53,244 nucleotides of DNA from a virus (lineage: Duplodnaviria > Caudoviricetes), in the IMG/VR virus record IMGVR_UViG_3300027734_000097, positions 1-53,244 of that record; one strand, 5' to 3'. Positions within the stretch are counted from its first letter, which is position 1. Each line of letters opens with the position of its first letter. Positions 1 through 53,244 of the stretch are shown here, piece by piece. The position numbers were made by a program, and so were the translations under genes. The notes beneath the pieces are model-generated. The model made no database searches and was not told the origin of the DNA. It was given only the letters and a program-made list of their open reading frames with translations.

Positions 1-325
1 ACAGTGTATGTTAGTTAAAGACCTAGCAGACTTCAAACTCTACGTGGTTAATAACCTCGTTAAAGTTATAGAGAGCACAGATAACCCAAAAGAAAAAACA
101 ACTGCACTCAGAGCACTTGGTGAAGTTGATGGCGTTGATGCGTTTAAGAAGAAAACAGAAGTTGTACATAAAATGGAGACGATGGAAGAAGTTGAAAAAG
201 AACTTTTAACAATGTTAAACGAATTTAAGGCAAAAGGACTCATCAAAGAAGGACCGCAAACCATAGAAGCTGAAGTAATAGAAGAAATTGTGGAAGAAAT
301 TGATGACACAAGCAGTGGAGAATAA
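1..325 (+). CDS. Probable terminase small subunit, C-terminal part (5' truncated)
   Basis: Open frame from the window edge (track ORF 8..325) overlapping the terminase large subunit start; helical, acidic C-terminus. Assignment is by position only. Confidence 0.55.
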   Translation, partial: QCMLVKDLADFKLYVVNNLVKVIESTDNPKEKTTALRALGEVDGVDAFKKKTEVVHKMETMEEVEKELLTMLNEFKAKGLIKEGPQTIEAEVIEEIVEEIDDTSSGE

Positions 326-1856
326 GGAAGAGAAGTTAACCCCAGAAAAAGTGGCGCAGTTAATGTTAGCTGTACCCAAGATGACTGAGGAACAGAAAAG
401 AAATACACTCGCTAAGATAAGAGTATTTAAACAGCAGTGGGTTAAAGAACACGGGAAGGATAACTTTTTAGACTTTATCCAGCACGTCTACCCAGGCTAC
501 ATGATAGGAGCGCACCATCGGAGGCTTGCTAAGATATTTGAGGACATTGCGAACGGCGTCAAGAAACGCGTTATTGTTAACATTGCTCCGAGGCACGGGA
601 AGAGTGAGCTTGTTTCATATCTTGCTCCAGCCTGGTTTCTTGGGAAATACCCTCATAAGAAAGTTATTATGGCCTCGCATACAGCTGATCTTGCTGTTAA
701 CTTTGGTCGTCGGGTTCGTAACTTGGTTGGCAGTGATGCTTATAAAGATATATTTCCTGAAGTAGAATTGCAGGCTGACTCAAAGAGCGCATCAAGATGG
801 GGGACAAATTATAATGGAGAGTATTTTGCAATTGGTGTGGGTGGTGCCCTCGCTGGTCGCGGGGCTGATTTGTTTATCATTGATGACCCACACTCTGAGC
901 AGGATGCTAAGCTTGGACGAGCTGATGTATTTAAGCCTGCTTGGGAGTGGTTTCAGTCTGGCCCTCTTCAACGTCTTATGCCTGGCGGTGCGATCATCGT
1001 AGTGATGACAAGGTGGTCTAAGTTAGACTTGACTGGTGAAATTGTAAACCAGATGGTAAAGAATGAAGGTGTTGATGAATGGGAAGTTGTAGAGTTTCCA
1101 GCCATATTGAATGAAGGTACAGAAAAAGAAAAAAGTTTATGGCCTGAGTTCTGGCCGTTAAAAGAATTACTAGCAAAGAAAGCTGCATTAGATGTACGTT
1201 ATTGGAATGCTCAATATTTACAAAACCCTACGTCAGAAGAAGGTGCATTGATTAAAAGGGAGTGGTGGAAGATATGGGAAGAAGAAGATCCACCTCAATG
1301 TGAGTTTACTATTATGGCACTTGATGCGGCACAAGAAGCAAATAACCGTGCGGACTATAATGCGTTGACAGTATGGGGCGTCTTTTTTAACGAAGAAACC
1401 AATAACTATAATATAATACTACTAAATAGCATCAAGCAACGACTAGAGTTTCCTGAGCTTAAAGAACTTTGTATACAAGAATATAAAGACTGGGAACCTG
1501 ACGCATTTTTAGTAGAAAAGAAATCTAACGGCGCTGCACTCTATCAAGAGTTTAGACGTATGGGAATCCCTGTAGGTGAATTTACGCCAGGTAAAGGGCA
1601 AGATAAAATATCCCGTGTAAATGCCGTGTCAGATCTATTTAGAAGTGGTATAGTATGGGCTCCAGATAGACGATGGGCGCATGAGGTTATTGAAGAGTGT
1701 AACGATTTCCCAAGTGGAGCGAATGACGACTTAGTTGACTCAACAACGTTAGCATTGATGAGGTTTAGACAAGGCGGATTTATTAGATTACCAAGTGACG
1801 AACCTGAAGATATATACAGTTTTCAAGGTCGTGGTAAAAAATTATATGCATTATAG
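303..1856 (+). CDS. terL: Terminase large subunit
   Basis: Walker A-like NIAPRHGKS, Walker B FIIDDPH, coupling motif VVMTRW, RNase H-like nuclease acidic motifs (ALDAA, NDDLVDS). ATG 303 preferred over GTG 288. Confidence 0.95.
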   Translation: MTQAVENKEEKLTPEKVAQLMLAVPKMTEEQKRNTLAKIRVFKQQWVKEHGKDNFLDFIQHVYPGYMIGAHHRRLAKIFEDIANGVKKRVIVNIAPRHGKSELVSYLAPAWFLGKYPHKKVIMASHTADLAVNFGRRVRNLVGSDAYKDIFPEVELQADSKSASRWGTNYNGEYFAIGVGGALAGRGADLFIIDDPHSEQDAKLGRADVFKPAWEWFQSGPLQRLMPGGAIIVVMTRWSKLDLTGEIVNQMVKNEGVDEWEVVEFPAILNEGTEKEKSLWPEFWPLKELLAKKAALDVRYWNAQYLQNPTSEEGALIKREWWKIWEEEDPPQCEFTIMALDAAQEANNRADYNALTVWGVFFNEETNNYNIILLNSIKQRLEFPELKELCIQEYKDWEPDAFLVEKKSNGAALYQEFRRMGIPVGEFTPGKGQDKISRVNAVSDLFRSGIVWAPDRRWAHEVIEECNDFPSGANDDLVDSTTLALMRFRQGGFIRLPSDEPEDIYSFQGRGKKLYAL

Positions 1857-1867
1857 GAAAATAAATT

Positions 1868-4360
1868 ATGGCAGATATAGATAAAAGTTTAAGTCAAGCT
1901 CCTTTAGGTTTAGAAGAGTTAGCACAAACACAACCCGATTTAAGTATTGAAATAGAAAATCCAGAAAGTGTTACGTTAGATGACGGTAGCATGGAAATTA
2001 CAATTGTTCCTGGTAAAGAACATAACGATGAATTTAATGCTAACTTAGCAGAAGAGTTAGATGAAGGACAACTTACAGAATTATCTGGTGATCTTATTGG
2101 TGAATATGATACGGATATAAGTTCTAGAAAAGATTGGTTAACAACTTATGTAGATGGCTTAGAGTTACTAGGTCTTAAGATTGAAGACCGCACAGAACCG
2201 TGGCCCGGTGCTTGCAATGTATACCACCCCTTAATGACAGAAGCGCTGGTTAAGTTCCAAGCTGAAACTATGATGGAAACATTCCCCGCAGCTGGCCCAG
2301 TTAAAACACAAATCATAGGTAAGCAAACTCCTGAGAAAGAAGAATCTGCACATCGTGTCCAAGAAGACATGAATTACCAATTGACTGATATGATGCCTGA
2401 GTATAGACCTGAACATGAACGCATGTTATGGGGACTAGGTTTAGCAGGTAATGCATTTAAGAAAGTTTATTTTGATCCATCATTACAACGTCAAGTAGCG
2501 ATGTATGTGACTGCAGAAGATATTGTAGTTCCATATGGTGCATCTAATTTAGAAACAACAGAACGTGTTACACACGTGATGAGAAAAACAAAGAATGAAC
2601 TTCGTAAATTACAAGTTGCAGGATTTTATCGTGATGTAGATTTAGGCGAACCATTCTTAGATATTGACGAAGCTGAGAAAAAGATTGCAGAAAAGTTAGG
2701 ATTTAATCCGTCAGAAGATGATAGATATAAAATTCTTGAAATGCATGTTAACTTAGATTTAGAAAATGGTGATAGTGAAGATGGTATTGCAGTACCTTAT
2801 GTTGTAACAATTGAAAAAGGTACAAGTACTATTTTAGCTATACGTCGTAATTGGGATCCAGAAGATAAGTTAAAAGCTAAGCGTCAACACTTTGTGCATT
2901 ACGGTTACATACCAGGATTTGGTTTTTATTGTTTTGGTTTAATTCATTTGATAGGTGCCTTTGCAAAATCCGGTACTATGATCTTACGTCAACTTGTTGA
3001 TGCGGGTACTTTATCAAATTTACCAGGTGGTATGAAGTCACGTGGTCTTAGAATTAAAGGTGATGATACTCCGATTGCTCCAGGTGAATGGCGTGACGTA
3101 GATGTACCAAGTGGTGCTATCCGTGACAACATTTTACCTCTTCCATATAAAGAACCTTCACAAGTATTAAATTCATTGATGAATCAAATCATCGAAGAAG
3201 GTCGTGCATTTGCTAATGCTGAAGGATTAAAAGTTTCTGACATGTCAGCTAACGCACCTGTTGGAACAACATTAGCAATTCTTGAAAGAACATTGAAAGT
3301 AACGTCAGCTATTCAAGCTCGTATTTACTATGCGATGAAACAAGAGTTTAAACTTCTTAAAGGCATCATTCGTGATTACACACCACCAGAATATAATTAT
3401 GATCCAGATGTAGGTGATCGTCGTGCTAAACAATCTGATTATGATGATGTAGATGTAATTCCAGTAAGTGATCCAAATGCAGCAACCATGTCACAAAAGG
3501 TTGTGCAATATCAAGCTGTTATGCAAATGGCACAAGCTAATCCACAAATCTATGATCTAGCAGAACTTAATAAACAAATGTTAGAAGTATTAGGCGTTAA
3601 GAATATTGGTAAACTTATTCCAGCTGCAGAAGATAGAAAACCTAAAGATCCTGTAACTGAAAATATGGCAATCATTAATGGTTCCCCTGTTAAAGCATTT
3701 ATCTATCAAGATCATGAAGCTCATATTAAAGTTCATATGGCAGCAATGCAAGATCCTAAGATAGCAGCACTTATCGGTCAAAATCCTCAAGCACAAACTA
3801 TTCAAGCAGCAGCTATGGCACATATTAATGAACATATTGCATTTGAATATAGAAGACAAATTGAACAAGAGTTAGGTGTTCCATTACCAGCTCCAGATCA
3901 AGTATTACCAGAAGATGTAGAAGTTCAAATATCTCGTTTGTCTGCTGATGCTGCTCAAAAACTATTAGGTAAAGATCAAGCTGAAGTTGCACAACAACAA
4001 ATTGCTCAACAACAACAAGACCCATTAATCCAAATGCAACAACAAGAACTTCAAATTAAACAACAAGAAGTTCAAATTAAAGCACAAAAAGCAATGGCTG
4101 ATATCCAACTTGAACAAGAAAAATTAATGCTTGAAAAAGCTAAGTTTGATTCTCAAGAAAAATTAGAAGGCGCTAAAATTGGTATAAAAGTTGGTGCAGA
4201 TAAACAAAAAACAGAGATGGATGCTCAAAAATTTCAAGCAGAACAACAAGCACGTGGAGTTGAATTAGGTTTAGATGTTGCTAGAACTAATCTTGATCAT
4301 GCACGCCGAAAAGAATTAACGCAAATGAATAAGGAACAAATACAACAACCCAAGGAGTAA
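1868..4360 (+). CDS. Portal protein
   Basis: 830 aa directly after terL; GNAFKKVYFD and GFYCFGLIH segments typical of P22-like portals; long Gln-rich coiled-coil C-terminal barrel. Confidence 0.88.
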   Translation: MADIDKSLSQAPLGLEELAQTQPDLSIEIENPESVTLDDGSMEITIVPGKEHNDEFNANLAEELDEGQLTELSGDLIGEYDTDISSRKDWLTTYVDGLELLGLKIEDRTEPWPGACNVYHPLMTEALVKFQAETMMETFPAAGPVKTQIIGKQTPEKEESAHRVQEDMNYQLTDMMPEYRPEHERMLWGLGLAGNAFKKVYFDPSLQRQVAMYVTAEDIVVPYGASNLETTERVTHVMRKTKNELRKLQVAGFYRDVDLGEPFLDIDEAEKKIAEKLGFNPSEDDRYKILEMHVNLDLENGDSEDGIAVPYVVTIEKGTSTILAIRRNWDPEDKLKAKRQHFVHYGYIPGFGFYCFGLIHLIGAFAKSGTMILRQLVDAGTLSNLPGGMKSRGLRIKGDDTPIAPGEWRDVDVPSGAIRDNILPLPYKEPSQVLNSLMNQIIEEGRAFANAEGLKVSDMSANAPVGTTLAILERTLKVTSAIQARIYYAMKQEFKLLKGIIRDYTPPEYNYDPDVGDRRAKQSDYDDVDVIPVSDPNAATMSQKVVQYQAVMQMAQANPQIYDLAELNKQMLEVLGVKNIGKLIPAAEDRKPKDPVTENMAIINGSPVKAFIYQDHEAHIKVHMAAMQDPKIAALIGQNPQAQTIQAAAMAHINEHIAFEYRRQIEQELGVPLPAPDQVLPEDVEVQISRLSADAAQKLLGKDQAEVAQQQIAQQQQDPLIQMQQQELQIKQQEVQIKAQKAMADIQLEQEKLMLEKAKFDSQEKLEGAKIGIKVGADKQKTEMDAQKFQAEQQARGVELGLDVARTNLDHARRKELTQMNKEQIQQPKE

Positions 4361-4363
4361 CAC

Positions 4364-4558
4364 ATGGACTCAACGCTAGAACTATTATTGTCTCGAATAG
4401 ATGATCAGCGCAAAACAGTATTAATGAATTTGGCAGACGGAGCAGCAAAAGATTTTGCTTCATACCAAAATATGACCGGATATATTCGAGGTTTATCCGT
4501 AGCAGAAGGAATTATTAAAGACCTCGCACAAAGAATGGAGACGTTTGAAGATGAGTGA
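4364..4558 (+). CDS. Small hypothetical protein of the head module
   Basis: AAGGAG RBS, 64 aa, YQNMTGYIRGL motif; lies between portal and GroES-like gene. Confidence 0.75.
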   Translation: MDSTLELLLSRIDDQRKTVLMNLADGAAKDFASYQNMTGYIRGLSVAEGIIKDLAQRMETFEDE

Positions 4559-4997
4559 ACAAATTCTTACGATGAATAAGAACTTGGTTGATGCTAATGG
4601 CCGACCGATTATTATTCCAACAGTAAATGAAGTAGATGCAGAAGATATACCAATTGAAGAAAGAGGTTTACAACTTCCAGACCCAAAAGGCTATAGAATT
4701 TTATGTGCAATTCCAGAAGCAGAGGAAACATATAAAGGTGGCATTGTTAAAGCAGCTGGTGCTAAATCTATAGAGGAACATTCGACTGTAGTTTTATTTG
4801 TAGTAAAAGTAGGTGACTTAGCTTATAAAGATGAAGTCAGATTTCCTACAGGTCCATGGTGTAAAGAGGGTGATTTTGTTCTAACACGTGCATATGCAGG
4901 TACTAGATTCAAGATCCACGGAAGAGAATTCCGCATTATTAACGACGATACGGTTGAGGGGGTTGTAGAAGATCCTCGCGGCTACACTCGCGCATAA
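4551..4997 (+). CDS. groES: GroES/Cpn10-like co-chaperonin
   Basis: PKGYRILC..., mobile-loop-like TYKGGIV, VVKVGDLAY, EGDFVL, and C-terminal GREFRIINDDTVEGVV match the Cpn10 pattern. Confidence 0.85.
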   Translation: MSEQILTMNKNLVDANGRPIIIPTVNEVDAEDIPIEERGLQLPDPKGYRILCAIPEAEETYKGGIVKAAGAKSIEEHSTVVLFVVKVGDLAYKDEVRFPTGPWCKEGDFVLTRAYAGTRFKIHGREFRIINDDTVEGVVEDPRGYTRA

Positions 4998-5007
4998 GGA
5001 GTAATAT

Positions 5008-6036
5008 ATGGCTGACGTAAAAGATGGTGACATTGTATTTGAATATCCAGATGATGACGATATTCCAGGTAATAAAATATCTGATGAAAAAGAAATAAAT
5101 TTAAAACAGGCTGAACCTAAAGAAGTTAAGGTAGATGCTAAAGCACAAGGGGATCTGGATCTAGAAATAGAAGATGATACTCCTCCACAAGATAGAGGTC
5201 GTGAACCTTTACCTAAAGAGATTGTAGAAGAAGTAGAAAATGATGATCTTGAGAACTATTCAGATAGAGTTAAAACTCGAATGGCTCAACTTAAAAAGAT
5301 GCATCATGACGAAAGACGCGCTAAAGAAGCAGCTGATCGTGAGAGACAAGAAGCAATTAGATTTGCTCAATCACTTGTAGAAGAAAATAAGAAGTTAAAA
5401 ACTACTTTATCTACAGGTGAAGAAACTTATGTTCAAACACTTAAAAAATCATTAGAGCAACAACTAGATTCCGCTAAACGTGATTATGGTGAAGCTTATG
5501 ATATAGGTGATAAAGATAGTATTATTGAAGCTCAACAAAAGATGAATGATGCTCAACTTCGTTTGTCTCAAGTAGAGCAATATGCCCCTAAATTTAAAAC
5601 TTCTTTACAAGAGGCTGAAAATGGGGTATATATACCACAAAATGAACAACCTTCATTTAAACCAGACGACAAAGCTTTAAGGTGGCAAGATAAAAACACT
5701 TGGTTTGGTCAAGATGAAGAGATGACAAGCCTTGCATTAGGCTTACATGAAAAATTAGTTAGAAGTGGTATAGATCCCGCATCTGACGAATATTATCGTC
5801 GTATCGATGGTACGATGCAAAAACGATTCCCAGAATACTTTGGGGATGCAACGCTAGACGAGGACCAACCCGCCCAGCGCACTAAACCTTCGAATGTAGT
5901 TGCTCCGGCAACGCGTAGCACCGCGCCTAAAAAAGTGCGTCTGACAAAGACACAAGTAGCGTTAGCCAAGAAATTTGGTCTAACCCCGGAACAATATGCA
6001 AGAGAAACTTTAAAATTGGAGAACGCAAATGGATAA
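5008..6036 (+). CDS. Probable capsid scaffolding protein
   Basis: Acidic N-terminus, long coiled coil, basic C-terminal LTKTQVALAKKFGLTPEQYA helix; sits between portal and capsid genes. Confidence 0.65.
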   Translation: MADVKDGDIVFEYPDDDDIPGNKISDEKEINLKQAEPKEVKVDAKAQGDLDLEIEDDTPPQDRGREPLPKEIVEEVENDDLENYSDRVKTRMAQLKKMHHDERRAKEAADRERQEAIRFAQSLVEENKKLKTTLSTGEETYVQTLKKSLEQQLDSAKRDYGEAYDIGDKDSIIEAQQKMNDAQLRLSQVEQYAPKFKTSLQEAENGVYIPQNEQPSFKPDDKALRWQDKNTWFGQDEEMTSLALGLHEKLVRSGIDPASDEYYRRIDGTMQKRFPEYFGDATLDEDQPAQRTKPSNVVAPATRSTAPKKVRLTKTQVALAKKFGLTPEQYARETLKLENANG

Positions 6037-6478
6037 CAACAGACAAGATCGTGAATTACAAACAAGAGAAGAATTTCAAAGACCTGATAGCTGGAAACCC
6101 GCATCATTATTACCTGAGTTTAAAAAGGTACCTGGTTGGGCTTATCGATGGATTAGAACAAGTCTTCTTAACGATGCTGATAATCTAAATGTTTCTTCAA
6201 AAATGCGTGAAGGATGGGAACCCGTTAAATTAGCGGACCACCCTGAAATGAGAATAATGGTTGACCAAAACTCTCGCTTTAAAGAAGGCGTTGAAATTGG
6301 TGGACTATTATTATGCAAGATTCCAGAAGAGTTCGTTGCACAACGTAAGGCTTACTATGAAAACAAATCAAAACAGCAAGCCGATGCAGTTGACAACAGC
6401 TTTATGAAACAGAATGATCCTCGTATGCCTCTCTTCGCAGAGTCAAAAGCAACGACTTCATTCGGTAAAGGTAAATAA
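6029..6478 (+). CDS. Conserved phage head-module hypothetical protein
   Basis: 149 aa with GWAYRWIR, REGWEPV and GGLLLCKIP motifs; coupled to the scaffold gene. Confidence 0.75.
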   Translation: MDNNRQDRELQTREEFQRPDSWKPASLLPEFKKVPGWAYRWIRTSLLNDADNLNVSSKMREGWEPVKLADHPEMRIMVDQNSRFKEGVEIGGLLLCKIPEEFVAQRKAYYENKSKQQADAVDNSFMKQNDPRMPLFAESKATTSFGKGK

Positions 6479-6501
6479 TATAAACATTTAAGGAGATTAA
6501 A

Positions 6502-7125
6502 ATGGCATATCCAACCATTAACAGTCCTTATGGTTTTGAACCAGTTAATCGTTATGATGGTATTCCTTACGCCGGGGCAACTTTACAGATCCCAATTGCG
6601 TCAAGTTACAATACTCCAATCTATAACGGTTCTTCAGTAAAAATCGTAGCGGGCGGCACATTAGAATTATCAGGCACTACAACTTCCGGTACTATTATCG
6701 GTGTGTTCATGGGTGTTCAATACGTTAATTCATCAGGCCAAACAGTTCAAGCTCAATACTACCCAGGTACTAGCGTTACTAACGCTGTTGCTTACGTAGT
6801 TGTTGATGCATCAGCTGAATTCAAAGTAGCATTAACAGTTTCAGGCGCTCCTACAGTAGTAGTTGGTGCTAATGCAACTATTGTTGGTACAAACTTAGCT
6901 GAAATTCAAAACGGTACTGGCTCAACATCAACAGGTAATTCACAAGCTTCATGCGTGATTCCTGCTAACGGTGCTGGATCAACAACAACATTACCATGGA
7001 GAGTAGTTGCAGTAGTTCCTGACACAGCTTATACATCAGGCTCTACAGTACTTTATCCAGAAGTACTTGTAAAAATTAACAACCCACAGTTGACTGCCCT
7101 TACCGGCGTTAATTACGTAGCTTAA
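6502..7125 (+). CDS. Probable capsid decoration/cement protein
   Basis: Strong AAGGAG RBS; beta-rich, G/T/S/V-rich 207 aa immediately upstream of the major capsid gene. Confidence 0.6.
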   Translation: MAYPTINSPYGFEPVNRYDGIPYAGATLQIPIASSYNTPIYNGSSVKIVAGGTLELSGTTTSGTIIGVFMGVQYVNSSGQTVQAQYYPGTSVTNAVAYVVVDASAEFKVALTVSGAPTVVVGANATIVGTNLAEIQNGTGSTSTGNSQASCVIPANGAGSTTTLPWRVVAVVPDTAYTSGSTVLYPEVLVKINNPQLTALTGVNYVA

Positions 7126-7141
7126 CTAAGGAGAACATAAC

Positions 7142-8056
7142 ATGGCTATTTCACGTGCACAGCTCCTAAAAGAGCTATTACCAGGACTTAACGCGCTATT
7201 CGGTTTAGAGTACAAGCGTTACGGAGAAGAACATAAAGAAGTTTATGAAACAGAGACTTCAGAGCGTTCATTCGAAGAAGAAACAAAACTTTCAGGTTTC
7301 TCAGCAGCACCAGTCAAAAACGAAGGCACAGCAATCGCTTATGACAATGCTCAAGAAGCTTGGACAGCTCGATACAATCATCAAACTATCGCTCTTGGCT
7401 TTTCTTTAACAGAAGAAGCTGTAGAAGATAACTTGTATGACACATTATCAGCACGTTACACAAAGGCTTTAGCTCGCGCTATGGCTTACACAAAACAAGT
7501 TAAGGCTGCTGCAGTTCTTAATAATGGCTTCAACACTTCTGGTTCTTACAACGGTGGTGATGGTGTTTCATTATTTAACGTATCTCATCCTCTTGTTTCA
7601 GGCGGTACAAACAGCAACACTCAATCAACTCCTACAGACTTGAACGAAACAGCACTAGAAAACGCTGTTATTCAAATCGCTGCATGGACTGATGAGCGTG
7701 GCCTATTGATCGCTGCTCAACCACGTAAGTTAATTGTTCCACCAGGTAATCAATTCGTTGCAACTCGCTTGCTCGAAACTGAACTTCGTGTTTCAACAGC
7801 TGACAATGATATCAATGCTATTAAGAATAATGGTTCAATCCCAGAAGGTTACGCAATTAACCACTTCTTAACAGACAGCGATTCATACTTCTTAACAACT
7901 GATGTACCTAACGGCATGAAACACTTTGTGCGTACTCCGTTATCTACTTCTATGGATGGTGACTTTGATACTGGTAACGTTCGTTACAAGGCTCGTGAGC
8001 GTTATTCATTTGGTTGGTCAGATCCTCTCGGTATGTGGGGTTCACCAGGTGCTTAA
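7142..8056 (+). CDS. Major capsid protein (HK97 fold, Mu gpT-like family)
   Basis: MAISRAQLLKELLPGLNALFG N-terminus, PRKLIVPP and RYKARERYSFGWSDP motifs; strong RBS, biased codon use, followed by a terminator. Confidence 0.9.
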   Translation: MAISRAQLLKELLPGLNALFGLEYKRYGEEHKEVYETETSERSFEEETKLSGFSAAPVKNEGTAIAYDNAQEAWTARYNHQTIALGFSLTEEAVEDNLYDTLSARYTKALARAMAYTKQVKAAAVLNNGFNTSGSYNGGDGVSLFNVSHPLVSGGTNSNTQSTPTDLNETALENAVIQIAAWTDERGLLIAAQPRKLIVPPGNQFVATRLLETELRVSTADNDINAIKNNGSIPEGYAINHFLTDSDSYFLTTDVPNGMKHFVRTPLSTSMDGDFDTGNVRYKARERYSFGWSDPLGMWGSPGA

Positions 8057-8079
8057 TTAGCAACTGGCTACGTACTACT

Positions 8080-8111
8080 AAGGGACCTGCTTAAAACACA
8101 GGTCCTTTTTT
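8080..8111 (+). terminator. Rho-independent terminator after the capsid gene
   Basis: AGGGACCTG-cttaaaaca-CAGGTCCTT stem-loop running into a T tract. Confidence 0.85.
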
Positions 8112-8204
8112 CATGGTTTTCTCTAGGACTTTGTATCGCAAAAAGAGCAATATATGCGTAGCTACAACGTAGCTTAGTAAAAATACAATACAAAGGAGAA
8201 CAAT

Positions 8205-8276
8205 ATGTGGACTAAACCAGCAGCAACAGAAATGAGATTTGGCTTTGAAGTAACTATGTACGTAATGAACAAGTAA
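8205..8276 (+). CDS. pqqA: Pyrroloquinoline quinone precursor peptide PqqA (23 aa, [23 protein letters not shown])
   Basis: Translated by hand (absent from the ORF track). AAAGGAG RBS at 8192-8198; MW-x-KP start and the E-x-x-x-Y core (EVTMY) that supplies Glu and Tyr for PQQ. Confidence 0.96.
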
Positions 8277-8291
8277 TAAAAACGTATGACT

Positions 8292-8321
8292 AAGACCCCT
8301 AGAAATAGGGGTTTTCTTTTT
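8292..8321 (+). terminator. Rho-independent terminator after pqqA
   Basis: AAGACCCCTA-GAAA-TAGGGGTTTT stem with a GNRA loop, followed by CTTTTT. Confidence 0.88.
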
Positions 8322-8327
8322 ATATTA

Positions 8328-8366
8328 TGCTATAATGCTTGCAAATAGTGCCATTTCAGGTATTAT
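8328..8366 (+). promoter_or_regulatory. Sigma70-type promoter(s) restarting transcription after the pqqA terminator
   Basis: Perfect extended -10 TGCTATAAT (8328-8336); also TTGCAA (8339-8344)-16 nt-TATTAT (8361-8366). Confidence 0.65.
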
Positions 8367-8373
8367 TTGGGAA

Positions 8374-8447
8374 TCCGGGTTACCCGGTTCATTAGACTGT
8401 CCCGGCAGACGCATACAAGACTAATGAGCCTAACTTTGTATGAAGGA
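8374..8447 (+). ncRNA. Putative structured leader RNA (double-pseudoknot pairing potential)
   Basis: GGTTCATTAG (8386-8395)/CTAATGAGCC (8421-8430); CTG/CAG stem with loop TCCCGG complementary to CCGGG (8375-8379); CATACAAG (8412-8419)/TTTGTATG (8435-8442) abutting SD GAAGGA. Confidence 0.65.
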
Positions 8448-8454
8448 AAATATC

Positions 8455-9036
8455 ATGGCACAAACAACATTTAGCGGCCCAGTCGCGTCTCAAAACGGTT
8501 TTATTGGCGGTACAGCAACAGATCCAATCGTAGTAACAACATCAGGCAATATCAGCCAATCATATGCAACTACATCTGCAACATCAGGTGATACACGCTT
8601 ATCTTATAACAAACTAACATTTACAGCAGCAGGTTCTGGCGAAACATTAAGAGCTTTCTCAGTAGTTAATACAGGTACAGCAGCAGTAGGCGGTACAATT
8701 AACGGTGCTCACATCTCTATGGAAGTAGATTCTGCAGGCGCAATTTCAGGTGCAGGTAATGCACTACGCGCTACTTTAGGTGGTACAGCAACTGCTCAAA
8801 CAGGTACATTAGCAGTTATTCAAGCTGATACTAATTTTGGTGCAGGCGTTACAGTTCCAGCTTCAGCATCATTTATTAGAGTAACAGATTCTGGTGCTAC
8901 TACAGGTGCTATTACTAACCTCTTTAACTTACCATCAGCATTAGTTCCAGCTAAGTCAGCAGCAGCAGTGACTCACACAATTAAAATATTAGTTGGTAGC
9001 ACTCCTTACTACTTAATGGTTTCTAACGCACAATAA
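8455..9036 (+). CDS. Probable virion structural protein (head fibre/decoration-like)
   Basis: MAQTTFSGPV N-terminus, A/T/G/S-rich beta-type sequence; start moved from 8440 to 8455 to fit the AAGGA RBS. Confidence 0.7.
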   Translation: MAQTTFSGPVASQNGFIGGTATDPIVVTTSGNISQSYATTSATSGDTRLSYNKLTFTAAGSGETLRAFSVVNTGTAAVGGTINGAHISMEVDSAGAISGAGNALRATLGGTATAQTGTLAVIQADTNFGAGVTVPASASFIRVTDSGATTGAITNLFNLPSALVPAKSAAAVTHTIKILVGSTPYYLMVSNAQ

Positions 9037-9191
9037 TGGAAATCACAAAAGACTTTCTTTTGTCTGAGATTAAGCGTCTTGAGGCAGAGCGTAACCAAGC
9101 ATCTAGTTTTGTTACAGCTTCTCAGGGCGCCATCGATGCATATACTGCGTTGGTGGAAAGATTAGACGTTAAAGAAGAAAAAGGAGAATAA
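9036..9191 (+). CDS. Small coiled-coil hypothetical protein (51 aa, MEITKDFLLSEIKRLEAERNQ...KEEKGE)
   Basis: Not in the track; TAATG-coupled to the upstream gene, fills the gap to 9193 exactly; could be a chaperone for the upstream fibre-like protein. Confidence 0.75.
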   Translation: MEITKDFLLSEIKRLEAERNQASSFVTASQGAIDAYTALVERLDVKEEKGE

Positions 9192-9192
9192 T

Positions 9193-9705
9193 ATGTCGAT
9201 GCAATATGATGTAAAACAAGCACACTTAAATTCTAGTGGCTATTTCGTAAACTACCCTGTACGTGTTAAAGGTGTATCATTTGCAGGTGCAGCTACTGCT
9301 GGATATATAACTTTATTTGATACGTCTTCAACACCTGTTTCATCAAGTGTAACATATGCACAAACAGCTAATACTGTAACAGTAACTAAAACTGCACACG
9401 GTTTATCTACAGGCGATGTTATTGGTATTCACTTCCTATCAAATTCTGGTGTTTCAGCTACTGATGGTACATATTCTATTACTAAAACAGGCGCAGATAC
9501 ATTTACCCTTACAGATATTAACTCGCGTAGTATTACTAGCACTGCAGCCGTATATGCTGTCGGTAAATGGTTACTTACTTATGAAACTGTAGCTACTGAT
9601 ATATTTACTAATGTTCCGTTCATTCCAGGTGAAGGCATAAGAGCTGAAACAGGTGTATATGCTTACATGGTTAATATGGATGCGGCACAAATAATTTATG
9701 GCTAA
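9193..9705 (+). CDS. Probable structural protein with an inserted beta domain (VTVTKTAHGLSTGD type)
   Basis: AAGGAG RBS; Thr-rich insert resembling the beta-barrel segments common in phage tail proteins. Confidence 0.65.
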   Translation: MSMQYDVKQAHLNSSGYFVNYPVRVKGVSFAGAATAGYITLFDTSSTPVSSSVTYAQTANTVTVTKTAHGLSTGDVIGIHFLSNSGVSATDGTYSITKTGADTFTLTDINSRSITSTAAVYAVGKWLLTYETVATDIFTNVPFIPGEGIRAETGVYAYMVNMDAAQIIYG

Positions 9706-9961
9706 CAAGAAAAAAGGTCCTAGCTTAGCTATCGGACGCGGTGAAAAACTTCCTGTATCGAAAGGTGCAGGACTCACGGCTAAAGGTCGTGCTAAATATA
9801 ATGCAGCAACGGGGTCTAATTTAAAAGCTCCGCAACCTCAAGGTGGTCCACGTAAGAAGTCATTCTGTGCAAGGATGTCTGGTATGCCTGGTCCGATGAA
9901 AGATGAAAAAGGTAGACCTACTAGGAAAGCCGCATCACTAAAAAGGTGGAATTGCAAATGA
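9698..9961 (+). CDS. Small basic conserved phage protein
   Basis: GAGLTAKGRAKYN...SNLKAP...RKKSFCARMSG...SLKRWNC pattern; very Lys/Arg-rich. Confidence 0.75.
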   Translation: MANKKKGPSLAIGRGEKLPVSKGAGLTAKGRAKYNAATGSNLKAPQPQGGPRKKSFCARMSGMPGPMKDEKGRPTRKAASLKRWNCK

Positions 9962-10176
9962 GTACAGAACGAGAACTAGCAGAACACGGTGTTGAAATTA
10001 AACACATTCAAGCGGATGTAGATACTATTATGGAAGATATGGATCAATTAAAAGCTCGATTAGATAGTATTGAAAAGACACTAGAAGAAATTAAGGGTGG
10101 CTGGAAAGTATTTATTTTTATTGCTGGTTTAGGATCAGCATTTATTAGTTGGTTAGTTACCCATTGGTTTAAGTAG
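9958..10176 (+). CDS. Coiled-coil protein with C-terminal transmembrane helix (XhlA/holin-like)
   Basis: ATGA overlap with the previous gene; heptad repeats followed by hydrophobic WKVFIFIAGLGSAFISWLV. Confidence 0.7.
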   Translation: MSTERELAEHGVEIKHIQADVDTIMEDMDQLKARLDSIEKTLEEIKGGWKVFIFIAGLGSAFISWLVTHWFK

Positions 10177-10184
10177 GAGTTTAT

Positions 10185-10412
10185 ATGAAAGCTTTTATAG
10201 ACAGAATATTTAAAAAAAGGAAACACGATGCTGAACAAATTGAAGAAAATAAAGCAATACTTATCAAACAAATTGAAACATCTATCAAAGAAGTTGTAGA
10301 AGAAGTAAAAGAAGAATTAAAAGAAGCAGAAGTTTTTACAAAACCCGGTCATTACTTTAATGATTGTAACTGTGTAAAATGTGTAAGATGGAGAAACCAA
10401 GATGCCAAGTAA
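10185..10412 (+). CDS. Hypothetical protein with C-terminal H/C cluster
   Basis: AGGAG RBS; acidic coiled coil followed by HYFNDCNCVKC, a possible metal site. Confidence 0.65.
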   Translation: MKAFIDRIFKKRKHDAEQIEENKAILIKQIETSIKEVVEEVKEELKEAEVFTKPGHYFNDCNCVKCVRWRNQDAK

Positions 10413-10800
10413 ATCTAAAGCACAACGTAATCTAATGGCAGCCGCAGCTCACAATCCTGCGTTTGCTAAAAAGGTAGGGGTTCCTGTGGCAGTTGCGCAG
10501 GAGTTTAATAAAGCCGATAAAGGCAAAAAATTTGGGAGTGGTGGTATGGCTAAATCAGATATGAAAGAAGATACAAAGATGGACAAAACACAAGACAAGG
10601 CTATGATTAAAAAAGCTTTTGCTCAACATGATGCACAAGAACACAAAGGTGGCAAAGGTACTAAGTTAGCTCTTAAAAAAGGTGGTATGGCTAAGAAAAT
10701 GAGTAAAGGATGCGGTTATGTTTCTGGCGGTAAAGTATCTCAACTAGCTAAAGCTAATGGTATTGCTATTAAAGGTAAATCAAAAGGAAGGAACGTTTAA
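10402..10800 (+). CDS. Small basic protein (putative internal head protein)
   Basis: MPSKSKAQRNLMAAAAHNPAFAKKVG start; several KKGG/SGG motifs; ends ANGIAIKGKSKG. Confidence 0.75.
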   Translation: MPSKSKAQRNLMAAAAHNPAFAKKVGVPVAVAQEFNKADKGKKFGSGGMAKSDMKEDTKMDKTQDKAMIKKAFAQHDAQEHKGGKGTKLALKKGGMAKKMSKGCGYVSGGKVSQLAKANGIAIKGKSKGRNV

Positions 10801-11212
10801 TCATGGCTAAAGATAAATTTGACAAGGCTTTTGAAGATATGAAATCAGGTAAAATTCAAGGACCTACAAATGATGATATGAGTCCTCGACAAAAAGAGAC
10901 TCTTACAACTAAAGACGATATAGCTAGAAATGAAATGGCTGCAGAAAAAAAAGATAAATATCTAAAAAGTTATGGCACTGGTTTAAAAGATAGTTTGTCT
11001 GACTATAAACGTAGGGGTGATCTTGGTATTGCTATGGGCAGGACTGTAAGCCCAGAAGGACAAGGTTATGAAGAGATGCGCGATGCTATTAGATCAGAAA
11101 GAAAAAAATCTGGCATGCCAGCTGTAGAAGATAATATGAAAAAAGGTGGTACTATCAAAGCTAAAAAAATGGCTTCAGGTGGTAAAGTATCTCAATTAGC
11201 TAAAGCTAATGG
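10729..11212 (+). repeat. Dispersed 32-bp direct repeat (10729-10760 and 11181-11212)
   Basis: GGTAAAGTATCTCAA(C/T)TAGCTAAAGCTAATGG, 31/32 identical, encoding GKVSQLAKANG in two adjacent genes. Confidence 0.9.
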
Positions 11213-11252
11213 CTGCGCTGTTCGTGGTAAAACTAGAGGAAAGATCTGCTAA
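10803..11252 (+). CDS. Small charged protein, C-terminus paralogous to the upstream gene
   Basis: Ends MASGGKVSQLAKANGCAVRGKTRGKIC, near-identical to the end of 10402..10800. Confidence 0.75.
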   Translation: MAKDKFDKAFEDMKSGKIQGPTNDDMSPRQKETLTTKDDIARNEMAAEKKDKYLKSYGTGLKDSLSDYKRRGDLGIAMGRTVSPEGQGYEEMRDAIRSERKKSGMPAVEDNMKKGGTIKAKKMASGGKVSQLAKANGCAVRGKTRGKIC

Positions 11253-11512
11253 TGAGACCTTCACGTGGTATGGGCGCTATAAAGAAAACTAAAATACCTA
11301 GTGCTACTGAGAATAAAATGCCTAAAGGCGTCGTTAAAAAACGTCGTGATAATACTGACTTTACTCAGTTTAAAGAAGGTGGACCTGTAGGACTATATGC
11401 AAATATAAATGCTCGTAAGCAAAAAGGCATTTCACGTCCTAAATCAAAGTCTACAATAGATCCTAAAGCGTATGCAAACATGAAAGCAGGATTTCCTAAA
11501 AGGAAAAAATAA
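11252..11512 (+). CDS. Small basic protein
   Basis: TAATG coupling at both ends; MRPSRGMGAI start, FKEGG and GLYANINARK motifs. Confidence 0.75.
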   Translation: MRPSRGMGAIKKTKIPSATENKMPKGVVKKRRDNTDFTQFKEGGPVGLYANINARKQKGISRPKSKSTIDPKAYANMKAGFPKRKK

Positions 11513-12462
11513 TGGTAGATAGAACCACAGGCACCACGAGTTTTAACTTAGATTTAAATAACCTCGTTGAAGATGCATTTGAACGTTGCGGCCAAGAGTT
11601 ACGTACTGGGTATGATCTACGTACTGCACGTCGTTCTTTAAACTTACTTACTATTGAGTGGGCTAATCGCGGTATTAATATGTGGACTGTTGAACCTGGT
11701 CAAATTCAGTTAAACCAAGGTCAAATCATGTATGCGTTGCCTACAGATACAATCGACTTACTTGACATGGTGACTAGAACTGGCACAGGTCAGAACCAAC
11801 AAGATATTAATATTAGCCGCATTTCTGAATCTACCTACATTACAATCCCTAATAAAAATGCAACAGGTCGTCCTATTCAAGTGTGGATTAATAGACAGAG
11901 TGGTCAAGAGAACCCTACTGATTTATATACTGACGGTGCCGTTACTTCTACAGCGACTACGATTAACTTAACTTCTATTGTAGGTTTAGCTCAGTTTGGC
12001 TTTATTAGGTTAGATAACGAAACGATTCAATATGGTGGTGTTACAACGACAACAAGTGGCTCTACAACATATTACCAATTAACTGGATGTATACGTGGTG
12101 TTAACAATACGGTAGCTGCAACTCATACAACCGCTACTAGAGTATTTGTACAGAACTTACCTACTGTAAATGTATGGCCAGCACCTGAACAAAGTAATTT
12201 TTACCAATTTGTATATTACAGATTAAGACGTATTCAAGATGCAGGCAATGGATTGACAGTTGAAGATATTCCGTTTAGATTTATTCCTTGTATGGTTGCA
12301 GGTTTAGCTGCGTATTTAAGTATGAAATTACCTAATGTGTCTCCTGATAGAATTGCAATGTTAAGAGCTGATTATGAAGCAGCATTCCAATTAGCAGCTG
12401 ACGAGGATCGTGAAAAAGCGCCTATAAGATGGGTACCACGCGAACAGTTTTTTAGGGGCTAA
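11512..12462 (+). CDS. Probable head-tail adaptor/tail tubular protein
   Basis: DLRTARRSLNLL...WANRGINMW N-terminus, VWPAP and DIPFRFIPCMVAGLA motifs; helical ends flanking a beta core with a Thr-rich insert. Confidence 0.65.
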   Translation: MVDRTTGTTSFNLDLNNLVEDAFERCGQELRTGYDLRTARRSLNLLTIEWANRGINMWTVEPGQIQLNQGQIMYALPTDTIDLLDMVTRTGTGQNQQDINISRISESTYITIPNKNATGRPIQVWINRQSGQENPTDLYTDGAVTSTATTINLTSIVGLAQFGFIRLDNETIQYGGVTTTTSGSTTYYQLTGCIRGVNNTVAATHTTATRVFVQNLPTVNVWPAPEQSNFYQFVYYRLRRIQDAGNGLTVEDIPFRFIPCMVAGLAAYLSMKLPNVSPDRIAMLRADYEAAFQLAADEDREKAPIRWVPREQFFRG

Positions 12463-12465
12463 GTA

Positions 12466-12894
12466 ATGCCAACCAATTACGCAAGCGCCAAGAACTCGAT
12501 TGCCCAATGTGATCGATGTGGATTTAGATACAAACTAAAAGAACTTAAACGCTTAGTTATTAAGACAAAAAATGTTAATATACTAGTGTGTCATGAATGC
12601 TGGGAACCGGATCAACCACAATTACAACTTGGTATGTACCCAGTTAACGATCCGCAAGCAGTACGTAATCCAAGACCTGATTTAGGTTATTATGAGTCTG
12701 GTTTAAATGGGTTACAGACAAACGAAACAACAGGGACTTCTACATCACAAACAGGTGTTCCTTTAATGGGTAGTAGAGTCATACAATGGGGCTGGAATCC
12801 AGTAGGTGGAGCTAGTTATTTCGATGCACCATTAACACCTAATTACTTAGTAGGAACAAGTGTATTGGGTGATGTAACAATATCAATATCTTAA
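12466..12894 (+). CDS. Zn-ribbon protein of the virion module
   Basis: CDRC...CHEC pair followed by DPQAVRNPRPD. Confidence 0.7.
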   Translation: MPTNYASAKNSIAQCDRCGFRYKLKELKRLVIKTKNVNILVCHECWEPDQPQLQLGMYPVNDPQAVRNPRPDLGYYESGLNGLQTNETTGTSTSQTGVPLMGSRVIQWGWNPVGGASYFDAPLTPNYLVGTSVLGDVTISIS

Positions 12895-12905
12895 GGAGAA
12901 ACAAA

Positions 12906-13100
12906 ATGGCATTTAAATCAGGCGCAGACGGTATTACCAAACAAGGTAAAACTAAAGGTCGTAACTTAGGTGACGACGGAGCTAAAGTAGCTATTGAAAC
13001 AGGTCCAAAACATTCAGGTTCTAAAGGCGGTAAAAAGAACATTGATATGAAAACTATGGGACGTGGTATGGCTAAAGTTGCAGCACAGAAAAAAGGATAA
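12906..13100 (+). CDS. Small basic protein
   Basis: AAGGAG RBS; ADGITKQGKTKG motif related to the C-termini of the 10402 and 10803 products. Confidence 0.75.
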   Translation: MAFKSGADGITKQGKTKGRNLGDDGAKVAIETGPKHSGSKGGKKNIDMKTMGRGMAKVAAQKKG

Positions 13101-13105
13101 TTATC

Positions 13106-13456
13106 ATGGCAAAAAACGACTTTCCAAAACCAACACCAGCAGAATCATATCCGCTAGGTCACGCTAAAGAAAACAAAGACGCTAGTGAATACACTGGATT
13201 TAAATATCCATCAGGTGGTACTGGCGATGATCTTAATGTTTATAAACAACCGATGCCTAATCCAAACGGTACAGACATTGGCTTTTCTCAAGACCCTAAC
13301 AAGTTAAGAGCTCAAGACTTAGATCAAAGTACAGGTAGACAACGTGTAAGCGCAGGTGATCCAGCGTCTAAGAAAATTAATAGACATGGTGAAAAAACTA
13401 TGCGTGGTTACGGTGCAGCTACTAAAGGCATCAAAACAAGAGGCCCGATGGCGTAA
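13106..13456 (+). CDS. Small hypothetical protein
   Basis: AAGGA RBS; ends MRGYGAATKGIKTRGPMA. Confidence 0.75.
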   Translation: MAKNDFPKPTPAESYPLGHAKENKDASEYTGFKYPSGGTGDDLNVYKQPMPNPNGTDIGFSQDPNKLRAQDLDQSTGRQRVSAGDPASKKINRHGEKTMRGYGAATKGIKTRGPMA

Positions 13457-13459
13457 TAA

Positions 13460-14095
13460 ATGACGTACACTGAACTTGTCGCACAAATACAGGACTACAC
13501 AGAAAATACGTTTACTACAACGGATATAAACACGTTTATAACCCAAGCAGAACAACGTATTTACAACACGGTCCAATTACCTGCACTACGCAAAAATGTG
13601 ACAGGTTCGTTAAGTACTGGCAATAAGTATTTAGCTATGCCTTCTGATTGGTTAGCTACATTTAGTTTAGCTGTTATTAATACAGACAACGAATACTTAT
13701 ATCTCTTAAACAAAGATGTGAACTTTATTAGGCAATCATTTCCTGATACTGATTCAGCTTTTTATGGTGAACCACAATACTATGCGGTGTTTAACTCTAC
13801 ATCGTTTATTGTAGGCCCAACACCTGATGCTAATTACTCAGCAGAACTTCATTATTTCTATTACCCTGAGTCAATTACTACAGCAGGCACTTCATGGATA
13901 GGTAATAACTTTAGCTCCGTGCTTCTTTATGGGTCTTTATTAGAGGCTTATACTTATATGAAGGGCGAAGCAGATGTGATGGCTACTTATAAATCTCGTT
14001 ATGATGAAGCAATGTTATTACTCAAACAACTTGGTGATGGCAAAGATAGACAGGATGCATACAGATCAGGTCAAGTTAGATACCCAGTTCAATAA
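13460..14095 (+). CDS. Probable head-tail adaptor (tail tubular A-like)
   Basis: MTYTELVAQIQDY...FITQAEQRI, GPTPD, LLYGSLLEAY pattern typical of podovirus adaptor proteins. Confidence 0.7.
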   Translation: MTYTELVAQIQDYTENTFTTTDINTFITQAEQRIYNTVQLPALRKNVTGSLSTGNKYLAMPSDWLATFSLAVINTDNEYLYLLNKDVNFIRQSFPDTDSAFYGEPQYYAVFNSTSFIVGPTPDANYSAELHYFYYPESITTAGTSWIGNNFSSVLLYGSLLEAYTYMKGEADVMATYKSRYDEAMLLLKQLGDGKDRQDAYRSGQVRYPVQ

Positions 14096-14106
14096 AGGAA
14101 ACTAAA

Positions 14107-14562
14107 TTGTCAATCGGCCAAACATTAACAACAAGTTTTAAAGTTCAAATTTTAGATGGTATACATAATTTTGGTGTGGGCGTTATTCGTGCAACTACTG
14201 CGGCGGATACATTTAAGATAGCTTTATACAGTACATTAGCTACACTTAACTCTACAACAACAGAGTATACAACACAGGATGAAGTTACAGGTACAGGCTA
14301 TACAGCAGGGGGTAACACATTAGTTATATCTCAAGCGCCTACCTCAACAGATACTGAAACAGTGGCATGGTTAAACTTTGAGAATTCAAGTTGGGCTAAC
14401 GCTACCTTTTCAGCAGACGGTGCTTTAATATATAATAGCACTCAAGGTAACAAAGCAGTAGCAGTGTTAAACTTTGGAAGTACTAAAACTACGGCCAATC
14501 AAACTTTTACAGTAACATTCCCGGCGTCTACATCAAGCGCTGCACTTATAAGGATCACATAA
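14107..14562 (+). CDS. Virion structural protein (tail-associated)
   Basis: TTG start after AAGGA; FKIALYS, GTGYTAGGNTL, GALIYN, AVAVLNFG motifs. Confidence 0.7.
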   Translation: MSIGQTLTTSFKVQILDGIHNFGVGVIRATTAADTFKIALYSTLATLNSTTTEYTTQDEVTGTGYTAGGNTLVISQAPTSTDTETVAWLNFENSSWANATFSADGALIYNSTQGNKAVAVLNFGSTKTTANQTFTVTFPASTSSAALIRIT

Positions 14563-15990
14563 ATGACAACAGTATCTTCTGTTTTTTCAGAAGCACCGCA
14601 AGTTAAAGTAAGTAATGTAAGACCGTTAGAAAAAGATTTATATAAAATGATGTGGAACATACCAGAGTATAGACATGTAGCTCCTGGTGAACTCATCGCA
14701 CAAGAATTTTTGAATCAAGCTAAACCTCCTAAGGGGGCATCAGTCATAGACTTAGGATGTGGTACAGGGCGTGGCGCTCTTAACCTAGCTTTTTTTGGTG
14801 GCTTAGACGTCACTATGGTTGACTTCGCAGATAATTGTTTAGACGAAGATATTCGACCGATGTTAGAAACACAGAAGCATGCTATGCGATTTGTAGAGGC
14901 AGACTTATCTGAACCCCTACCTGTTAAAGCAGCTTATGGATTTTGTACGGACGTGATGGAGCATATTAGACCTCATCATGTAGATAAAGTATTAGATAAT
15001 TGTTTGGCTGCTTGTCAGCATGTTTTCTTTCAGATTGCTACTGAAGATGACTTAATGGGTAAAGTGGTAGGACACAAGCTTCATTTAAGTGTACATCCAT
15101 ATGAGTGGTGGCTAAAAAAGTTTATTGAACGAGATTGTGTTATTCATTGGTCTAAAGAGGCTAACGGATATTGCTTATTTTATGTAAGTGCTTGGATAAA
15201 AGGTGAAGATGTTGTCGAAAAAGGTGTTATTAATACTGACGACGAAACTATCAAAGCAAACGTAGAATACAACATTCAAAGAGGGTTTATGCAAGTTCAA
15301 CCTTATCCTACGAATGACCAAGAAGTTATGATTGTGGGTGGTGGACCATCATTGAGTGAGCACCTTGAAACTATTAGACAAAAGAGGGCTGATGGTGTTA
15401 AACTAATCACAATTAATGGGGCTTATAAATGGTGCCTTGACAATGGTATTACGCCTTCTGCTATGGTTATGGTAGATGCTAGACCTTTTAATGCACGATT
15501 TACTCAACCTATAGTGGATCATTGTAAGTATTTTATTGCTTCTCAGTGTGACCCTACTATATTTGATGGGCTTCCAAAAGACAGAACTTATATATGGCAT
15601 ACAAGCGCGGAATTGCTAAATGACATATTAGCTAAACATTATAAAACATGGTATCCAGTTCCAGGGGGATCTACAGTTCTTTTAAGATCAATACCGTTAT
15701 TTAGAATGTTAGGATTTAAACAGTTTCATCTCTTCGGATGCGATTCTTGTTTAGATGAAAAAGAAGTTCACCATGCATATGAGCAACAAGAAAATGATGG
15801 ACAGCCGATCATACCTGTAAACGTGGGCGGGAAAATATTCAGCTGCAATCCGTGGATGATCTCTCAGGCACAAGAATTTATTGATTTGATTCGTATGCTA
15901 GGAGATGAAATTGAATTAAACATTTATGGCGGGTTACTCCATCATATTTTAGAAACAGGCGCTTCATACGCCGACATAAAGGAGATTTAA
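14563..15990 (+). CDS. Class I SAM-dependent methyltransferase fused to a DUF115/Maf (MptE-like, glycosyltransferase-like) domain
   Basis: N-domain VIDLGCGTGRG, VDFA, CTDVMEHI; C-domain MIVGGGPSL, ITINGA, VMVDA, GGSTV...LGFKQFHLFGCDS. Confidence 0.8.
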   Translation: MTTVSSVFSEAPQVKVSNVRPLEKDLYKMMWNIPEYRHVAPGELIAQEFLNQAKPPKGASVIDLGCGTGRGALNLAFFGGLDVTMVDFADNCLDEDIRPMLETQKHAMRFVEADLSEPLPVKAAYGFCTDVMEHIRPHHVDKVLDNCLAACQHVFFQIATEDDLMGKVVGHKLHLSVHPYEWWLKKFIERDCVIHWSKEANGYCLFYVSAWIKGEDVVEKGVINTDDETIKANVEYNIQRGFMQVQPYPTNDQEVMIVGGGPSLSEHLETIRQKRADGVKLITINGAYKWCLDNGITPSAMVMVDARPFNARFTQPIVDHCKYFIASQCDPTIFDGLPKDRTYIWHTSAELLNDILAKHYKTWYPVPGGSTVLLRSIPLFRMLGFKQFHLFGCDSCLDEKEVHHAYEQQENDGQPIIPVNVGGKIFSCNPWMISQAQEFIDLIRMLGDEIELNIYGGLLHHILETGASYADIKEI

Positions 15991-15991
15991 T

Positions 15992-16450
15992 ATGGCTGCA
16001 TCAGCATGGCAATTATACAATAGTGCCAAAAAATATATAGGTAACGGATCGATCACTCTAGGAGCTGGCGTATTCAAAATGGTATTAGCGACAAGCGCAA
16101 GTAATGCATCAACATTTACTTTAACTGCTTACTCACAAATAACAAATGAAATCGCTGCAACAGGTGGTTATACAACAGGTGGTAAAAATTTAGTACCGGC
16201 AACGGCATACTGGACAGTAGGCGCTTCAGCAAAACAAATGAAGTTCACAATGTCTTCAGTAGGTTTAGCATTTACAGCTTCTGGTGCTTCATTGACTAAT
16301 ATTAAATACGCGATTCTACGTAACTCAACTGGTGCAACTGCTGGTAGATTACTATGTTTCTGCCAATTATCATCTAGTCAGTTTACTGTTACATCACCAA
16401 ATACATTGACAGTTTTACCTGCTGCTACCGGCATCTTTACCTTAACTTAA
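15992..16450 (+). CDS. Virion structural protein, distant paralog of 14107..14562
   Basis: FKMVLATS, EIAATGGYTTGGKNL, YAILRN, GIFTLT align with the motifs of the 14107 product. Confidence 0.7.
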   Translation: MAASAWQLYNSAKKYIGNGSITLGAGVFKMVLATSASNASTFTLTAYSQITNEIAATGGYTTGGKNLVPATAYWTVGASAKQMKFTMSSVGLAFTASGASLTNIKYAILRNSTGATAGRLLCFCQLSSSQFTVTSPNTLTVLPAATGIFTLT

Positions 16451-16459
16451 GGATAAGTC

Positions 16460-17284
16460 GTGGCAACAAGCGGCTGGGGACGCGGAACCTGGGGCTCTTC
16501 TGAATGGGGTATGGGCGAAGTAATATCGCCTAGTACTGGAGCTATTTCTAGTGCTATTACTTGGGGTAATAATGGATGGGGCGTAGATGCATGGGGAGGT
16601 TACCTTGCACCTTCAGTAGTTAATGGGCAAATTATTGTACCCTCAGTAGGAACTGTTTCAATAACAGGACAAAATCCTCAAGTTGTTACTAATGCTGTAG
16701 TTACACCAACAGGGGTATCGGTATTAACAGGGTCTGAACCTAGCGTTATAGTAAGCGGAAATGTAGTTACACCTAGTGTAGGAGCTTTATTATTAGCAGG
16801 TGTAGCGCCTTCTGTAGTAAGTGGTGTAATAATAACACCTAGTGTAAATAATTTAAATATTGAAATAAAAGCGCCTCTCGTAGTAAGAGGTACAGTATTA
16901 TCACTTGTTACAGGCACAATAAATCTACAAGGTATAGCACCTGATGTTATACAACAGAATAATGTATTTAAGACACCTGATACAGGAATATTAACATTAG
17001 TAGGCTCAGCACCATCAGCAGTTACAGGTAAGGTTATAACCCCGACAGGTGAATCTGTACTTATAGGATCATCACCAAGTATTCTAGTAACGGGCAATGT
17101 AGTCACACCAAATGTAGGCGCTGTAACATTAACAGGCATAGCACCAACAGTACTTACAGGTAGAGTAATAACGCCAGCAAGAGGAGTTTTAACATTAGTA
17201 GGTGGAACCTCTACACTAAGTAACCCGAATTGGAATGTAATAAATACATCACAAACACCTGGATGGGTGCAAATAGCAGCATAA
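16460..17284 (+). CDS. Tail structural protein with internal ~20-aa beta repeats
   Basis: GWGRGTWGSSEWG N-terminus; repeated (V/I)TP-x-(V/T)G-x-L-x-L-x-G-x-AP-x-V units; ends WNVINTSQTPGWVQIAA. Confidence 0.7.
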   Translation: MATSGWGRGTWGSSEWGMGEVISPSTGAISSAITWGNNGWGVDAWGGYLAPSVVNGQIIVPSVGTVSITGQNPQVVTNAVVTPTGVSVLTGSEPSVIVSGNVVTPSVGALLLAGVAPSVVSGVIITPSVNNLNIEIKAPLVVRGTVLSLVTGTINLQGIAPDVIQQNNVFKTPDTGILTLVGSAPSAVTGKVITPTGESVLIGSSPSILVTGNVVTPNVGAVTLTGIAPTVLTGRVITPARGVLTLVGGTSTLSNPNWNVINTSQTPGWVQIAA

Positions 17285-17332
17285 AAAACAAATAAATGTA
17301 GTAAAATATAGCAAACTATAAAGGAATTTATC

Positions 17333-18352
17333 ATGGCAAGTACATATTCAGCACTGAAAATAGAACTCATAGGAACGGGTGAGCAGTCCGGTACATGGGG
17401 CACGACAACTAACACTAACTTAGGCGATGCCGCACTGGGTGAAGCTATTACAGGTTCTGCTGATGTAGCCTTTTCTAGTGCAGATGTTACTGTTACGCTT
17501 ACGGATTCAAACGCTTCTCAAACAGCTCGAAACTTACGACTTAATTTAACTGGTACTTCAGGTGGTGCTCGTCAACTTATCTTAGGTTCTGGTTGTCAAA
17601 TTGAAAAACTTTATTTAATTAATAATGGTTTAGCAGACGCAGTTACAGTTAAAAATACAACGGGAACGGGGATTGCAGTTTCAGCGGGTAAATCCATGTT
17701 TGTATATAATAATGGCACTAACGTTGTTGATGCAGTAACTCAATTTAACGGCACTATAGCATTAGCATCAGGTGTAAGTGGTACCCTTCCAGTAGCTAAC
17801 GGAGGTACTGGAGCAACGACTCTTACAGGCGTACTTAAAGGAACCGGCACAACTGCATTTGCAGCGGCCACAGCGGGTACAGACTATGTAGCACCAGGTA
17901 CAGCCACATCTTTTACTGCTACACAAACATTTACCGGATCTACAACAGTCTTAGGTGCAATATTCCAAGATGCGGCAGAGGTTACAACAATTTCAGCTAC
18001 AGCTGCAGCGAGCACTATTCAATATGATGTAACTACACAATCTGTTCTATATTATACAACAAGTGCTTCAGGTAACTTTACTATGAACTTTAGAGGTAAT
18101 AGCTCAACATCTTTAGATACTTTGATGTCTACAGGCCAAGCAGTCACAGTTGTATTCTTATGTACTACAGGCGCAACAGCTTATTATAATAATGCATTAA
18201 CTATTGATGGCTCTTCAGTTACCCCTAAATATCAAGGTGGTACAGCATGGAGTGCAGGTAATGCTTCATCAATCGATGCTTATTCATACACAATCGTTAA
18301 GACAGGATCAGCTACATTCACAGTATTTGCCTCACAAACCCAATTTAAATAG
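17333..18352 (+). CDS. Tail fibre/fibre-base protein
   Basis: LKIELIGTGEQSGTWGTTTNTN N-terminus; GTLPVANGGTGAT fibre motif; T/A/S/G-rich. Confidence 0.75.
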   Translation: MASTYSALKIELIGTGEQSGTWGTTTNTNLGDAALGEAITGSADVAFSSADVTVTLTDSNASQTARNLRLNLTGTSGGARQLILGSGCQIEKLYLINNGLADAVTVKNTTGTGIAVSAGKSMFVYNNGTNVVDAVTQFNGTIALASGVSGTLPVANGGTGATTLTGVLKGTGTTAFAAATAGTDYVAPGTATSFTATQTFTGSTTVLGAIFQDAAEVTTISATAAASTIQYDVTTQSVLYYTTSASGNFTMNFRGNSSTSLDTLMSTGQAVTVVFLCTTGATAYYNNALTIDGSSVTPKYQGGTAWSAGNASSIDAYSYTIVKTGSATFTVFASQTQFK

Positions 18353-18361
18353 GAATTAAAT

Positions 18362-21300
18362 ATGTCATTACTATCACGTCTTGCCGTTACAGCTGCTAGG
18401 GCTTATGGTAAATTTGCTGGGGGCGGTGGAACTCCTGCCACAGTGTCTGCTAGTTATTTAGTTGTAGCTGGTGGTGGTGCTGGTGCTGGATATAGTGGTG
18501 GTGGTGGAGCTGGAGGTCTTTTAACATCTACAACTACACTATCAACAGCTTCTTCTTATGTTATTACTGTAGGTGCGGGTGGTGCTGGCACGGGTAGTGG
18601 GCAAGGTCCTAGTGGAACTAATTCAGTATTTTCGTCTATTGCAACTGCTCTAGGTGGTGGGGGCGGTGGTGGATATAATGGTTTAAATGGTACCCCTGGA
18701 GGTTCTGGCGGCGGAGGAGGTACTGGAGTCCCTTCACCGGGTAGTGGCGGTACTGGTACAGCTGGTCAAGGTAATAATGGAGGCGCTGCTGGAGCTTATG
18801 CTGGAGCTCCTGGTTCTGGCGGCGGTGGTGGAGGAGCTAGTGCTGTCGGCGGAAATGCTTCTACATATGCATCAGCTGGTAATGGCGGCGCTGGTACTGC
18901 ATCTTCTATTTCTGGTTCATCAGTAACTTATGCTGGCGGTGGCGGTGGTGGGTGTGGATATTCTGCAGGTACAGCAGGTACTGGAGGTTCAGGAGGTGGC
19001 GGTAATGGATGTGGCCCTTCTACTCCTAGTTTTGCTACAAGCGGAACTGCTAACTTAGGTGGTGGCGGAGGAGGTTCTGGATATATAGGTGGATTCTCTG
19101 GTTCAGGCGGTTCAGGCGTAGTCATTGTTTCATATACTGCATCAACTGCATATTTCACAGGTGGCACAGTCACATCATCTGGCGGCAAAATAATTCATAC
19201 ATTTATTCAATCAGACGTACTTAGCCCATTAACAGGCACATTACAAGCATCATACCTAGTCGTAGCTGGAGGCGGCGGTGGAGGTTCTGCTCAAGGCGGT
19301 GGAGGTGGCGCGGGTGGCTTATTAACTGCAGGATTTTCATTAAATAAATCTTTATCATATACAATTCAAGTCGGTGCTGGTGGTACTGGCAGTACAGCTG
19401 GAACTACAGCTTATAATATAGTAGGCGGAAATTCATCTATAGCTGATAGTTTAGGATTGACTACTATTACAGCTTATGGCGGAGGAAAAGGTGCTAATGA
19501 TGTTGCTGGTGCTACTGGTAATGCTGCTAATGGTGGATCAGGTGGTGGTGCTGCAGGAAATAATACTCAACAAGGTAATGGCACTCCAGGACAAGGCTAT
19601 AATGGTGGATGGTCATCGAGCACAACTTATGGTGGTGGTGGGGGTGGAGCAAGTGCTGCAGGATCAACTGGCGCAACTTCAGGAGGTAATGGTGGAGCGG
19701 GCACTGCATCTTCAATTATAGGTTCATCTGTAACCTATGCTGGCGGCGGCGGCGGCGGATCAAATGGTGGAACTGCAGGCACGGGTGGAACTGGTGGCGG
19801 TGCAAATGGATCTTCTACATATACAGTTACTCCTACAGCTGCTCCTGCTAACTTAGGCGGTGGTGGTGGCGGTGGCGGCGGTGGGGGACCTGTTGGAGGC
19901 GCTGGTGGCGCTGGTGGTTCTGGTATTGTTATTATTTCATATCCAGGCTCTCAAGTATTTACAGGCGGTACAGTTACATCATCTGGTGGAAACACAATTC
20001 ACTCATTTACATCTTCAAGTATGTTAGTACCTACTGCAAATTATTTATCAGGTCAATATTTAGTTGTAGCAGGCGGTGGCGGTGGTGGTAGAGATGGCGG
20101 TGGCGGTGGTGGCGCTGGTGGATTGTTAACTAATACATCTACTACAATTGATTCTACAGCTACTTATACTATTATTGTAGGTGCTGGTGGTAATGGAGTC
20201 TCTCTTAGCAATATTTATCCAAATAATGGAAGCAATTCATCTTTTGGTGCTTTTACTGCTACAGGTGGTGGAGGTGGTGGAGGTGGCGGAACTGCTCCAT
20301 ATCAACCAGGATTAAATGGAGGATCTGGCGGAGGTGCATCTGGATCTAGTGGTACTAGTTATTTGGGCGGATCTGGAATTGCTGGACAAGGTAATAATGG
20401 TGGTGGGTCAAATGGTGCTACTAATGGGGGTGGCGGTGGTGGTGGATCTAGTGCTGCTGGTGGAACTAATACAGGAGGCCCAAGTGCTACTGGTACAGGC
20501 GGTGCAGGTACAGCATCTTCAATCACAGGATCTAGTGTAACTTATGCAGGTGGTGGCGGAGGTGGATCAAGAGCTGCTGCCGTATCTACAGGAGGTTCTG
20601 GAGGTGGCGGTAATGGTGCTGGCGCTAGTGCACCATATCCATCTACAGCAGGAACTGCTAATACTGGCGGAGGAGGTGGAGCTGGTAGCGCATCATTTGG
20701 AAATGGTCAAAATGGCGGTTCAGGTATTGTTATTGTCCGCTATACATCAGGTACACAAAAATTTACAGGTGGTACGGTAACTACTTCAGGTGGTGACTAT
20801 ATTCACTCATTTACAACATCAAGCCAATTAGTACCTACTGCAAATGCTTTAGCGGCGCAATATTTAGTTGTAGCTGGCGGCGGTGGCGGTGGTGGATCAG
20901 AAGGCGGAGGTGGTGGCGCTGGCGGACTATTATACAATACAACTTCTACTATCGACACTACTATTTCTTATGCGGTTGTAGTTGGTGGTGGTGGAACTGC
21001 AGGTGCTGGCGGAAACTCTGGATATAGAGGAGGAAATGGAGGTAGTTCTCAATTTGGTTCTATTATCGCTTTAGGTGGTGGAGGTGGAGGTGGTAATGAT
21101 ACCCCTGACAATCCTGGTGCTACTGGTGGTTCAGGTGGTGGTGGTGCTTCAGCTAGTGGAACTGCTGGATTAGGTACAGCAGGTCAAGGTTACAATGGCG
21201 GCGCTGGTGCTAGTGCACCTAATTATTCAGGCGGTGGCGGTGGCGGTGCTAGTGCTGCTGGTACTTCTGGTACAACTACGGTAGCGGGTCCTGGTGGTGC

Positions 21301-22441
21301 AGGATCAACAATATCTATATCAGGATCAGGACTTAATTATGCTGGTGGTGGTGGTGGATCTACATATAATGGCGGTACTGCCGGTGGTGGTGGTTTAGGT
21401 GGTGGTGGCGCTGGTGGTACTGCGCCAAGCCCTGTAGGAGAGGCAGGATCCGCTAATAGAGGTAGTGGTGGCGGTGGCGGTTATGCTCCAGCTTCTGCTC
21501 CTTATTATCCAGGTGGTACAGGTGGATCAGGTATTGTTATTGTTCGTTATACATCTGCATCTGCTAAATTTACTGGTGGTACTATCACAACATCTGGCGG
21601 TGACCAAATTCATACATTTACTTCATCTGGCGTATTAGCACCTAATACTGGTACATATCAAGCTACATATTTAGTGGTTGCCGGTGGTGGATCTGGGGGT
21701 AATACATATGGCGGTGGCGGTGGAGCTGGTGGATATGTAGCAGGCACTACTTATTTAACATCAGGTATATATTATGGTGTTGTAATTGGGGCTGGAGCAA
21801 GTATAGTAACTGCTCAATATGCAGCTGGACTTAATGGATCAAATTCATCTTTAGGCAATATTATTGCTATAGGTGGCGGTGCTGGTGGTGGTAATTTAAG
21901 TGCTGGAAATGTTACAGGTGCTGCATATGGTGGTTCAGGCGGTGGCGGTGGTGGTAAAGGAGATTACAGTTATCCTGGTGCTCAAGGTTCACCGGGTCAA
22001 GGTTATGCAGGTGGAAATGGAAGTACAAGCACTGCAGCAGGTGGTGGTGGTGGTTCAAGTGCTGTAGGAAGTAATGGATCAAGTACAACAGGAGGCGCTG
22101 GAGGAGCAGGTACAGCTAACTCAATTACAGGATCATCAGTAACTTATGCTGGTGGAGGTGGTGGATGTGGTACAGGTACCGGAGGTTCTGGCGGGTCAGG
22201 CGGTGGTGGTGGCGGCGGTACAGGTTCTACTGTTCCAGGTACTGCAGGTACTGCTAATAGAGGTGGCGGTGGAGGTGGAGGTACAGGTTCTTATGGCGGC
22301 GCAGGTGGATCAGGATTAGTTATTCTTTCTATCCCAACTGCTAACTATAATGCTGCTAATGCAGGTGGTGCTCCAACAATCACTACAAACGGATCTAATA
22401 CTGTGCTAACATTTAATGCATCAGGTTGGTATAAAGCTTAA
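18362..22441 (+). CDS. Glycine-rich tail fibre/receptor-binding protein with five tandem domains
   Basis: Five units starting YLVVAGGG (~18455, 19253, 20057, 20861, 21668), each ending GGSG(I/V/L)V(I/V)...; polyglycine runs. Confidence 0.85.
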   Translation: MSLLSRLAVTAARAYGKFAGGGGTPATVSASYLVVAGGGAGAGYSGGGGAGGLLTSTTTLSTASSYVITVGAGGAGTGSGQGPSGTNSVFSSIATALGGGGGGGYNGLNGTPGGSGGGGGTGVPSPGSGGTGTAGQGNNGGAAGAYAGAPGSGGGGGGASAVGGNASTYASAGNGGAGTASSISGSSVTYAGGGGGGCGYSAGTAGTGGSGGGGNGCGPSTPSFATSGTANLGGGGGGSGYIGGFSGSGGSGVVIVSYTASTAYFTGGTVTSSGGKIIHTFIQSDVLSPLTGTLQASYLVVAGGGGGGSAQGGGGGAGGLLTAGFSLNKSLSYTIQVGAGGTGSTAGTTAYNIVGGNSSIADSLGLTTITAYGGGKGANDVAGATGNAANGGSGGGAAGNNTQQGNGTPGQGYNGGWSSSTTYGGGGGGASAAGSTGATSGGNGGAGTASSIIGSSVTYAGGGGGGSNGGTAGTGGTGGGANGSSTYTVTPTAAPANLGGGGGGGGGGGPVGGAGGAGGSGIVIISYPGSQVFTGGTVTSSGGNTIHSFTSSSMLVPTANYLSGQYLVVAGGGGGGRDGGGGGGAGGLLTNTSTTIDSTATYTIIVGAGGNGVSLSNIYPNNGSNSSFGAFTATGGGGGGGGGTAPYQPGLNGGSGGGASGSSGTSYLGGSGIAGQGNNGGGSNGATNGGGGGGGSSAAGGTNTGGPSATGTGGAGTASSITGSSVTYAGGGGGGSRAAAVSTGGSGGGGNGAGASAPYPSTAGTANTGGGGGAGSASFGNGQNGGSGIVIVRYTSGTQKFTGGTVTTSGGDYIHSFTTSSQLVPTANALAAQYLVVAGGGGGGGSEGGGGGAGGLLYNTTSTIDTTISYAVVVGGGGTAGAGGNSGYRGGNGGSSQFGSIIALGGGGGGGNDTPDNPGATGGSGGGGASASGTAGLGTAGQGYNGGAGASAPNYSGGGGGGASAAGTSGTTTVAGPGGAGSTISISGSGLNYAGGGGGSTYNGGTAGGGGLGGGGAGGTAPSPVGEAGSANRGSGGGGGYAPASAPYYPGGTGGSGIVIVRYTSASAKFTGGTITTSGGDQIHTFTSSGVLAPNTGTYQATYLVVAGGGSGGNTYGGGGGAGGYVAGTTYLTSGIYYGVVIGAGASIVTAQYAAGLNGSNSSLGNIIAIGGGAGGGNLSAGNVTGAAYGGSGGGGGGKGDYSYPGAQGSPGQGYAGGNGSTSTAAGGGGGSSAVGSNGSSTTGGAGGAGTANSITGSSVTYAGGGGGCGTGTGGSGGSGGGGGGGTGSTVPGTAGTANRGGGGGGGTGSYGGAGGSGLVILSIPTANYNAANAGGAPTITTNGSNTVLTFNASGWYKA

Positions 22442-22465
22442 ATAATTTTTAACAAGGAGAAGTAA

Positions 22466-22825
22466 ATGTCACATTTTGCAAAAGTAGAAAACGGAGTTGT
22501 AACGCAAGTAATCGTTGCTGAACACTCTTTCATTAGTAGTGGAGTTGTAGGTAATCCAGGTGATTGGGTTCAAACATCTTACAATACTGCCGCAGGCGAA
22601 CACAAACTAGGTGGTACACCATTACGTGGTAACTACGCTGGTATTGGTCATATCTATGATAAAGACAAAGATGTATTCTATGCACCTCAACCATTCGCTT
22701 CATGGACTTTAAATGAAACTACATGGACTTGGGAAGCACCTAGTGCGATGCCTACTGATGATAAAAGATATACTTGGGATGAAGCAACAACATCTTGGGT
22801 TGAAGCACCAGCTCTAGCAGTTTAA
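22466..22825 (+). CDS. Tail-fibre-associated protein (putative assembly chaperone)
   Basis: MSHFAKV...VIVA, WVQTSYN, LRGNYAGIG, FYAPQPFASW motifs, a type commonly found after glycine-rich fibres. Confidence 0.75.
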   Translation: MSHFAKVENGVVTQVIVAEHSFISSGVVGNPGDWVQTSYNTAAGEHKLGGTPLRGNYAGIGHIYDKDKDVFYAPQPFASWTLNETTWTWEAPSAMPTDDKRYTWDEATTSWVEAPALAV

Positions 22826-22833
22826 AGTAAGTC

Positions 22834-23301
22834 ATGAAATATTTACTAAGTGCTTTGTTAGCCTTAGTTTTGATGGGGTGTACTATGTACACTTGGGCTG
22901 ACACAACGATCATACAAAATAAAGGTATGCCGGTACAAAGTGCTATGGCGCCTAGTATGTCTGCGTTCTCACAAGATGTTTGTGCGGTTCCTATAAGTGG
23001 AGCTGGTAACTTCGGTGTAGTATCCCTATCGGGCGGCACTGTGGTACTAGATCAAAACTGCGTCAAAATTAAGTTAGCTAAAACATTAAACGATTTAGGA
23101 CTTAAAGTAGCTGCAGTATCTGTGTTATGCCAAGATCCTACTGTGTGGGATGCTATGGAGATGTCAGGTTCACCTTGTCCTATGGGCGGTGCTGTAGGTG
23201 CAGCTGCTAAGAAAGCATGGTTCACTAAGTATCCAGAAAGATTTAAAAAATTATATGGCGAGGATTATAATATTCCTGCTTTGCCTCCTACTAAGGAATA
23301 A
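22834..23301 (+). CDS. Exported Cys-containing protein (signal peptide or lipoprotein)
   Basis: MKYLLSALLALVLMGC N-terminus; SAMAPS...DVC...DQNCVKIKLAKTL...GLKVAAVSVLCQD...GSPCP. Confidence 0.75.
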   Translation: MKYLLSALLALVLMGCTMYTWADTTIIQNKGMPVQSAMAPSMSAFSQDVCAVPISGAGNFGVVSLSGGTVVLDQNCVKIKLAKTLNDLGLKVAAVSVLCQDPTVWDAMEMSGSPCPMGGAVGAAAKKAWFTKYPERFKKLYGEDYNIPALPPTKE

Positions 23302-24298
23302 TGCGTATGCTTGGTATTGTAACTACGTTCCGCAACAAGGTACAGGCTATGTTACAAACCTTGTCTGCAATGGTATCGACAATCAAAGCGCCTTGTCTCA
23401 AGCTTGGTGCCCTACGCACCCTAATGATCCCATATGTGGATTTTATTACCAACCAGTTTGCCAAAATCAAACAGAGTATCAGTCACTTGGTTGCTTACCT
23501 CATTTCTCAGGTGCTATTAATCAAAGTAGGTCTTATGCTTGTACTTCACAAAGTTGGACAGCTTGGACAACAACTTCTGATAACTGTACGCCAGATCCTC
23601 CAACGTGCATACAAAGCACTGAAACGAGAACACTAGCATGCCAAGCTGGTTACGAGGGATTATTACAAGAACAAAGAAGTTCGATTTGCTCGGATCCATA
23701 TGGTTCTCCAACTTGGACCACTTGGTTGGAAATATACAATACTTGCAAGATGACAGCGACGAATATAAACAATCCAACATCTCCAATCAGTCCAATCAGT
23801 CCAACGAATCCAAACAGTGTGATAAGTCAACAAGTCACAACTGCGCCAATCATTCAACCAGAATCTGTAACTGTATCGGACATAACTGCGTTGACACCGA
23901 CAGTGACGGAAACACCAGCTACTTCGGTAGCCACAGTAAAAAGCGAGGTAAGTGGAACGACATCTGCACCAAGCCCTGCAAGTACTACGACGACGTCGGG
24001 TACAGATAAAAAAGATACACCCAAAGGGGTCGATATCCCTAAGGGTAAAGATATAGTACCAGGCTTTGGCATCGTCATGTCAATGCAGCTTTTAAATCAG
24101 GGATATAACCTGCAACAAGAACAAATGAAAGAATATATTAATTTAATACAGGAACAAGAATATGGACAACAACAAAACATACTCCTTGAATTTATCAGCG
24201 CAAATGATATTGGGGATCGCCTGTTCAATACTAGTGCCATTAGGTGGCGCAGTATACTACGGGATAACCCTCTTCAACGATTTGACCTCGACGATTGA
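23255..24298 (+). CDS. Exported Cys-rich protein with P/T/S-rich linker
   Basis: Signal peptide MARIIIFLLCLLLRNNAYA (start moved from 23198); two C..TE...L.C...G...Q.RS..C...WT.W....C repeats; long Thr/Ser/Pro stalk. Confidence 0.7.
   Translation: MARIIIFLLCLLLRNNAYAWYCNYVPQQGTGYVTNLVCNGIDNQSALSQAWCPTHPNDPICGFYYQPVCQNQTEYQSLGCLPHFSGAINQSRSYACTSQSWTAWTTTSDNCTPDPPTCIQSTETRTLACQAGYEGLLQEQRSSICSDPYGSPTWTTWLEIYNTCKMTATNINNPTSPISPISPTNPNSVISQQVTTAPIIQPESVTVSDITALTPTVTETPATSVATVKSEVSGTTSAPSPASTTTTSGTDKKDTPKGVDIPKGKDIVPGFGIVMSMQLLNQGYNLQQEQMKEYINLIQEQEYGQQQNILLEFISANDIGDRLFNTSAIRWRSILRDNPLQRFDLDD
23301..23636 (+). CDS. Possible overprinted amphipathic-helix protein nested in 23255..24298
   Basis: TAATG-coupled to the stop of 22834..23301 with AAGGA directly upstream; 111 codons open in an alternative frame. 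Confidence 0.4.
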   Translation: MRMLGIVTTFRNKVQAMLQTLSAMVSTIKAPCLKLGALRTLMIPYVDFITNQFAKIKQSISHLVAYLISQVLLIKVGLMLVLHKVGQLGQQLLITVRQILQRAYKALKREH

Positions 24299-24557
24299 GG
24301 AAGTAAAAAGAATGAGTGGTGTGGAAACTCGCATCATAGTTTTAGAAGATAGATCTAAATCAACTGAACGTCAATTAGTAGATGTCATGATGTCAAACAA
24401 TCGTGCATTAGAAAAAGCTAACGAAGCTTATGGTAAAGCTATTGAAGCAAACAGTGTTGCTAAAGGTACTGCGGATAAAGTGGTAGACACAGTTGCTAAT
24501 GTTAAAGACGAAATGAAACAACTACGAAAGGCAATGGTTAATCCATTGAATAACTAA
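24162..24557 (+). CDS. Membrane-anchored coiled-coil protein
   Basis: N-terminal TM helix (MILGIACSILVPLGGAVYYGI) followed by heptad repeats; ends NPLNN. Confidence 0.75.
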   Translation: MDNNKTYSLNLSAQMILGIACSILVPLGGAVYYGITLFNDLTSTIEEVKRMSGVETRIIVLEDRSKSTERQLVDVMMSNNRALEKANEAYGKAIEANSVAKGTADKVVDTVANVKDEMKQLRKAMVNPLNN

Positions 24558-24558
24558 T

Positions 24559-25044
24559 ATGCTATCCATCCTCTCCTCGATTCTCGGCTTCGCAACTGCG
24601 GGGCTACCGTCTATACTAGGTTTCTTCCAGCAAAAGGGAGATCAGGCTCACGAACGTGAAATGGCTCAATTACAAAATCAACAACAAATGGCTATGGCTG
24701 AAAAGGGCTTCATTGCTCAAGAAAAAATAGCCGCTATTGAATTGGAGGGTACTTATGCAGAAACATTTACTCAAGAACGTCAAGCACTATATGAACACGA
24801 TGCAAAACTTGTTCACGATGCAGCACCCTGGGTTAGAACTCTTAATGCAAGTGTCCGTCCTATTGTTGCTTTCACTTTTGTAGGCTTACTACTATTTGTA
24901 GATATTGGTGGATTTATCTGGGCTGTTAAGACTGTAGGGTTTAGTGGAGAAGCTATGGATATTATATTTTCAACTGATGAGATGGCAATTGTAGCTTCTA
25001 TTATTGGATTCTACTTTGGTGCTAGAACTTGGGAAAAGAAATAA
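24559..25044 (+). CDS. Holin (3TM/GTA-holin-like)
   Basis: Hydrophobic N-terminus, VRP motif before a TM helix, C-terminal IIGFYFGAR; directly upstream of the lysozyme. Confidence 0.75.
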   Translation: MLSILSSILGFATAGLPSILGFFQQKGDQAHEREMAQLQNQQQMAMAEKGFIAQEKIAAIELEGTYAETFTQERQALYEHDAKLVHDAAPWVRTLNASVRPIVAFTFVGLLLFVDIGGFIWAVKTVGFSGEAMDIIFSTDEMAIVASIIGFYFGARTWEKK

Positions 25045-25494
25045 GTGAATGTATCAAAAGCTGGCATCGCTCTTATTAAACATCATGAAGGTGTGCGTAA
25101 TCGTCCCTACCGTTGTCCTGCTAACCTGTTCACTGTGGGCGTTGGTCATCTTATCGGGGATGGTAAATCATTGCCTGAATCTTGGAACCGCACTTTTACA
25201 AATGAGGAAATAGATGGACTTCTTAAATCCGACCTACGTCGCTTCGAACTGGGAATATCTAAGATGTTACCTAACGTGCCTCTTCGACAGTGTGAATTCG
25301 ATTGCTTGGTTTCTTTTGCCTTTAACCTTGGCTTGGGTACATTTCAGCGATCAACACTCCGTCAAGCGCTTCTTCGCGGAGATAAAAAGGCGGCTATGGA
25401 ATCGTTAGTGAAATATTGTCGTGCAGGTGGTAAAATACTCAAAGGTCTACAAACTCGTAGATTAGATGAGAAAGCACTCTTTGAAGGTAAATAA
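25045..25494 (+). CDS. Endolysin, GH24 phage lysozyme
   Basis: LIKHHEG...PYRC...TVGVGH catalytic region, FDCLVSFAFNLG, GLQTRRLDEKALF. Confidence 0.93.
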   Translation: MNVSKAGIALIKHHEGVRNRPYRCPANLFTVGVGHLIGDGKSLPESWNRTFTNEEIDGLLKSDLRRFELGISKMLPNVPLRQCEFDCLVSFAFNLGLGTFQRSTLRQALLRGDKKAAMESLVKYCRAGGKILKGLQTRRLDEKALFEGK

Positions 25495-27434
25495 TGCCAT
25501 TAAGTAAACTAATTTTTAAACCAGGAGTTAACCGAGATCAAACTAACTACGCTTCAGAAGGTGGCTGGTATGAAACTCAATGGGTACGATTCCGTTCAGG
25601 TTTTCCAGAAAAGATGGGTGGTTGGACTCCTAAAAACTTAACTGCTTATAACGGAGCTGCTCGAAGTCTTTTTTCTTGGAGTACTACAGATAGTAATATC
25701 TTATTAGGTATTGGCACAGATACTAAAATGTATGTGGGTGCAGGTACTAGCATATATGATATTACGCCTATACGAGCTACTTTTACTTCCCCTGCTACAA
25801 ATAACTGCATAAGCACAACTACTGGGTCTAAAGTTATTACAGTAACTATTGCTGGTTATGGCGGTATTACAGGAGACTTTGTAACAATAAGTGGAGTAAC
25901 AGGTAATCCTGGCGGAGTTCCCAACGCAGAATTCAATAAAGAACAAGAAATAACTTATGTAGACGCAAATAATTTTACTTTCACAGTTACTACTGCCGCT
26001 ACAAGTACTACGTCAAGTCAAGGTGGCACAGCTATTGTTGCTGCGTTTCAAATTAATGTAGGATATACAACATCCACTGCAGGTTATGGCTGGGGTACAA
26101 GTACATGGGGTAGACTTACTTGGGGTTCTGGTTCTACTAGTGCTGTGTATTTCCCCGCGCGTTTAATATTCCAAGACAAATTTAATAATGATTTAATATT
26201 TAACATACAAGGCAGCTACATTTATTATTGGCAATATACAAGTGCATTTAATACTCGTGCTGTATTACTATCTGATATATCAGGTGCTGTTGCGGTACCT
26301 CAACAAGTAGGTAAAATCTTATTTGCACCTAGTGGACATCTATTAGCTTTTGCATGTACTAACTATGATGCTTCTGCTTCAGGCCCTAATTATCTAGGAG
26401 CCTATGATCCACTTCTTATTCGTTGGGCAAACGTCGACCCTGATATTGGTCCTGACCCACTTAACTGGCAACCTACTTTAACTAATTCTGCTGGGTATTT
26501 AAGACTTTCTGTAGGTTCTAGAATTGTTACTGCAATAAGAAGTAAGCAAGAAATACTTGTTTGGACAGACGTATCATTATCTTCATTACAATTTTTAGGT
26601 ACATCAGAAGTATTTGGTCTACAAGAAGTTTCTTCAGCCACTACTATATTTGGATCTAACACCGTCATAGCTGCTAACAACGTGGTTTACTGGATGGGTA
26701 ATGATAAGTTCTATACATACTCAGGTCGCGTAGATACCTTACCTTGTACACTACGTCAATACATCTTTAATGATATTAATAGAACACAACAAGGTATTTT
26801 CTTTGCAGGACAAAACGGAGAATTCAGTGAAGTGATTTGGTTCTACTGTTCTGAAGCTTCAAGTGAAATTGATCGCTATGTTATCTATAACTACTCAGAA
26901 AATATTTGGTATTATGGTAGCTTAGAAAGAACTGCGTGGATTGATACAGGCGTGATTGATTATCCTGTTGCTGCTAAAGATGGTTATGTTTATTTACAAG
27001 AATATGGTATTAATGATGGTCAACCAAATAATGCGGCGCCATTACCTATTCCAGCATACATACAATCAGCAGACATAGATATTGAAGACGGTGATAAATA
27101 TATGCTTATACGTCGTGTTATCCCTGATGTGAACTTTAATAATTCAGAAACAACTAATCCTGTAACGGGTGCTCCGATTGTACCAGAAGTCACTATGACG
27201 GTAGGTGTTCGTAATTTCCCAGGCGCTGCATCATCAACTACAAATGCAGAGGGTGAAACTACAGCTAAAGACGTTGTGACATCAACAGCAACCATAGATC
27301 AATATACAAACCAAGTATTTATTAGAGCACGTGGTCGCCAAATGAATTTTAAAATTAGTTCTAACGATGTGGGTACTCAGTGGCAACTTGGTATGCCTCG
27401 TGTTGATGCAAGGCCTGATGGACTAAGAAGCTAA
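25494..27434 (+). CDS. Tail hub/nozzle protein (P22 gp10/T7 gp12-like)
   Basis: 646 aa beta-rich; VRFRSGFPEKMGGW, LLIRWA, VYWMG, RARGRQM, DARPDG motifs; precedes the internal proteins. Confidence 0.7.
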   Translation: MPLSKLIFKPGVNRDQTNYASEGGWYETQWVRFRSGFPEKMGGWTPKNLTAYNGAARSLFSWSTTDSNILLGIGTDTKMYVGAGTSIYDITPIRATFTSPATNNCISTTTGSKVITVTIAGYGGITGDFVTISGVTGNPGGVPNAEFNKEQEITYVDANNFTFTVTTAATSTTSSQGGTAIVAAFQINVGYTTSTAGYGWGTSTWGRLTWGSGSTSAVYFPARLIFQDKFNNDLIFNIQGSYIYYWQYTSAFNTRAVLLSDISGAVAVPQQVGKILFAPSGHLLAFACTNYDASASGPNYLGAYDPLLIRWANVDPDIGPDPLNWQPTLTNSAGYLRLSVGSRIVTAIRSKQEILVWTDVSLSSLQFLGTSEVFGLQEVSSATTIFGSNTVIAANNVVYWMGNDKFYTYSGRVDTLPCTLRQYIFNDINRTQQGIFFAGQNGEFSEVIWFYCSEASSEIDRYVIYNYSENIWYYGSLERTAWIDTGVIDYPVAAKDGYVYLQEYGINDGQPNNAAPLPIPAYIQSADIDIEDGDKYMLIRRVIPDVNFNNSETTNPVTGAPIVPEVTMTVGVRNFPGAASSTTNAEGETTAKDVVTSTATIDQYTNQVFIRARGRQMNFKISSNDVGTQWQLGMPRVDARPDGLRS

Positions 27435-27436
27435 AA

Positions 27437-27793
27437 ATGGCATTACAACTATTTGCCCCACCGGTACTGCCGATAGCACCAAGTGAGTATAACCCTGAAT
27501 ATCTTAATCAACTTATACGGGCACTTAATGTATATTTAAAACAAGTAGGTTCTACAACGCCTATTGTAGTAGATGAGTTGACATTGTTAGCATTACCCAC
27601 AAGTCCAGTAGGATTAAGACCAGGAACTGTATGGAACGATGGTGGTACATTAAAAATTGTATTAAGTAACACGATTTTAGTAGCGGGAGCATCGTTAGGT
27701 ATTGTAGGTAGAACTCCTTCATTAGATAACATTGCACCACCAGTAAAAACAGTTAGTTTAATAGGCATAGCGCCTACAATTACAGTAGCATAA
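27437..27793 (+). CDS. Small tail protein (needle/plug-like position)
   Basis: LPIAPSEYNPEYLNQLIRALNVY followed by LPTSPVGLRPGTVWNDGGTLKIV. Confidence 0.65.
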   Translation: MALQLFAPPVLPIAPSEYNPEYLNQLIRALNVYLKQVGSTTPIVVDELTLLALPTSPVGLRPGTVWNDGGTLKIVLSNTILVAGASLGIVGRTPSLDNIAPPVKTVSLIGIAPTITVA

Positions 27794-27806
27794 GGCATCA
27801 GAAACA

Positions 27807-27815
27807 TGATATTAT
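27807..27815 (+). promoter_or_regulatory. Possible extended -10 promoter before the internal-protein genes
   Basis: TGATATTAT (TGn + TATTAT) in one of the few intergenic gaps; no clear -35. Confidence 0.3.
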
Positions 27816-27837
27816 TAGATAAATTCAAGGACTCCGT

Positions 27838-29721
27838 ATGACAGCACATTCCACAGCAAAAGGTATAGCTTCACTAGGTAGGTATGGTGACGATGTTATC
27901 GTCCATATGAGCCGAGAAGAAGTTAAGGGTTTACAAGCTTTAGCTCAACAACATGGTACTAGCTTGACTATAAACCCACATACTGGTATGCCTGAAGCCT
28001 TTAAACTAGGTAGAATCTTTAAAGCTATTGCTCCTATTGCTGCTGGTTGGGCTTTAGGTCCTGGCGGTTTTGGTTTATTTAGTAGCCCATTAATGGCGGG
28101 CTTAGCTGTAGGTGCAGGAACAGGTTTATTAACAGGTAATTTAGGTCAAGGCTTGATGGCGGGTCTTGGTGCTTATAGTGGATTTGGTCTTGGTGATACT
28201 TTTGCTAAAATGGGTGCAACTGCTGCTGGCGGAGTAACTCCAACCATGACAGCAAATGTTACACAAGCTGCAACGGGCGCTCCGTTAGTTGGTGCATCAT
28301 CCCAATTCATAAGCCCATTTACTCCTCAAGGTATTGCAGGTGGTGCAGGTTTAGGTCTTGGTACAGTCGGGAATGCAGGCATAGTAGGCCAAGGTGCTTT
28401 ATATAATGGCGCGATGGCAAACGTAGCATCTAATCAAGCTTTAAATTCAGCTTTAACAGGTTTTAATCCTGTAGCAAATAATATTAATGCTGCTAACGTA
28501 GTTTCTAATACAGTACCAACATCTGGTTTTGCAAAAAGTGGGCAAGGTCTTAGGAATTTATTTACCTTTGGTGATGAAACTACAAAAAGTGGTTGGCAAC
28601 AATTTAAAGATGCGGCTGGTACAGGCGGTAAATCAGCAACAGACTTCGAAGCCGCTGGTAAATTAGCTCCTGCTGCATTTGCTATTGCTGAAGGTACAGG
28701 TGCTCTAGATGAACCAACACCTACAAATCCATATGGTAATAGAATGAAACGTGTACCTACAGGTACTTATGATGCACAAGGTAACCCTGAATATAAATAT
28801 GTTCCAGCAGAATCATATCAACCTACAGAAACATTAAATCTAAATGATCCTTATGGAAACTATAATTATATAAATCAACCTCCAGCATTAAAACTTATAT
28901 CAGGTGGTGGTGAAATTAAATCATATGCAGTGGGAGGCATAGTTCAACCTACTATTCAATCAGGCGGCGTTCGTGATTTATATGGATCCTCTGACAATCA
29001 AACACAAGCTCCTTTAAGTTCAGACGGTTATGGACTTGGTAGATTAAGTAACTTAGCAAGTGCACAAGAATTTCAACAAGCTAAAACTTTAGGTTATGCT
29101 ATGGGTGGTCCTGTTAGCTTTGCTGATGGCGGAGATGCTAATTTAAATGTTGATTCACAACCTACACTTAATTTAAATTCAATACAACCTGATTATAATT
29201 ATAGTAATGATCTTAAGATGGATCCAAATAATAATCCGCCGGCAGTTAACAATTTTATGATTATGTTAATTAAAAAAGCTATTGCAGAAGGCAAACTAAC
29301 TAACCCAAATAAAAGTTCTTTGAATGGTATTAAAGCGCTAAATACAAATACAGTTCCTTCTTTAAATACTAATAATATAAGTTCTTTAAATACTGGTGTC
29401 CCAGCCCCTGTTAATATGAACAACATTAATACAGCTAATCTATATAATAAACCTACACAAATGGCTCGTGGTGGTTATTTAGATGGCGCTGGTGATGGCA
29501 TGAGTGATTCAATACCTGCTACAATAGAGGGAAAACAACCAGCTCGTTTAGCTGACGGTGAATTTGTAGTCCCAGCAGACGTAGTAAGTCATATCGGTAA
29601 TGGCTCATCTAAAGCAGGATCAAAAAGATTATATGCAATGTTAGATAAAGTAAGAAAAGCTAGAACAGGACACACTAAACAGGGTAAGCAAATTAACCCT
29701 AATCAGTACTTACCTGCATGA
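27838..29721 (+). CDS. Internal virion (DNA ejection) protein
   Basis: GRYGDDVIVH...TINPHTGMPEAF N-terminus, G/A-rich hydrophobic stretch, C-terminal GDGMSDSIPA...ARLADGEFVVPADVV domain. Confidence 0.7.
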   Translation: MTAHSTAKGIASLGRYGDDVIVHMSREEVKGLQALAQQHGTSLTINPHTGMPEAFKLGRIFKAIAPIAAGWALGPGGFGLFSSPLMAGLAVGAGTGLLTGNLGQGLMAGLGAYSGFGLGDTFAKMGATAAGGVTPTMTANVTQAATGAPLVGASSQFISPFTPQGIAGGAGLGLGTVGNAGIVGQGALYNGAMANVASNQALNSALTGFNPVANNINAANVVSNTVPTSGFAKSGQGLRNLFTFGDETTKSGWQQFKDAAGTGGKSATDFEAAGKLAPAAFAIAEGTGALDEPTPTNPYGNRMKRVPTGTYDAQGNPEYKYVPAESYQPTETLNLNDPYGNYNYINQPPALKLISGGGEIKSYAVGGIVQPTIQSGGVRDLYGSSDNQTQAPLSSDGYGLGRLSNLASAQEFQQAKTLGYAMGGPVSFADGGDANLNVDSQPTLNLNSIQPDYNYSNDLKMDPNNNPPAVNNFMIMLIKKAIAEGKLTNPNKSSLNGIKALNTNTVPSLNTNNISSLNTGVPAPVNMNNINTANLYNKPTQMARGGYLDGAGDGMSDSIPATIEGKQPARLADGEFVVPADVVSHIGNGSSKAGSKRLYAMLDKVRKARTGHTKQGKQINPNQYLPA

Positions 29722-30131
29722 AATCAGTACAGATTGTAGCACCAAGTCATATCTTAGGCGTATGGGAAACTGTATGGCCAATGTTAAATGTAGCTTTTAT
29801 TAATTATGAACATGGTGATTACGATATAGAACAACTTAAAGTTCTATTAATAAAAGAGTTTCAATTGTTATTTGTAGTGGTTGAAAATAATAAAATTATT
29901 GGTTGCTTTACAGTAGAAGTTATAAATCAAATGAATCACAAAGTTGCGTTTACAACCTGCATGGGTGGCAAGGGATTATTTGATGAGCATACAGTTAAGC
30001 AATATGAAGATTGGTGTAAGGGCAACGGTGTTACAAAGATTAGAGCATTTGCTCAAGACTCACAAGCAAGATTATTTAAAATAAAATTAGGACTTGAAAA
30101 AGTCACAAACGTAGTGGAGAAAACTTTATGA
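29718..30131 (+). CDS. GNAT-fold-like protein of the ejection module
   Basis: LFVVVENNKIIGCFTVE, MGGKG, WCKGNGVTKI pattern; position equivalent to acetyltransferase-like genes in podovirus injection modules. Confidence 0.6.
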   Translation: MKSVQIVAPSHILGVWETVWPMLNVAFINYEHGDYDIEQLKVLLIKEFQLLFVVVENNKIIGCFTVEVINQMNHKVAFTTCMGGKGLFDEHTVKQYEDWCKGNGVTKIRAFAQDSQARLFKIKLGLEKVTNVVEKTL

Positions 30132-31249
30132 AATTATTAAATCTGTTTAACTGGGTAGGGAACTTAGTAGAGTTCTTTACATTTAATATGGGTGGTGGGG
30201 GAAGTTCTCCAGCTCCAGCGGGTCCACAGACTTCTACTAATACTTCATACTCTACTAACTTACCTGAATATGCTCAACCTTATTACACAGAGTTGATGAA
30301 ACAAGCTAGTAAGGCTGTATATTCTACAGATTCTGGTGGTAACGTAACAGGTGTTGCTCCATATCAACAGTTTGGTGGTAGTACACAATTAGCAGGTGGT
30401 ACAATGTCTGCTCCAGGTCAACGTATTGCTGGCTTTACTCCAGGTCAAGAAGCTGTACAACAACAAGTTGCTAACTTACAAACACCAGGTCAATTTGGTG
30501 CAGCTAATTTTGGATTAGGTGCTGGATCTCAATTAGGTTTAGGTGCGGGATTACAAGGTTTAAGCCAAGCGTTTAATTATAATCCACAAGCATTTAGTAC
30601 AGGTGCTGCTAATTACTACGCTAATCCATACCAACAAGGTGTCACTGATATTGCACTACGCGAAGCTAGACAACAAGGTGATATAGCAAAACAACAAGGT
30701 GCTTTAGGTGCTATTGGTCGTGGTACATTTGGTGGTGCACGTCAAGCTCTAATGCAAGCTGAACAAGGTAGAAATTTAAATAGACAACTATCTGATATTC
30801 AAACACAGGGTTCACAGCAAGGCTATCAAAATGCACAAGCACAATTCAATGCTGACCAAGCGCGTCAACAACAATACGCAACAACATTAGGTCAACTTGG
30901 TATGAGTGGTCTTACAGCTGGCTTACAAGGTTCTCAAGCTCTTGGTGCGTTGGGTTCTCAACAACAAACAGCTGACTTAGCTAGACTTCAAGCACAAGAT
31001 GTTTCTTCAGCTCAACAACAAGCACTACAACAGCAACAACTTAATCAAGCTTATCAAGATTTTCAAACAAGTCAGAACTATCCTAAAACACAGATTGAAT
31101 ATCTCAATAATATTCTTCGTGGTAATGCAGGTGCATTGGGTTCTACTCAAGTAGCTTACACACCAGCACCATCAAATGCTTCACAATTGGCAAGTTTAGG
31201 TTTAGCTGGACTTGGTTTATATAGCGCATTAGGTAAAGGAATCGTATAA
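30128..31249 (+). CDS. Internal virion (DNA transfer) protein
   Basis: Short leader then GGGGS; Q/G/A-rich, NPYQQGV and GTFGGARQ motifs, hydrophobic GLAGLGLY C-terminus. Confidence 0.7.
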   Translation: MKLLNLFNWVGNLVEFFTFNMGGGGSSPAPAGPQTSTNTSYSTNLPEYAQPYYTELMKQASKAVYSTDSGGNVTGVAPYQQFGGSTQLAGGTMSAPGQRIAGFTPGQEAVQQQVANLQTPGQFGAANFGLGAGSQLGLGAGLQGLSQAFNYNPQAFSTGAANYYANPYQQGVTDIALREARQQGDIAKQQGALGAIGRGTFGGARQALMQAEQGRNLNRQLSDIQTQGSQQGYQNAQAQFNADQARQQQYATTLGQLGMSGLTAGLQGSQALGALGSQQQTADLARLQAQDVSSAQQQALQQQQLNQAYQDFQTSQNYPKTQIEYLNNILRGNAGALGSTQVAYTPAPSNASQLASLGLAGLGLYSALGKGIV

Positions 31250-33207
31250 TGAATATTGTTAAACTACAAGAAGACCTTAAAAACGTTCCTTTTAAAAACT
31301 TAATTTTCTACGTACAAAATCCTAATGGACAAGTACCTAGTTATCTTGCTTTATCTGAGATTAAACGTCGTAAGGATATGGAATCAAAAGCGGCGGCTTC
31401 ACAAAATGCGCCATCAAATCTATCTGTAGCTGAAGAATTAACTGCACCTAGACAAAACATTGGCCCTCAATTTGATACAAGACAATCTATGCTTGCAGAA
31501 CAACGTCAAGCTCAGCCACAACCTCAAACACAACCAGGTGTAGCATCATTACCTACAGGTGATATGTACCAAGAACAAAACTTTGCTACAGGCGGTATTG
31601 TGGCGTTTGATCGTGGTGGTGATGTTGATGTTAGACCTAATTTAGATGTACGTCCACTTACTAATGAACAACTGCAAGTCCTTGCGGCGGAATATTTAGG
31701 TGGTGTTAATGTAGGTAATGATAAAATGTCAGCTGGTGTAAACTACGCTGGTGGTATTAATCGTGCTGGTATGACTGATCCTAGATTACGTGATGTTTAT
31801 GCACAATATAAAACAGATAATGGTGCTCAATACACAGGCTCATATATGCCTGATGCGCGTCAATTTAATCTAGATAGAACTAAAGGCAATACGACTATGG
31901 GTATGACTTATTCACCTGACAATGTAGGTATTCGCGCTGGATATAGTTTTGCTGAAGGCGGCGATGTACAACACTTTGCTAGTCAAGGCGCTGTTGTATT
32001 TGATAGAAACATGGGACCAGCTACATTTGATGCTGAATTAGATGACCCTTCTATTGATGCTTATACTAAAGATTTAATACTAAGAAATAGAAGTAGATTT
32101 GGTACTGATGCGCCTATGCAAGTAGCGGCTGATGTTAATCCAGCATTAAGCTCAGATCAATTAGGTCAATCTTATTGGCAAAATTTAAAACGTAAGTGGG
32201 CATTACAAAAACAAAAAGAAGCTCAAAACATTGCTGTTGAAAATGAAAGACAAAAAAAATTCTACGGTGGTGCAGGAGGCTATGAATCTAAAGTAAATCC
32301 TGCAATGACTAATAAAGAAGCAGCGATGGCTGCCGATGCTGCTGCAGCAAAAGATAATCAAGAGGGACCAAAAGGTATTACTCAAGATATGATTAATAAA
32401 TTAAATGCAGGTGCTCCAGCAGGTGGAGGTATTGGTGGATTACGTCCTAATCTAGCGGCTACTAAAGAAAAATCACTTGATGAAATGATTGAGGATCGTA
32501 GAAAACTTCTTGAATCACAAGGTGTTAAAACTGATTACTATAGTAAGATGATTGAAGATTTAAGAAAAGAAAAAGGTGAAGAACTTGATTCATCTAAACG
32601 TATGATGCAAGCAAATATTTTATTTAGTTTAGCTAAGTCTGTTGGTGAAACTCCAGGTGGTATTATGAGAGGTCTTACTAAAGGCGCTACTGAAGTTGGA
32701 CCAGCAGTTATGCAAGGTCTTAAAGATCAAAGAGATATTGAGAAACTCAATAAGAAAGAAGAAAGAGCGATGACTGCTCTTGAGCGTGCAGAAAAACGTG
32801 GTGATACAGATGCAATTGAAAAAGCTAGAGATAAATATGAACAGATTAAAGCTGATAAAGAAGGCAGAATTATATCTGGCGAATACTCTCTTGCAGGTTC
32901 TAGGATCGCTGCATCTAAACCAACAACTTATGAATCTGTTATCAGTGAACTTAAAAAAGATAAAAGATATTATAAGATGGTTGATGGTAAACCTGTATTC
33001 GATATAGAAAAAGCTTACAATACTTACTTAGGATCTAAGTCAGGTGCAGGTGTAAGTGATACTACATTACTTAAAGAGTATAATGACTTGGGCGGACAAT
33101 CAGGTACAGGTATGGATTGGGATACCTATAAAGCTACATTTGGTAATAAAGGCGGAGCTACAACAAGCGCTGTTAGACCAAAATTTTTAGGATACGAAAA
33201 CCAATAA
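31249..33207 (+). CDS. Internal virion protein
   Basis: 652 aa, coupled to both neighbours; FATGGIVAF and FAEGG motifs; helical C-half. Confidence 0.65.
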   Translation: MNIVKLQEDLKNVPFKNLIFYVQNPNGQVPSYLALSEIKRRKDMESKAAASQNAPSNLSVAEELTAPRQNIGPQFDTRQSMLAEQRQAQPQPQTQPGVASLPTGDMYQEQNFATGGIVAFDRGGDVDVRPNLDVRPLTNEQLQVLAAEYLGGVNVGNDKMSAGVNYAGGINRAGMTDPRLRDVYAQYKTDNGAQYTGSYMPDARQFNLDRTKGNTTMGMTYSPDNVGIRAGYSFAEGGDVQHFASQGAVVFDRNMGPATFDAELDDPSIDAYTKDLILRNRSRFGTDAPMQVAADVNPALSSDQLGQSYWQNLKRKWALQKQKEAQNIAVENERQKKFYGGAGGYESKVNPAMTNKEAAMAADAAAAKDNQEGPKGITQDMINKLNAGAPAGGGIGGLRPNLAATKEKSLDEMIEDRRKLLESQGVKTDYYSKMIEDLRKEKGEELDSSKRMMQANILFSLAKSVGETPGGIMRGLTKGATEVGPAVMQGLKDQRDIEKLNKKEERAMTALERAEKRGDTDAIEKARDKYEQIKADKEGRIISGEYSLAGSRIAASKPTTYESVISELKKDKRYYKMVDGKPVFDIEKAYNTYLGSKSGAGVSDTTLLKEYNDLGGQSGTGMDWDTYKATFGNKGGATTSAVRPKFLGYENQ

Positions 33208-33208
33208 A

Positions 33209-36200
33209 ATGCCTATAGCAAGATTTCAGATGCCTGATGGCAAGATTGCCAAGTATGAGGTACCAGAAGGTCTATCCCCTGAAGAAGTTGAAAATTTAAT
33301 TCAGCAAGAAATTGGACTACAAAAACAAGAACTAGAAGCTCATCAAAAGAAAACAGGGTTCATGCCTGCGTTAAAAGCAGGTGCTCGTGGATTCCTAGGT
33401 GGCGCTGAAGAAGCATTAGGTTTTGATAAAGCTGCCGCAGAACAATTTCAAAAAGCTGCACAATCATACGAAGGCACTACAGAAGAAGATATAGCTCGTG
33501 CTAAAGAGCAAGGCGTTCTTTCTACAATCGGTGCATACAAATCTAAATATTTAACTGAACCCCTTGGTGGTATTGTAGGTAGGTTCGGTGCTCCTATGGC
33601 TGCTGCTGCTGTTCTCCCAGAAAGTTTAATTGGTACTGGTGCCGCTGCAGCACTTGCTCGTGCTGGTGCTATGTATGCTACTGATTTACCAGCTGAAGTT
33701 GGTGAGAATATACAAAGACAAAAAGAACGCGGTCAAGAAGTTGATCGAGGCGCTGCAACACTTGCAGGGTTAGCTCAAGCAGCAATTGCTGCCGTAGGTA
33801 TTCCAGGTTCAGGTGCTATTACTAAATTGTTAGGACCTCGTTTATTAGCAGAAGCTGAAGCATTAGCACCACGTGTTAGAGCTGGGGTATTAACTCAAGA
33901 ACAAGCCGTTCAACAACTATCATCTAAAGGTATTGAATTTGCCCGTGCTACTGCAGCTAACGCTGTGACAGGTACAGGACTTATGATTGGTACTGAAGAA
34001 TTACGTCGGGCTCAAGCAGGTCAAGAGTTCATGACTCCAGAAGAATTAAAAGAAACAGCAGTACAAGGTTTAGCTATTGCTCCTGTATTTGGTGCATTAC
34101 ATGGATTTGGTGCACGAGGTAAAGCTGAAGCTTACTTAACAGAAGCACAGAAAGCTCGCGAAGAACAAGTTAAAAATATTCTTGATACTAGATATAAACT
34201 TGCAAGCACTGATGAAAAAGTTAGACTACAAAAAATGATGGAAGATGAGCAGTTCAAAGAACAACTACGTACTAAAATTCATAGCGAAACTGATAGACCT
34301 GTTCAAGAAATTATTGATGAAGTAGTAGGTGTTAAAGCTGAACCTACAGAAAAAGAAACAGAGAAAGCACAAAAGAATGTTAAGGCTGCACTTAATGAAC
34401 CGTCAGGTCAATGGGTAGTAGATCCTGAAACACAAGTAGAACGCCAACTTACTATAGGTGAATTACAAAAGATTCAAAACCCAGAACTATTTACAGGGGA
34501 AGAAGCAAACATTGTAGAACCTACTATAGTTACAGATAAAACCTTAACTGACTTAGGTATTGGGGCAAGCACACCGCTTGTTAAAAAAGGTGGATTACGT
34601 GGACTTGATTTAAATAAACCTGAAGAAGCACAGCAATTTATAGAGGGTATTACTGCGTTTGGTAGTCAAGCTAAGTTAGATCAAAAGATTAAAGACGCAA
34701 TTGATACAAAAGTAAAAGAACTCCAAGATAAACAGAAAGAGGCTGAAGATGCTAGACTTAGGACCGCAGGAGATACAAGTGGTGTTCAAATATCTGGAAG
34801 ACCCGGACAAGAATCCGTTGCCGGAGAACCTACAACAACTGACAGACTTAGAGCTGATGAGCTTACAACTGATACTAGACCAACTGAAATGGGAACGCAG
34901 GGACGCGGTACTCCACTAGCTCCTACATCAAAGGAAGTATTGAAATCCTCTAAAGAACTTACACCAGAAGCAAAAGATTTATTATCTACTGTAGATAAAG
35001 GTGGTGTTCCTGGATTCATGACTAATAATCTACGACGTATCGCAAAAGAAAATGGTATAGAAGTAACACCTAAAGATACACCAAATACTGTTATAGATAG
35101 ACTTCGTAGTAAACAAGCTCCTGAAACAAAAGAAGTTATTAAAACCGCTGATGAATTAGCAAAAGAATATAAAGGTCCAACTTTATTAGCTCAATTAAAA
35201 CGTCTTGGTGGTGTATCTTTAGCAGATAAATTAGATGTTACAGGTGAAAGAGCAAGACCAGCTCCAGGCGGATACAATACTATATTTACATCTAAGACAG
35301 AGAAGGGCTTAATGAATCATATTGAGTCTGGTAGTTTAGATGAGTTCTTACCTTATGATATGCGTTTACAAGGTGGTATGCATGAAGCTCGAGGCGAAGC
35401 ATATGACCCTCGTCCAGCTTATGATTATCTTGCTGATCGTATTAGTAATGGTGAAAAAATATTGCCATTTGAGTTAGAACAAAATATGCGTCAAGCTAAA
35501 GAAATAGAACGAGACATGGCTCAAGAAGAAGCTCCGTTGCGTACACTTGAATCATATCCAGAGGGAACTACTATAGAACAAGCTAGAGCTAAACCGAGAG
35601 AATCGATTAGTGAATTTTTAGCTAGAGCAACTCCAGAAGAATTAGAAGCTTTCAGACAAAAAAATCGTGCGTTAGATATGTCTGATGAAGGAAGACGTTT
35701 AAGAGCCGAAGAACAGGCTAATAAAGACTTAGCAGAAGCTGCGTCAGTAGAAAAAGATATTATGTATGCTAAGTATGAACCACTTAAACCTGATTGGATT
35801 ACTTCTGATGTATGGAGTAAATATGACTTTGCTCAAGAGATGCGTAAAAGAGCTGAGTCAGGAAAAGATTTTGATATAGGTAATGATTACCAAGCACATA
35901 GAGCTTTAGAAAAAGCTGTAAAACAAGCATACCCAGAGAAAGATGTAAGAGATGTTTTAGCTAGAGTTAAAGATGAATATGATGCAAAAGTAATGCCTAT
36001 TAAAGAAGCTCGTGGTGAGGCTGCATTAACAAGAGAAACACCAGAGACAATTATAAAAGCTCTTAAAGAACGTTTTGGTAATAATGTTCAAAAAGCAATT
36101 GAACGTGAAGACTTAGTATTAATTAAGAGTAAAGATGTACCAACTAATATAGCAAAAGATGCAGTGGCATACTTTGAAAAAGGTGTAGCTCATTTAATTG

Positions 36201-39200
36201 TTGATCGTTTATCTAGAGAAGATGCACCACGTAAGTTATTACATGAAGTAGGTGTTCATTATGGTCTTGAAGGTATGCTTGGTAAAGCTCTTTATAAAGA
36301 TGTTTTACGTACTATTAATAGGCTAAAAGAAACAGACAAAGATGTTAAAGCTGCATTTGATCATGTATCTAAACGCTATAAAGATTTAAAACCAGATGCA
36401 TTCACAGAAGAAGTATTAGCTCGTCTTGGTGAATCAGCTCCTAATCATTCTATATGGCGTCGTGCAGTTGCAGCTATTAAAGAATTCCTATTTAAAAAAG
36501 GTTTATGGAATCCTAATCGTATGGATGTCCGTGATATTCTTGATCTAGTTAATCGCTCTACGCAGAAGTCTTTAGCAGGTGAAGTTAGACCTTTAACAAG
36601 AACTGATAACTTCAAAGCTTGGTTTGGTAAGTCTAAGATTGTAGATGGAGAAGGTGTACCACTACGTTTATATCACGGTACTTCAGAAAACTTTGATGTA
36701 TTTAAACACCCTTCAGAAACTAAAGGACCAAAAGGTGGTTTTATTGATACACAAGGATTTTATTTTACTGCAGATCCTGGTGTTGCTGAAGTTTATGCTG
36801 ATCACTTTGGAAGAAATATTAAATATGGCCCTAAAGGATTAATTAGAAAAGCCGCTAATCAAACAATTGTTCCTGTTTATCTACGCATGGAAAACCCTTT
36901 TGTTGTAGATATGAAAAAACCTTTTGATCATCCTTCTCATGAAGCAATTAAACAAGGAAGAATTGATAATGAAGTAATGACTAATTTAAAATCAAAAGGG
37001 TATGATGGTGTTATTTTAAAGAAAGATAATGGCAGAAATGAGTATGTAGCTTTTGATGCTAATCAAATTAAATCTGCTACAGGTAATCGCGGTACATTTG
37101 ATATTGAACGTCCTGAAATACAGTATGCTAAAGGCGAAGAAAGAACTGCACCTATATCAGAACAATATAAAGCAACGAAAGTATTTGCATCTCCTGCTGA
37201 AGAAGCGGATAAGAGTTTCAAAGAACATGTAGGTGGTATATTAGACCGTGCAAAAAATATTGATAGAGGCACAATGGATCGTGCATTTACGGGAGCTCGT
37301 ATTAAAGTAGCTAACCCAGCAGCTGGTGTTCAAACAGAACTTATTAGAAAATATAATGGTGCTGTAGTAGATGCTATGGGTAATATGAGAGCTGATATCG
37401 CTCATGATCAAGCACTTGATAGTAATATACTTGGTGCTACATCTGCTAAATATGGTAGAGTTGTTTTAGATAAAGCGATGGGTGCTAAAGTTGTTGATGA
37501 TCCTAATAATTTATATGCAGTCTTTGATCAATTAAAAGTATTGTCTAGTCGTATTGGTGCAGTAGATGCAGAACATGTAGGTGGGGCATACTTACAAGCA
37601 TTACGTTATGATGAAATATTAAAAGCAAATGATAGCATCGATGCTAAGATAGATAATCTTAAAGAGAATCTTAAAAAAGATAAGAAGGAAGCCTATGCTA
37701 AAGGTAAGCCTAAAGATATTAATGCCTATAAAGAACTTGAAAATAAAACAGCAAGACTTATTGTTGAATTAAAAGATAAGAAAAAAGAAGTATCTGATGC
37801 ACAAAAAGCAGCTATCCCTGCAGCTTTAGACTATGCAAACCAATTTCCTGAGATCAAACGTATTGCTGAAATCTATGACAAAATTAGATTAGATGAAATT
37901 GATATGCTTGAAAAAGCTGGTGTATATGGTAAAGACTTTGCACAAAAATTACGTGAAACAAAAGGTTATGTACCTCTATTCAGAGTAATGGATGATATTG
38001 AAGCTATTCCAGGCAACGAGGGTGCAAGACAATACTTTAGAGGTTTAGCTGACATTGGTAAAGAATATGCTTTCGAAGGTTCAGAACGCCGTGCTTTAAA
38101 TATCTTTGATAATATGTTAACCCGTCATATGTGGGCAGTAAACGCAGCTGTTAGAAACTTTGCCAATAGACGTATTGCTGATGAGTTAGCTATCAGAACT
38201 GAAGATGGTAAACTTAAAACTTATAACATTATGCCTGAAGGTAAAGCAGATGTTATGACACCTATTTGGATTGATGGTAAAAGAACTTATGTTGAGTATG
38301 CTGATCCTTTCTTTGCAAGAGCAGTCTATGGCGTGGAGCCTGCGTTACCGGGCATACTAGGTTGGTTTGGTAAAGCAAGTAAGATATTACGTACAGGCGT
38401 TACAGCACTTCCTACATTCCAAATATACCAAGTATTTAACGATGCAACTCGTGCCGCTATGATCTCTGGTGTTAATCACCCATTTAAACTTATTGGTGAA
38501 GTAGTAAGTAGCTTTGGTAAGATTCTTAAAGATCAAGAAAATGACCCTATTGTTAGAGAGATGAATAGATTAGGTATTAGTGGTGGTTATGGTCATACAT
38601 CTAAAGAGATTGCAGATAAAATCAGAAGAGATCAAGGTATGTTAGCTACAAGTCTAACTCAAAAAGCTTTTGATAAAGCAGAAAAGTTTGCAGCTACATC
38701 TGATATGGCACAACGTCGTGCGCTCTTTAAACGAAGTTTATTAGAAACAGGTGGTGTAGAACAACCTGACGGATCTATCATCGGTGGTAACAAAGTTCTA
38801 GCTATGGATCGTGCTATGAATATTATCCATTGGCAAAAACATGGTACAAGTAATTCAGTTCGAGTATTAAGCCAAATTGTTCCATTTATGAATGCTTACA
38901 TACAAGGTATGGATATTCTACTTCGCTCTATGAAAGGTGAAGGTATTAGCGGCCGTGAGAGAAAAGAAGCTCAATGGTTGTTTGTATCAACTGCGTTAAA
39001 ACTAAGTGCTTTAGCTACTATCTATAGTATGGCTGTATCAAGTGATGAAGAATATCAAAAGTTAGATGATAGAACTAAAGTAAGATCACTTATTATTCCA
39101 GGCACAGGCTTTAAGATTCCTGTATCTAATGAAGTTGCTATGCTTACTAAAGCTATCCCAGAATTAGGTTGGCAATATGTTACACGTGCTGATACTAATA

Positions 39201-39919
39201 ACCCTATGGACGCAACTAAACTACGTAATGAATTAGGTAGAGCCTTTGTAGATGGATTAGGAAGCCCTAACTTGATGCCACAAGGTGTAAGAGGTATTGT
39301 TGAGGTAGCTACTAATCATAACTTCTTAACAGGTAATCCTATTGTAGGACGAGGTTTAGAGAATTTAAAAACATCAGAACAATTTACAGAAAATACTTCT
39401 GAACTTGCTAAACTATTCGGTCAAACAGAAATTATCTCACCACTTAAACTAGATCATTTATTAAAGGGTTATGGTGGTACGATGGCATCAGGTGCTTTAT
39501 ATACAACCGATGCATTTGCTAATCTATTCTTTGATAATAAACTACCTACAACACCATTACATAGAGTGCCACTCATAGGTAGCTTTATGTATTCACCTAA
39601 TGGTAAAGATCAACTTAATGATTACTACGACCTTAAAGATAGGTCAGATGAAGTCACAGCTACTTTAAATAAATATATGAAGTTTGGTACTAGAGAACAA
39701 GTTAAAGAATTCGCTGAAGAAAATAGAGCAATGATAAATATTAGATCTCAAATTAATCAGATAGGAACTATGATGAAGACATTACGTGAACAACGTAAGA
39801 GAGTTATTATTAGTAATTTAAGTTCTGATGAGAAACGTGCTAAGATTGATGAGCTTGATTTACGTATTAATAAACAAGTAGAAACTATTGGTGCACTACG
39901 AGTTAAAGCAGGGCTTTAA
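33209..39919 (+). CDS. Large polyvalent internal virion protein (zincin-like HE motif, ART-PolyVal-like ADP-ribosyltransferase domain, LPD38-like C-terminus)
   Basis: 2236 aa; LLHEVGVHYG (~36236-36265) with downstream EEVLA; FKAWFGKSKIVD...LYHGT...GFYFT...VYL...GYDGVI...EYVAF...QIKSATGNRGTFD (~36610-37105); PFMNAYIQG and SPLKLDHLLKGYGG in the C-terminal region. Confidence 0.8.
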   Translation: MPIARFQMPDGKIAKYEVPEGLSPEEVENLIQQEIGLQKQELEAHQKKTGFMPALKAGARGFLGGAEEALGFDKAAAEQFQKAAQSYEGTTEEDIARAKEQGVLSTIGAYKSKYLTEPLGGIVGRFGAPMAAAAVLPESLIGTGAAAALARAGAMYATDLPAEVGENIQRQKERGQEVDRGAATLAGLAQAAIAAVGIPGSGAITKLLGPRLLAEAEALAPRVRAGVLTQEQAVQQLSSKGIEFARATAANAVTGTGLMIGTEELRRAQAGQEFMTPEELKETAVQGLAIAPVFGALHGFGARGKAEAYLTEAQKAREEQVKNILDTRYKLASTDEKVRLQKMMEDEQFKEQLRTKIHSETDRPVQEIIDEVVGVKAEPTEKETEKAQKNVKAALNEPSGQWVVDPETQVERQLTIGELQKIQNPELFTGEEANIVEPTIVTDKTLTDLGIGASTPLVKKGGLRGLDLNKPEEAQQFIEGITAFGSQAKLDQKIKDAIDTKVKELQDKQKEAEDARLRTAGDTSGVQISGRPGQESVAGEPTTTDRLRADELTTDTRPTEMGTQGRGTPLAPTSKEVLKSSKELTPEAKDLLSTVDKGGVPGFMTNNLRRIAKENGIEVTPKDTPNTVIDRLRSKQAPETKEVIKTADELAKEYKGPTLLAQLKRLGGVSLADKLDVTGERARPAPGGYNTIFTSKTEKGLMNHIESGSLDEFLPYDMRLQGGMHEARGEAYDPRPAYDYLADRISNGEKILPFELEQNMRQAKEIERDMAQEEAPLRTLESYPEGTTIEQARAKPRESISEFLARATPEELEAFRQKNRALDMSDEGRRLRAEEQANKDLAEAASVEKDIMYAKYEPLKPDWITSDVWSKYDFAQEMRKRAESGKDFDIGNDYQAHRALEKAVKQAYPEKDVRDVLARVKDEYDAKVMPIKEARGEAALTRETPETIIKALKERFGNNVQKAIEREDLVLIKSKDVPTNIAKDAVAYFEKGVAHLIVDRLSREDAPRKLLHEVGVHYGLEGMLGKALYKDVLRTINRLKETDKDVKAAFDHVSKRYKDLKPDAFTEEVLARLGESAPNHSIWRRAVAAIKEFLFKKGLWNPNRMDVRDILDLVNRSTQKSLAGEVRPLTRTDNFKAWFGKSKIVDGEGVPLRLYHGTSENFDVFKHPSETKGPKGGFIDTQGFYFTADPGVAEVYADHFGRNIKYGPKGLIRKAANQTIVPVYLRMENPFVVDMKKPFDHPSHEAIKQGRIDNEVMTNLKSKGYDGVILKKDNGRNEYVAFDANQIKSATGNRGTFDIERPEIQYAKGEERTAPISEQYKATKVFASPAEEADKSFKEHVGGILDRAKNIDRGTMDRAFTGARIKVANPAAGVQTELIRKYNGAVVDAMGNMRADIAHDQALDSNILGATSAKYGRVVLDKAMGAKVVDDPNNLYAVFDQLKVLSSRIGAVDAEHVGGAYLQALRYDEILKANDSIDAKIDNLKENLKKDKKEAYAKGKPKDINAYKELENKTARLIVELKDKKKEVSDAQKAAIPAALDYANQFPEIKRIAEIYDKIRLDEIDMLEKAGVYGKDFAQKLRETKGYVPLFRVMDDIEAIPGNEGARQYFRGLADIGKEYAFEGSERRALNIFDNMLTRHMWAVNAAVRNFANRRIADELAIRTEDGKLKTYNIMPEGKADVMTPIWIDGKRTYVEYADPFFARAVYGVEPALPGILGWFGKASKILRTGVTALPTFQIYQVFNDATRAAMISGVNHPFKLIGEVVSSFGKILKDQENDPIVREMNRLGISGGYGHTSKEIADKIRRDQGMLATSLTQKAFDKAEKFAATSDMAQRRALFKRSLLETGGVEQPDGSIIGGNKVLAMDRAMNIIHWQKHGTSNSVRVLSQIVPFMNAYIQGMDILLRSMKGEGISGRERKEAQWLFVSTALKLSALATIYSMAVSSDEEYQKLDDRTKVRSLIIPGTGFKIPVSNEVAMLTKAIPELGWQYVTRADTNNPMDATKLRNELGRAFVDGLGSPNLMPQGVRGIVEVATNHNFLTGNPIVGRGLENLKTSEQFTENTSELAKLFGQTEIISPLKLDHLLKGYGGTMASGALYTTDAFANLFFDNKLPTTPLHRVPLIGSFMYSPNGKDQLNDYYDLKDRSDEVTATLNKYMKFGTREQVKEFAEENRAMINIRSQINQIGTMMKTLREQRKRVIISNLSSDEKRAKIDELDLRINKQVETIGALRVKAGL

Positions 39920-40116
39920 GCAATACGCCAAGCCCTAACACCTAAGCAACCATCTTTCATAGTTACAAAAGCTTTTACTTTAACACCCGCTCTTTTAGCT
40001 CCATTTTCTATCGCATAGATTAGAGGCGAAGTCTTTAGAGTGGGGATAAAAAAACTCTCCCCTATCTCCATAGCTTCAAACGGGAATACCCATTCGGGTT
40101 CATTATGCAGGCTCAT
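39916..40116 (-). CDS. Small conserved phage protein (putative DNA-binding)
   Basis: FPFEAMEIGESFFIP...GVRAWR pattern; coupled to the primase gene. Confidence 0.7.
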   Translation of the reverse strand: MSLHNEPEWVFPFEAMEIGESFFIPTLKTSPLIYAIENGAKRAGVKVKAFVTMKDGCLGVRAWRIA

Positions 40117-42955
40117 TCATACCCTTTAATGCTCTTTCAGACAATTTAGTTGTATTAAATACATAGGTCTCTGTATTGATTGTACCTGTTGCATCTTTCC
40201 AACCTGTACCCATACGCTTACGAGCCTCTTTAACATCTATACCAGCTTGTTGCATTTGGAATACAAACTCCCTTGAGCTTACCATATTCTCTGATAAGAA
40301 CTTTCTAAACTCAGGTTTAGATATAAATATTAAGGAGCTATCTACTTCGGCTCTAATAACTAATGGTGATCTTGGTTCCATCGATGTCTTACCATCTTTA
40401 AATGCAAGGATACCTGTTTGATGCATGTTAATAAACTCACCAATAAGTGCTTCATAATCAATAGCATTGACCTTAACGACATTATCTCTGATCGCTACCA
40501 TTTCACCTACAATTTTTTTATAAACTTTATCTAAATCATATTGAACAATCCCTGCCTTAGCCGCTATTTGACCACCTGTTAATGATGCGGCAATTAAGTT
40601 TTCATAGAATCGATAAGCTGTGTCTTCACCAAAATCTTTTCTAAATCGGTCAACCCATTTATCCATCATGCCTTTTATATCATCATCAGTATATTTAAAT
40701 AAGACTCTAATAAACTCACGCCCTGCCCAGCCATAATTAAATCTAAACTTATCAAAGATTTCTTTACCAAGTGTCGGATCATCATTAAAAGCTTGTGGTT
40801 TTCTAACTGCAAACTCAATTAACCTAGCAACCTCACCATTAGGATCTTTCTTTAAAATAGTAAGTTTGTCATAGAGTGAATGGTTAGAAGTAAACACAGC
40901 AATCAATGATGCTGACATCTCGTGATCACGTTCTGCATTAACTGATGCTTGCATACGAATCTTTGATTTGCCCTGTGAAATCTTATGGATTAATTGGGAC
41001 AAGGTTTTAGGCAACATATTACCCACCTCATCTAAACCAAATGGAATGTTATGAAGACCTAGATAACGACCTGTCATACCATTTTCTGTTGCATCTAACA
41101 CGGATAAATCTTTAGGATTACCCCAAACAGATAAACAACTATATAGAGCTCCTGTTTTAGCTGCACCTGATTCACCTGTTAGACAGACTGTCACGCCGGA
41201 AGTAGAAGTATAATTCATTAAGATTGAGCCAAACCCTGTTAACAAAGTAAAGGCATGAAGCTCAAGACTATCTTTATTAAGTTTTTCAGCAGCTATTTTC
41301 CAATCATTAAATGACCCTGCTGTATTCAAATGTTTAGCTATACCTCTGCATAATGGTGAAGTAGGCGATGATATTTCTTGACCATCTTTCATGATCTCTG
41401 TTTCACCTACAACAAATGATTCATGGTTATCTGTCCAACCCATTTGCATACGCATAATTTCTGCTGCATTTTTAGTCATTAAATAATGACCCCATTTAAT
41501 TATATAGTTCATCATAAGTTGTGTTCCTTTTGGATCTGGATTAATTAATACCCCTTGACTTGAAATGATTTCTCTTAACTTTTCTGATGCATATACAAAA
41601 CGCATAGGAAGTATAAATTCTCTTTCAGGATCTCTAGGTAATACTGCTTTCATTAATAAACAATCGCCATCTGTAGGACTATAAATCCTTTTAAGAGGGT
41701 ATAAATCATAGAGTGATACTAATATAGGTTGTTGAGAAACTGCTTTTCCCTCTTCAAATTTATCAGGAGGCGTCCAATAAATACCACCATGTATGCCATA
41801 TACATATGGGAATAGTTCTTCAGGTAATGAATTTAGCCCTCTTTTTAAAACAGTATTTTCTTTAACTACTTCTAAGGCATTAGCAGGAATAATTTGTTCT
41901 ATAGGTGTAGATTCTTCTGCAACGGCTATCTTAAATACTTTACCTAATGCTAATGGATTAGTAACTTTTCCACGATGAGGACACCCTTCGCATACACCAG
42001 GATTAACATTGTTAAATGTCTCACATGAATGAGGCATACCTTGTGTGGCTTGTGCTTTCCTTATAGTTTCTTTTTCGTTATAGTTTGGATATTCTTTTGA
42101 GATTAAATGTATAGCTATATCTTTATCTACACAATGTTGAGCTATGGATAACCCTGAATACCATAAGGGTTCAGGTAAGGACTTAACATTCTCCATAATG
42201 AATGCAATCTGTGCACAACCTTTTCCTTCTTCACTATCTTCTACGAGCTTACCAAAATTAGATTCAAAGTTATCTAGCTTTAATGCTTTACGTTGATCTT
42301 CTGATAAACCTTTTGGAACGGATTGTAAGATTGACTCAAGTGTAGGTTCAACTTCACCTAAGAACTCTTTGATCTCATCAAATACATAGATAGGTATATC
42401 TTCACTTATCACTAGGGTCGGAGTAGGAGGCATAGTCTTGTGGTTAAATGTATCAGGACATCGTAAGATACGAGCCAAATCTGCCGTAACAACAGGGTCT
42501 ATATTAAGTCCACGACTTATACAATAATCTTTAAATTTCTCCGCGTAAGGTTTCCATTCAGCTGCGGGAATGTCTCTATCAAACAACCAATAAAGATGTA
42601 TGCCTGTGCCTGAATCAATCTTAACAGGTGGAGGTAAGTTATTTTCTAATATAAATTGGTCAGCCGCCTTAAGTGCGGACTCTTTTGAATCGTAGCCTTT
42701 GCCTTCGCCAACATCAAGATCAACAAAGAAAGACCTAACGAACTTAGCCTCATCAGCTTTACGACTATATCCACTAAATGAACTGAGTGCGACAAAGATA
42801 TTTAATCCTGTATCACGCTTCTCGTTAATAAATGTTTCTAAGTCGACTAGGTTTTCTACAAACTTATGTTTGACTAACTTAACTATCGGGTCAATCGTAG
42901 CTATGCAATAGACTCCGCTTTCGGGTAATGCTTTTGTATAAAATTCTTTAATCAT
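40103..42955 (-). CDS. Primase-helicase (AEP/RepB-like primase + DUF927 + P-loop domain)
   Basis: FFVDLD, DSGTGIHLYW, RILRCPDTFNHK primase motifs; Cys cluster (HSCETF...CEGCPH); QMGW; Walker A GESGAAKT; Walker B GLDE. Confidence 0.88.
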   Translation of the reverse strand: MIKEFYTKALPESGVYCIATIDPIVKLVKHKFVENLVDLETFINEKRDTGLNIFVALSSFSGYSRKADEAKFVRSFFVDLDVGEGKGYDSKESALKAADQFILENNLPPPVKIDSGTGIHLYWLFDRDIPAAEWKPYAEKFKDYCISRGLNIDPVVTADLARILRCPDTFNHKTMPPTPTLVISEDIPIYVFDEIKEFLGEVEPTLESILQSVPKGLSEDQRKALKLDNFESNFGKLVEDSEEGKGCAQIAFIMENVKSLPEPLWYSGLSIAQHCVDKDIAIHLISKEYPNYNEKETIRKAQATQGMPHSCETFNNVNPGVCEGCPHRGKVTNPLALGKVFKIAVAEESTPIEQIIPANALEVVKENTVLKRGLNSLPEELFPYVYGIHGGIYWTPPDKFEEGKAVSQQPILVSLYDLYPLKRIYSPTDGDCLLMKAVLPRDPEREFILPMRFVYASEKLREIISSQGVLINPDPKGTQLMMNYIIKWGHYLMTKNAAEIMRMQMGWTDNHESFVVGETEIMKDGQEISSPTSPLCRGIAKHLNTAGSFNDWKIAAEKLNKDSLELHAFTLLTGFGSILMNYTSTSGVTVCLTGESGAAKTGALYSCLSVWGNPKDLSVLDATENGMTGRYLGLHNIPFGLDEVGNMLPKTLSQLIHKISQGKSKIRMQASVNAERDHEMSASLIAVFTSNHSLYDKLTILKKDPNGEVARLIEFAVRKPQAFNDDPTLGKEIFDKFRFNYGWAGREFIRVLFKYTDDDIKGMMDKWVDRFRKDFGEDTAYRFYENLIAASLTGGQIAAKAGIVQYDLDKVYKKIVGEMVAIRDNVVKVNAIDYEALIGEFINMHQTGILAFKDGKTSMEPRSPLVIRAEVDSSLIFISKPEFRKFLSENMVSSREFVFQMQQAGIDVKEARKRMGTGWKDATGTINTETYVFNTTKLSERALKGMNEPA

Positions 42956-42997
42956 AATTGCAGTGACTTTCTATTTTTTTAGTCAACAGTATCCCGT

Positions 42998-43013
42998 CAC
43001 ACAAATTTGTGTG
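42998..43013. promoter_or_regulatory. Perfect 16-bp palindrome (possible operator/origin element)
   Basis: CACACAAATTTGTGTG in the intergenic gap between the HTH gene and the primase gene. Confidence 0.45.
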
Positions 43014-43054
43014 TTTTCAAAATGTACAACGGGGATTCCTATTCTACTACTTTT

Positions 43055-43366
43055 TTATATTTTGTCGATATGAATCGTCTGTAAATATTTTTTAGCATCA
43101 ATCGTATTAGGTACAGGTAATACCCCACCCTCCAAATCCGTCTTGACTTTTTCAATAAAATTCTCTACCTTATTTGCGTTCTTATCGTTAATTGCTTTAC
43201 CTCTAAACCAATAGTAAACCGACATACGATGTACCCCTAGTGTATTAGCGACTAGGTTAGGAGGCAGGTTAGCTTCTACACAAACTTTACCTAACTGCAC
43301 TCCCAATCTTTTCGGGTTTAAATTAGCAAGGCTTAGCAAATACTTATCGCTGTATGACTTTGCCAT
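43055..43366 (-). CDS. Helix-turn-helix DNA-binding protein (XRE/Cro-like)
   Basis: PPNLVANTLGVHRMSVYYWFRG helix-turn-helix. Confidence 0.8.
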   Translation of the reverse strand: MAKSYSDKYLLSLANLNPKRLGVQLGKVCVEANLPPNLVANTLGVHRMSVYYWFRGKAINDKNANKVENFIEKVKTDLEGGVLPVPNTIDAKKYLQTIHIDKI

Positions 43367-43376
43367 AATATCCTCT

Positions 43377-44273
43377 CTAATTTTTCACTGACCATTTTTT
43401 AACAATGTCGCCCACACCTGCTGTATTAGTTGAAGGTGCTGTAGGTGCTACTATTGGTTGTTCTCTTAATACAGGTTCTGCTAGATCAGATTGAACTGTA
43501 GGTTGAGGTGTTGGTTGTACTACTTGAGGTTGAGCAGGTGCTTCGCCTTCTGTAGTTTGTTCACCTTGATATACAGTTAATCTAACTGCTGATTCTGCCG
43601 CTTGAGATTTAGCTTGCTTCTCAATGATTGCATATTGTTCAGGTGGAACTGCACCAATCGGTGAGAACAATACTTTAGGCGTAGGAGACTTAGTATCAAA
43701 TTGCATCTTAGTAATGATGCGTGAAGCACTAACATTATTGTTAGCTAACATTTGAACATAAGGTCTGAAACCCCATTTACCATTGTCTTCTTTTTGCCAG
43801 CAAGATGTTGAAGGTAATACTAATTGCATCACGTCACTATCTGGTTGATCTGGTAATACCACTGCTGTTCTCCAAGATAAACGACATGCTGAACCATTAC
43901 CTGCTACAGAATTCTTAACACTGTATGGGCATTGATCGCATGAAGCTGCGGGAGGATTTTTAACATCAGTATCAGGTGTACGAGAATCAGTAGACCAACA
44001 TGTTGGAACAATCTTCTCACCATCTTTATATGATGAAGCATAGTACATTCTTGATGCATTATGAGCCATCTTAACAATGATGACGTTCATGTGTCGGTCT
44101 TCAATAGCACCAACTTCTTTACCACCTGCATACTTACGGAAGACTCCGCCTTTGATTGAGATACGTTTGCTTGTATTGACTGCACCACCCGCTACGGCTA
44201 GAGTATCTGCATCTAGCCCTGTTTGAACAAGAGCTGGGTTGTTCTGTAATATAACTGATAATTCATTACTCAT
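43377..44273 (-). CDS. Probable single-stranded DNA-binding/annealing protein
   Basis: RISIKGGVFR, PTCWSTD, CDQCP, GSACR motifs; flexible P/Q tail ending in W; located in the replication cluster. Confidence 0.6.
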   Translation of the reverse strand: MSNELSVILQNNPALVQTGLDADTLAVAGGAVNTSKRISIKGGVFRKYAGGKEVGAIEDRHMNVIIVKMAHNASRMYYASSYKDGEKIVPTCWSTDSRTPDTDVKNPPAASCDQCPYSVKNSVAGNGSACRLSWRTAVVLPDQPDSDVMQLVLPSTSCWQKEDNGKWGFRPYVQMLANNNVSASRIITKMQFDTKSPTPKVLFSPIGAVPPEQYAIIEKQAKSQAAESAVRLTVYQGEQTTEGEAPAQPQVVQPTPQPTVQSDLAEPVLREQPIVAPTAPSTNTAGVGDIVKKWSVKN

Positions 44274-44283
44274 AATCTACTCC

Positions 44284-44718
44284 TTAATATTTATTCACTG
44301 GTTTTTTAATTGTAATACTGTACTCTCTCATGGAACTCATGCCTGGAGGTAATCCATCTTCACCGTGATTCGCCATATATTCTCTAATATTAGAGTTATG
44401 TAGGCGTTGTTGTAAGAACTCAATCATATTGTTCTCAACGATAAAAGATTTAAGATTATCCCAATCACTACAAACATAAGTTTCACGGAGGGTTTTAATA
44501 ACTGTGCCTTGACCCGTCCTAATACTATCAGCATGTATAGCATTACATTTTTGTAATAATGCTTGTTCTAACTGAACTTGTTCTGCTTTTAATTCCGCAT
44601 CTTTTACTTGGAATTCATTAGACATTTTCTCACGTTCAGATCTAATAGTCAAATACGTTTTGACTAGTGTATCTATTTCTACACTACTATCTTCTACTTC
44701 TACATTAACATCACTCAT
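44284..44718 (-). CDS. Conserved phage replication-region protein
   Basis: N-terminal coiled coil, SIRTGQGTV, DWD, LQQRL, LPPG motifs. Confidence 0.7.
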   Translation of the reverse strand: MSDVNVEVEDSSVEIDTLVKTYLTIRSEREKMSNEFQVKDAELKAEQVQLEQALLQKCNAIHADSIRTGQGTVIKTLRETYVCSDWDNLKSFIVENNMIEFLQQRLHNSNIREYMANHGEDGLPPGMSSMREYSITIKKPVNKY

Positions 44719-46280
44719 ACTTCTAACTCCTCTCTATAAAGATCAACTAATTTAGTATGCATATCTACTTTACCCTGCAACATAGCATACATTTTCTTTT
44801 CTACATCTGAACCCTGTAAGTGAACTACTGTCATCTTATTTACCTGACCAACACGATCCATACGGGCAACGCATTGTAGATAAGTTTCAACTGACATCAC
44901 AGGTGACCAAAATACAATTGTATCTGCTCTTGTTAATGTGACGCCATGTGATGCTGACTGCGGTTGAATTACTAATACACGGGGGCTTTCTGTATTCTGA
45001 AATCTACCAATAATACTTGCTCGATGCGTAGCAGAAACATCACCATGAATCAACTCATTATCAATACCTTGTGCATTTAAATGTCTTGCCACAACTTCTA
45101 TTGTATGTCTGTAAGGCACAAAGATAATGATCTTGTGTTCTGTCTCTTCAATAACTTCATCTAAAGCTTTTAATCGTGGGGTAATATCAAACTCTACAAC
45201 TTGTTTTTTATCTGTATATACTGCTCCTCCTGAAATCTGTAATAATTTATTAAGACCTGCCGCCGCATTAACTGCACTAATCTGTGTGCCTGCCGCCTCG
45301 ATAAGCATCTGTTCTTTTAGCATCTTATAATACTTCTGAACTTGGGGCGTAAGAGGTACTTCTCTTGTTTGATACATAACATCAGGTAAATCTAAACAAT
45401 CATTCTTAGCATATCGAATAGCAGGTTGTAATACTTTAAAGACTTCATGCCTTGCGTTTGATTTAGGTAACCATTTAAAACGGGTCACTTGATACATGAC
45501 CTTATCACGCCAAGCCATACTAAATTTAGGAACATTCTGAGGACATACTAACTTAGCTAATCCAAATGCATCAACGGGAGACTGTGCCGCAGGCGTACCG
45601 GTGAGCATCCAAAGTCTTGTTTCAGGTTTTAATATTTTAGCTAGAGTTTTCCAACGAGTTGTGCTTGGACTCTTATAAGCATTTGCTTCATCAACAACAA
45701 CAAGATCAAAGCCACCATTAATAATCTCGTCTCTAATAATATTAACACCATCATAATTGATAATAATGTATTCATAATCCCCCGCTATAATCTTTTTTCT
45801 TTTATCTGCTGTGCCATGACACACTGCTGAGGTTCGATGCATCGCTGTGTTAAATATATCGTTTTGCCAAGCTGAATACATAATAGACAGAGGACAAATA
45901 ATAAGCACTCGTTTGATCTCACCCTGTGTCATTAAGTAATCTGATGCCCATACGACTGATGGTGTCTTACCTGTACCCGCCTCATTAAAACAAAATGCAC
46001 GACGATTGATACTTAAAAATTCAGATGTAACACGTTGATGGTCGAAGGGTTTATAAAGACCTGGCCATGCGTAGTCTCTTACAATAGGTGAAGGTAAGTT
46101 ACTTCTAAATGAAACAAGTTGGTTAAGCTTAGTCATTTCTTTTACACCCCAAAAGATAATCATCTCTGTAAGGTTACCTTTATGGCTAATGATTTCTGCT
46201 TTTTCTATATTACTTGTGATGTGCGGGACGATGTGCTCGGGCACAGTGAGTTGTATTGCGGTGTTATCTATGATTTGCAT
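44715..46280 (-). CDS. SNF2-family (SF2) helicase
   Basis: NEAGTGKT (motif I), VVDEA (II), LTGTP (III), HGVTLT (V), QCVARMDRVGQ (VI). Confidence 0.92.
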   Translation of the reverse strand: MQIIDNTAIQLTVPEHIVPHITSNIEKAEIISHKGNLTEMIIFWGVKEMTKLNQLVSFRSNLPSPIVRDYAWPGLYKPFDHQRVTSEFLSINRRAFCFNEAGTGKTPSVVWASDYLMTQGEIKRVLIICPLSIMYSAWQNDIFNTAMHRTSAVCHGTADKRKKIIAGDYEYIIINYDGVNIIRDEIINGGFDLVVVDEANAYKSPSTTRWKTLAKILKPETRLWMLTGTPAAQSPVDAFGLAKLVCPQNVPKFSMAWRDKVMYQVTRFKWLPKSNARHEVFKVLQPAIRYAKNDCLDLPDVMYQTREVPLTPQVQKYYKMLKEQMLIEAAGTQISAVNAAAGLNKLLQISGGAVYTDKKQVVEFDITPRLKALDEVIEETEHKIIIFVPYRHTIEVVARHLNAQGIDNELIHGDVSATHRASIIGRFQNTESPRVLVIQPQSASHGVTLTRADTIVFWSPVMSVETYLQCVARMDRVGQVNKMTVVHLQGSDVEKKMYAMLQGKVDMHTKLVDLYREELEV

Positions 46281-46341
46281 ATAATCCTATACTAAAATTT
46301 AACTAAGTCTCTCCGAGACTTCTATCTACTACGAACTATGT

Positions 46342-46370
46342 ATGTTACTACGTCTAATTACTATTGTCAA
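46342..46370 (-). promoter_or_regulatory. Sigma70 promoter for the helicase-SSB-primase operon
   Basis: Minus strand TTGACA (46370-46365)-17 nt-TAACAT (46347-46342) in the intergenic gap. Confidence 0.8.
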
Positions 46371-46383
46371 ATATTCTTTTACT

Positions 46384-47040
46384 TTATGTCTTATTATATT
46401 CACAATTTTTAACAGGACAAAATCTACATAAGGGTGTAGGGTTAGCTTGCCATACATTGAGCTCATAAGAATTATTAAGTCGACCAAGTGATTGTTCAAA
46501 AGACTTCCAATATTTATCTATATTATCTCTAGTATATTCTTCTGTTAAAAAACTATTGTGCATAACAAATAATAAACCTGCCTTGATCTTATTCACTTGA
46601 GGAAAGTGAACGAATGTCATCAATGCCATAAGCTTTAATTGTTTAGGGTCGGGATATTTATTACTACCTGTTTTATAATCTACAATAAAAGCATATTCAT
46701 TATCTACAATAAGTAAGTCAACGATACCACGAACCCAACGCCCATCATCTGTAAAATCACATTTAGTTTTGTCCTTATATAATGCCATTTCATATTCAGG
46801 ATACTTCTCACCAGGAATATCTATAAGGGCGTCAGCGGCAGGTTTAAAACGTAAGTAATTGAGGGCAAGTTCTTTACCGTCTTTAACATAATCTTCTAAA
46901 GCTTTATGAACTTCCGTGCCATAAATCATTTTCTCACTTGGAATAACTGTATAGTTATGAGCTACCCTTATTTCGTAATATTTTCTAGGACAATTCTCAT
47001 ACTCTTTTAAGGCAGAGTAAGACCAAGTGAAGTTAGCCAT
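46384..47040 (-). CDS. PD-(D/E)XK Cas4/RecB-like exonuclease
   Basis: WSYS...CPRKY, GTEVH, RGIVDL, IVDYKTG, QLKLMA, C-terminal CRFCPVKNC. Confidence 0.9.
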   Translation of the reverse strand: MANFTWSYSALKEYENCPRKYYEIRVAHNYTVIPSEKMIYGTEVHKALEDYVKDGKELALNYLRFKPAADALIDIPGEKYPEYEMALYKDKTKCDFTDDGRWVRGIVDLLIVDNEYAFIVDYKTGSNKYPDPKQLKLMALMTFVHFPQVNKIKAGLLFVMHNSFLTEEYTRDNIDKYWKSFEQSLGRLNNSYELNVWQANPTPLCRFCPVKNCEYNKT

Positions 47041-47219
47041 CAGATAGGGGTTCTTCTTGCAATCTCTTTAGCAATCTTTGCCCTCTTCTTACCTTCTTCA
47101 GCTTTATCTAATAACTCATATAGTTTTGTCATAGGTAATGCTTTAAGTCTATCCTTACCTGTTCTTGTTTTGAACGGATCAGCTTTACGTTTACTCTTAT
47201 GTATTTGTTGTGTCGCCAT
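47040..47219 (-). CDS. Small basic hypothetical protein (59 aa, MATQQIHKSKRKADPFKTRTGK...ARRTPI)
   Basis: Not in the track; translated by hand; TGATG-coupled to the nuclease start. Confidence 0.7.
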   Translation of the reverse strand: MATQQIHKSKRKADPFKTRTGKDRLKALPMTKLYELLDKAEEGKKRAKIAKEIARRTPI

Positions 47220-47817
47220 GATCTACCTTATATTTGTTTCGTTTAATTAAATTTTCTTTTGCGGGTATTACTTGTAAATTATCTGGAACATGTAGCCCTG
47301 AAACTAACTTTCCTTGTAATGGAATAATATGATCTACATGCCATTCAGTATCTGTTGTTTCATTTAAAAATAAAGCTAGTCCATATATAGTTTTTATTTT
47401 TTCGTAATCTTCTTTAGTTAACCATTTAGGCGTTCGTTTTATTTTGGCGGCTCTTCTTTTTGCTCTTAACGCGGCAGCAGCTTCTTTATTTTCTTGATGC
47501 CATCTTCTATTAGATTCATTATCTTTTTCTTTATGTTTTGCATAATATTCTTTTCTGTAGTTTTCTTGGTATTCTTTTGTTCTTTCTTTATATTCTTTAA
47601 ACTTATCTCTATTCTTTATATAATATTCTTTCCAATAACTTCTATCTCTTTTTTCTTTTCCCTTCTCTTTATTTTTTGCCCAATATTCTTTTCTATATTG
47701 TTTGATTTTTTCTATATTTTCTTCTATATACTTTCTTCTCTTTTCTTTAAGAATCTCTTTGTTTTTCTGATAATACCTTTTTTGTTTAGCGTATTTATCT
47801 TTAACTAGATCATTCAT
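47197..47817 (-). CDS. HNH endonuclease with repetitive charged N-terminus
   Basis: WHVDHIIPLQG...SGLHVPDNLQVIPAKEN..KRN; N-terminal Y/W-x-x-x-N-K-E/D repeats; AKRRAAK...TPKW linker. Confidence 0.9.
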   Translation of the reverse strand: MNDLVKDKYAKQKRYYQKNKEILKEKRRKYIEENIEKIKQYRKEYWAKNKEKGKEKRDRSYWKEYYIKNRDKFKEYKERTKEYQENYRKEYYAKHKEKDNESNRRWHQENKEAAAALRAKRRAAKIKRTPKWLTKEDYEKIKTIYGLALFLNETTDTEWHVDHIIPLQGKLVSGLHVPDNLQVIPAKENLIKRNKYKVDHGDTTNT

Positions 47818-47987
47818 TAGTCTTCCTTTTTTTGCACTTCGCCTGTTGATTTATTAAGTTCATATTCAGTTTCTTCAGGTTTTTTCTTTCTAAAGATTAA
47901 ATCAAAGTTCTTTTCAAATTGTTCTGAGTTTGGTTTACTGTGTAGCCAATCTCCTGTTACATCATTCCTTGAAGTATTTTTACTCAT
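47817..47987 (-). CDS. Small hypothetical protein (56 aa, MSKNTSRNDVTGDWLHSKP...QKKED)
   Basis: Not in the track; AAGGAG RBS; TAATG-coupled to the HNH start; NDVTGD...NFDLIF motif. Confidence 0.75.
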   Translation of the reverse strand: MSKNTSRNDVTGDWLHSKPNSEQFEKNFDLIFRKKKPEETEYELNKSTGEVQKKED

Positions 47988-48474
47988 AGTTACTCCTTAT
48001 GTCTTTTAATAAATCATCAAAACTTAATTCATTTTTATCTTTAGCAAATTCTATACTCATAAGATATCGTGTTGCTTCAAAATTATACACTGTATGAGGT
48101 ACTTGCGTATTAAATAAATAGTATGTTGAAGGCTTATACTTTAGTTCTTCTATCTTAAATACAGCGTCTTCTTTGTTATGGGTAAATGCACAAACGCTTC
48201 GCATCTCAGGCGTTAATAACATATTAATACCTACACCCCGTCTTGTATCTGTATGCCAATCGTAGCAAGTATATGGATCTAGCTTGAGTATGCCAGCCAC
48301 AAAACTATAGCGGTGTGATAACCAAATAAAAAAGTCATCTTGAAATATAATCTCGGGTGGAATACGTTTAGCATCAAAATTATAATGTTCTATCCATTCA
48401 CTAGGTTGAAAAGCAAAGTCTTGTAAGTCCTTAAATATAGTAGACTTCTTGCCTATCTCATAATAAGGTTTCAT
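47980..48474 (-). CDS. Cupin/2OG-Fe(II) oxygenase-like protein
   Basis: WHTD (HxD) and distal LFNTQVPHTVYN His followed by RYLMS; TGATG-coupled to the polymerase stop. Confidence 0.7.
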   Translation of the reverse strand: MKPYYEIGKKSTIFKDLQDFAFQPSEWIEHYNFDAKRIPPEIIFQDDFFIWLSHRYSFVAGILKLDPYTCYDWHTDTRRGVGINMLLTPEMRSVCAFTHNKEDAVFKIEELKYKPSTYYLFNTQVPHTVYNFEATRYLMSIEFAKDKNELSFDDLLKDIRSNYE

Positions 48475-50342
48475 CAACAATCTCCATAGCTTGCTCCATG
48501 ATGAGCCTCACATGCCACAGGTAATCCTTTTGCCCATTCAGGTGGGGTTGACATTATATCTATAATGAATCTCATCGCCTCATCTATCTCTGCCTCAGGC
48601 ACAACACACACCACTGCATCATGCACTGTTAAGGCGGGTCGATACTTCTCATGGATCTTTAACATCTGCTCGCCCACAATAATTCTAGCTAATGCTTGTA
48701 CTACGTTTTCCACGACTGACCCACCCCATATAGAGATAAAGCCTCGACGTGACTTGTAGATATATTTAGATTTAGCTTCTGATGTATCCCATGTAAGACC
48801 CGGATATTGTATGTATAACCCGTTAGGTAGTTTAATACCACGCTCTGCTACAAGTAGAGCCTCGTGATTACCTAGATAGTAAGGCTTCATATTATCTTTC
48901 CATGCTGACATATTGCGTAAGGCTTCATCTGATTCGCGCCATAGATCAATCACCTTATTATTAACATCACGATAAACTCGAACCAATCTTTGACATTCAT
49001 CATCACTCAATACCGCTCCAGGAGGGCTTGTCTTTAATGTATGTTGTAGTTTACTCCACCCTGTGCCATACCCTAATCCTAGTGTGCAAGTTTTACCTAC
49101 AAATCGTTCTGTCGCGTCTTTCTTTGTAATCGGTCTATCATATACTTTACTTGCAAACTCTGAATAAACATCACGACCTTCTTCATACCACTTAACCACA
49201 TCGTTTTGTCCCGCAAGCCATACTAAAACACGGGCTTCGATTTGTGATGAGTCACAGTTAATTACTCGGTATCCTTCAGGTGCTACGACTGCGTTCTTGA
49301 GTGCTTTCTTTTTCTTGTCACGACTAGGTAGGTTTTGGAAGTTGACCTTATCTGACCCCGCCCATCGCCCTGTATGAGCTCCATAATATTTGAGTGGGAT
49401 AGGTAGCATACCCTTGTTACGTTTACCAATACCGATGAACCTTTCAATACGAGACTCTTCTATCGTGGACTTAGTGCCTAGCCTCACACTACAAAGTTCT
49501 TGAATAAATGAATCCTCGTGTTCTGTCAAAGCGATAAAGCCCTCGTCGTTTTTAGCGAGGGCAAAGGTAGGGTTTCCCGTTGCGGGACTTGTCTTCATAG
49601 GGACTATAACACCAAGCTCTTGGAGTATCTCTGCAAATTGTTTATTAGAGGCTAACTTAGCTCTGACTTCTTCTTCGGTCTGACACTGTAGCTTACTCAT
49701 TAAACCTTGTAGAAGATGTTGCTTCTCTGCTTGGACTTCGCTTAATCTTTCTAGTAAGAGTGCATCGTCCACTTGAAGCACAGGCTCGGTATACATACGG
49801 AGGGTTAGATCAATCAGTTTTAATTCGTTTGTAGGGAAGTCCTTAGATAACACGTTCCACAATTTATAAGTAAGTTCAACGTCGTTAATACAATACTCAC
49901 CATATCGACGAAGATCATCTATAGCAAAGTCTTCTAACCTTTTACCTTTAGCATCGACAACCTCTGTCCCTTTAGCACCAAGTTCATAGCGTTCGACTAA
50001 GGCAGCAAGACTACCACCTGCATCAACACCATGTATAGCCCGTGCCATAGAAAGCGTATCCAAGTAGATATGAGGAATGATATTAAAAGTGAATGAAAGA
50101 ATACCTCCGTCAAACTGCGTGTTGTGACATAAGAGGATAGTTTCCTTCCAATTGATTTGATCGAGCTCTTGTTTGATTGCATTGTGAGTTCCTGTAACCC
50201 AACGTGTCACCTCGTCATTAATCTTAATAGCTACTCCAATGACTTGGAAGCGTGGGTCTTTAATGTATTCTTCTGTAGTTAAACCTGACAAACTAAAACC
50301 TACATCATAGTAGGTCTCAAAATCTAGTGTGACTAGTTGCAT
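48474..50342 (-). CDS. polA: DNA polymerase, family A, with 3'-5' exonuclease
   Basis: Exo I LDFET, Exo II HNTQFD, Exo III YCIND; HTGRW..NFQNLP; motif A DSSQIEAR; motif B RFVGKTCTLGLGYG; motif C TVHD. Confidence 0.95.
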   Translation of the reverse strand: MQLVTLDFETYYDVGFSLSGLTTEEYIKDPRFQVIGVAIKINDEVTRWVTGTHNAIKQELDQINWKETILLCHNTQFDGGILSFTFNIIPHIYLDTLSMARAIHGVDAGGSLAALVERYELGAKGTEVVDAKGKRLEDFAIDDLRRYGEYCINDVELTYKLWNVLSKDFPTNELKLIDLTLRMYTEPVLQVDDALLLERLSEVQAEKQHLLQGLMSKLQCQTEEEVRAKLASNKQFAEILQELGVIVPMKTSPATGNPTFALAKNDEGFIALTEHEDSFIQELCSVRLGTKSTIEESRIERFIGIGKRNKGMLPIPLKYYGAHTGRWAGSDKVNFQNLPSRDKKKKALKNAVVAPEGYRVINCDSSQIEARVLVWLAGQNDVVKWYEEGRDVYSEFASKVYDRPITKKDATERFVGKTCTLGLGYGTGWSKLQHTLKTSPPGAVLSDDECQRLVRVYRDVNNKVIDLWRESDEALRNMSAWKDNMKPYYLGNHEALLVAERGIKLPNGLYIQYPGLTWDTSEAKSKYIYKSRRGFISIWGGSVVENVVQALARIIVGEQMLKIHEKYRPALTVHDAVVCVVPEAEIDEAMRFIIDIMSTPPEWAKGLPVACEAHHGASYGDC

Positions 50343-50352
50343 AAATGCCTTT

Positions 50353-50431
50353 AAAAAATGGTGGGCTACTTGCCATTAAAAATTAAATACCGTCTAAGAA
50401 ATTTAGTTTTAAAAAAGTGCTTTCGCCCATT
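50353..50431 (-). ncRNA. Structured leader hairpin upstream of the polymerase gene
   Basis: Minus strand TGGGC-GAAA-GC ... GC-AAGTA-GCCCA closing an AT-rich inner stem, followed by CCATTTTTT. Confidence 0.5.
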
Positions 50432-50435
50432 AACT

Positions 50436-50711
50436 TTATAAGATCGATAATATTACTACGAATGCGATAAATAGTCCAAGCATAATTCTATTGGTTATCT
50501 TCTCATCTTTTTCTATTTTATCTTCACTTTGATATGTTCCGCCCCATGCGTCTCTTGCTGAACGAGGTGTAGGTTTATCAAGGGAGTCAGGGTTAAAGAA
50601 TCTCCAACCTTTTTTTGCGTTTTTCGCAAATACTTTACGTTGCCATGTTTCAAATTCTTGAATCGCTTGTCTTGCACTTGGGTCAAAATTATTCAATTTT
50701 GCGTCTAACAC
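50436..50711 (-). CDS. Hypothetical protein with C-terminal TM helix
   Basis: Start reassigned to GTG 50711 (AAGGAG RBS); TPRSARDAWG motif; hydrophobic C-terminus. Confidence 0.65.
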   Translation of the reverse strand: MLDAKLNNFDPSARQAIQEFETWQRKVFAKNAKKGWRFFNPDSLDKPTPRSARDAWGGTYQSEDKIEKDEKITNRIMLGLFIAFVVILSIL

Positions 50712-50724
50712 AATTTTTCTCCTT

Positions 50725-50919
50725 TTATTTTGCGTATTTTTCAAATTCGTTACGGCACTCGACCGAACACCAACGTCTGTCGTCTTTAATTGGTGTTTCA
50801 CACCAGATACAATGCCCTGTCTGATTAGAAGGTTTTTTGATTTGATCATGTGCGTTCCTTATTCCAACATCGATAGCGTGTTGCATTAAATCATTTGCTA
50901 TATCGATCTCATCACTCAT
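50725..50919 (-). CDS. TraR/DksA-like C4 zinc-finger protein
   Basis: N-terminal MSDEIDIA (DxxDxA) helix followed by CIWC...WCSVEC. Confidence 0.75.
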   Translation of the reverse strand: MSDEIDIANDLMQHAIDVGIRNAHDQIKKPSNQTGHCIWCETPIKDDRRWCSVECRNEFEKYAK

Positions 50920-51161
50920 CTTATAAACGTCTTATTTCTTGAGTCAATATAAAAGTATTTGCCCCAACCACTTCCTGTCCCTCTTGGTAATGCTTTTGGT
51001 AATTTAATAAGACCCCGTTTATCTAAATCTCTTACACGACCTTGACTGCCTGTTGCATGTAATACAATTTGATTACGAGTTGCGTTTGGATACTTTTCCA
51101 TATATTGATTTACTAGTGCGATGAGTTCTTCATCTGTTTTTACTTTTGGATTTATTCCCAT
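50916..51161 (-). CDS. Hypothetical protein (possible winged HTH)
   Basis: PNATRNQIV...RVRDLDKRGLIKL pattern; coupled to neighbours. Confidence 0.6.
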   Translation of the reverse strand: MGINPKVKTDEELIALVNQYMEKYPNATRNQIVLHATGSQGRVRDLDKRGLIKLPKALPRGTGSGWGKYFYIDSRNKTFIR

Positions 51162-51359
51162 TTAATATTTTGCCTCTCCTACTAGATTAAAAAGTTCTTG
51201 TTGAATTTGTATTGATGTTTGCTTAGGTTCTTGTTCTAGTCTTATTACTTTAACACTAGGATTGTTTTCTGTAAACCACTTTGCCTCCTTGACAGACCAT
51301 CGATACTTGCGTATGACTTCACCCTCATCGTCCACTACTGCGTAACTAAACGGAATCAT
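51162..51359 (-). CDS. Hypothetical protein
   Basis: 65 aa ORF tightly packed in the operon. Confidence 0.65.
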   Translation of the reverse strand: MIPFSYAVVDDEGEVIRKYRWSVKEAKWFTENNPSVKVIRLEQEPKQTSIQIQQELFNLVGEAKY

Positions 51360-51568
51360 GGCGTAATAGTCTTTTGTTCAAAGCATTCAAGGTGTGACTT
51401 CACATAAAAGTTAGGTCTAATCTCTTCATAGAGTTCACCTTGCACACATTTAAGATTCATTTTATATTTTGTTTGAGTTTGGTTATATTTCATAATGCCC
51501 CATGTAATACAACACCCTACAATTAAACCTACTAATATAAACCCTGTGCCTTCATACTTGTTATCCAT
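51356..51568 (-). CDS. Small membrane protein
   Basis: AGGAG RBS; N-terminal TM helix; Cys pair in the soluble part. Confidence 0.65.
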   Translation of the reverse strand: MDNKYEGTGFILVGLIVGCCITWGIMKYNQTQTKYKMNLKCVQGELYEEIRPNFYVKSHLECFEQKTITP

Positions 51569-51577
51569 TATTGTCTC

Positions 51578-52192
51578 CTATTTAAATGGTTTGCCTGTAA
51601 TCCAACCTACTAATGAATAGCGTCTACCTTCTGTAATAGGTGTAACTTCATGTAATGTTGGTGAAGGAAACGCAACAACTGTGCCTCGTTCTTTCTTCAT
51701 GACATCGGGATTATCATTCAAATGAATTTGTAATTCACCACCTTCATAGTCTTTAGGGTCTGATAATTGTAATACAAATGATAACTTTCTTACCGTTCCA
51801 TTAAACATACTATCAACGTGCTTACCATAATGACCACTTGGTGCATTATATTCTGTGAATTGAAAGCCTTCTGTAAAACCAAACAAATCAAATCTAAAAT
51901 AGTCTTCATTCAATCTTGTAATAATATCTGTGAGTCTTTGATATACCCAATTAATTTCGGGGTCTGGGGTAATCCATACCACTTTACTTTCACGAATTTC
52001 AGCATTGAGTTCACCTTTGTTAGATACACCCGCATTTATTTTCTCAAAATGTTCTGCGTAGTCAATAATCTTTTGGCACTCTTCGGGAGTAAACGCTTCA
52101 TCCCAATATGCCCATGCGTTTAACTTCTCTACTTCAAAAGCCCAACTTGCGTTAGGTTGTGGTGATGGTTTTAAACTTTTAACTTCTTTCAT
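51578..52192 (-). CDS. 2OG-Fe(II) oxygenase (prolyl-4-hydroxylase/PKHD-type)
   Basis: FTPEEC, QFTEY, HYGKHVD (HxD), RKLSFVLQL, YEGGEL, FPS..LHEVTP...GRRYSLVGW. Confidence 0.92.
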   Translation of the reverse strand: MKEVKSLKPSPQPNASWAFEVEKLNAWAYWDEAFTPEECQKIIDYAEHFEKINAGVSNKGELNAEIRESKVVWITPDPEINWVYQRLTDIITRLNEDYFRFDLFGFTEGFQFTEYNAPSGHYGKHVDSMFNGTVRKLSFVLQLSDPKDYEGGELQIHLNDNPDVMKKERGTVVAFPSPTLHEVTPITEGRRYSLVGWITGKPFK

Positions 52193-52435
52193 TTATAATC
52201 CTCCGTTTGCGTCAATAAGACGTTGTGTTGATTCACGATAACTTTTTATACCTGTTATCTTTTCAATTTGTGTTTCATCTTTATAAAGTGGTGTGATCGT
52301 TATATGATGTTTCTTGGTAGGCAAATCGCGTATCCAAGACAATTCTTTCGGGCGAAATTGGGTTATCGATGACCACACAAGTTCACCATGTATGTTGAAT
52401 TCCTCAATTGCCCATGCGTATGGATCTTGTTTCAT
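52193..52435 (-). CDS. Hypothetical protein
   Basis: 80 aa, PYAWA...ITPLY pattern; AGGA RBS. Confidence 0.65.
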   Translation of the reverse strand: MKQDPYAWAIEEFNIHGELVWSSITQFRPKELSWIRDLPTKKHHITITPLYKDETQIEKITGIKSYRESTQRLIDANGGL

Positions 52436-52444
52436 TTTGATGTC

Positions 52445-52798
52445 CTAGTAAAAAACATGGTTGTTTATTATAACACGGGGTTTCATGCCCCACTGATTAT
52501 TTAATGCTATATGATGAAAATTTGTAGCACCTTTAGAATAATCTTTTGCTTTTAAATTTAATATCTGATAAGCAATTTTGTAATACGATGTTCCCACAAG
52601 AGTCTGAGGCTCGGGTGGTTTTAGTTTACCATACCAAGAAAACTGATATGGTTTTTTCATTTCACTACAAATATTTTGTGGTTTAAAATCAGCACGACGA
52701 TATAAGACATAGCCTACCGCGATCTGTCCTGCTAGTCCTTCGCCTCTTGCTTCCATGAATATAGTTGTAGCTAAACACGCTAATGCTTGATCTAGCAT
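52445..52798 (-). CDS. Cell wall hydrolase (SleB/Hydrolase_2 family)
   Basis: CLATTIFMEARGE...GQIAVG.V...R, QFSW, GATNFH, INNHVFY. Confidence 0.9.
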   Translation of the reverse strand: MLDQALACLATTIFMEARGEGLAGQIAVGYVLYRRADFKPQNICSEMKKPYQFSWYGKLKPPEPQTLVGTSYYKIAYQILNLKAKDYSKGATNFHHIALNNQWGMKPRVIINNHVFY

Positions 52799-52825
52799 AG
52801 TGACCTCCTTGTTTAAGGGATTAAA

Positions 52826-53122
52826 TTAGGATTGAGTTTCTTCCAAGTGAGAGATTAGGTGATTAAGATACCAACGTGCTTTGCGTAGATCTTCTAATCC
52901 ATTTTTGTTATTCCAACGCCACATATACTTAAGTATGTTGCCTGTGTCTGTGGCTTCAATACCTCGTAGATATTTTGTTGCTTCTGCGATAGCATCAATG
53001 CACTCGATTGAACCTTGAGTGTAATGAGCGGGGTGATTTACATTATCTTTTACTTCTTGTTTCTTTGCAAACTTAATGGGTTTGCCTTTGTATTTATTTA
53101 ATATTGTTCTTAATCTAGTCAT
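52826..53122 (-). CDS. DUF3310 (T7 gp1.7 nucleotide-kinase-like) protein
   Basis: DNVNHPAHYTQGSIECIDAI...GNILKYMWR...KNGLEDLRKARWYL. Confidence 0.88.
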   Translation of the reverse strand: MTRLRTILNKYKGKPIKFAKKQEVKDNVNHPAHYTQGSIECIDAIAEATKYLRGIEATDTGNILKYMWRWNNKNGLEDLRKARWYLNHLISHLEETQS

Positions 53123-53244
53123 TCGATCTCCTTTACTAGAGTCAATAGTGACTCTATATTACCCTCATTTACCATGATTGCCAAGCCTCCACAAGCATTT
53201 ATCTGTTTCATGTTGCTAATTTGCAACAAGGTAAGTTTACCCTC
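53119..53244 (-). CDS. VRR-NUC-like nuclease, C-terminal part (5' truncated)
   Basis: Hand translation EGKLTLLQISNMKQINACGGLAIMVNEGNIESLL...; GK.T.LQ...I...GG.A.VVN pattern; ATGA overlap with the DUF3310 gene. Confidence 0.7.
   Translation of the reverse strand, partial: EGKLTLLQISNMKQINACGGLAIMVNEGNIESLLTLVKEIE

Follow-up and report, generated by a model that had tools for sequence, protein, structure and literature searches.

A self-contained pqqA unit behind the capsid gene of a phage probably infecting freshwater Methylophilaceae

The stretch of DNA analysed here (53,244 nucleotides, hereafter the window) is the whole IMG/VR virus record IMGVR_UViG_3300027734_000097, with a completeness estimated by CheckV at ~84%. 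Among its structural genes it carries a true PqqA gene. PqqA is a ribosomal peptide whose Glu and Tyr residues are cross-linked and excised, giving one PQQ per peptide. The window gene is probably a functional, phage-encoded pqqA, packed as a self-contained unit of ~250 nt in a virus of a freshwater Methylophilaceae host, and would act as an auxiliary metabolic gene (AMG) keeping the PQQ precursor supplied in the course of infection.

The pqqA gene and its phage setting

The open reading frame at 8205-8276(+) is intact and comprises 23 codons plus the stop. It encodes a PQQ precursor peptide of 23 residues with the signature E15-V-T-M-Y19, in which Glu15 and Tyr19 form the cross-linked pair; the role of this pair in PqqA is established and is cited as such in the available part of PMC7678222 (references 50-51). 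The identification as PqqA, proposed in a preliminary description from the letters of the sequence, was borne out by profile searches: the peptide scored 42.4 bits with the Pfam model PF08042 (cut-off 21.1; 19/19 profile positions covered) and 40.4 bits with the NCBIfam equivalog TIGR02107 (cut-off 20; 21/21 positions covered). With both curated models, the score is about twice the cut-off, i.e., the match is far above chance. The peptide also has the length (~20-40 residues) and the Glu-X-X-X-Tyr pair characteristic of the family. Another family trait, the adjoining pqqBCDE genes, is absent next to the window gene. This absence does not disqualify it from PqqA membership, since pqqB-E are likewise lacking at many Methylophilaceae-type genome loci that have space for them downstream, and since this family is reported, in the accessible part of the source, to possess 3-12 pqqA copies and a single pqqBCDE set (Beck et al. 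2014, PMC4109929).

The window virus is an HTVC023P-type podovirus of lytic appearance. The product of its major capsid protein gene (7142-8056, +) matches phrog_371, major head protein (8.4e-20), and PF25209, Phage_capsid_4 (47.7 bits, cut-off 27), and shares 73% identity with the capsid protein of Planktothrix phage Pag-Yong1 and 65% with its counterpart in Pelagibacter phage HTVC023P. Upstream of pqqA are the genes for TerL, portal and capsid; downstream of it are those for the adaptor and virion proteins, and then for DNA polymerase, helicase and primase, the next structural gene after the cassette being at 8455-9036. As would be expected of an AMG, pqqA lies inside a genuine phage genome and is flanked by phage genes on either side.

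No companion of pqqA was found in the record: searches with the PqqD, Radical_SAM and PQQ_2 profiles returned 0 matches each, and the best tblastn match of PqqB-E had E = 0.14, an absence that holds for the present part of a record ~84% complete. The earlier view of a stand-alone gene in a phage, with no other pqq gene in the window, therefore stands.

Layout of the cassette

The cassette is an insert of ~250 nt in the spacer after the capsid gene. HTVC023P, Pag-Yong1 and DSL-LC04 have 104-154 nt between the capsid gene and the next gene; as measured by ORF calling, the median distance was 140 nt for 63 relatives lacking pqqA vs. ~395 nt for 10 that carry it (the next gene, 8455-9036, used as an anchor gave just three usable matches). 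In two pqqA-positive relatives, L032 and L020, the 'spacers' appeared short, probably on account of an intervening or spurious ORF.

The elements of the cassette would follow one another as a capsid terminator, a host-like upstream box, a weak -10 element, a leader hairpin, a Shine-Dalgarno site, pqqA and a terminator of its own. The first of them is a terminator-like hairpin with a T-run at 8080-8111(+), in which 8080-8089 pairs with 8099-8108. Its folding energy is -13.7 kcal/mol (z = -5.1), equally good folds being found in 0/200 shuffles; the consensus terminator scan missed it because of its 9-nt loop. Most syntenic relatives with sequence at the same place display a hairpin and a T-run built of other stem letters (alignment, judged by eye, uncounted). 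This intrinsic-terminator-like element is predicted to end the capsid transcript and to insulate the cassette.

Overlapping its end is the TTCATGGTTTTC box (8110-8121, +), which stands out as a conserved block of columns when the window is aligned to 16 syntenic loci. It resembles the box preceding pqqA of Methylophilaceae hosts (e.g., TCTCATGATTTTCATGAGA in Methylopumilus) and may represent a regulator or promoter-upstream site. Among the matches listed, the half-site T[CA]ATG[AG] occurred in 76/122 upstream regions of phage pqqA vs. 153/976 control windows and in 42/53 upstream regions of Methylophilaceae-type host pqqA vs. 70/424 controls; for pqqA of other hosts, the corresponding figures were 8/67 and 56/536. 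The -10-like hexamer TATATG (8151-8156, +) is weak in the window; at the aligned position, the syntenic relatives have TATAAT, CATAAT or TACAAT. A consensus promoter scan of the window did not call it, and there is no clear -35 box. TATAAT is the top enriched 6-mer before phage pqqA (55/122 vs. 63/974 controls, among the matches listed). Both the box and the -10 hexamer of the window are weaker matches than those in the examples of host orphan pqqA.

The leader contains a hairpin, AGCTAC-AAC-GTAGCT (8160-8174, +), with a leader MFE of -7.9 kcal/mol and z = -1.85. Leaders with z < -2 made up 29/122 of the phage loci, 17/53 of the Methylophilaceae-type host loci, 7/67 of the loci from other hosts and 6/126 random windows (among the matches listed), so the enrichment is modest and suggestive only; a search of the whole window against Rfam found no family. 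The Shine-Dalgarno sequence AAAGGAG (8192-8198, +) is six bases 5' of the ATG, and sites of the AAGGA or AGGAG type occupy the same position in six GenBank phage cassettes and in the syntenic loci. Behind the gene, a second terminator-like hairpin with a T-run (8292-8325, +) has its stem at 8292-8315 (10 pairs, 4 of them G-C), followed by CTTTTTATAT. It was called by the terminator scan, its energy is -14.1 kcal/mol (z = -3.1), and 0/200 shuffles fold as well. A comparable hairpin with a T-run was recorded 3' of pqqA in 57/123 phage copies vs. 30/629 random windows (among the matches listed). The element is intrinsic-terminator-like and is predicted to end the pqqA transcript.

Farther downstream, the alignment delineates an extended -10 promoter, TG-n-TATAAT (8328-8336), and the conserved leader of the next gene (together 8328-8454, +). 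This segment, retained by roughly half the syntenic relatives and missing in others (alignment, by eye), is outside the cassette and marks its downstream edge.

The 23-codon ORF, the AAAGGAG site, the two flanking hairpins and the neighbouring capsid gene of the preliminary description are all present in the sequence. Its suggestion that pqqA gains expression from a place beside the most transcribed phage gene did not hold: a terminator separates the capsid gene from pqqA, which has promoter-like elements of its own, including the upstream box. The idea is further unsupported since other phages hold pqqA elsewhere, sometimes in antisense orientation.

The four metatranscriptome runs are represented by contigs, which cannot show transcription, and the uncovered bins beside the ORF are uninformative. 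Structural genes of the phage are represented among these contigs: the RNA contigs of run X6 agree with it at every position over 6778-7168 and 8396-9202, and these exact matches indicate that this or a near-identical phage was present in the RNA library. High depth over 8212-8318 in runs X16 and X18 came from contigs whose similarity to the window breaks off at 8204/8205 and 8277. Since these contigs leave the window exactly at the edges of the ORF, their signal is ascribed to other pqqA loci.

Recurrence in phages and selection on the peptide

A tblastn search located pqqA in 10 real phage records. Nine of them belong to cultured Methylophilales/Methylophilaceae phages, 35-142 kb in size, which are placed in different taxa or lack a classification and include Venkman, Melnitz (a record of 142 kb placed by NCBI in Kyanoviridae), MEP301, MEP401/402 and P19250A. 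The pqqA genes of these named phages are intact and preceded by a ribosome site, and their peptides are 77-96% identical to that of the window, but they occur in other phage types and at other genome positions: some in the early/recombination region, others close to a gene for a tail fibre or next to tRNA-Leu, sometimes antisense to the neighbours. A blastn search with the flanks from MEP402 retrieved only MEP401, MEP402 and MEP301 among Methylophilales phages.

The gene has largely escaped annotation. In 5/10 of the real phage records, there is no annotated feature under the pqqA match; in two inspected records with a 'hypothetical protein', the annotated feature is on the strand opposite to pqqA; and the pqqA label is missing from all six phage records inspected. 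The remark that such tiny genes are routinely missed is well supported by these records. Likewise, the texts on Melnitz (PMC9004378), MEP401/402 (PMC10580990) and MEP301 (PMC8024684) do not mention pqqA as a phage gene.

Two further tblastn matches, both named 'Acinetobacter phage MD-2021a', were set aside. One (H11) is not a phage but chromosomal DNA of a bacterium, bearing fur, ppk and pqqBCDE; the other (H12), a 13-kb contig under the same assembly name, was excluded by analogy with it.

In IMG/VR, at least 119 contigs carry pqqA, and all of the 119 loci listed are complete ORFs; phage copies inspected individually were intact in 7/7 cases. The Methylophilaceae-type C-terminal motif, defined by our own regular expression, was present in 99/119 of the listed loci, and pqqB-E accompanied pqqA in none of them (0/119); the same queries were positive in many genome loci. 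The scans of IMG/VR and of genomes relied on a degenerate DNA pattern drawn from the conserved core. The numbers of stretches (at least 119 and at least 120, respectively) are lower bounds; the pattern fixes FGFEVTMY, leaving more divergent viral PqqA uncounted. Since the pattern itself demands these residues, finding Glu and Tyr conserved in the 119 IMG/VR copies is in part a circular result, from which only the 10 tblastn matches are exempt. The flanks of 126 loci formed 28 clusters when at least 30% of the shorter flank was aligned and 46 at the threshold of at least 50%, numbers inflated by short loci and used here for the diversity of contexts only. Under a loose threshold, single-linkage clustering lumped 121/126 loci together and was discarded.

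Comparison of the phage copies shows that phage pqqA is under purifying selection. For the matches listed, pN/pS was 0.161 (0.283 without the eight codons fixed by the pattern), and synonymous divergence was high (pS = 0.58). Residues W2, P5 and R11 were invariant in the 113 unique phage sequences listed, where R11 was encoded by CGT (62), AGA (36), CGC (11), CGA (3) and CGG (1). Accordingly, the gene has the further marks of an AMG, being a close homologue of a host metabolic gene and maintained by purifying selection in phages.

Within the capsid lineage of the window virus, the distribution of the cassette is patchy. At least 16 independent contigs have pqqA at the same place 3' of the capsid gene, which makes an assembly chimera unlikely. 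The cassette is present in only 4/80 of the closest capsid relatives, and pqqA is absent from relatives on other hosts. The capsid tree requires six state changes for pqqA, of which strongly supported branches force only one; it was built by a quick method without bootstraps from 91 rows (nine of them unlabelled, having <400 nt downstream), with L022 and L027 (capsids 39-44% identical), four duplicate loci and partial capsids left out. This tree does not discriminate between a single gain followed by losses and several gains. With the cassette in 4/80 relatives and six changes on the tree, the link between pqqA and the host is tentative within the capsid lineage.

Across lineages, pqqA may be a hallmark of Methylophilaceae phages, with lineages of the siphovirus, podovirus and myovirus types having independently acquired the complete host-style unit, from upstream box and leader to ORF and terminator, and kept it under selection, a generalization to which we give about even credence. 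Presence in all cultured phages of the family is not claimed: MEP431-434, HIM624-A, phiMB624-A, Venkman EXVC038S, MG-MTP1 and RSA-MFP1, known from NCBI taxonomy, were not among the tblastn matches, their inclusion in the searched collection being uncertain.

Host, role and significance of the viral pqqA

Much of the methanol and other one-carbon compounds in oceans and lakes is consumed by Methylophilaceae, including OM43, LD28/'Ca. Methylopumilus' and Methylotenera, whose methanol dehydrogenases are PQQ-dependent. The exact 23-residue peptide of the window was found in at least 13 genome loci, and all 11 titled loci among these 13 belong to Methylophilus, Methylotenera, Methylobacillus or Methylophilaceae MAGs, as the resemblance to PqqA of this family noted earlier had implied. 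Of the Methylopumilus/OM43-like host proposed earlier, the family is retained. The genus is not fixed, as PqqA of Methylopumilus universalis is a one-residue variant (MWTTPAAT), and the runs holding the locus, most of them from freshwater or lakes by their labels and one from an estuary, speak against a marine OM43 host.

The three host genomes checked had 3, 6 and 5 pqqA matches. Such multiplicity of pqqA per single pqqBCDE set argues that the dosage of the precursor matters to Methylophilaceae. The host orphan genes are also close to the phage cassette in form: they encode an identical or near-identical peptide and combine a TCATGA-type box, a ribosome site, 23 codons and a terminator without pqqB-E, the same layout being seen, e.g., in the orphan pqqA of 'Ca. 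Methylopumilus universalis' (L188). The window copy differs from them in its position between phage structural genes and in its unrelated flanks; similarity to the flanks of the viral loci was detected in only 8/120 of the listed genome pqqA loci and covered no more than 8% of the locus.

A plausible role can be pictured as follows. Host PqqB-E, being catalytic, would persist in the infected cell, and PqqA would be spent, each cofactor costing one peptide; the phage would hence carry the consumable component alone. In this way, the synthesis of PQQ, the operation of the PQQ-dependent methanol dehydrogenase and the energy supply might continue as host transcription fails. We infer that the unit is transcribed from its own promoter, that the peptide is processed by host PqqD/PqqE and that the phage benefits. 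A boost to methanol oxidation might reasonably be expected; that a further pqqA is needed is an assumption, as the host already has several copies.

The preliminary description had allowed that viral pqqA might already have been noted, and so it has: according to the available part of Coutinho et al. 2020 (Microbiome 8:163, PMC7678222), the contig VP_266 from Lake Baikal encodes PqqA, which was read as an AMG for methanol oxidation. In the portion of the literature on pqqA and phages accessible as text, this is the only report of viral pqqA, and supplementary gene tables could list the gene as well. As described there, VP_266 resembles the window in having pqqA on a phage contig, a predicted freshwater methylotroph host and the AMG reading; it differs in also encoding a methanol dehydrogenase, which the window phage lacks (PQQ_2, 0 matches). 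That description, in its available part, is silent on the layout of the cassette, on recurrence in cultured phages and on selection.

Other explanations of the cassette can be weighed against the supply of precursor. It could interfere with the host, either because excess PqqA ties up PqqD/PqqE or because the box titrates a host methylotrophy regulator, thereby reprogramming metabolism. The sharing of the box with host pqqA, whose binder could be competed for by many phage genome copies, and the lack of PQQ enzyme genes beside the peptide in the 119 listed viral loci are in keeping with such an effect, which we nevertheless deem unlikely: the window peptide is letter-identical to the host peptide, so an ordinary substrate rather than an inhibitor is to be expected; selection is seen on the amino-acid sequence and not on the upstream DNA alone; and hosts tolerate the 3-12 copies reported in the consulted part of PMC4109929. 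Quite improbable is a neutral passenger of no use to the phage, whether host DNA captured recently or a product of chimeric assembly. Methylophilaceae do offer many stand-alone pqqA cassettes of similar size and layout, and the spread within the capsid lineage is patchy; yet every listed or inspected copy is intact, the peptide is conserved (pN/pS 0.16-0.28) over widely diverged synonymous sites, at least 16 contigs share one location, several unrelated phage types retain the gene, and the flanks of host loci bear the scant similarity given above.

Many temperate phages integrate into tRNA genes and rebuild them. By the same token, pqqA could serve as an attP, the phage integrating into host pqqA and rebuilding that gene, for which a short, highly conserved, multi-copy gene has good target properties; in phages of the Venkman, MEP301 and MW202481 types, moreover, pqqA is situated near Cro/CI-like regulators in the early/recombination region. 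This possibility appears extremely remote in the light of the absence of a tyrosine integrase from the window (PF00589, 0 matches; positive control 14/14 genomes), the presence of pqqA in Melnitz as well, and the lack of substantial flanks like those of these phages in the listed genome pqqA loci (0/120). Moreover, the gene is retained whole, ribosome site included, and the divergence at its synonymous positions runs counter to the nucleotide identity needed by an att core.

The supply of a consumable PQQ precursor, which we favour, has a conceptual counterpart. Cyanophage psbA encodes the D1 protein, a full membrane protein and a fast-consumed part of the host energy system, and its role has experimental support. 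The likeness would be one of concept only, not of family relationship, and the role of pqqA is a proposed one. If true, pqqA, at 72 nt, would be among the smallest AMGs and the methylotrophy counterpart of psbA. It could provide a cheap and specific host-prediction marker for uncultured methylotroph phages, and it illustrates how length cut-offs in gene callers hide real auxiliary genes; should the hallmark reading be true, the trait would have been systematically overlooked, cultured isolates included. Cultured phage-host pairs suitable for testing exist (Venkman, Melnitz, MEP301, MEP401/402 and P19250A), and the box common to the host and phage copies is a candidate site of an undescribed pqqA regulator in Methylophilaceae. 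If phages of Methylophilaceae routinely carry a PQQ precursor gene of their own, infected cells would keep oxidising methanol under phage control, with a bearing on the carbon flow through this abundant family.

The pqqA gene and its place in the phage genome

The ORF at 8205-8276 on the plus strand, comprising 23 codons and a TAA stop, is intact and is preceded by an AAAGGAG ribosome site (8192-8198, +) six bases 5' of the ATG. Its peptide scores above the cut-offs of both family models, as the search proposed in the preliminary description had required of a true PqqA: 42.4 bits against Pfam PqqA (cut-off 21.1), covering 19 of 19 profile positions, and 40.4 bits against the NCBIfam equivalog TIGR02107 (cut-off 20). 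Each flank carries one hairpin with a T-run on the plus strand, the upstream one formed by 8080-8089 paired with 8099-8108 (-13.7 kcal/mol, z = -5.1) and the downstream one at 8292-8315 (-14.1 kcal/mol, z = -3.1); for either, 0 of 200 shuffles folded as well. A consensus terminator scan called the downstream hairpin and missed the upstream one because of its 9-nt loop. Sequence reading and folding against shuffles thus bore out every detail of the initial observation (ORF, ribosome site, a hairpin on each side). The box TTCATGGTTTTC (8110-8121, +) lies upstream of the gene. Beyond the cassette lie an extended -10 promoter, TG-n-TATAAT (8328-8336), and, behind it, a ~110-nt leader (to 8454) that includes GACTGTCCCGGCAGACGCATACAAGAC, matched no Rfam family and could be structured; promoter and leader are kept in about half of the aligned syntenic relatives, and the conserved start of the next structural gene is the ATG at 8455, not 8440.

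The window, an IMG/VR virus record in its entirety, is linear, ~84% complete by the CheckV estimate, and has a GC content of ~39%. Upstream of pqqA are the large terminase (288-1856), portal (1868-4360), a GroES-like co-chaperonin (4545-4997; PF00166, 26.7 bits), also encoded by HTVC023P, Pag-Yong1 and DSL-LC04, and the major capsid protein (7142-8056); downstream come genes for SU10-type adaptors, for virion proteins and for a DNA ejection protein, and a primase/helicase, a helicase, a PD-(D/E)XK nuclease and a DNA polymerase are encoded on the other strand. The capsid protein shares 73% identity with its counterpart in Planktothrix phage Pag-Yong1, 65% with the one in Pelagibacter phage HTVC023P and 55-56% with those of Roseobacter phages CRP-901/902, which identifies the phage as an HTVC023P-type podovirus. 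Searches of this ~84% complete record for a tyrosine integrase, PqqD, a radical-SAM protein and a PQQ-repeat dehydrogenase gave zero matches, and the best tblastn hit of PqqB-E had E = 0.14, in agreement with the earlier remark that the window holds no other pqq gene. No tRNA genes or Rfam families were found in the window. Among its other genes, the neighbouring Lys/Gly-rich ORFs at 10402-10800 and 10803-11252 have a common C-terminal SGGKVSQLAKANG...KGK motif, look like paralogues and are perhaps internal virion or DNA-binding proteins; an ORF amid the structural genes (14563-15990) combines SAM-methyltransferase and MptE-like (6-hydroxymethylpterin diphosphokinase-like) domains (PF01973, 80.3 bits), and 51578-52192 (minus strand) encodes a 2OG-Fe(II) oxygenase (PF13640, 66.1 bits).

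Between the capsid gene and its downstream neighbour, where the cassette is inserted, ~385-400 nt intervene in the window, against 154, 104 and 131 nt in HTVC023P, Pag-Yong1 and DSL-LC04, relatives on other hosts whose deposited records gave no tblastn match to the PqqA peptide. At least 599 stretches with capsid relatives were found in IMG/VR; among the best 80 (83-89% identity), screened with a PqqA profile HMM that scored the window at 1e-17, pqqA was present in four, all of them, by contig name, pqqA contigs already known from other searches. The region 3' of the capsid gene extends for at least 400 nt in 67 of the 76 negatives, and spacers have a median length of 140 nt in 63 loci lacking pqqA vs ~395 nt in 10 carrying it. 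Overall, pqqA lies directly 3' of the capsid gene in 16 IMG/VR contigs (capsids 75-98% identical to the window's), most of which present the same order: capsid stop, hairpin terminator with stem letters varying between contigs in the alignment, TCATG(A/G)nTnT box, TATAAT-like hexamer, ribosome site, pqqA and second terminator, followed in about half by a TG-n-TATAAT promoter and a conserved next-gene leader. In a tree of 91 capsid rows (12 pqqA-positive, 70 negative, 9 unlabelled), seven positives including the window fall in one clade and four elsewhere; the pqqA label needs 6 changes vs a shuffled mean of 11.3 (0 of 500 shuffles as low), one change alone being forced by strongly supported branches. 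Taken together, the few positives among the screened relatives and the tree pattern indicate an accessory element, patchily distributed in this lineage.

Recurrence in phages of Methylophilaceae

A tblastn search of 50,697 deposited phage records with the peptide matched 12. Ten were retained: one uncultured Caudoviricetes genome (peptide 100% identical) and nine records of cultured Methylophilales/Methylophilaceae phages (Venkman, P19250A, MEP301, MEP401, MEP402 and four Melnitz isolates), with peptides 77-96% identical to the window's and genomes of 35 to 142 kb. Two 'Acinetobacter phage' records were dropped; the one opened (CAKLQF020000010.1, 103210-113263, filed as 'Acinetobacter phage MD-2021a') is ordinary bacterial chromosome that carries fur, ppk and pqqBCDE, so matches there are not to be counted as phage genes. 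In the NCBI taxonomy, MEP402 belongs to Zobellviridae and Melnitz to Kyanoviridae, the remaining opened records being unclassified Caudoviricetes. The suspicion that such tiny genes are routinely missed proved justified: no annotated feature underlies the match in 5 of the 10 records, Venkman, P19250A, MEP301 and MEP402 among them, and the two opened 'hypothetical protein' features, at 2067-2195 of the fetched MW202481 locus and 3961-4056 of that of Melnitz-1, cover the same bases on the strand opposite to pqqA. The frame is intact and has a ribosome site in all six extracted cassettes, whose flanks are mutually unrelated. The gene lies in an early or recombination region in Venkman, MEP301 and MW202481 (antisense to its neighbours in Venkman and MW202481), 3' of a run of early genes in P19250A, upstream of gp69 in MEP402, at the linearised record's opposite end from the tail fibre gene, and next to tRNA-Leu in Melnitz.

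A pattern scan of IMG/VR for the FGFEVTMY core returned at least 119 contigs; all 119 examined carry a complete frame of 23-25 codons, and none has pqqB-E in the fetched flanks; as a positive control, the same queries detected pqqB-E next to pqqA in numerous genome loci, including those of Methylophilaceae, at 50-60% identity. By flank similarity at a loose threshold, 126 phage loci form 28 clusters, an upper figure since short loci cannot link.

In the genome collection, the same pattern matched at least 120 loci, those listed being mostly from methylotrophs (Methylophilaceae, Methylococcales, Methylophaga and others). Thirteen of these 120 loci encode a peptide identical to the window's, and the 11 with a title shown are Methylophilus, Methylotenera, Methylobacillus or Methylophilaceae MAGs; a one-residue variant, MWTTPAAT..., is the form of 'Ca. 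Methylopumilus universalis' and also of many Methylotenera. A C-terminal motif ending [VI][MC]N[KR], a regular expression of our own derived from the genome peptides, is carried by 99 of 119 IMG/VR peptides (from at least 119). The window locus was found, whole or in part, in 20 of 24 listed runs from 12 studies, most of them labelled as freshwater or lake water and one as estuary. Hence, of the suggested Methylopumilus/OM43-like host, the peptide matches give good support to the family Methylophilaceae and leave the genus unsupported; the run labels and the low GC suit a host from freshwater, and for this particular phage a marine OM43 host is unlikely.

Selection and control elements

Among 113 unique phage pqqA coding sequences, pS is 0.577 and pN 0.093 (ratio 0.161, or 0.283 without the eight codons fixed by the search pattern). 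Outside the pattern, W2, P5 and R11 are invariant, R11 being written as CGT (62), AGA (36), CGC (11), CGA (3) and CGG (1). Invariant residues with varied codons and the low pN/pS indicate selection on the peptide, not on a nucleotide string.

In the 130 nt 5' of Methylophilaceae-type genome pqqA copies, a box recurs as TCATGAAAATCATGA, TAATGATTTTCATTAG or TCATGATTTTACTGAG. It is built from a pair of palindromic half-sites, TCATGA-N3-TCATGA or TAATGA-N3-TCATTA, ~100-120 nt 5' of the start codon, with examples at genome loci L188 (20-60; 'Ca. Methylopumilus universalis'), L150, L171 and L172. When 6-mers were compared without preselection between upstream regions and random windows from the same loci, the test recovered TCATGA in the host set (29/53 vs 19/424), and TATAAT (55/122 vs 63/974) and ATGATT (44/122 vs 61/974) in the phage set. 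The half-site T[CA]ATG[AG] is present in 76/122 phage regions (controls 153/976) and 42/53 Methylophilaceae-type host regions (70/424); before pqqA of Methylococcales, Methylophaga and other hosts no enrichment was seen (8/67 vs 56/536). The box may be where an as yet undescribed regulator binds. A terminator-like hairpin with a T-run follows pqqA in 57/123 phage copies vs 30/629 random windows; the leader hairpin shows no more than a modest enrichment. A Methylopumilus orphan copy packs box, ribosome site, gene and terminator into ~250 nt, the same layout as in the phage cassette. From these sequence features, we conclude that the phage copies are self-contained units resembling host orphan pqqA genes. 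The idea that pqqA gains from transcription of the capsid gene fared less well, as its own control elements and the terminator after the capsid gene point otherwise. Contigs from three freshwater metatranscriptomes (X16, X17, X18) are at least 90% identical to the ORF and leave the window at 8204/8205 and 8277, with other leaders and tails; diverging exactly at the ORF edges, they represent other pqqA loci, host or phage, in these libraries.

Novelty and possible role

The window gene is a viral pqqA, a kind already known, as had been guessed: PqqA was reported in the Lake Baikal viral population VP_266, where it lies beside a viral methanol dehydrogenase and was read as an auxiliary metabolic gene (Coutinho et al. 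2020, PMC7678222). This is the sole report of viral pqqA among the listed matches of the pqqA and phage literature. A term search of the main texts of the Melnitz, MEP401/402, MEP301 and MG-MTP1/RSA-MFP1 papers gave no mention of a pqq gene in a phage, a paper on RiPP-mining mentions co-expression of host PqqA with defence systems (PMC11118758), and no link of pqqA to a Methylophilales phage was found in the main texts covered (supplements and the Venkman and P19250A papers lie outside this scope). Four aspects appear to be new: pqqA recurs in unrelated phages that share a host family, among them cultured isolates whose records lack an annotation for it; the unit is self-contained and built like the orphan genes of the host; it is under selection; and within a single capsid lineage it is a discrete insert that some members have and others lack.

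Four findings contradict a neutral passenger or an assembly chimera: every copy is intact, the peptide is under selection, 16 contigs are syntenic, and the flanks are unrelated to genome pqqA loci. A role as attP is likewise contradicted: no tyrosine integrase was found in the window, the 142-kb Melnitz, a member of Kyanoviridae per NCBI, also carries pqqA, synonymous change among phage copies is free, and phage-like flanks were not found at the 120 genome pqqA loci examined, 8 of which gave any match, covering at most 8%. Interference, with PqqA sequestering PqqD/E or the cassette titrating a regulator, is possible and disfavoured because the window peptide is identical to host peptides.

A supply of precursor would be the favoured role. 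PqqD binds PqqA, the radical-SAM enzyme PqqE cross-links its Glu and Tyr, and PqqB and PqqC trim and oxidise the product to PQQ (references in PMC7678222); since PqqA itself is converted, one peptide is used per cofactor. Methylophilaceae are described as having 3-12 pqqA copies and a single pqqBCDE set (PMC4109929), and our own matches in three genomes numbered 3, 6 and 5. Of the five copies in one PQQ-producing strain, two show much higher expression than the others (PMC9851590). A consumed peptide, many copies per single pqqBCDE set and their unequal expression suggest that these bacteria scale up the supply of precursor. If a lytic phage shuts down or destroys host transcription, one carrying the consumable PqqA alone could keep PQQ synthesis running at a cost of ~250 nt, and this would sustain PQQ-dependent methanol oxidation and the energy supply until lysis. 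Phage pqqA is of interest for both phage ecology and methylotrophy, and cultures of phages with their hosts already exist in which the idea can be tested directly.

Follow-up and report, generated by a model that had tools for sequence, protein, structure and literature searches.

What is the short segment that lies between a predicted promoter and the gene following the major capsid gene in this phage? The window analysed here is the whole 53,244-nt IMG/VR record IMGVR_UViG_3300027734_000097 (Caudoviricetes), and the segment, at positions 8374-8447, had been put forward as a double-pseudoknot leader RNA gating the post-capsid structural genes. By comparative evidence it is a sense-strand RNA of ~70 nt, a three-helix junction (helices B, C and D) locked by two pseudoknots, and it is best explained as a member of a widespread, previously uncatalogued family of phage mRNA leaders. 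The core of the original prediction held: in cis, just after a predicted promoter, lies a conserved structured RNA that contains two pseudoknots and abuts the Shine-Dalgarno (SD) sequence of the gene that starts at 8455. Gating of the post-capsid structural genes in general did not hold, as the element is tied instead to one cement/decoration-like family. What the comparisons given here establish is the structure, its conservation with covariation, the strand on which it lies, and a constant placement with respect to the SD, the gene family and the predicted promoter. The motif occurs once per locus and once in the 53-kb window, in which no tRNA or tmRNA genes were found. Its strands run in the order A-B-C-A'-C'-D-B'-D', and the features of the locus are as follows.

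8292-8315, + strand: intrinsic-terminator-like hairpin with a T run and a 10-pair stem, ending the upstream unit
8339-8366, + strand: predicted sigma-70-type promoter, TTGCAA-16-TATTAT (9/12 consensus matches)
8375-8379, + strand: helix A, 5' strand CCGGG, pairing with CCCGG of the C loop (8401-8405) to form pseudoknot 1
8380-8385, + strand: variable linker; in this lineage 8383-8387 can pair instead with 8375-8379
8386-8395, + strand: helix B, 5' strand GGTTCATTAG, ending in the invariant G8395
8396, + strand: unpaired A of the B/C junction, invariant (86/86); two RNA-library contigs end here
8397-8408, + strand: hairpin C, CTG (8397-8399) with CAG (8406-8408) and the 6-nt loop T-CCCGG
8409-8411, + strand: C/D junction ACG, with A and C invariant and G in 97%
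8412-8418, + strand: helix D, 5' strand, forming pseudoknot 2 with B; six pairs change on both sides
8419-8420, + strand: D/B junction GA, invariant
8421-8430, + strand: helix B, 3' strand CTAATGAGCC, starting with the invariant C8421
8431-8435, + strand: short variable linker between B and D
8436-8442, + strand: helix D, 3' strand
8443-8447, + strand: SD-like AAGGA, directly 3' of helix D
8455-9036, + strand: downstream gene (193 aa), with the N-terminal arm MAQTTFSGPVASQNGF

All four proposed pairings could be read from the sequence where they had been placed, and each is backed by comparative data. Helix B forms its full 10 bp in the window, one U.G included, but the tenth pair forms in less than half of the sequences. 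Helix D had been drawn as 8 bp crossing B (8412-8419 CATACAAG with 8435-8442 TTTGTATG, seven Watson-Crick pairs and one G.U); six of these pairs (8412-8417/8437-8442) are comparatively backed and the seventh forms in about a third of sequences, while the eighth, G8419.U8435, is unsupported, its G being invariant. The competing hairpin (8375-8379 with 8383-8387) is present in the window at -6.1 kcal/mol but is lineage-specific rather than a conserved feature of the family: it forms in 42/135 instances, 23/30 in the window's CCGGG class and 0/40 in the CCTAG class. The GC content of what had been called a GC-rich patch is indeed elevated, but modestly (48% versus about 38%-40%).

Relatives for the pairing test were found both through the downstream gene and through the core pattern of the motif. 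Compensatory changes occur in all four helices, which keep pairing despite two-sided changes in relatives, so that the pattern is unlikely to be random, as had been surmised. In the seed alignment of 16 sequences, 95.0% of cells are paired, compared to 65.9% in shuffled controls and at most 38.5% in slid registers, and the covariation score is 0.803 versus 0.221, with 0/500 shuffles as high. For 86 distinct sequences the figures are 93.6% paired versus 66.1% shuffled and at most 37.6% slid, with a covariation score of 0.732 versus 0.202, the percentages paired being inflated because most of the 86-87 aligned rows came from a core-fixing pattern and had passed a helix filter. When only A and D were used to fit the alignment, helices B and C still hold, and an alignment fitted only to B and C has A 92.4% and D 75.6% paired. 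Helix A is 99.8% paired in alignment A4 and 92.4% in alignment A6, which was not fitted to it, with pair types CG/UA, GC/AU/UA and GC/CG. Several pair types are seen at each position of helix B but the closing G-C (three to six at 8/9 positions in a position-defined test of 46 gene-derived sequences), and the middle pair of helix C is UA in 81, AU in 3 and CG in 2 of the 86 sequences. Nested folding was uninformative as a test, since the method cannot represent pseudoknots: the nested minimum free energy of 8365-8460 is -20.8 kcal/mol (z = 0.01). The sub-structures B+C and A+D have energies of -11.8 and -12.3 kcal/mol.

The sense strand is indicated by G.U combinations in 69 cells versus A.C in 17. 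Together with the compensatory changes in four helices, this excess bears on whether there need be a functional RNA at all. A DNA-level site, or a recombination cassette made up of promoter, leader and N-terminal coding module, would fit the observation that the motif and the N-terminal arm of the downstream protein travel together while the C-terminal domains are swapped. Neither a site nor linkage would preserve pairing, however, and we find this reading scarcely credible.

The core pattern comprises 15 specified bases, and nearly all of its hits in bacterial and archaeal genomes are chance matches. The full motif was recovered in 67/77 non-edge IMG/VR hits, among the matches listed, versus 1/80 hits in bacterial and archaeal genomes, which served as a negative control. 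That sole real instance (L230) lies on a 12-kb contig of a gammaproteobacterial assembly. With at least 77 non-edge IMG/VR matches to the strict pattern, the motif is common.

Eleven junction and closing nucleotides, which make up three "GAC" triplets, are identical in 86/86 sequences (G8395, A8396, C8397, G8399, C8406, G8408, A8409, C8410, G8419, A8420 and C8421) and remain so over local GC contents of 31% to 62%, an invariance inflated by the same selection of rows. In the gene-derived alignment A1, strict invariance is confined to six core positions, with a further eight conserved at 90% or more. A plain 5' stabiliser does not need eleven invariant nucleotides, which suggests some specific recognition or chemistry, not necessarily involving a protein. 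The reading that we tentatively adopt, at somewhat below even likelihood, is a cis-acting 5'-terminal leader that sets the output of a cement protein and is recognised by a macromolecule.

Such a leader would stand right at the 5' end of the transcript for the gene after the major capsid gene. Its 5' end pairs with the loop of hairpin C (helix A), and a junction strand pairs with the bases immediately preceding the ribosome-binding site (helix D); the fold would act in cis, setting the amount of cement-type protein made. Helix A would bury the 5' terminus and, by analogy with known 5'-terminal stabilisers, may slow 5'-end-dependent decay, while helix D would put the SD at the base of a rigid knot. 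The macromolecule would recognise the surface formed by the invariant junction with its three GAC triplets. The simplest candidate partner would be a late phage protein, either the cement protein before its assembly or another one, which would repress translation and so match output to capsid assembly; the ribosome is an alternative candidate.

How much of this is reflected in the surroundings of the motif can be seen upstream. The preceding unit, consisting of the major capsid gene (7142-8056) and a pqqA-like mini-ORF, ends at the terminator-like hairpin, and such a hairpin lies within 60 nt of the motif in 77/126 distinct upstream regions. In the window, the -10 box TATTAT (8361-8366) ends at -9 from helix A, giving a predicted start at ~8373. 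The promoter that had been proposed is in itself a consensus match only, but its placement is backed by a comparative peak of -10-like boxes. Its text is conserved in close relatives, and a -10-like hexamer ends at -9 (31 regions) or -8 (27 regions) from helix A in 58 of the 126 upstream regions and lies within -12 to -5 in 78. A box 8-9 nt before helix A in 58/126 regions suggests that the fold probably starts the transcript. It would not always be at the primary 5' end, as 21/126 regions have neither a strict -10-like box nor a terminator, and in some the terminator lies 6-10 nt before helix A and leaves no room for a promoter.

This placement would also suit a constitutive 5'-end cap and translation enhancer with no trans partner but the ribosome, in which the knot would block pyrophosphohydrolase and RNase E-type entry, present the SD and make the mRNA long-lived and efficiently translated. 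Bacterial mRNAs are stabilised by 5'-terminal structures that leave few nucleotides unpaired, and here the predicted start lies 1-2 nt before helix A in most loci, the SD adjoins helix D and is left unpaired, and the gene has its own predicted promoter after the capsid terminator; its product, probably a stoichiometric capsid component, would be needed in capsid-scale amounts. A simple hairpin would suffice for these tasks, however, whereas the eleven invariant nucleotides and the pair identities of helix C are kept across very different host GC, and some loci are without a promoter-like box. We therefore regard a cap and enhancer alone as rather unlikely. The comparison with ompA-type 5' stem-loops makes the same point: these too place a structure within 1-2 nt of the 5' end (predicted, in our case) of a highly expressed structural-protein mRNA, but they are simple hairpins without sequence requirements, unlike a leader with eleven invariant nucleotides and four covarying helices.

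Another role open to an RNA directly after a predicted promoter, and at the head of ~31 kb of co-oriented + strand genes (8455 to ~39919), is processive antitermination of the kind exerted by put RNAs of the HK022 type, in which the nascent knot would bind RNA polymerase and allow terminator read-through. An invariant core would suit binding of a conserved host machine. For a polymerase modifier, however, one would not expect a fixed spacing to the SD and start of one gene family, nor variants in which helix D overlaps the SD, and in Pelagibacter phage HTVC023P a separate hairpin and a new intergenic region come after the downstream gene. We judge antitermination to be very improbable.

RNA libraries bear on the 5' end of the leader as well. 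One RNA-library contig (8369-8547) spans the whole motif and runs into the gene, and among the listed contigs none bridged the terminator region and the motif. All four RNA libraries have low depth in the bin 8276-8409, which by itself carries no weight; in one run depth is high over the pqqA-like ORF, with loose ends on both sides, which points to pqqA of other organisms as the source. Two contigs from two studies begin at 8396, the first (X15 record 5) being 807 nt long with 0 differences and the second (X16 record 13) 1072 nt long with 32 differences. Contigs cannot show RNA ends, so the shared end is a weak hint; for what it is worth, processing or self-cleavage would explain it more directly than the leader/operator model does.

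A self-cleaving ribozyme or a defined processing site would break the chain between G8395 and A8396, leaving a 23-nt 5' piece held by helices A and B and giving the mRNA a new 5' end; at loci with a terminator right against helix A, the downstream mRNA would be released by processing. The compact pseudoknotted three-way junction with its invariant core resembles those of small ribozymes, and the two contig ends fall, as a weak hint, on the invariant junction A. Against this, RNA libraries can contain DNA, the contig 8369-8547 runs through the site, the strand order is unlike that of HDV-like ribozymes, the hammerhead core is absent (as compared with its consensus), and no Rfam ribozyme family matches. 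We consider scission at this site unlikely, and its specific form as a new small self-cleaving class, cutting at G8395/A8396 with the 5' fragment clamped by A and B, a shade more so. A ribozyme here would be a new class, and in a very abundant group of aquatic phages the 5'-OH end of the cement-protein mRNA would be concealed within a knot.

Among named ribozymes, the HDV-like ones are of similar size, have a nested double pseudoknot and a 3-bp helix with a 6-7-nt loop, and are likewise frequent in phage and metagenome DNA. Their strands follow the order P1-P2-P3-P3'-P1'-P4-P4'-P2', with cleavage at the 5' end of P1. We rejected this assignment: the partner of the 5' strand sits in the C loop, helix D crosses B and forms no hairpin, and no Rfam HDV-type model matches. 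The contig ends at 8396, a weak hint at most, do not lie at the 5' end of helix A. Hammerheads are defined by conserved core boxes at a three-way junction. The strands that join the helices here read A, ACG and (A)GA, none of the Rfam hammerhead models gave a match, and this candidate was rejected too.

At its 3' side the motif lies close to the start of the gene, and the claim that helix D ends at the SD proved correct: D stops at 8442, AAGGA occupies 8443-8447 and the ATG is at 8455. The end of helix D lies 9-19 nt from the start codon in 135 instances. A pseudoknot helix thus adjoins the SD, or overlaps it in HTVC027P-type variants, as in H-type pseudoknot translational operators. Because the SD usually adjoins helix D and is not inside it, classical SD sequestration is not the evident mechanism.

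The closest parallels to the leader as a candidate operator are found in the Escherichia coli rpsO/S15 and phage T4 gene 32 leaders, pseudoknot translational operators bound by their own product. There, too, the regulated gene has a 5'-leader pseudoknot just ahead of its SD, its product is required in stoichiometric amounts by an assembly, and helices and specific unpaired bases are conserved. No sequence or model similarity connects them to the present leader, which, unlike them, combines two pseudoknots on a three-way junction at a predicted transcript start. Flavivirus xrRNAs offer an architectural comparison, being also ~70 nt with a closing helix around a junction and a double pseudoknot wrapping the 5' end; in both, the 5' and 3' flanks are paired to separate internal elements. 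The arrangement is reversed, however: in the leader the partner of the 5' flank is the hairpin loop, and that of the 3' flank is the junction strand. The xrRNAs deal with other host enzymes and share no sequence similarity with the leader.

The contact between helix D and the SD would also be compatible with a small-molecule or ion riboswitch, in which the junction would form a ligand pocket and the ligand would stabilise D and change access to the SD, which D touches or overlaps. The size, pseudoknots and invariant unpaired nucleotides resemble those of small pseudoknotted aptamers, and there is the lineage-specific alternative hairpin for the 5' strand of A. The motif is nevertheless tied to one structural-protein family and not to metabolic or transport genes, in most members no alternative pairing that would mask the SD or make a terminator is conserved, and no Rfam aptamer matches. 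A riboswitch seems to us quite improbable.

The product of the gene at 8455 is probably a capsid cement/decoration protein. Its arm, MAQTTFSGPVASQNGF, is common to a very large set of phage proteins, and a relative in the DSL-LC04 record is annotated as "cement protein". A sister class of 151 aa is modelled as a jelly roll with a disordered N-terminal arm (pLDDT 75.8). The best Foldseek match of this class is chain H of the cyanophage Pam1 capsid (E 1.1e-4, TM 0.56-0.60), and other high-ranking PDB matches comprise capsid chains from phage KHP30 and from Ralstonia phage GP4, together with a "trimeric cement protein" of KHP40; on these models a cement-protein fold is assigned to the 151-aa sister class only. 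The window's 193-aa protein shares only the N-terminal arm with that class, and its own AlphaFold model, with almost no regular structure (pLDDT 66.8), was kept out of the fold search for its low confidence. More than 3,700 proteins belong to the sister family at E <= 1e-5. The window's protein had no match in Pfam or PHROGs, diverse downstream proteins match only phrog_36974 (PHROGs, unknown function), PDB sequence searches gave chance-level hits only, and tblastn against a GenBank phage collection gave no match for the window's protein or for that of a second locus (L095). A protein atlas returned unnamed viral clusters and a sub-threshold lead to Phage_cement_2 (score 0.78). As for the cement protein reading its own leader, the arm has few or no basic residues, and none in the window's protein; few basic residues would be unusual for an RNA-binding peptide.

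The motif precedes a protein of the MA-x-TTFSGPV type in 131/135 instances. In the set derived from the gene, a model hit lies directly upstream in 69/80 loci, and four homologues without the N-terminal arm are also without the motif. The converse does occur: locus L045 and Roseobacter phage CRP-902 keep the arm, with no motif detectable, which indicates that conservation of the arm is independent of the RNA. The tight linkage of motif and gene can be explained by common descent with one capsid type.

The expectation that no named family could be assigned was borne out. A search of positions 8000-8800 with Rfam 15 (4227 models, E up to 10) gave four weak hits, none overlapping 8374-8447, and 12 motif-bearing loci gave no matches at gathering thresholds. 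The family Mu-gpT-DE (RF03012) is a phage motif of the same neighbourhood, downstream of Mu gpT-like major head genes, and the capsid gene of CRP-902 is annotated as gpT-like; its model (53 positions) has a sole window hit at 6418-6504, with 9.4 bits versus a cut-off of 49, and does not match at 8372-8446, so this candidate was rejected as well. No description of the element was found in the literature searched on phage structured RNAs, pseudoknots, pelagiphages and Mu-gpT-DE. It may be among the 8,495 candidate structured RNAs predicted in IMG/VR by Fremin et al. 2023 (PMC10690425), and the accessible part of the Minerva preprint (10.64898/2026.09.22.753630) contains no passage on it.

Structured 5' leaders as such are well known; the fold described here is without a catalogued relative and has unusually clean covariation evidence. 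Other motifs of this sort have often proved to be riboswitches, ribozymes or protein operators. Were the cement protein to read it as an operator, there would be direct feedback between capsid assembly and translation.

The motif is conserved across many aquatic phages, abundant ocean phages included. A DNA query made from the RNA motif brought up phage isolates. The canonical motif is present in HTVC023P, DSL-LC04 has U-A in place of the closing G-C, and phage 023Pt_psg01 has, by eye only, a divergent version without the GAC junctions. Cultured systems exist in HTVC023P and HTVC027P, both on Pelagibacter HTCC1062, and for HTVC027P there is also an infection RNA-seq series (PMC12753301).

The window (a 53,244-bp IMG/VR virus record; completeness estimate 84%, GC ~38%) carries the following features around the element:

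288-1856, large terminase
1868-4360, portal
4545-4997 (+), GroES/Cpn10-like co-chaperonin gene within the head-gene block (Pfam Cpn10, E = 5.9e-6)
between the portal and major capsid genes, scaffold-like acidic protein
7142-8056, major capsid protein (phrog_371)
8205-8276 (+), pqqA-like ORF of 23 codons (Pfam PqqA PF08042, E = 6.4e-11, full profile matched)
8292-8315, terminator-like hairpin
8339-8366, promoter-like site TTGCAA-16-TATTAT
8374-8447 (+), double-pseudoknot element
from 8455, 193-codon gene, followed by ~31 kb of genes in the same orientation

The original prediction described a compact leader RNA built from interleaved pairings, and direct reading of the window sequence finds all of them in place:

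Helix A, 8375-8379 with 8401-8405
Helix B, 8386-8395 with 8421-8430 (one U.G)
Helix C, 8397-8399 with 8406-8408
Helix D, 8412-8419 with 8435-8442 (last pair G.U)

The strand order, A-B-C-A'-C'-D-B'-D' (primes denote 3' strands), follows from A interleaving with both B and C and from D interleaving with B. Helices B, C, and D meet in a junction that is held by two pseudoknots. Nested folding, whose scope excludes pseudoknots, gives z = 0.01; because ordinary folding is unable to judge such a structure, it was tested by comparison with relatives.

Searching IMG/VR with the downstream protein produced a gene-derived set of 80 loci, and upstream of these homologues the same architecture recurs with differing helix sequences. 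Pairing by position was assessed in the 46 non-identical upstream sequences where the core can be recognised (L045, in which the core is absent, was left out), with B and C defined by position alone from conserved anchors. Helix B pairs at 9/9 positions in 27 sequences and at 8/9 in the remaining 19, of which 16 have a common mismatch beside the closing pair, and 3–6 pair types are seen at eight of its nine positions. At the middle pair of C, 37 sequences have UA, four AU, three CG, and two GC. All five pairs of A form in 44/46 sequences and all six of D in 43/46, compared to 18.6% and 16.9%, respectively, when loops are swapped between sequences.

A pattern for the conserved core (15 specified bases) retrieved at least 119 stretches from IMG/VR. 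Eighty matches were examined, 77 of them not at contig ends, and 67 of these 77 carry all of B, A, and D. The same pattern applied to bacterial and archaeal genomes, where chance matches are expected, served as a control: one of 80 non-edge matches passes the full-motif filter (at least 8/9 pairs in B, 5/5 in A, 6/6 in D), and this sole match (L230) precedes the same kind of gene. In a gap-free seed alignment of 16 sequences, 95.0% of cells are paired versus 65.9% after shuffling, and covariation is 0.803 versus 0.221, with none of 500 shuffles as high; when the registers are slid, pairing reaches 38.5% and covariation 0.150 at most.

A covariance model of helices A and D only finds one match each in 86 of 90 sources (window 8372-8446, 83.2 bits). 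On the resulting 86-sequence alignment the full structure is 93.6% paired (66.1% shuffled) with covariation of 0.732 (0.202 shuffled), pairing being 99.8% in A, 100% in C, 90.5% in D, and 92.6–97.0% in the B segments outside the model (46.6% at the outermost pair of B); most rows were retrieved by the core pattern and passed the helix filter, so these percentages, and the apparent invariance of the core, are inflated. The reciprocal model (B and C only) finds 87 of 90, with helix A, outside the model, 92.4% paired and showing two-sided changes at all five pairs, and with D at 75.6%, its losses being due to misalignment of variable-length linkers. The gene-derived set, free of pattern and filter bias, agrees. 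Covariation, which the original prediction proposed as a check, is thus seen in all four helices and in both sets. G.U cells outnumber A.C cells by 69 to 17, indicating that the selected molecule is the sense-strand RNA; we regard an explanation at some level other than RNA as extremely improbable. The element is a sense-strand RNA structure under strong selection, and the phage RNA motif is real and widespread.

Eleven nucleotides do not vary in the 86 rows (G8395, A8396, C8397, G8399, C8406, G8408, A8409, C8410, G8419, A8420, and C8421), and conservation is at least 94% at U8398, A8407, G8411, and A8418; local GC of the rows ranges from 31% to 62%. A G-A-C triplet stands at every helix-to-helix passage along the strand. 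In the gene-derived alignment, six of these core positions are strictly invariant and eight more at least 90% conserved. The pair closing B is otherwise fixed as G-C; the metagenome-assembled phage DSL-LC04 has U-A there instead, a compensatory change.

The leader had also been placed just downstream of a promoter, and the relatives support a predicted promoter at that place. When 126 distinct upstream regions are aligned at the start of helix A, the −10-like hexamer finishes at −9 in 31 regions and at −8 in 27, and 78 regions have one within −12 to −5; the window's predicted TTGCAA-16-TATTAT likewise ends at −9. Given usual spacing, transcription is predicted to start 1–2 nt before helix A. 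A terminator-like hairpin occurs within 60 nt upstream in 77/126 regions. Under a strict rule 21/126 have neither promoter-like box nor terminator; several of these have TTGACA with a weaker −10, and a few have a terminator only 6–10 nt away. At the other end, helix D, crossing B, runs as originally described up to the Shine-Dalgarno (SD) of gene 8455; across relatives the SD directly follows D, 9–19 nt separate D from the start codon (mode 13–15), and D overlaps the SD in HTVC027P-type variants. A constitutive stabiliser or enhancer would account for the position at the predicted transcript start; it leaves the invariant junction unexplained, and we consider it rather unlikely.

Each genome has one motif copy, whose position is constant: downstream of a predicted promoter and ahead of the SD of a single gene family. 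The downstream protein has an N-terminal arm of the M-[AGS]-x-T-T-F-x-G-P type in 131/135 instances, and beyond it 67–305 residues that are often unrelated. The motif model matches in 69 of the 80 gene-derived loci, ending ~10 nt before the gene; the 11 misses are two loci without upstream DNA (L007, L014), four homologues that match only from residue 19 and begin with another N-terminal sequence (L028, L040, L057, L058), four divergent versions recognisable by eye (L076-L079), and L045, which has the arm and no motif. The first ~17 codons (MA-x-TTFSGPV-x-S-x-NGF; window 8455-8505, L081-L199) show protein-level conservation with synonymous variation. The arm precedes unrelated C-terminal domains of 67–305 residues, an arrangement that resembles a family of swappable domains attached to a single arm; four proteins homologous to the C-terminal domain of the window's protein have another N-terminus and no leader.

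Several named phages carry the leader. Pelagibacter phage HTVC023P has a canonical copy between capsid gp40 and hypothetical gp41 (82.6 bits), HTVC027P a variant before gp62 (partial match, 17.7 bits; all four helices visible by eye), and DSL-LC04 a variant before a "cement protein" gene (33.7 bits). In 023Pt_psg01 (L323 3960-4050) a divergent leader, seen by eye, keeps helices A–D without the invariant ACG and AGAC junction strings, and could serve functional work as a naturally occurring junction mutant. Roseobacter phage CRP-902 has the arm and no detectable motif.

The window's 193-aa protein has no protein-family match and its predicted structure is poor. A 151-residue sister class shares both arm and leader with it and has >3,716 relatives at E ≤ 1e-5, including the DSL-LC04 "cement protein". 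Its model is a jelly roll (pLDDT 84–93 at residues 30–148; N-terminal 29 residues low-confidence), with best PDB matches to capsid chains of cyanophage Pam1, Helicobacter phage KHP30, and Ralstonia phage GP4, and to the KHP40 trimeric cement protein (E 1e-4 to 1.5e-3, TM 0.48–0.63). On these grounds we read the family as capsid cement/decoration proteins; on this reading, the arm would attach to the capsid and the C-terminal domain would be exchangeable. Shared arm and position suggest the same role for the window's own protein.

Comparison of the window element with Rfam 15 gives no match at E ≤ 10, and 12 relatives give none at gathering thresholds, in keeping with the original prediction, which assigned no named family; Mu-gpT-DE (RF03012), named for the same gene neighbourhood, does not match either. 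By the usual definitions of these ribozymes, the strand order excludes an HDV-like topology, and the hammerhead core is absent from the junction. In topology the element resembles xrRNAs, except that the two pseudoknots trade roles, and pseudoknot operators and 5'-terminal stabilisers would be closest in way of working. No description was found in the literature searched; the IMG/VR screen of Fremin et al. 2023 may include the element in its supplementary lists. As far as checked, the motif is uncatalogued.

A metabolite riboswitch would fit the appearance of the core. It misfits the gene controlled, and no expression platform is family-wide: the competing hairpin proposed at 8375-8387 is present in the window's lineage and in 42/135 instances overall. 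We therefore hold a riboswitch to be improbable. The 5' strand of helix A has, in the window's lineage, a second partner in the linker and start of B, which co-varies with it (CCAGG with CCTGG, CCGGG with CCCGG) and occurs in 23/30 CCGGG, 3/3 CCAGG, 5/6 CTGGG, and 0/40 CCTAG cases. This alternative pairing may act as a switch or a folding intermediate specific to the lineage.

Parts of the window DNA occur in freshwater/lake metagenomes (20 of 24 runs listed, 14 studies; six of the 20 are RNA libraries). The RNA evidence consists of assembled contigs from four metatranscriptome runs, which cannot show RNA ends. Contig X16 record 12 (180 nt, 14 differences) extends over 8369-8547, taking in the whole motif and reaching into the gene. 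Two others, from two studies (X15 record 5, 807 nt, 0 differences; X16 record 13, 1072 nt, 32 differences), terminate at one base, 8396, which is the invariant A of the junction and lies within the first contig. Processing, self-cleavage, or an assembly effect could be the cause; the coincidence is a weak hint at best of processing at the junction, and a ribozyme or processing site seems unlikely to us, if slightly less so than a riboswitch.

We infer that the leader acts in cis on the downstream mRNA. Because a bare stabiliser does not explain the junction and a riboswitch misfits gene and platform, we tentatively favour a leader with two functions, while holding it short of probable: helix A would bury the transcript 5' end, and a recognition surface adjoining the SD would be read by a macromolecule, the simplest candidate, by analogy with known pseudoknot operators, being free cement protein or another late protein as repressor. 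Two points count against it: the arm is not basic, and it persists without the motif in two cases. Antitermination we judge very unlikely.

GroES genes are annotated at the equivalent place to the window's co-chaperonin gene in HTVC027P and 023Pt_psg01. The pqqA-like ORF DNA has 82–92% identity to DNA lacking annotation or labelled "hypothetical" in ten records of Methylophilales (OM43) phages (among them MEP301, MEP401, MEP402, Venkman, P19250A, and four Melnitz records) and a Caudoviricetes sp. record. These sequence matches suggest that the host is a methylotroph and that the phage carries a PQQ-cofactor precursor; a literature search found no paper on pqqA, phage, and OM43 together. ORF 18362-22441 (+; 1359 codons), with GC of 0.48 versus ~0.38 and strong GC skew, may be a tail/fibre gene, recently acquired or compositionally odd. 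ORF 33209-39919 (+; 2236 codons) closes the + strand block, with a strand switch at ~40 kb.
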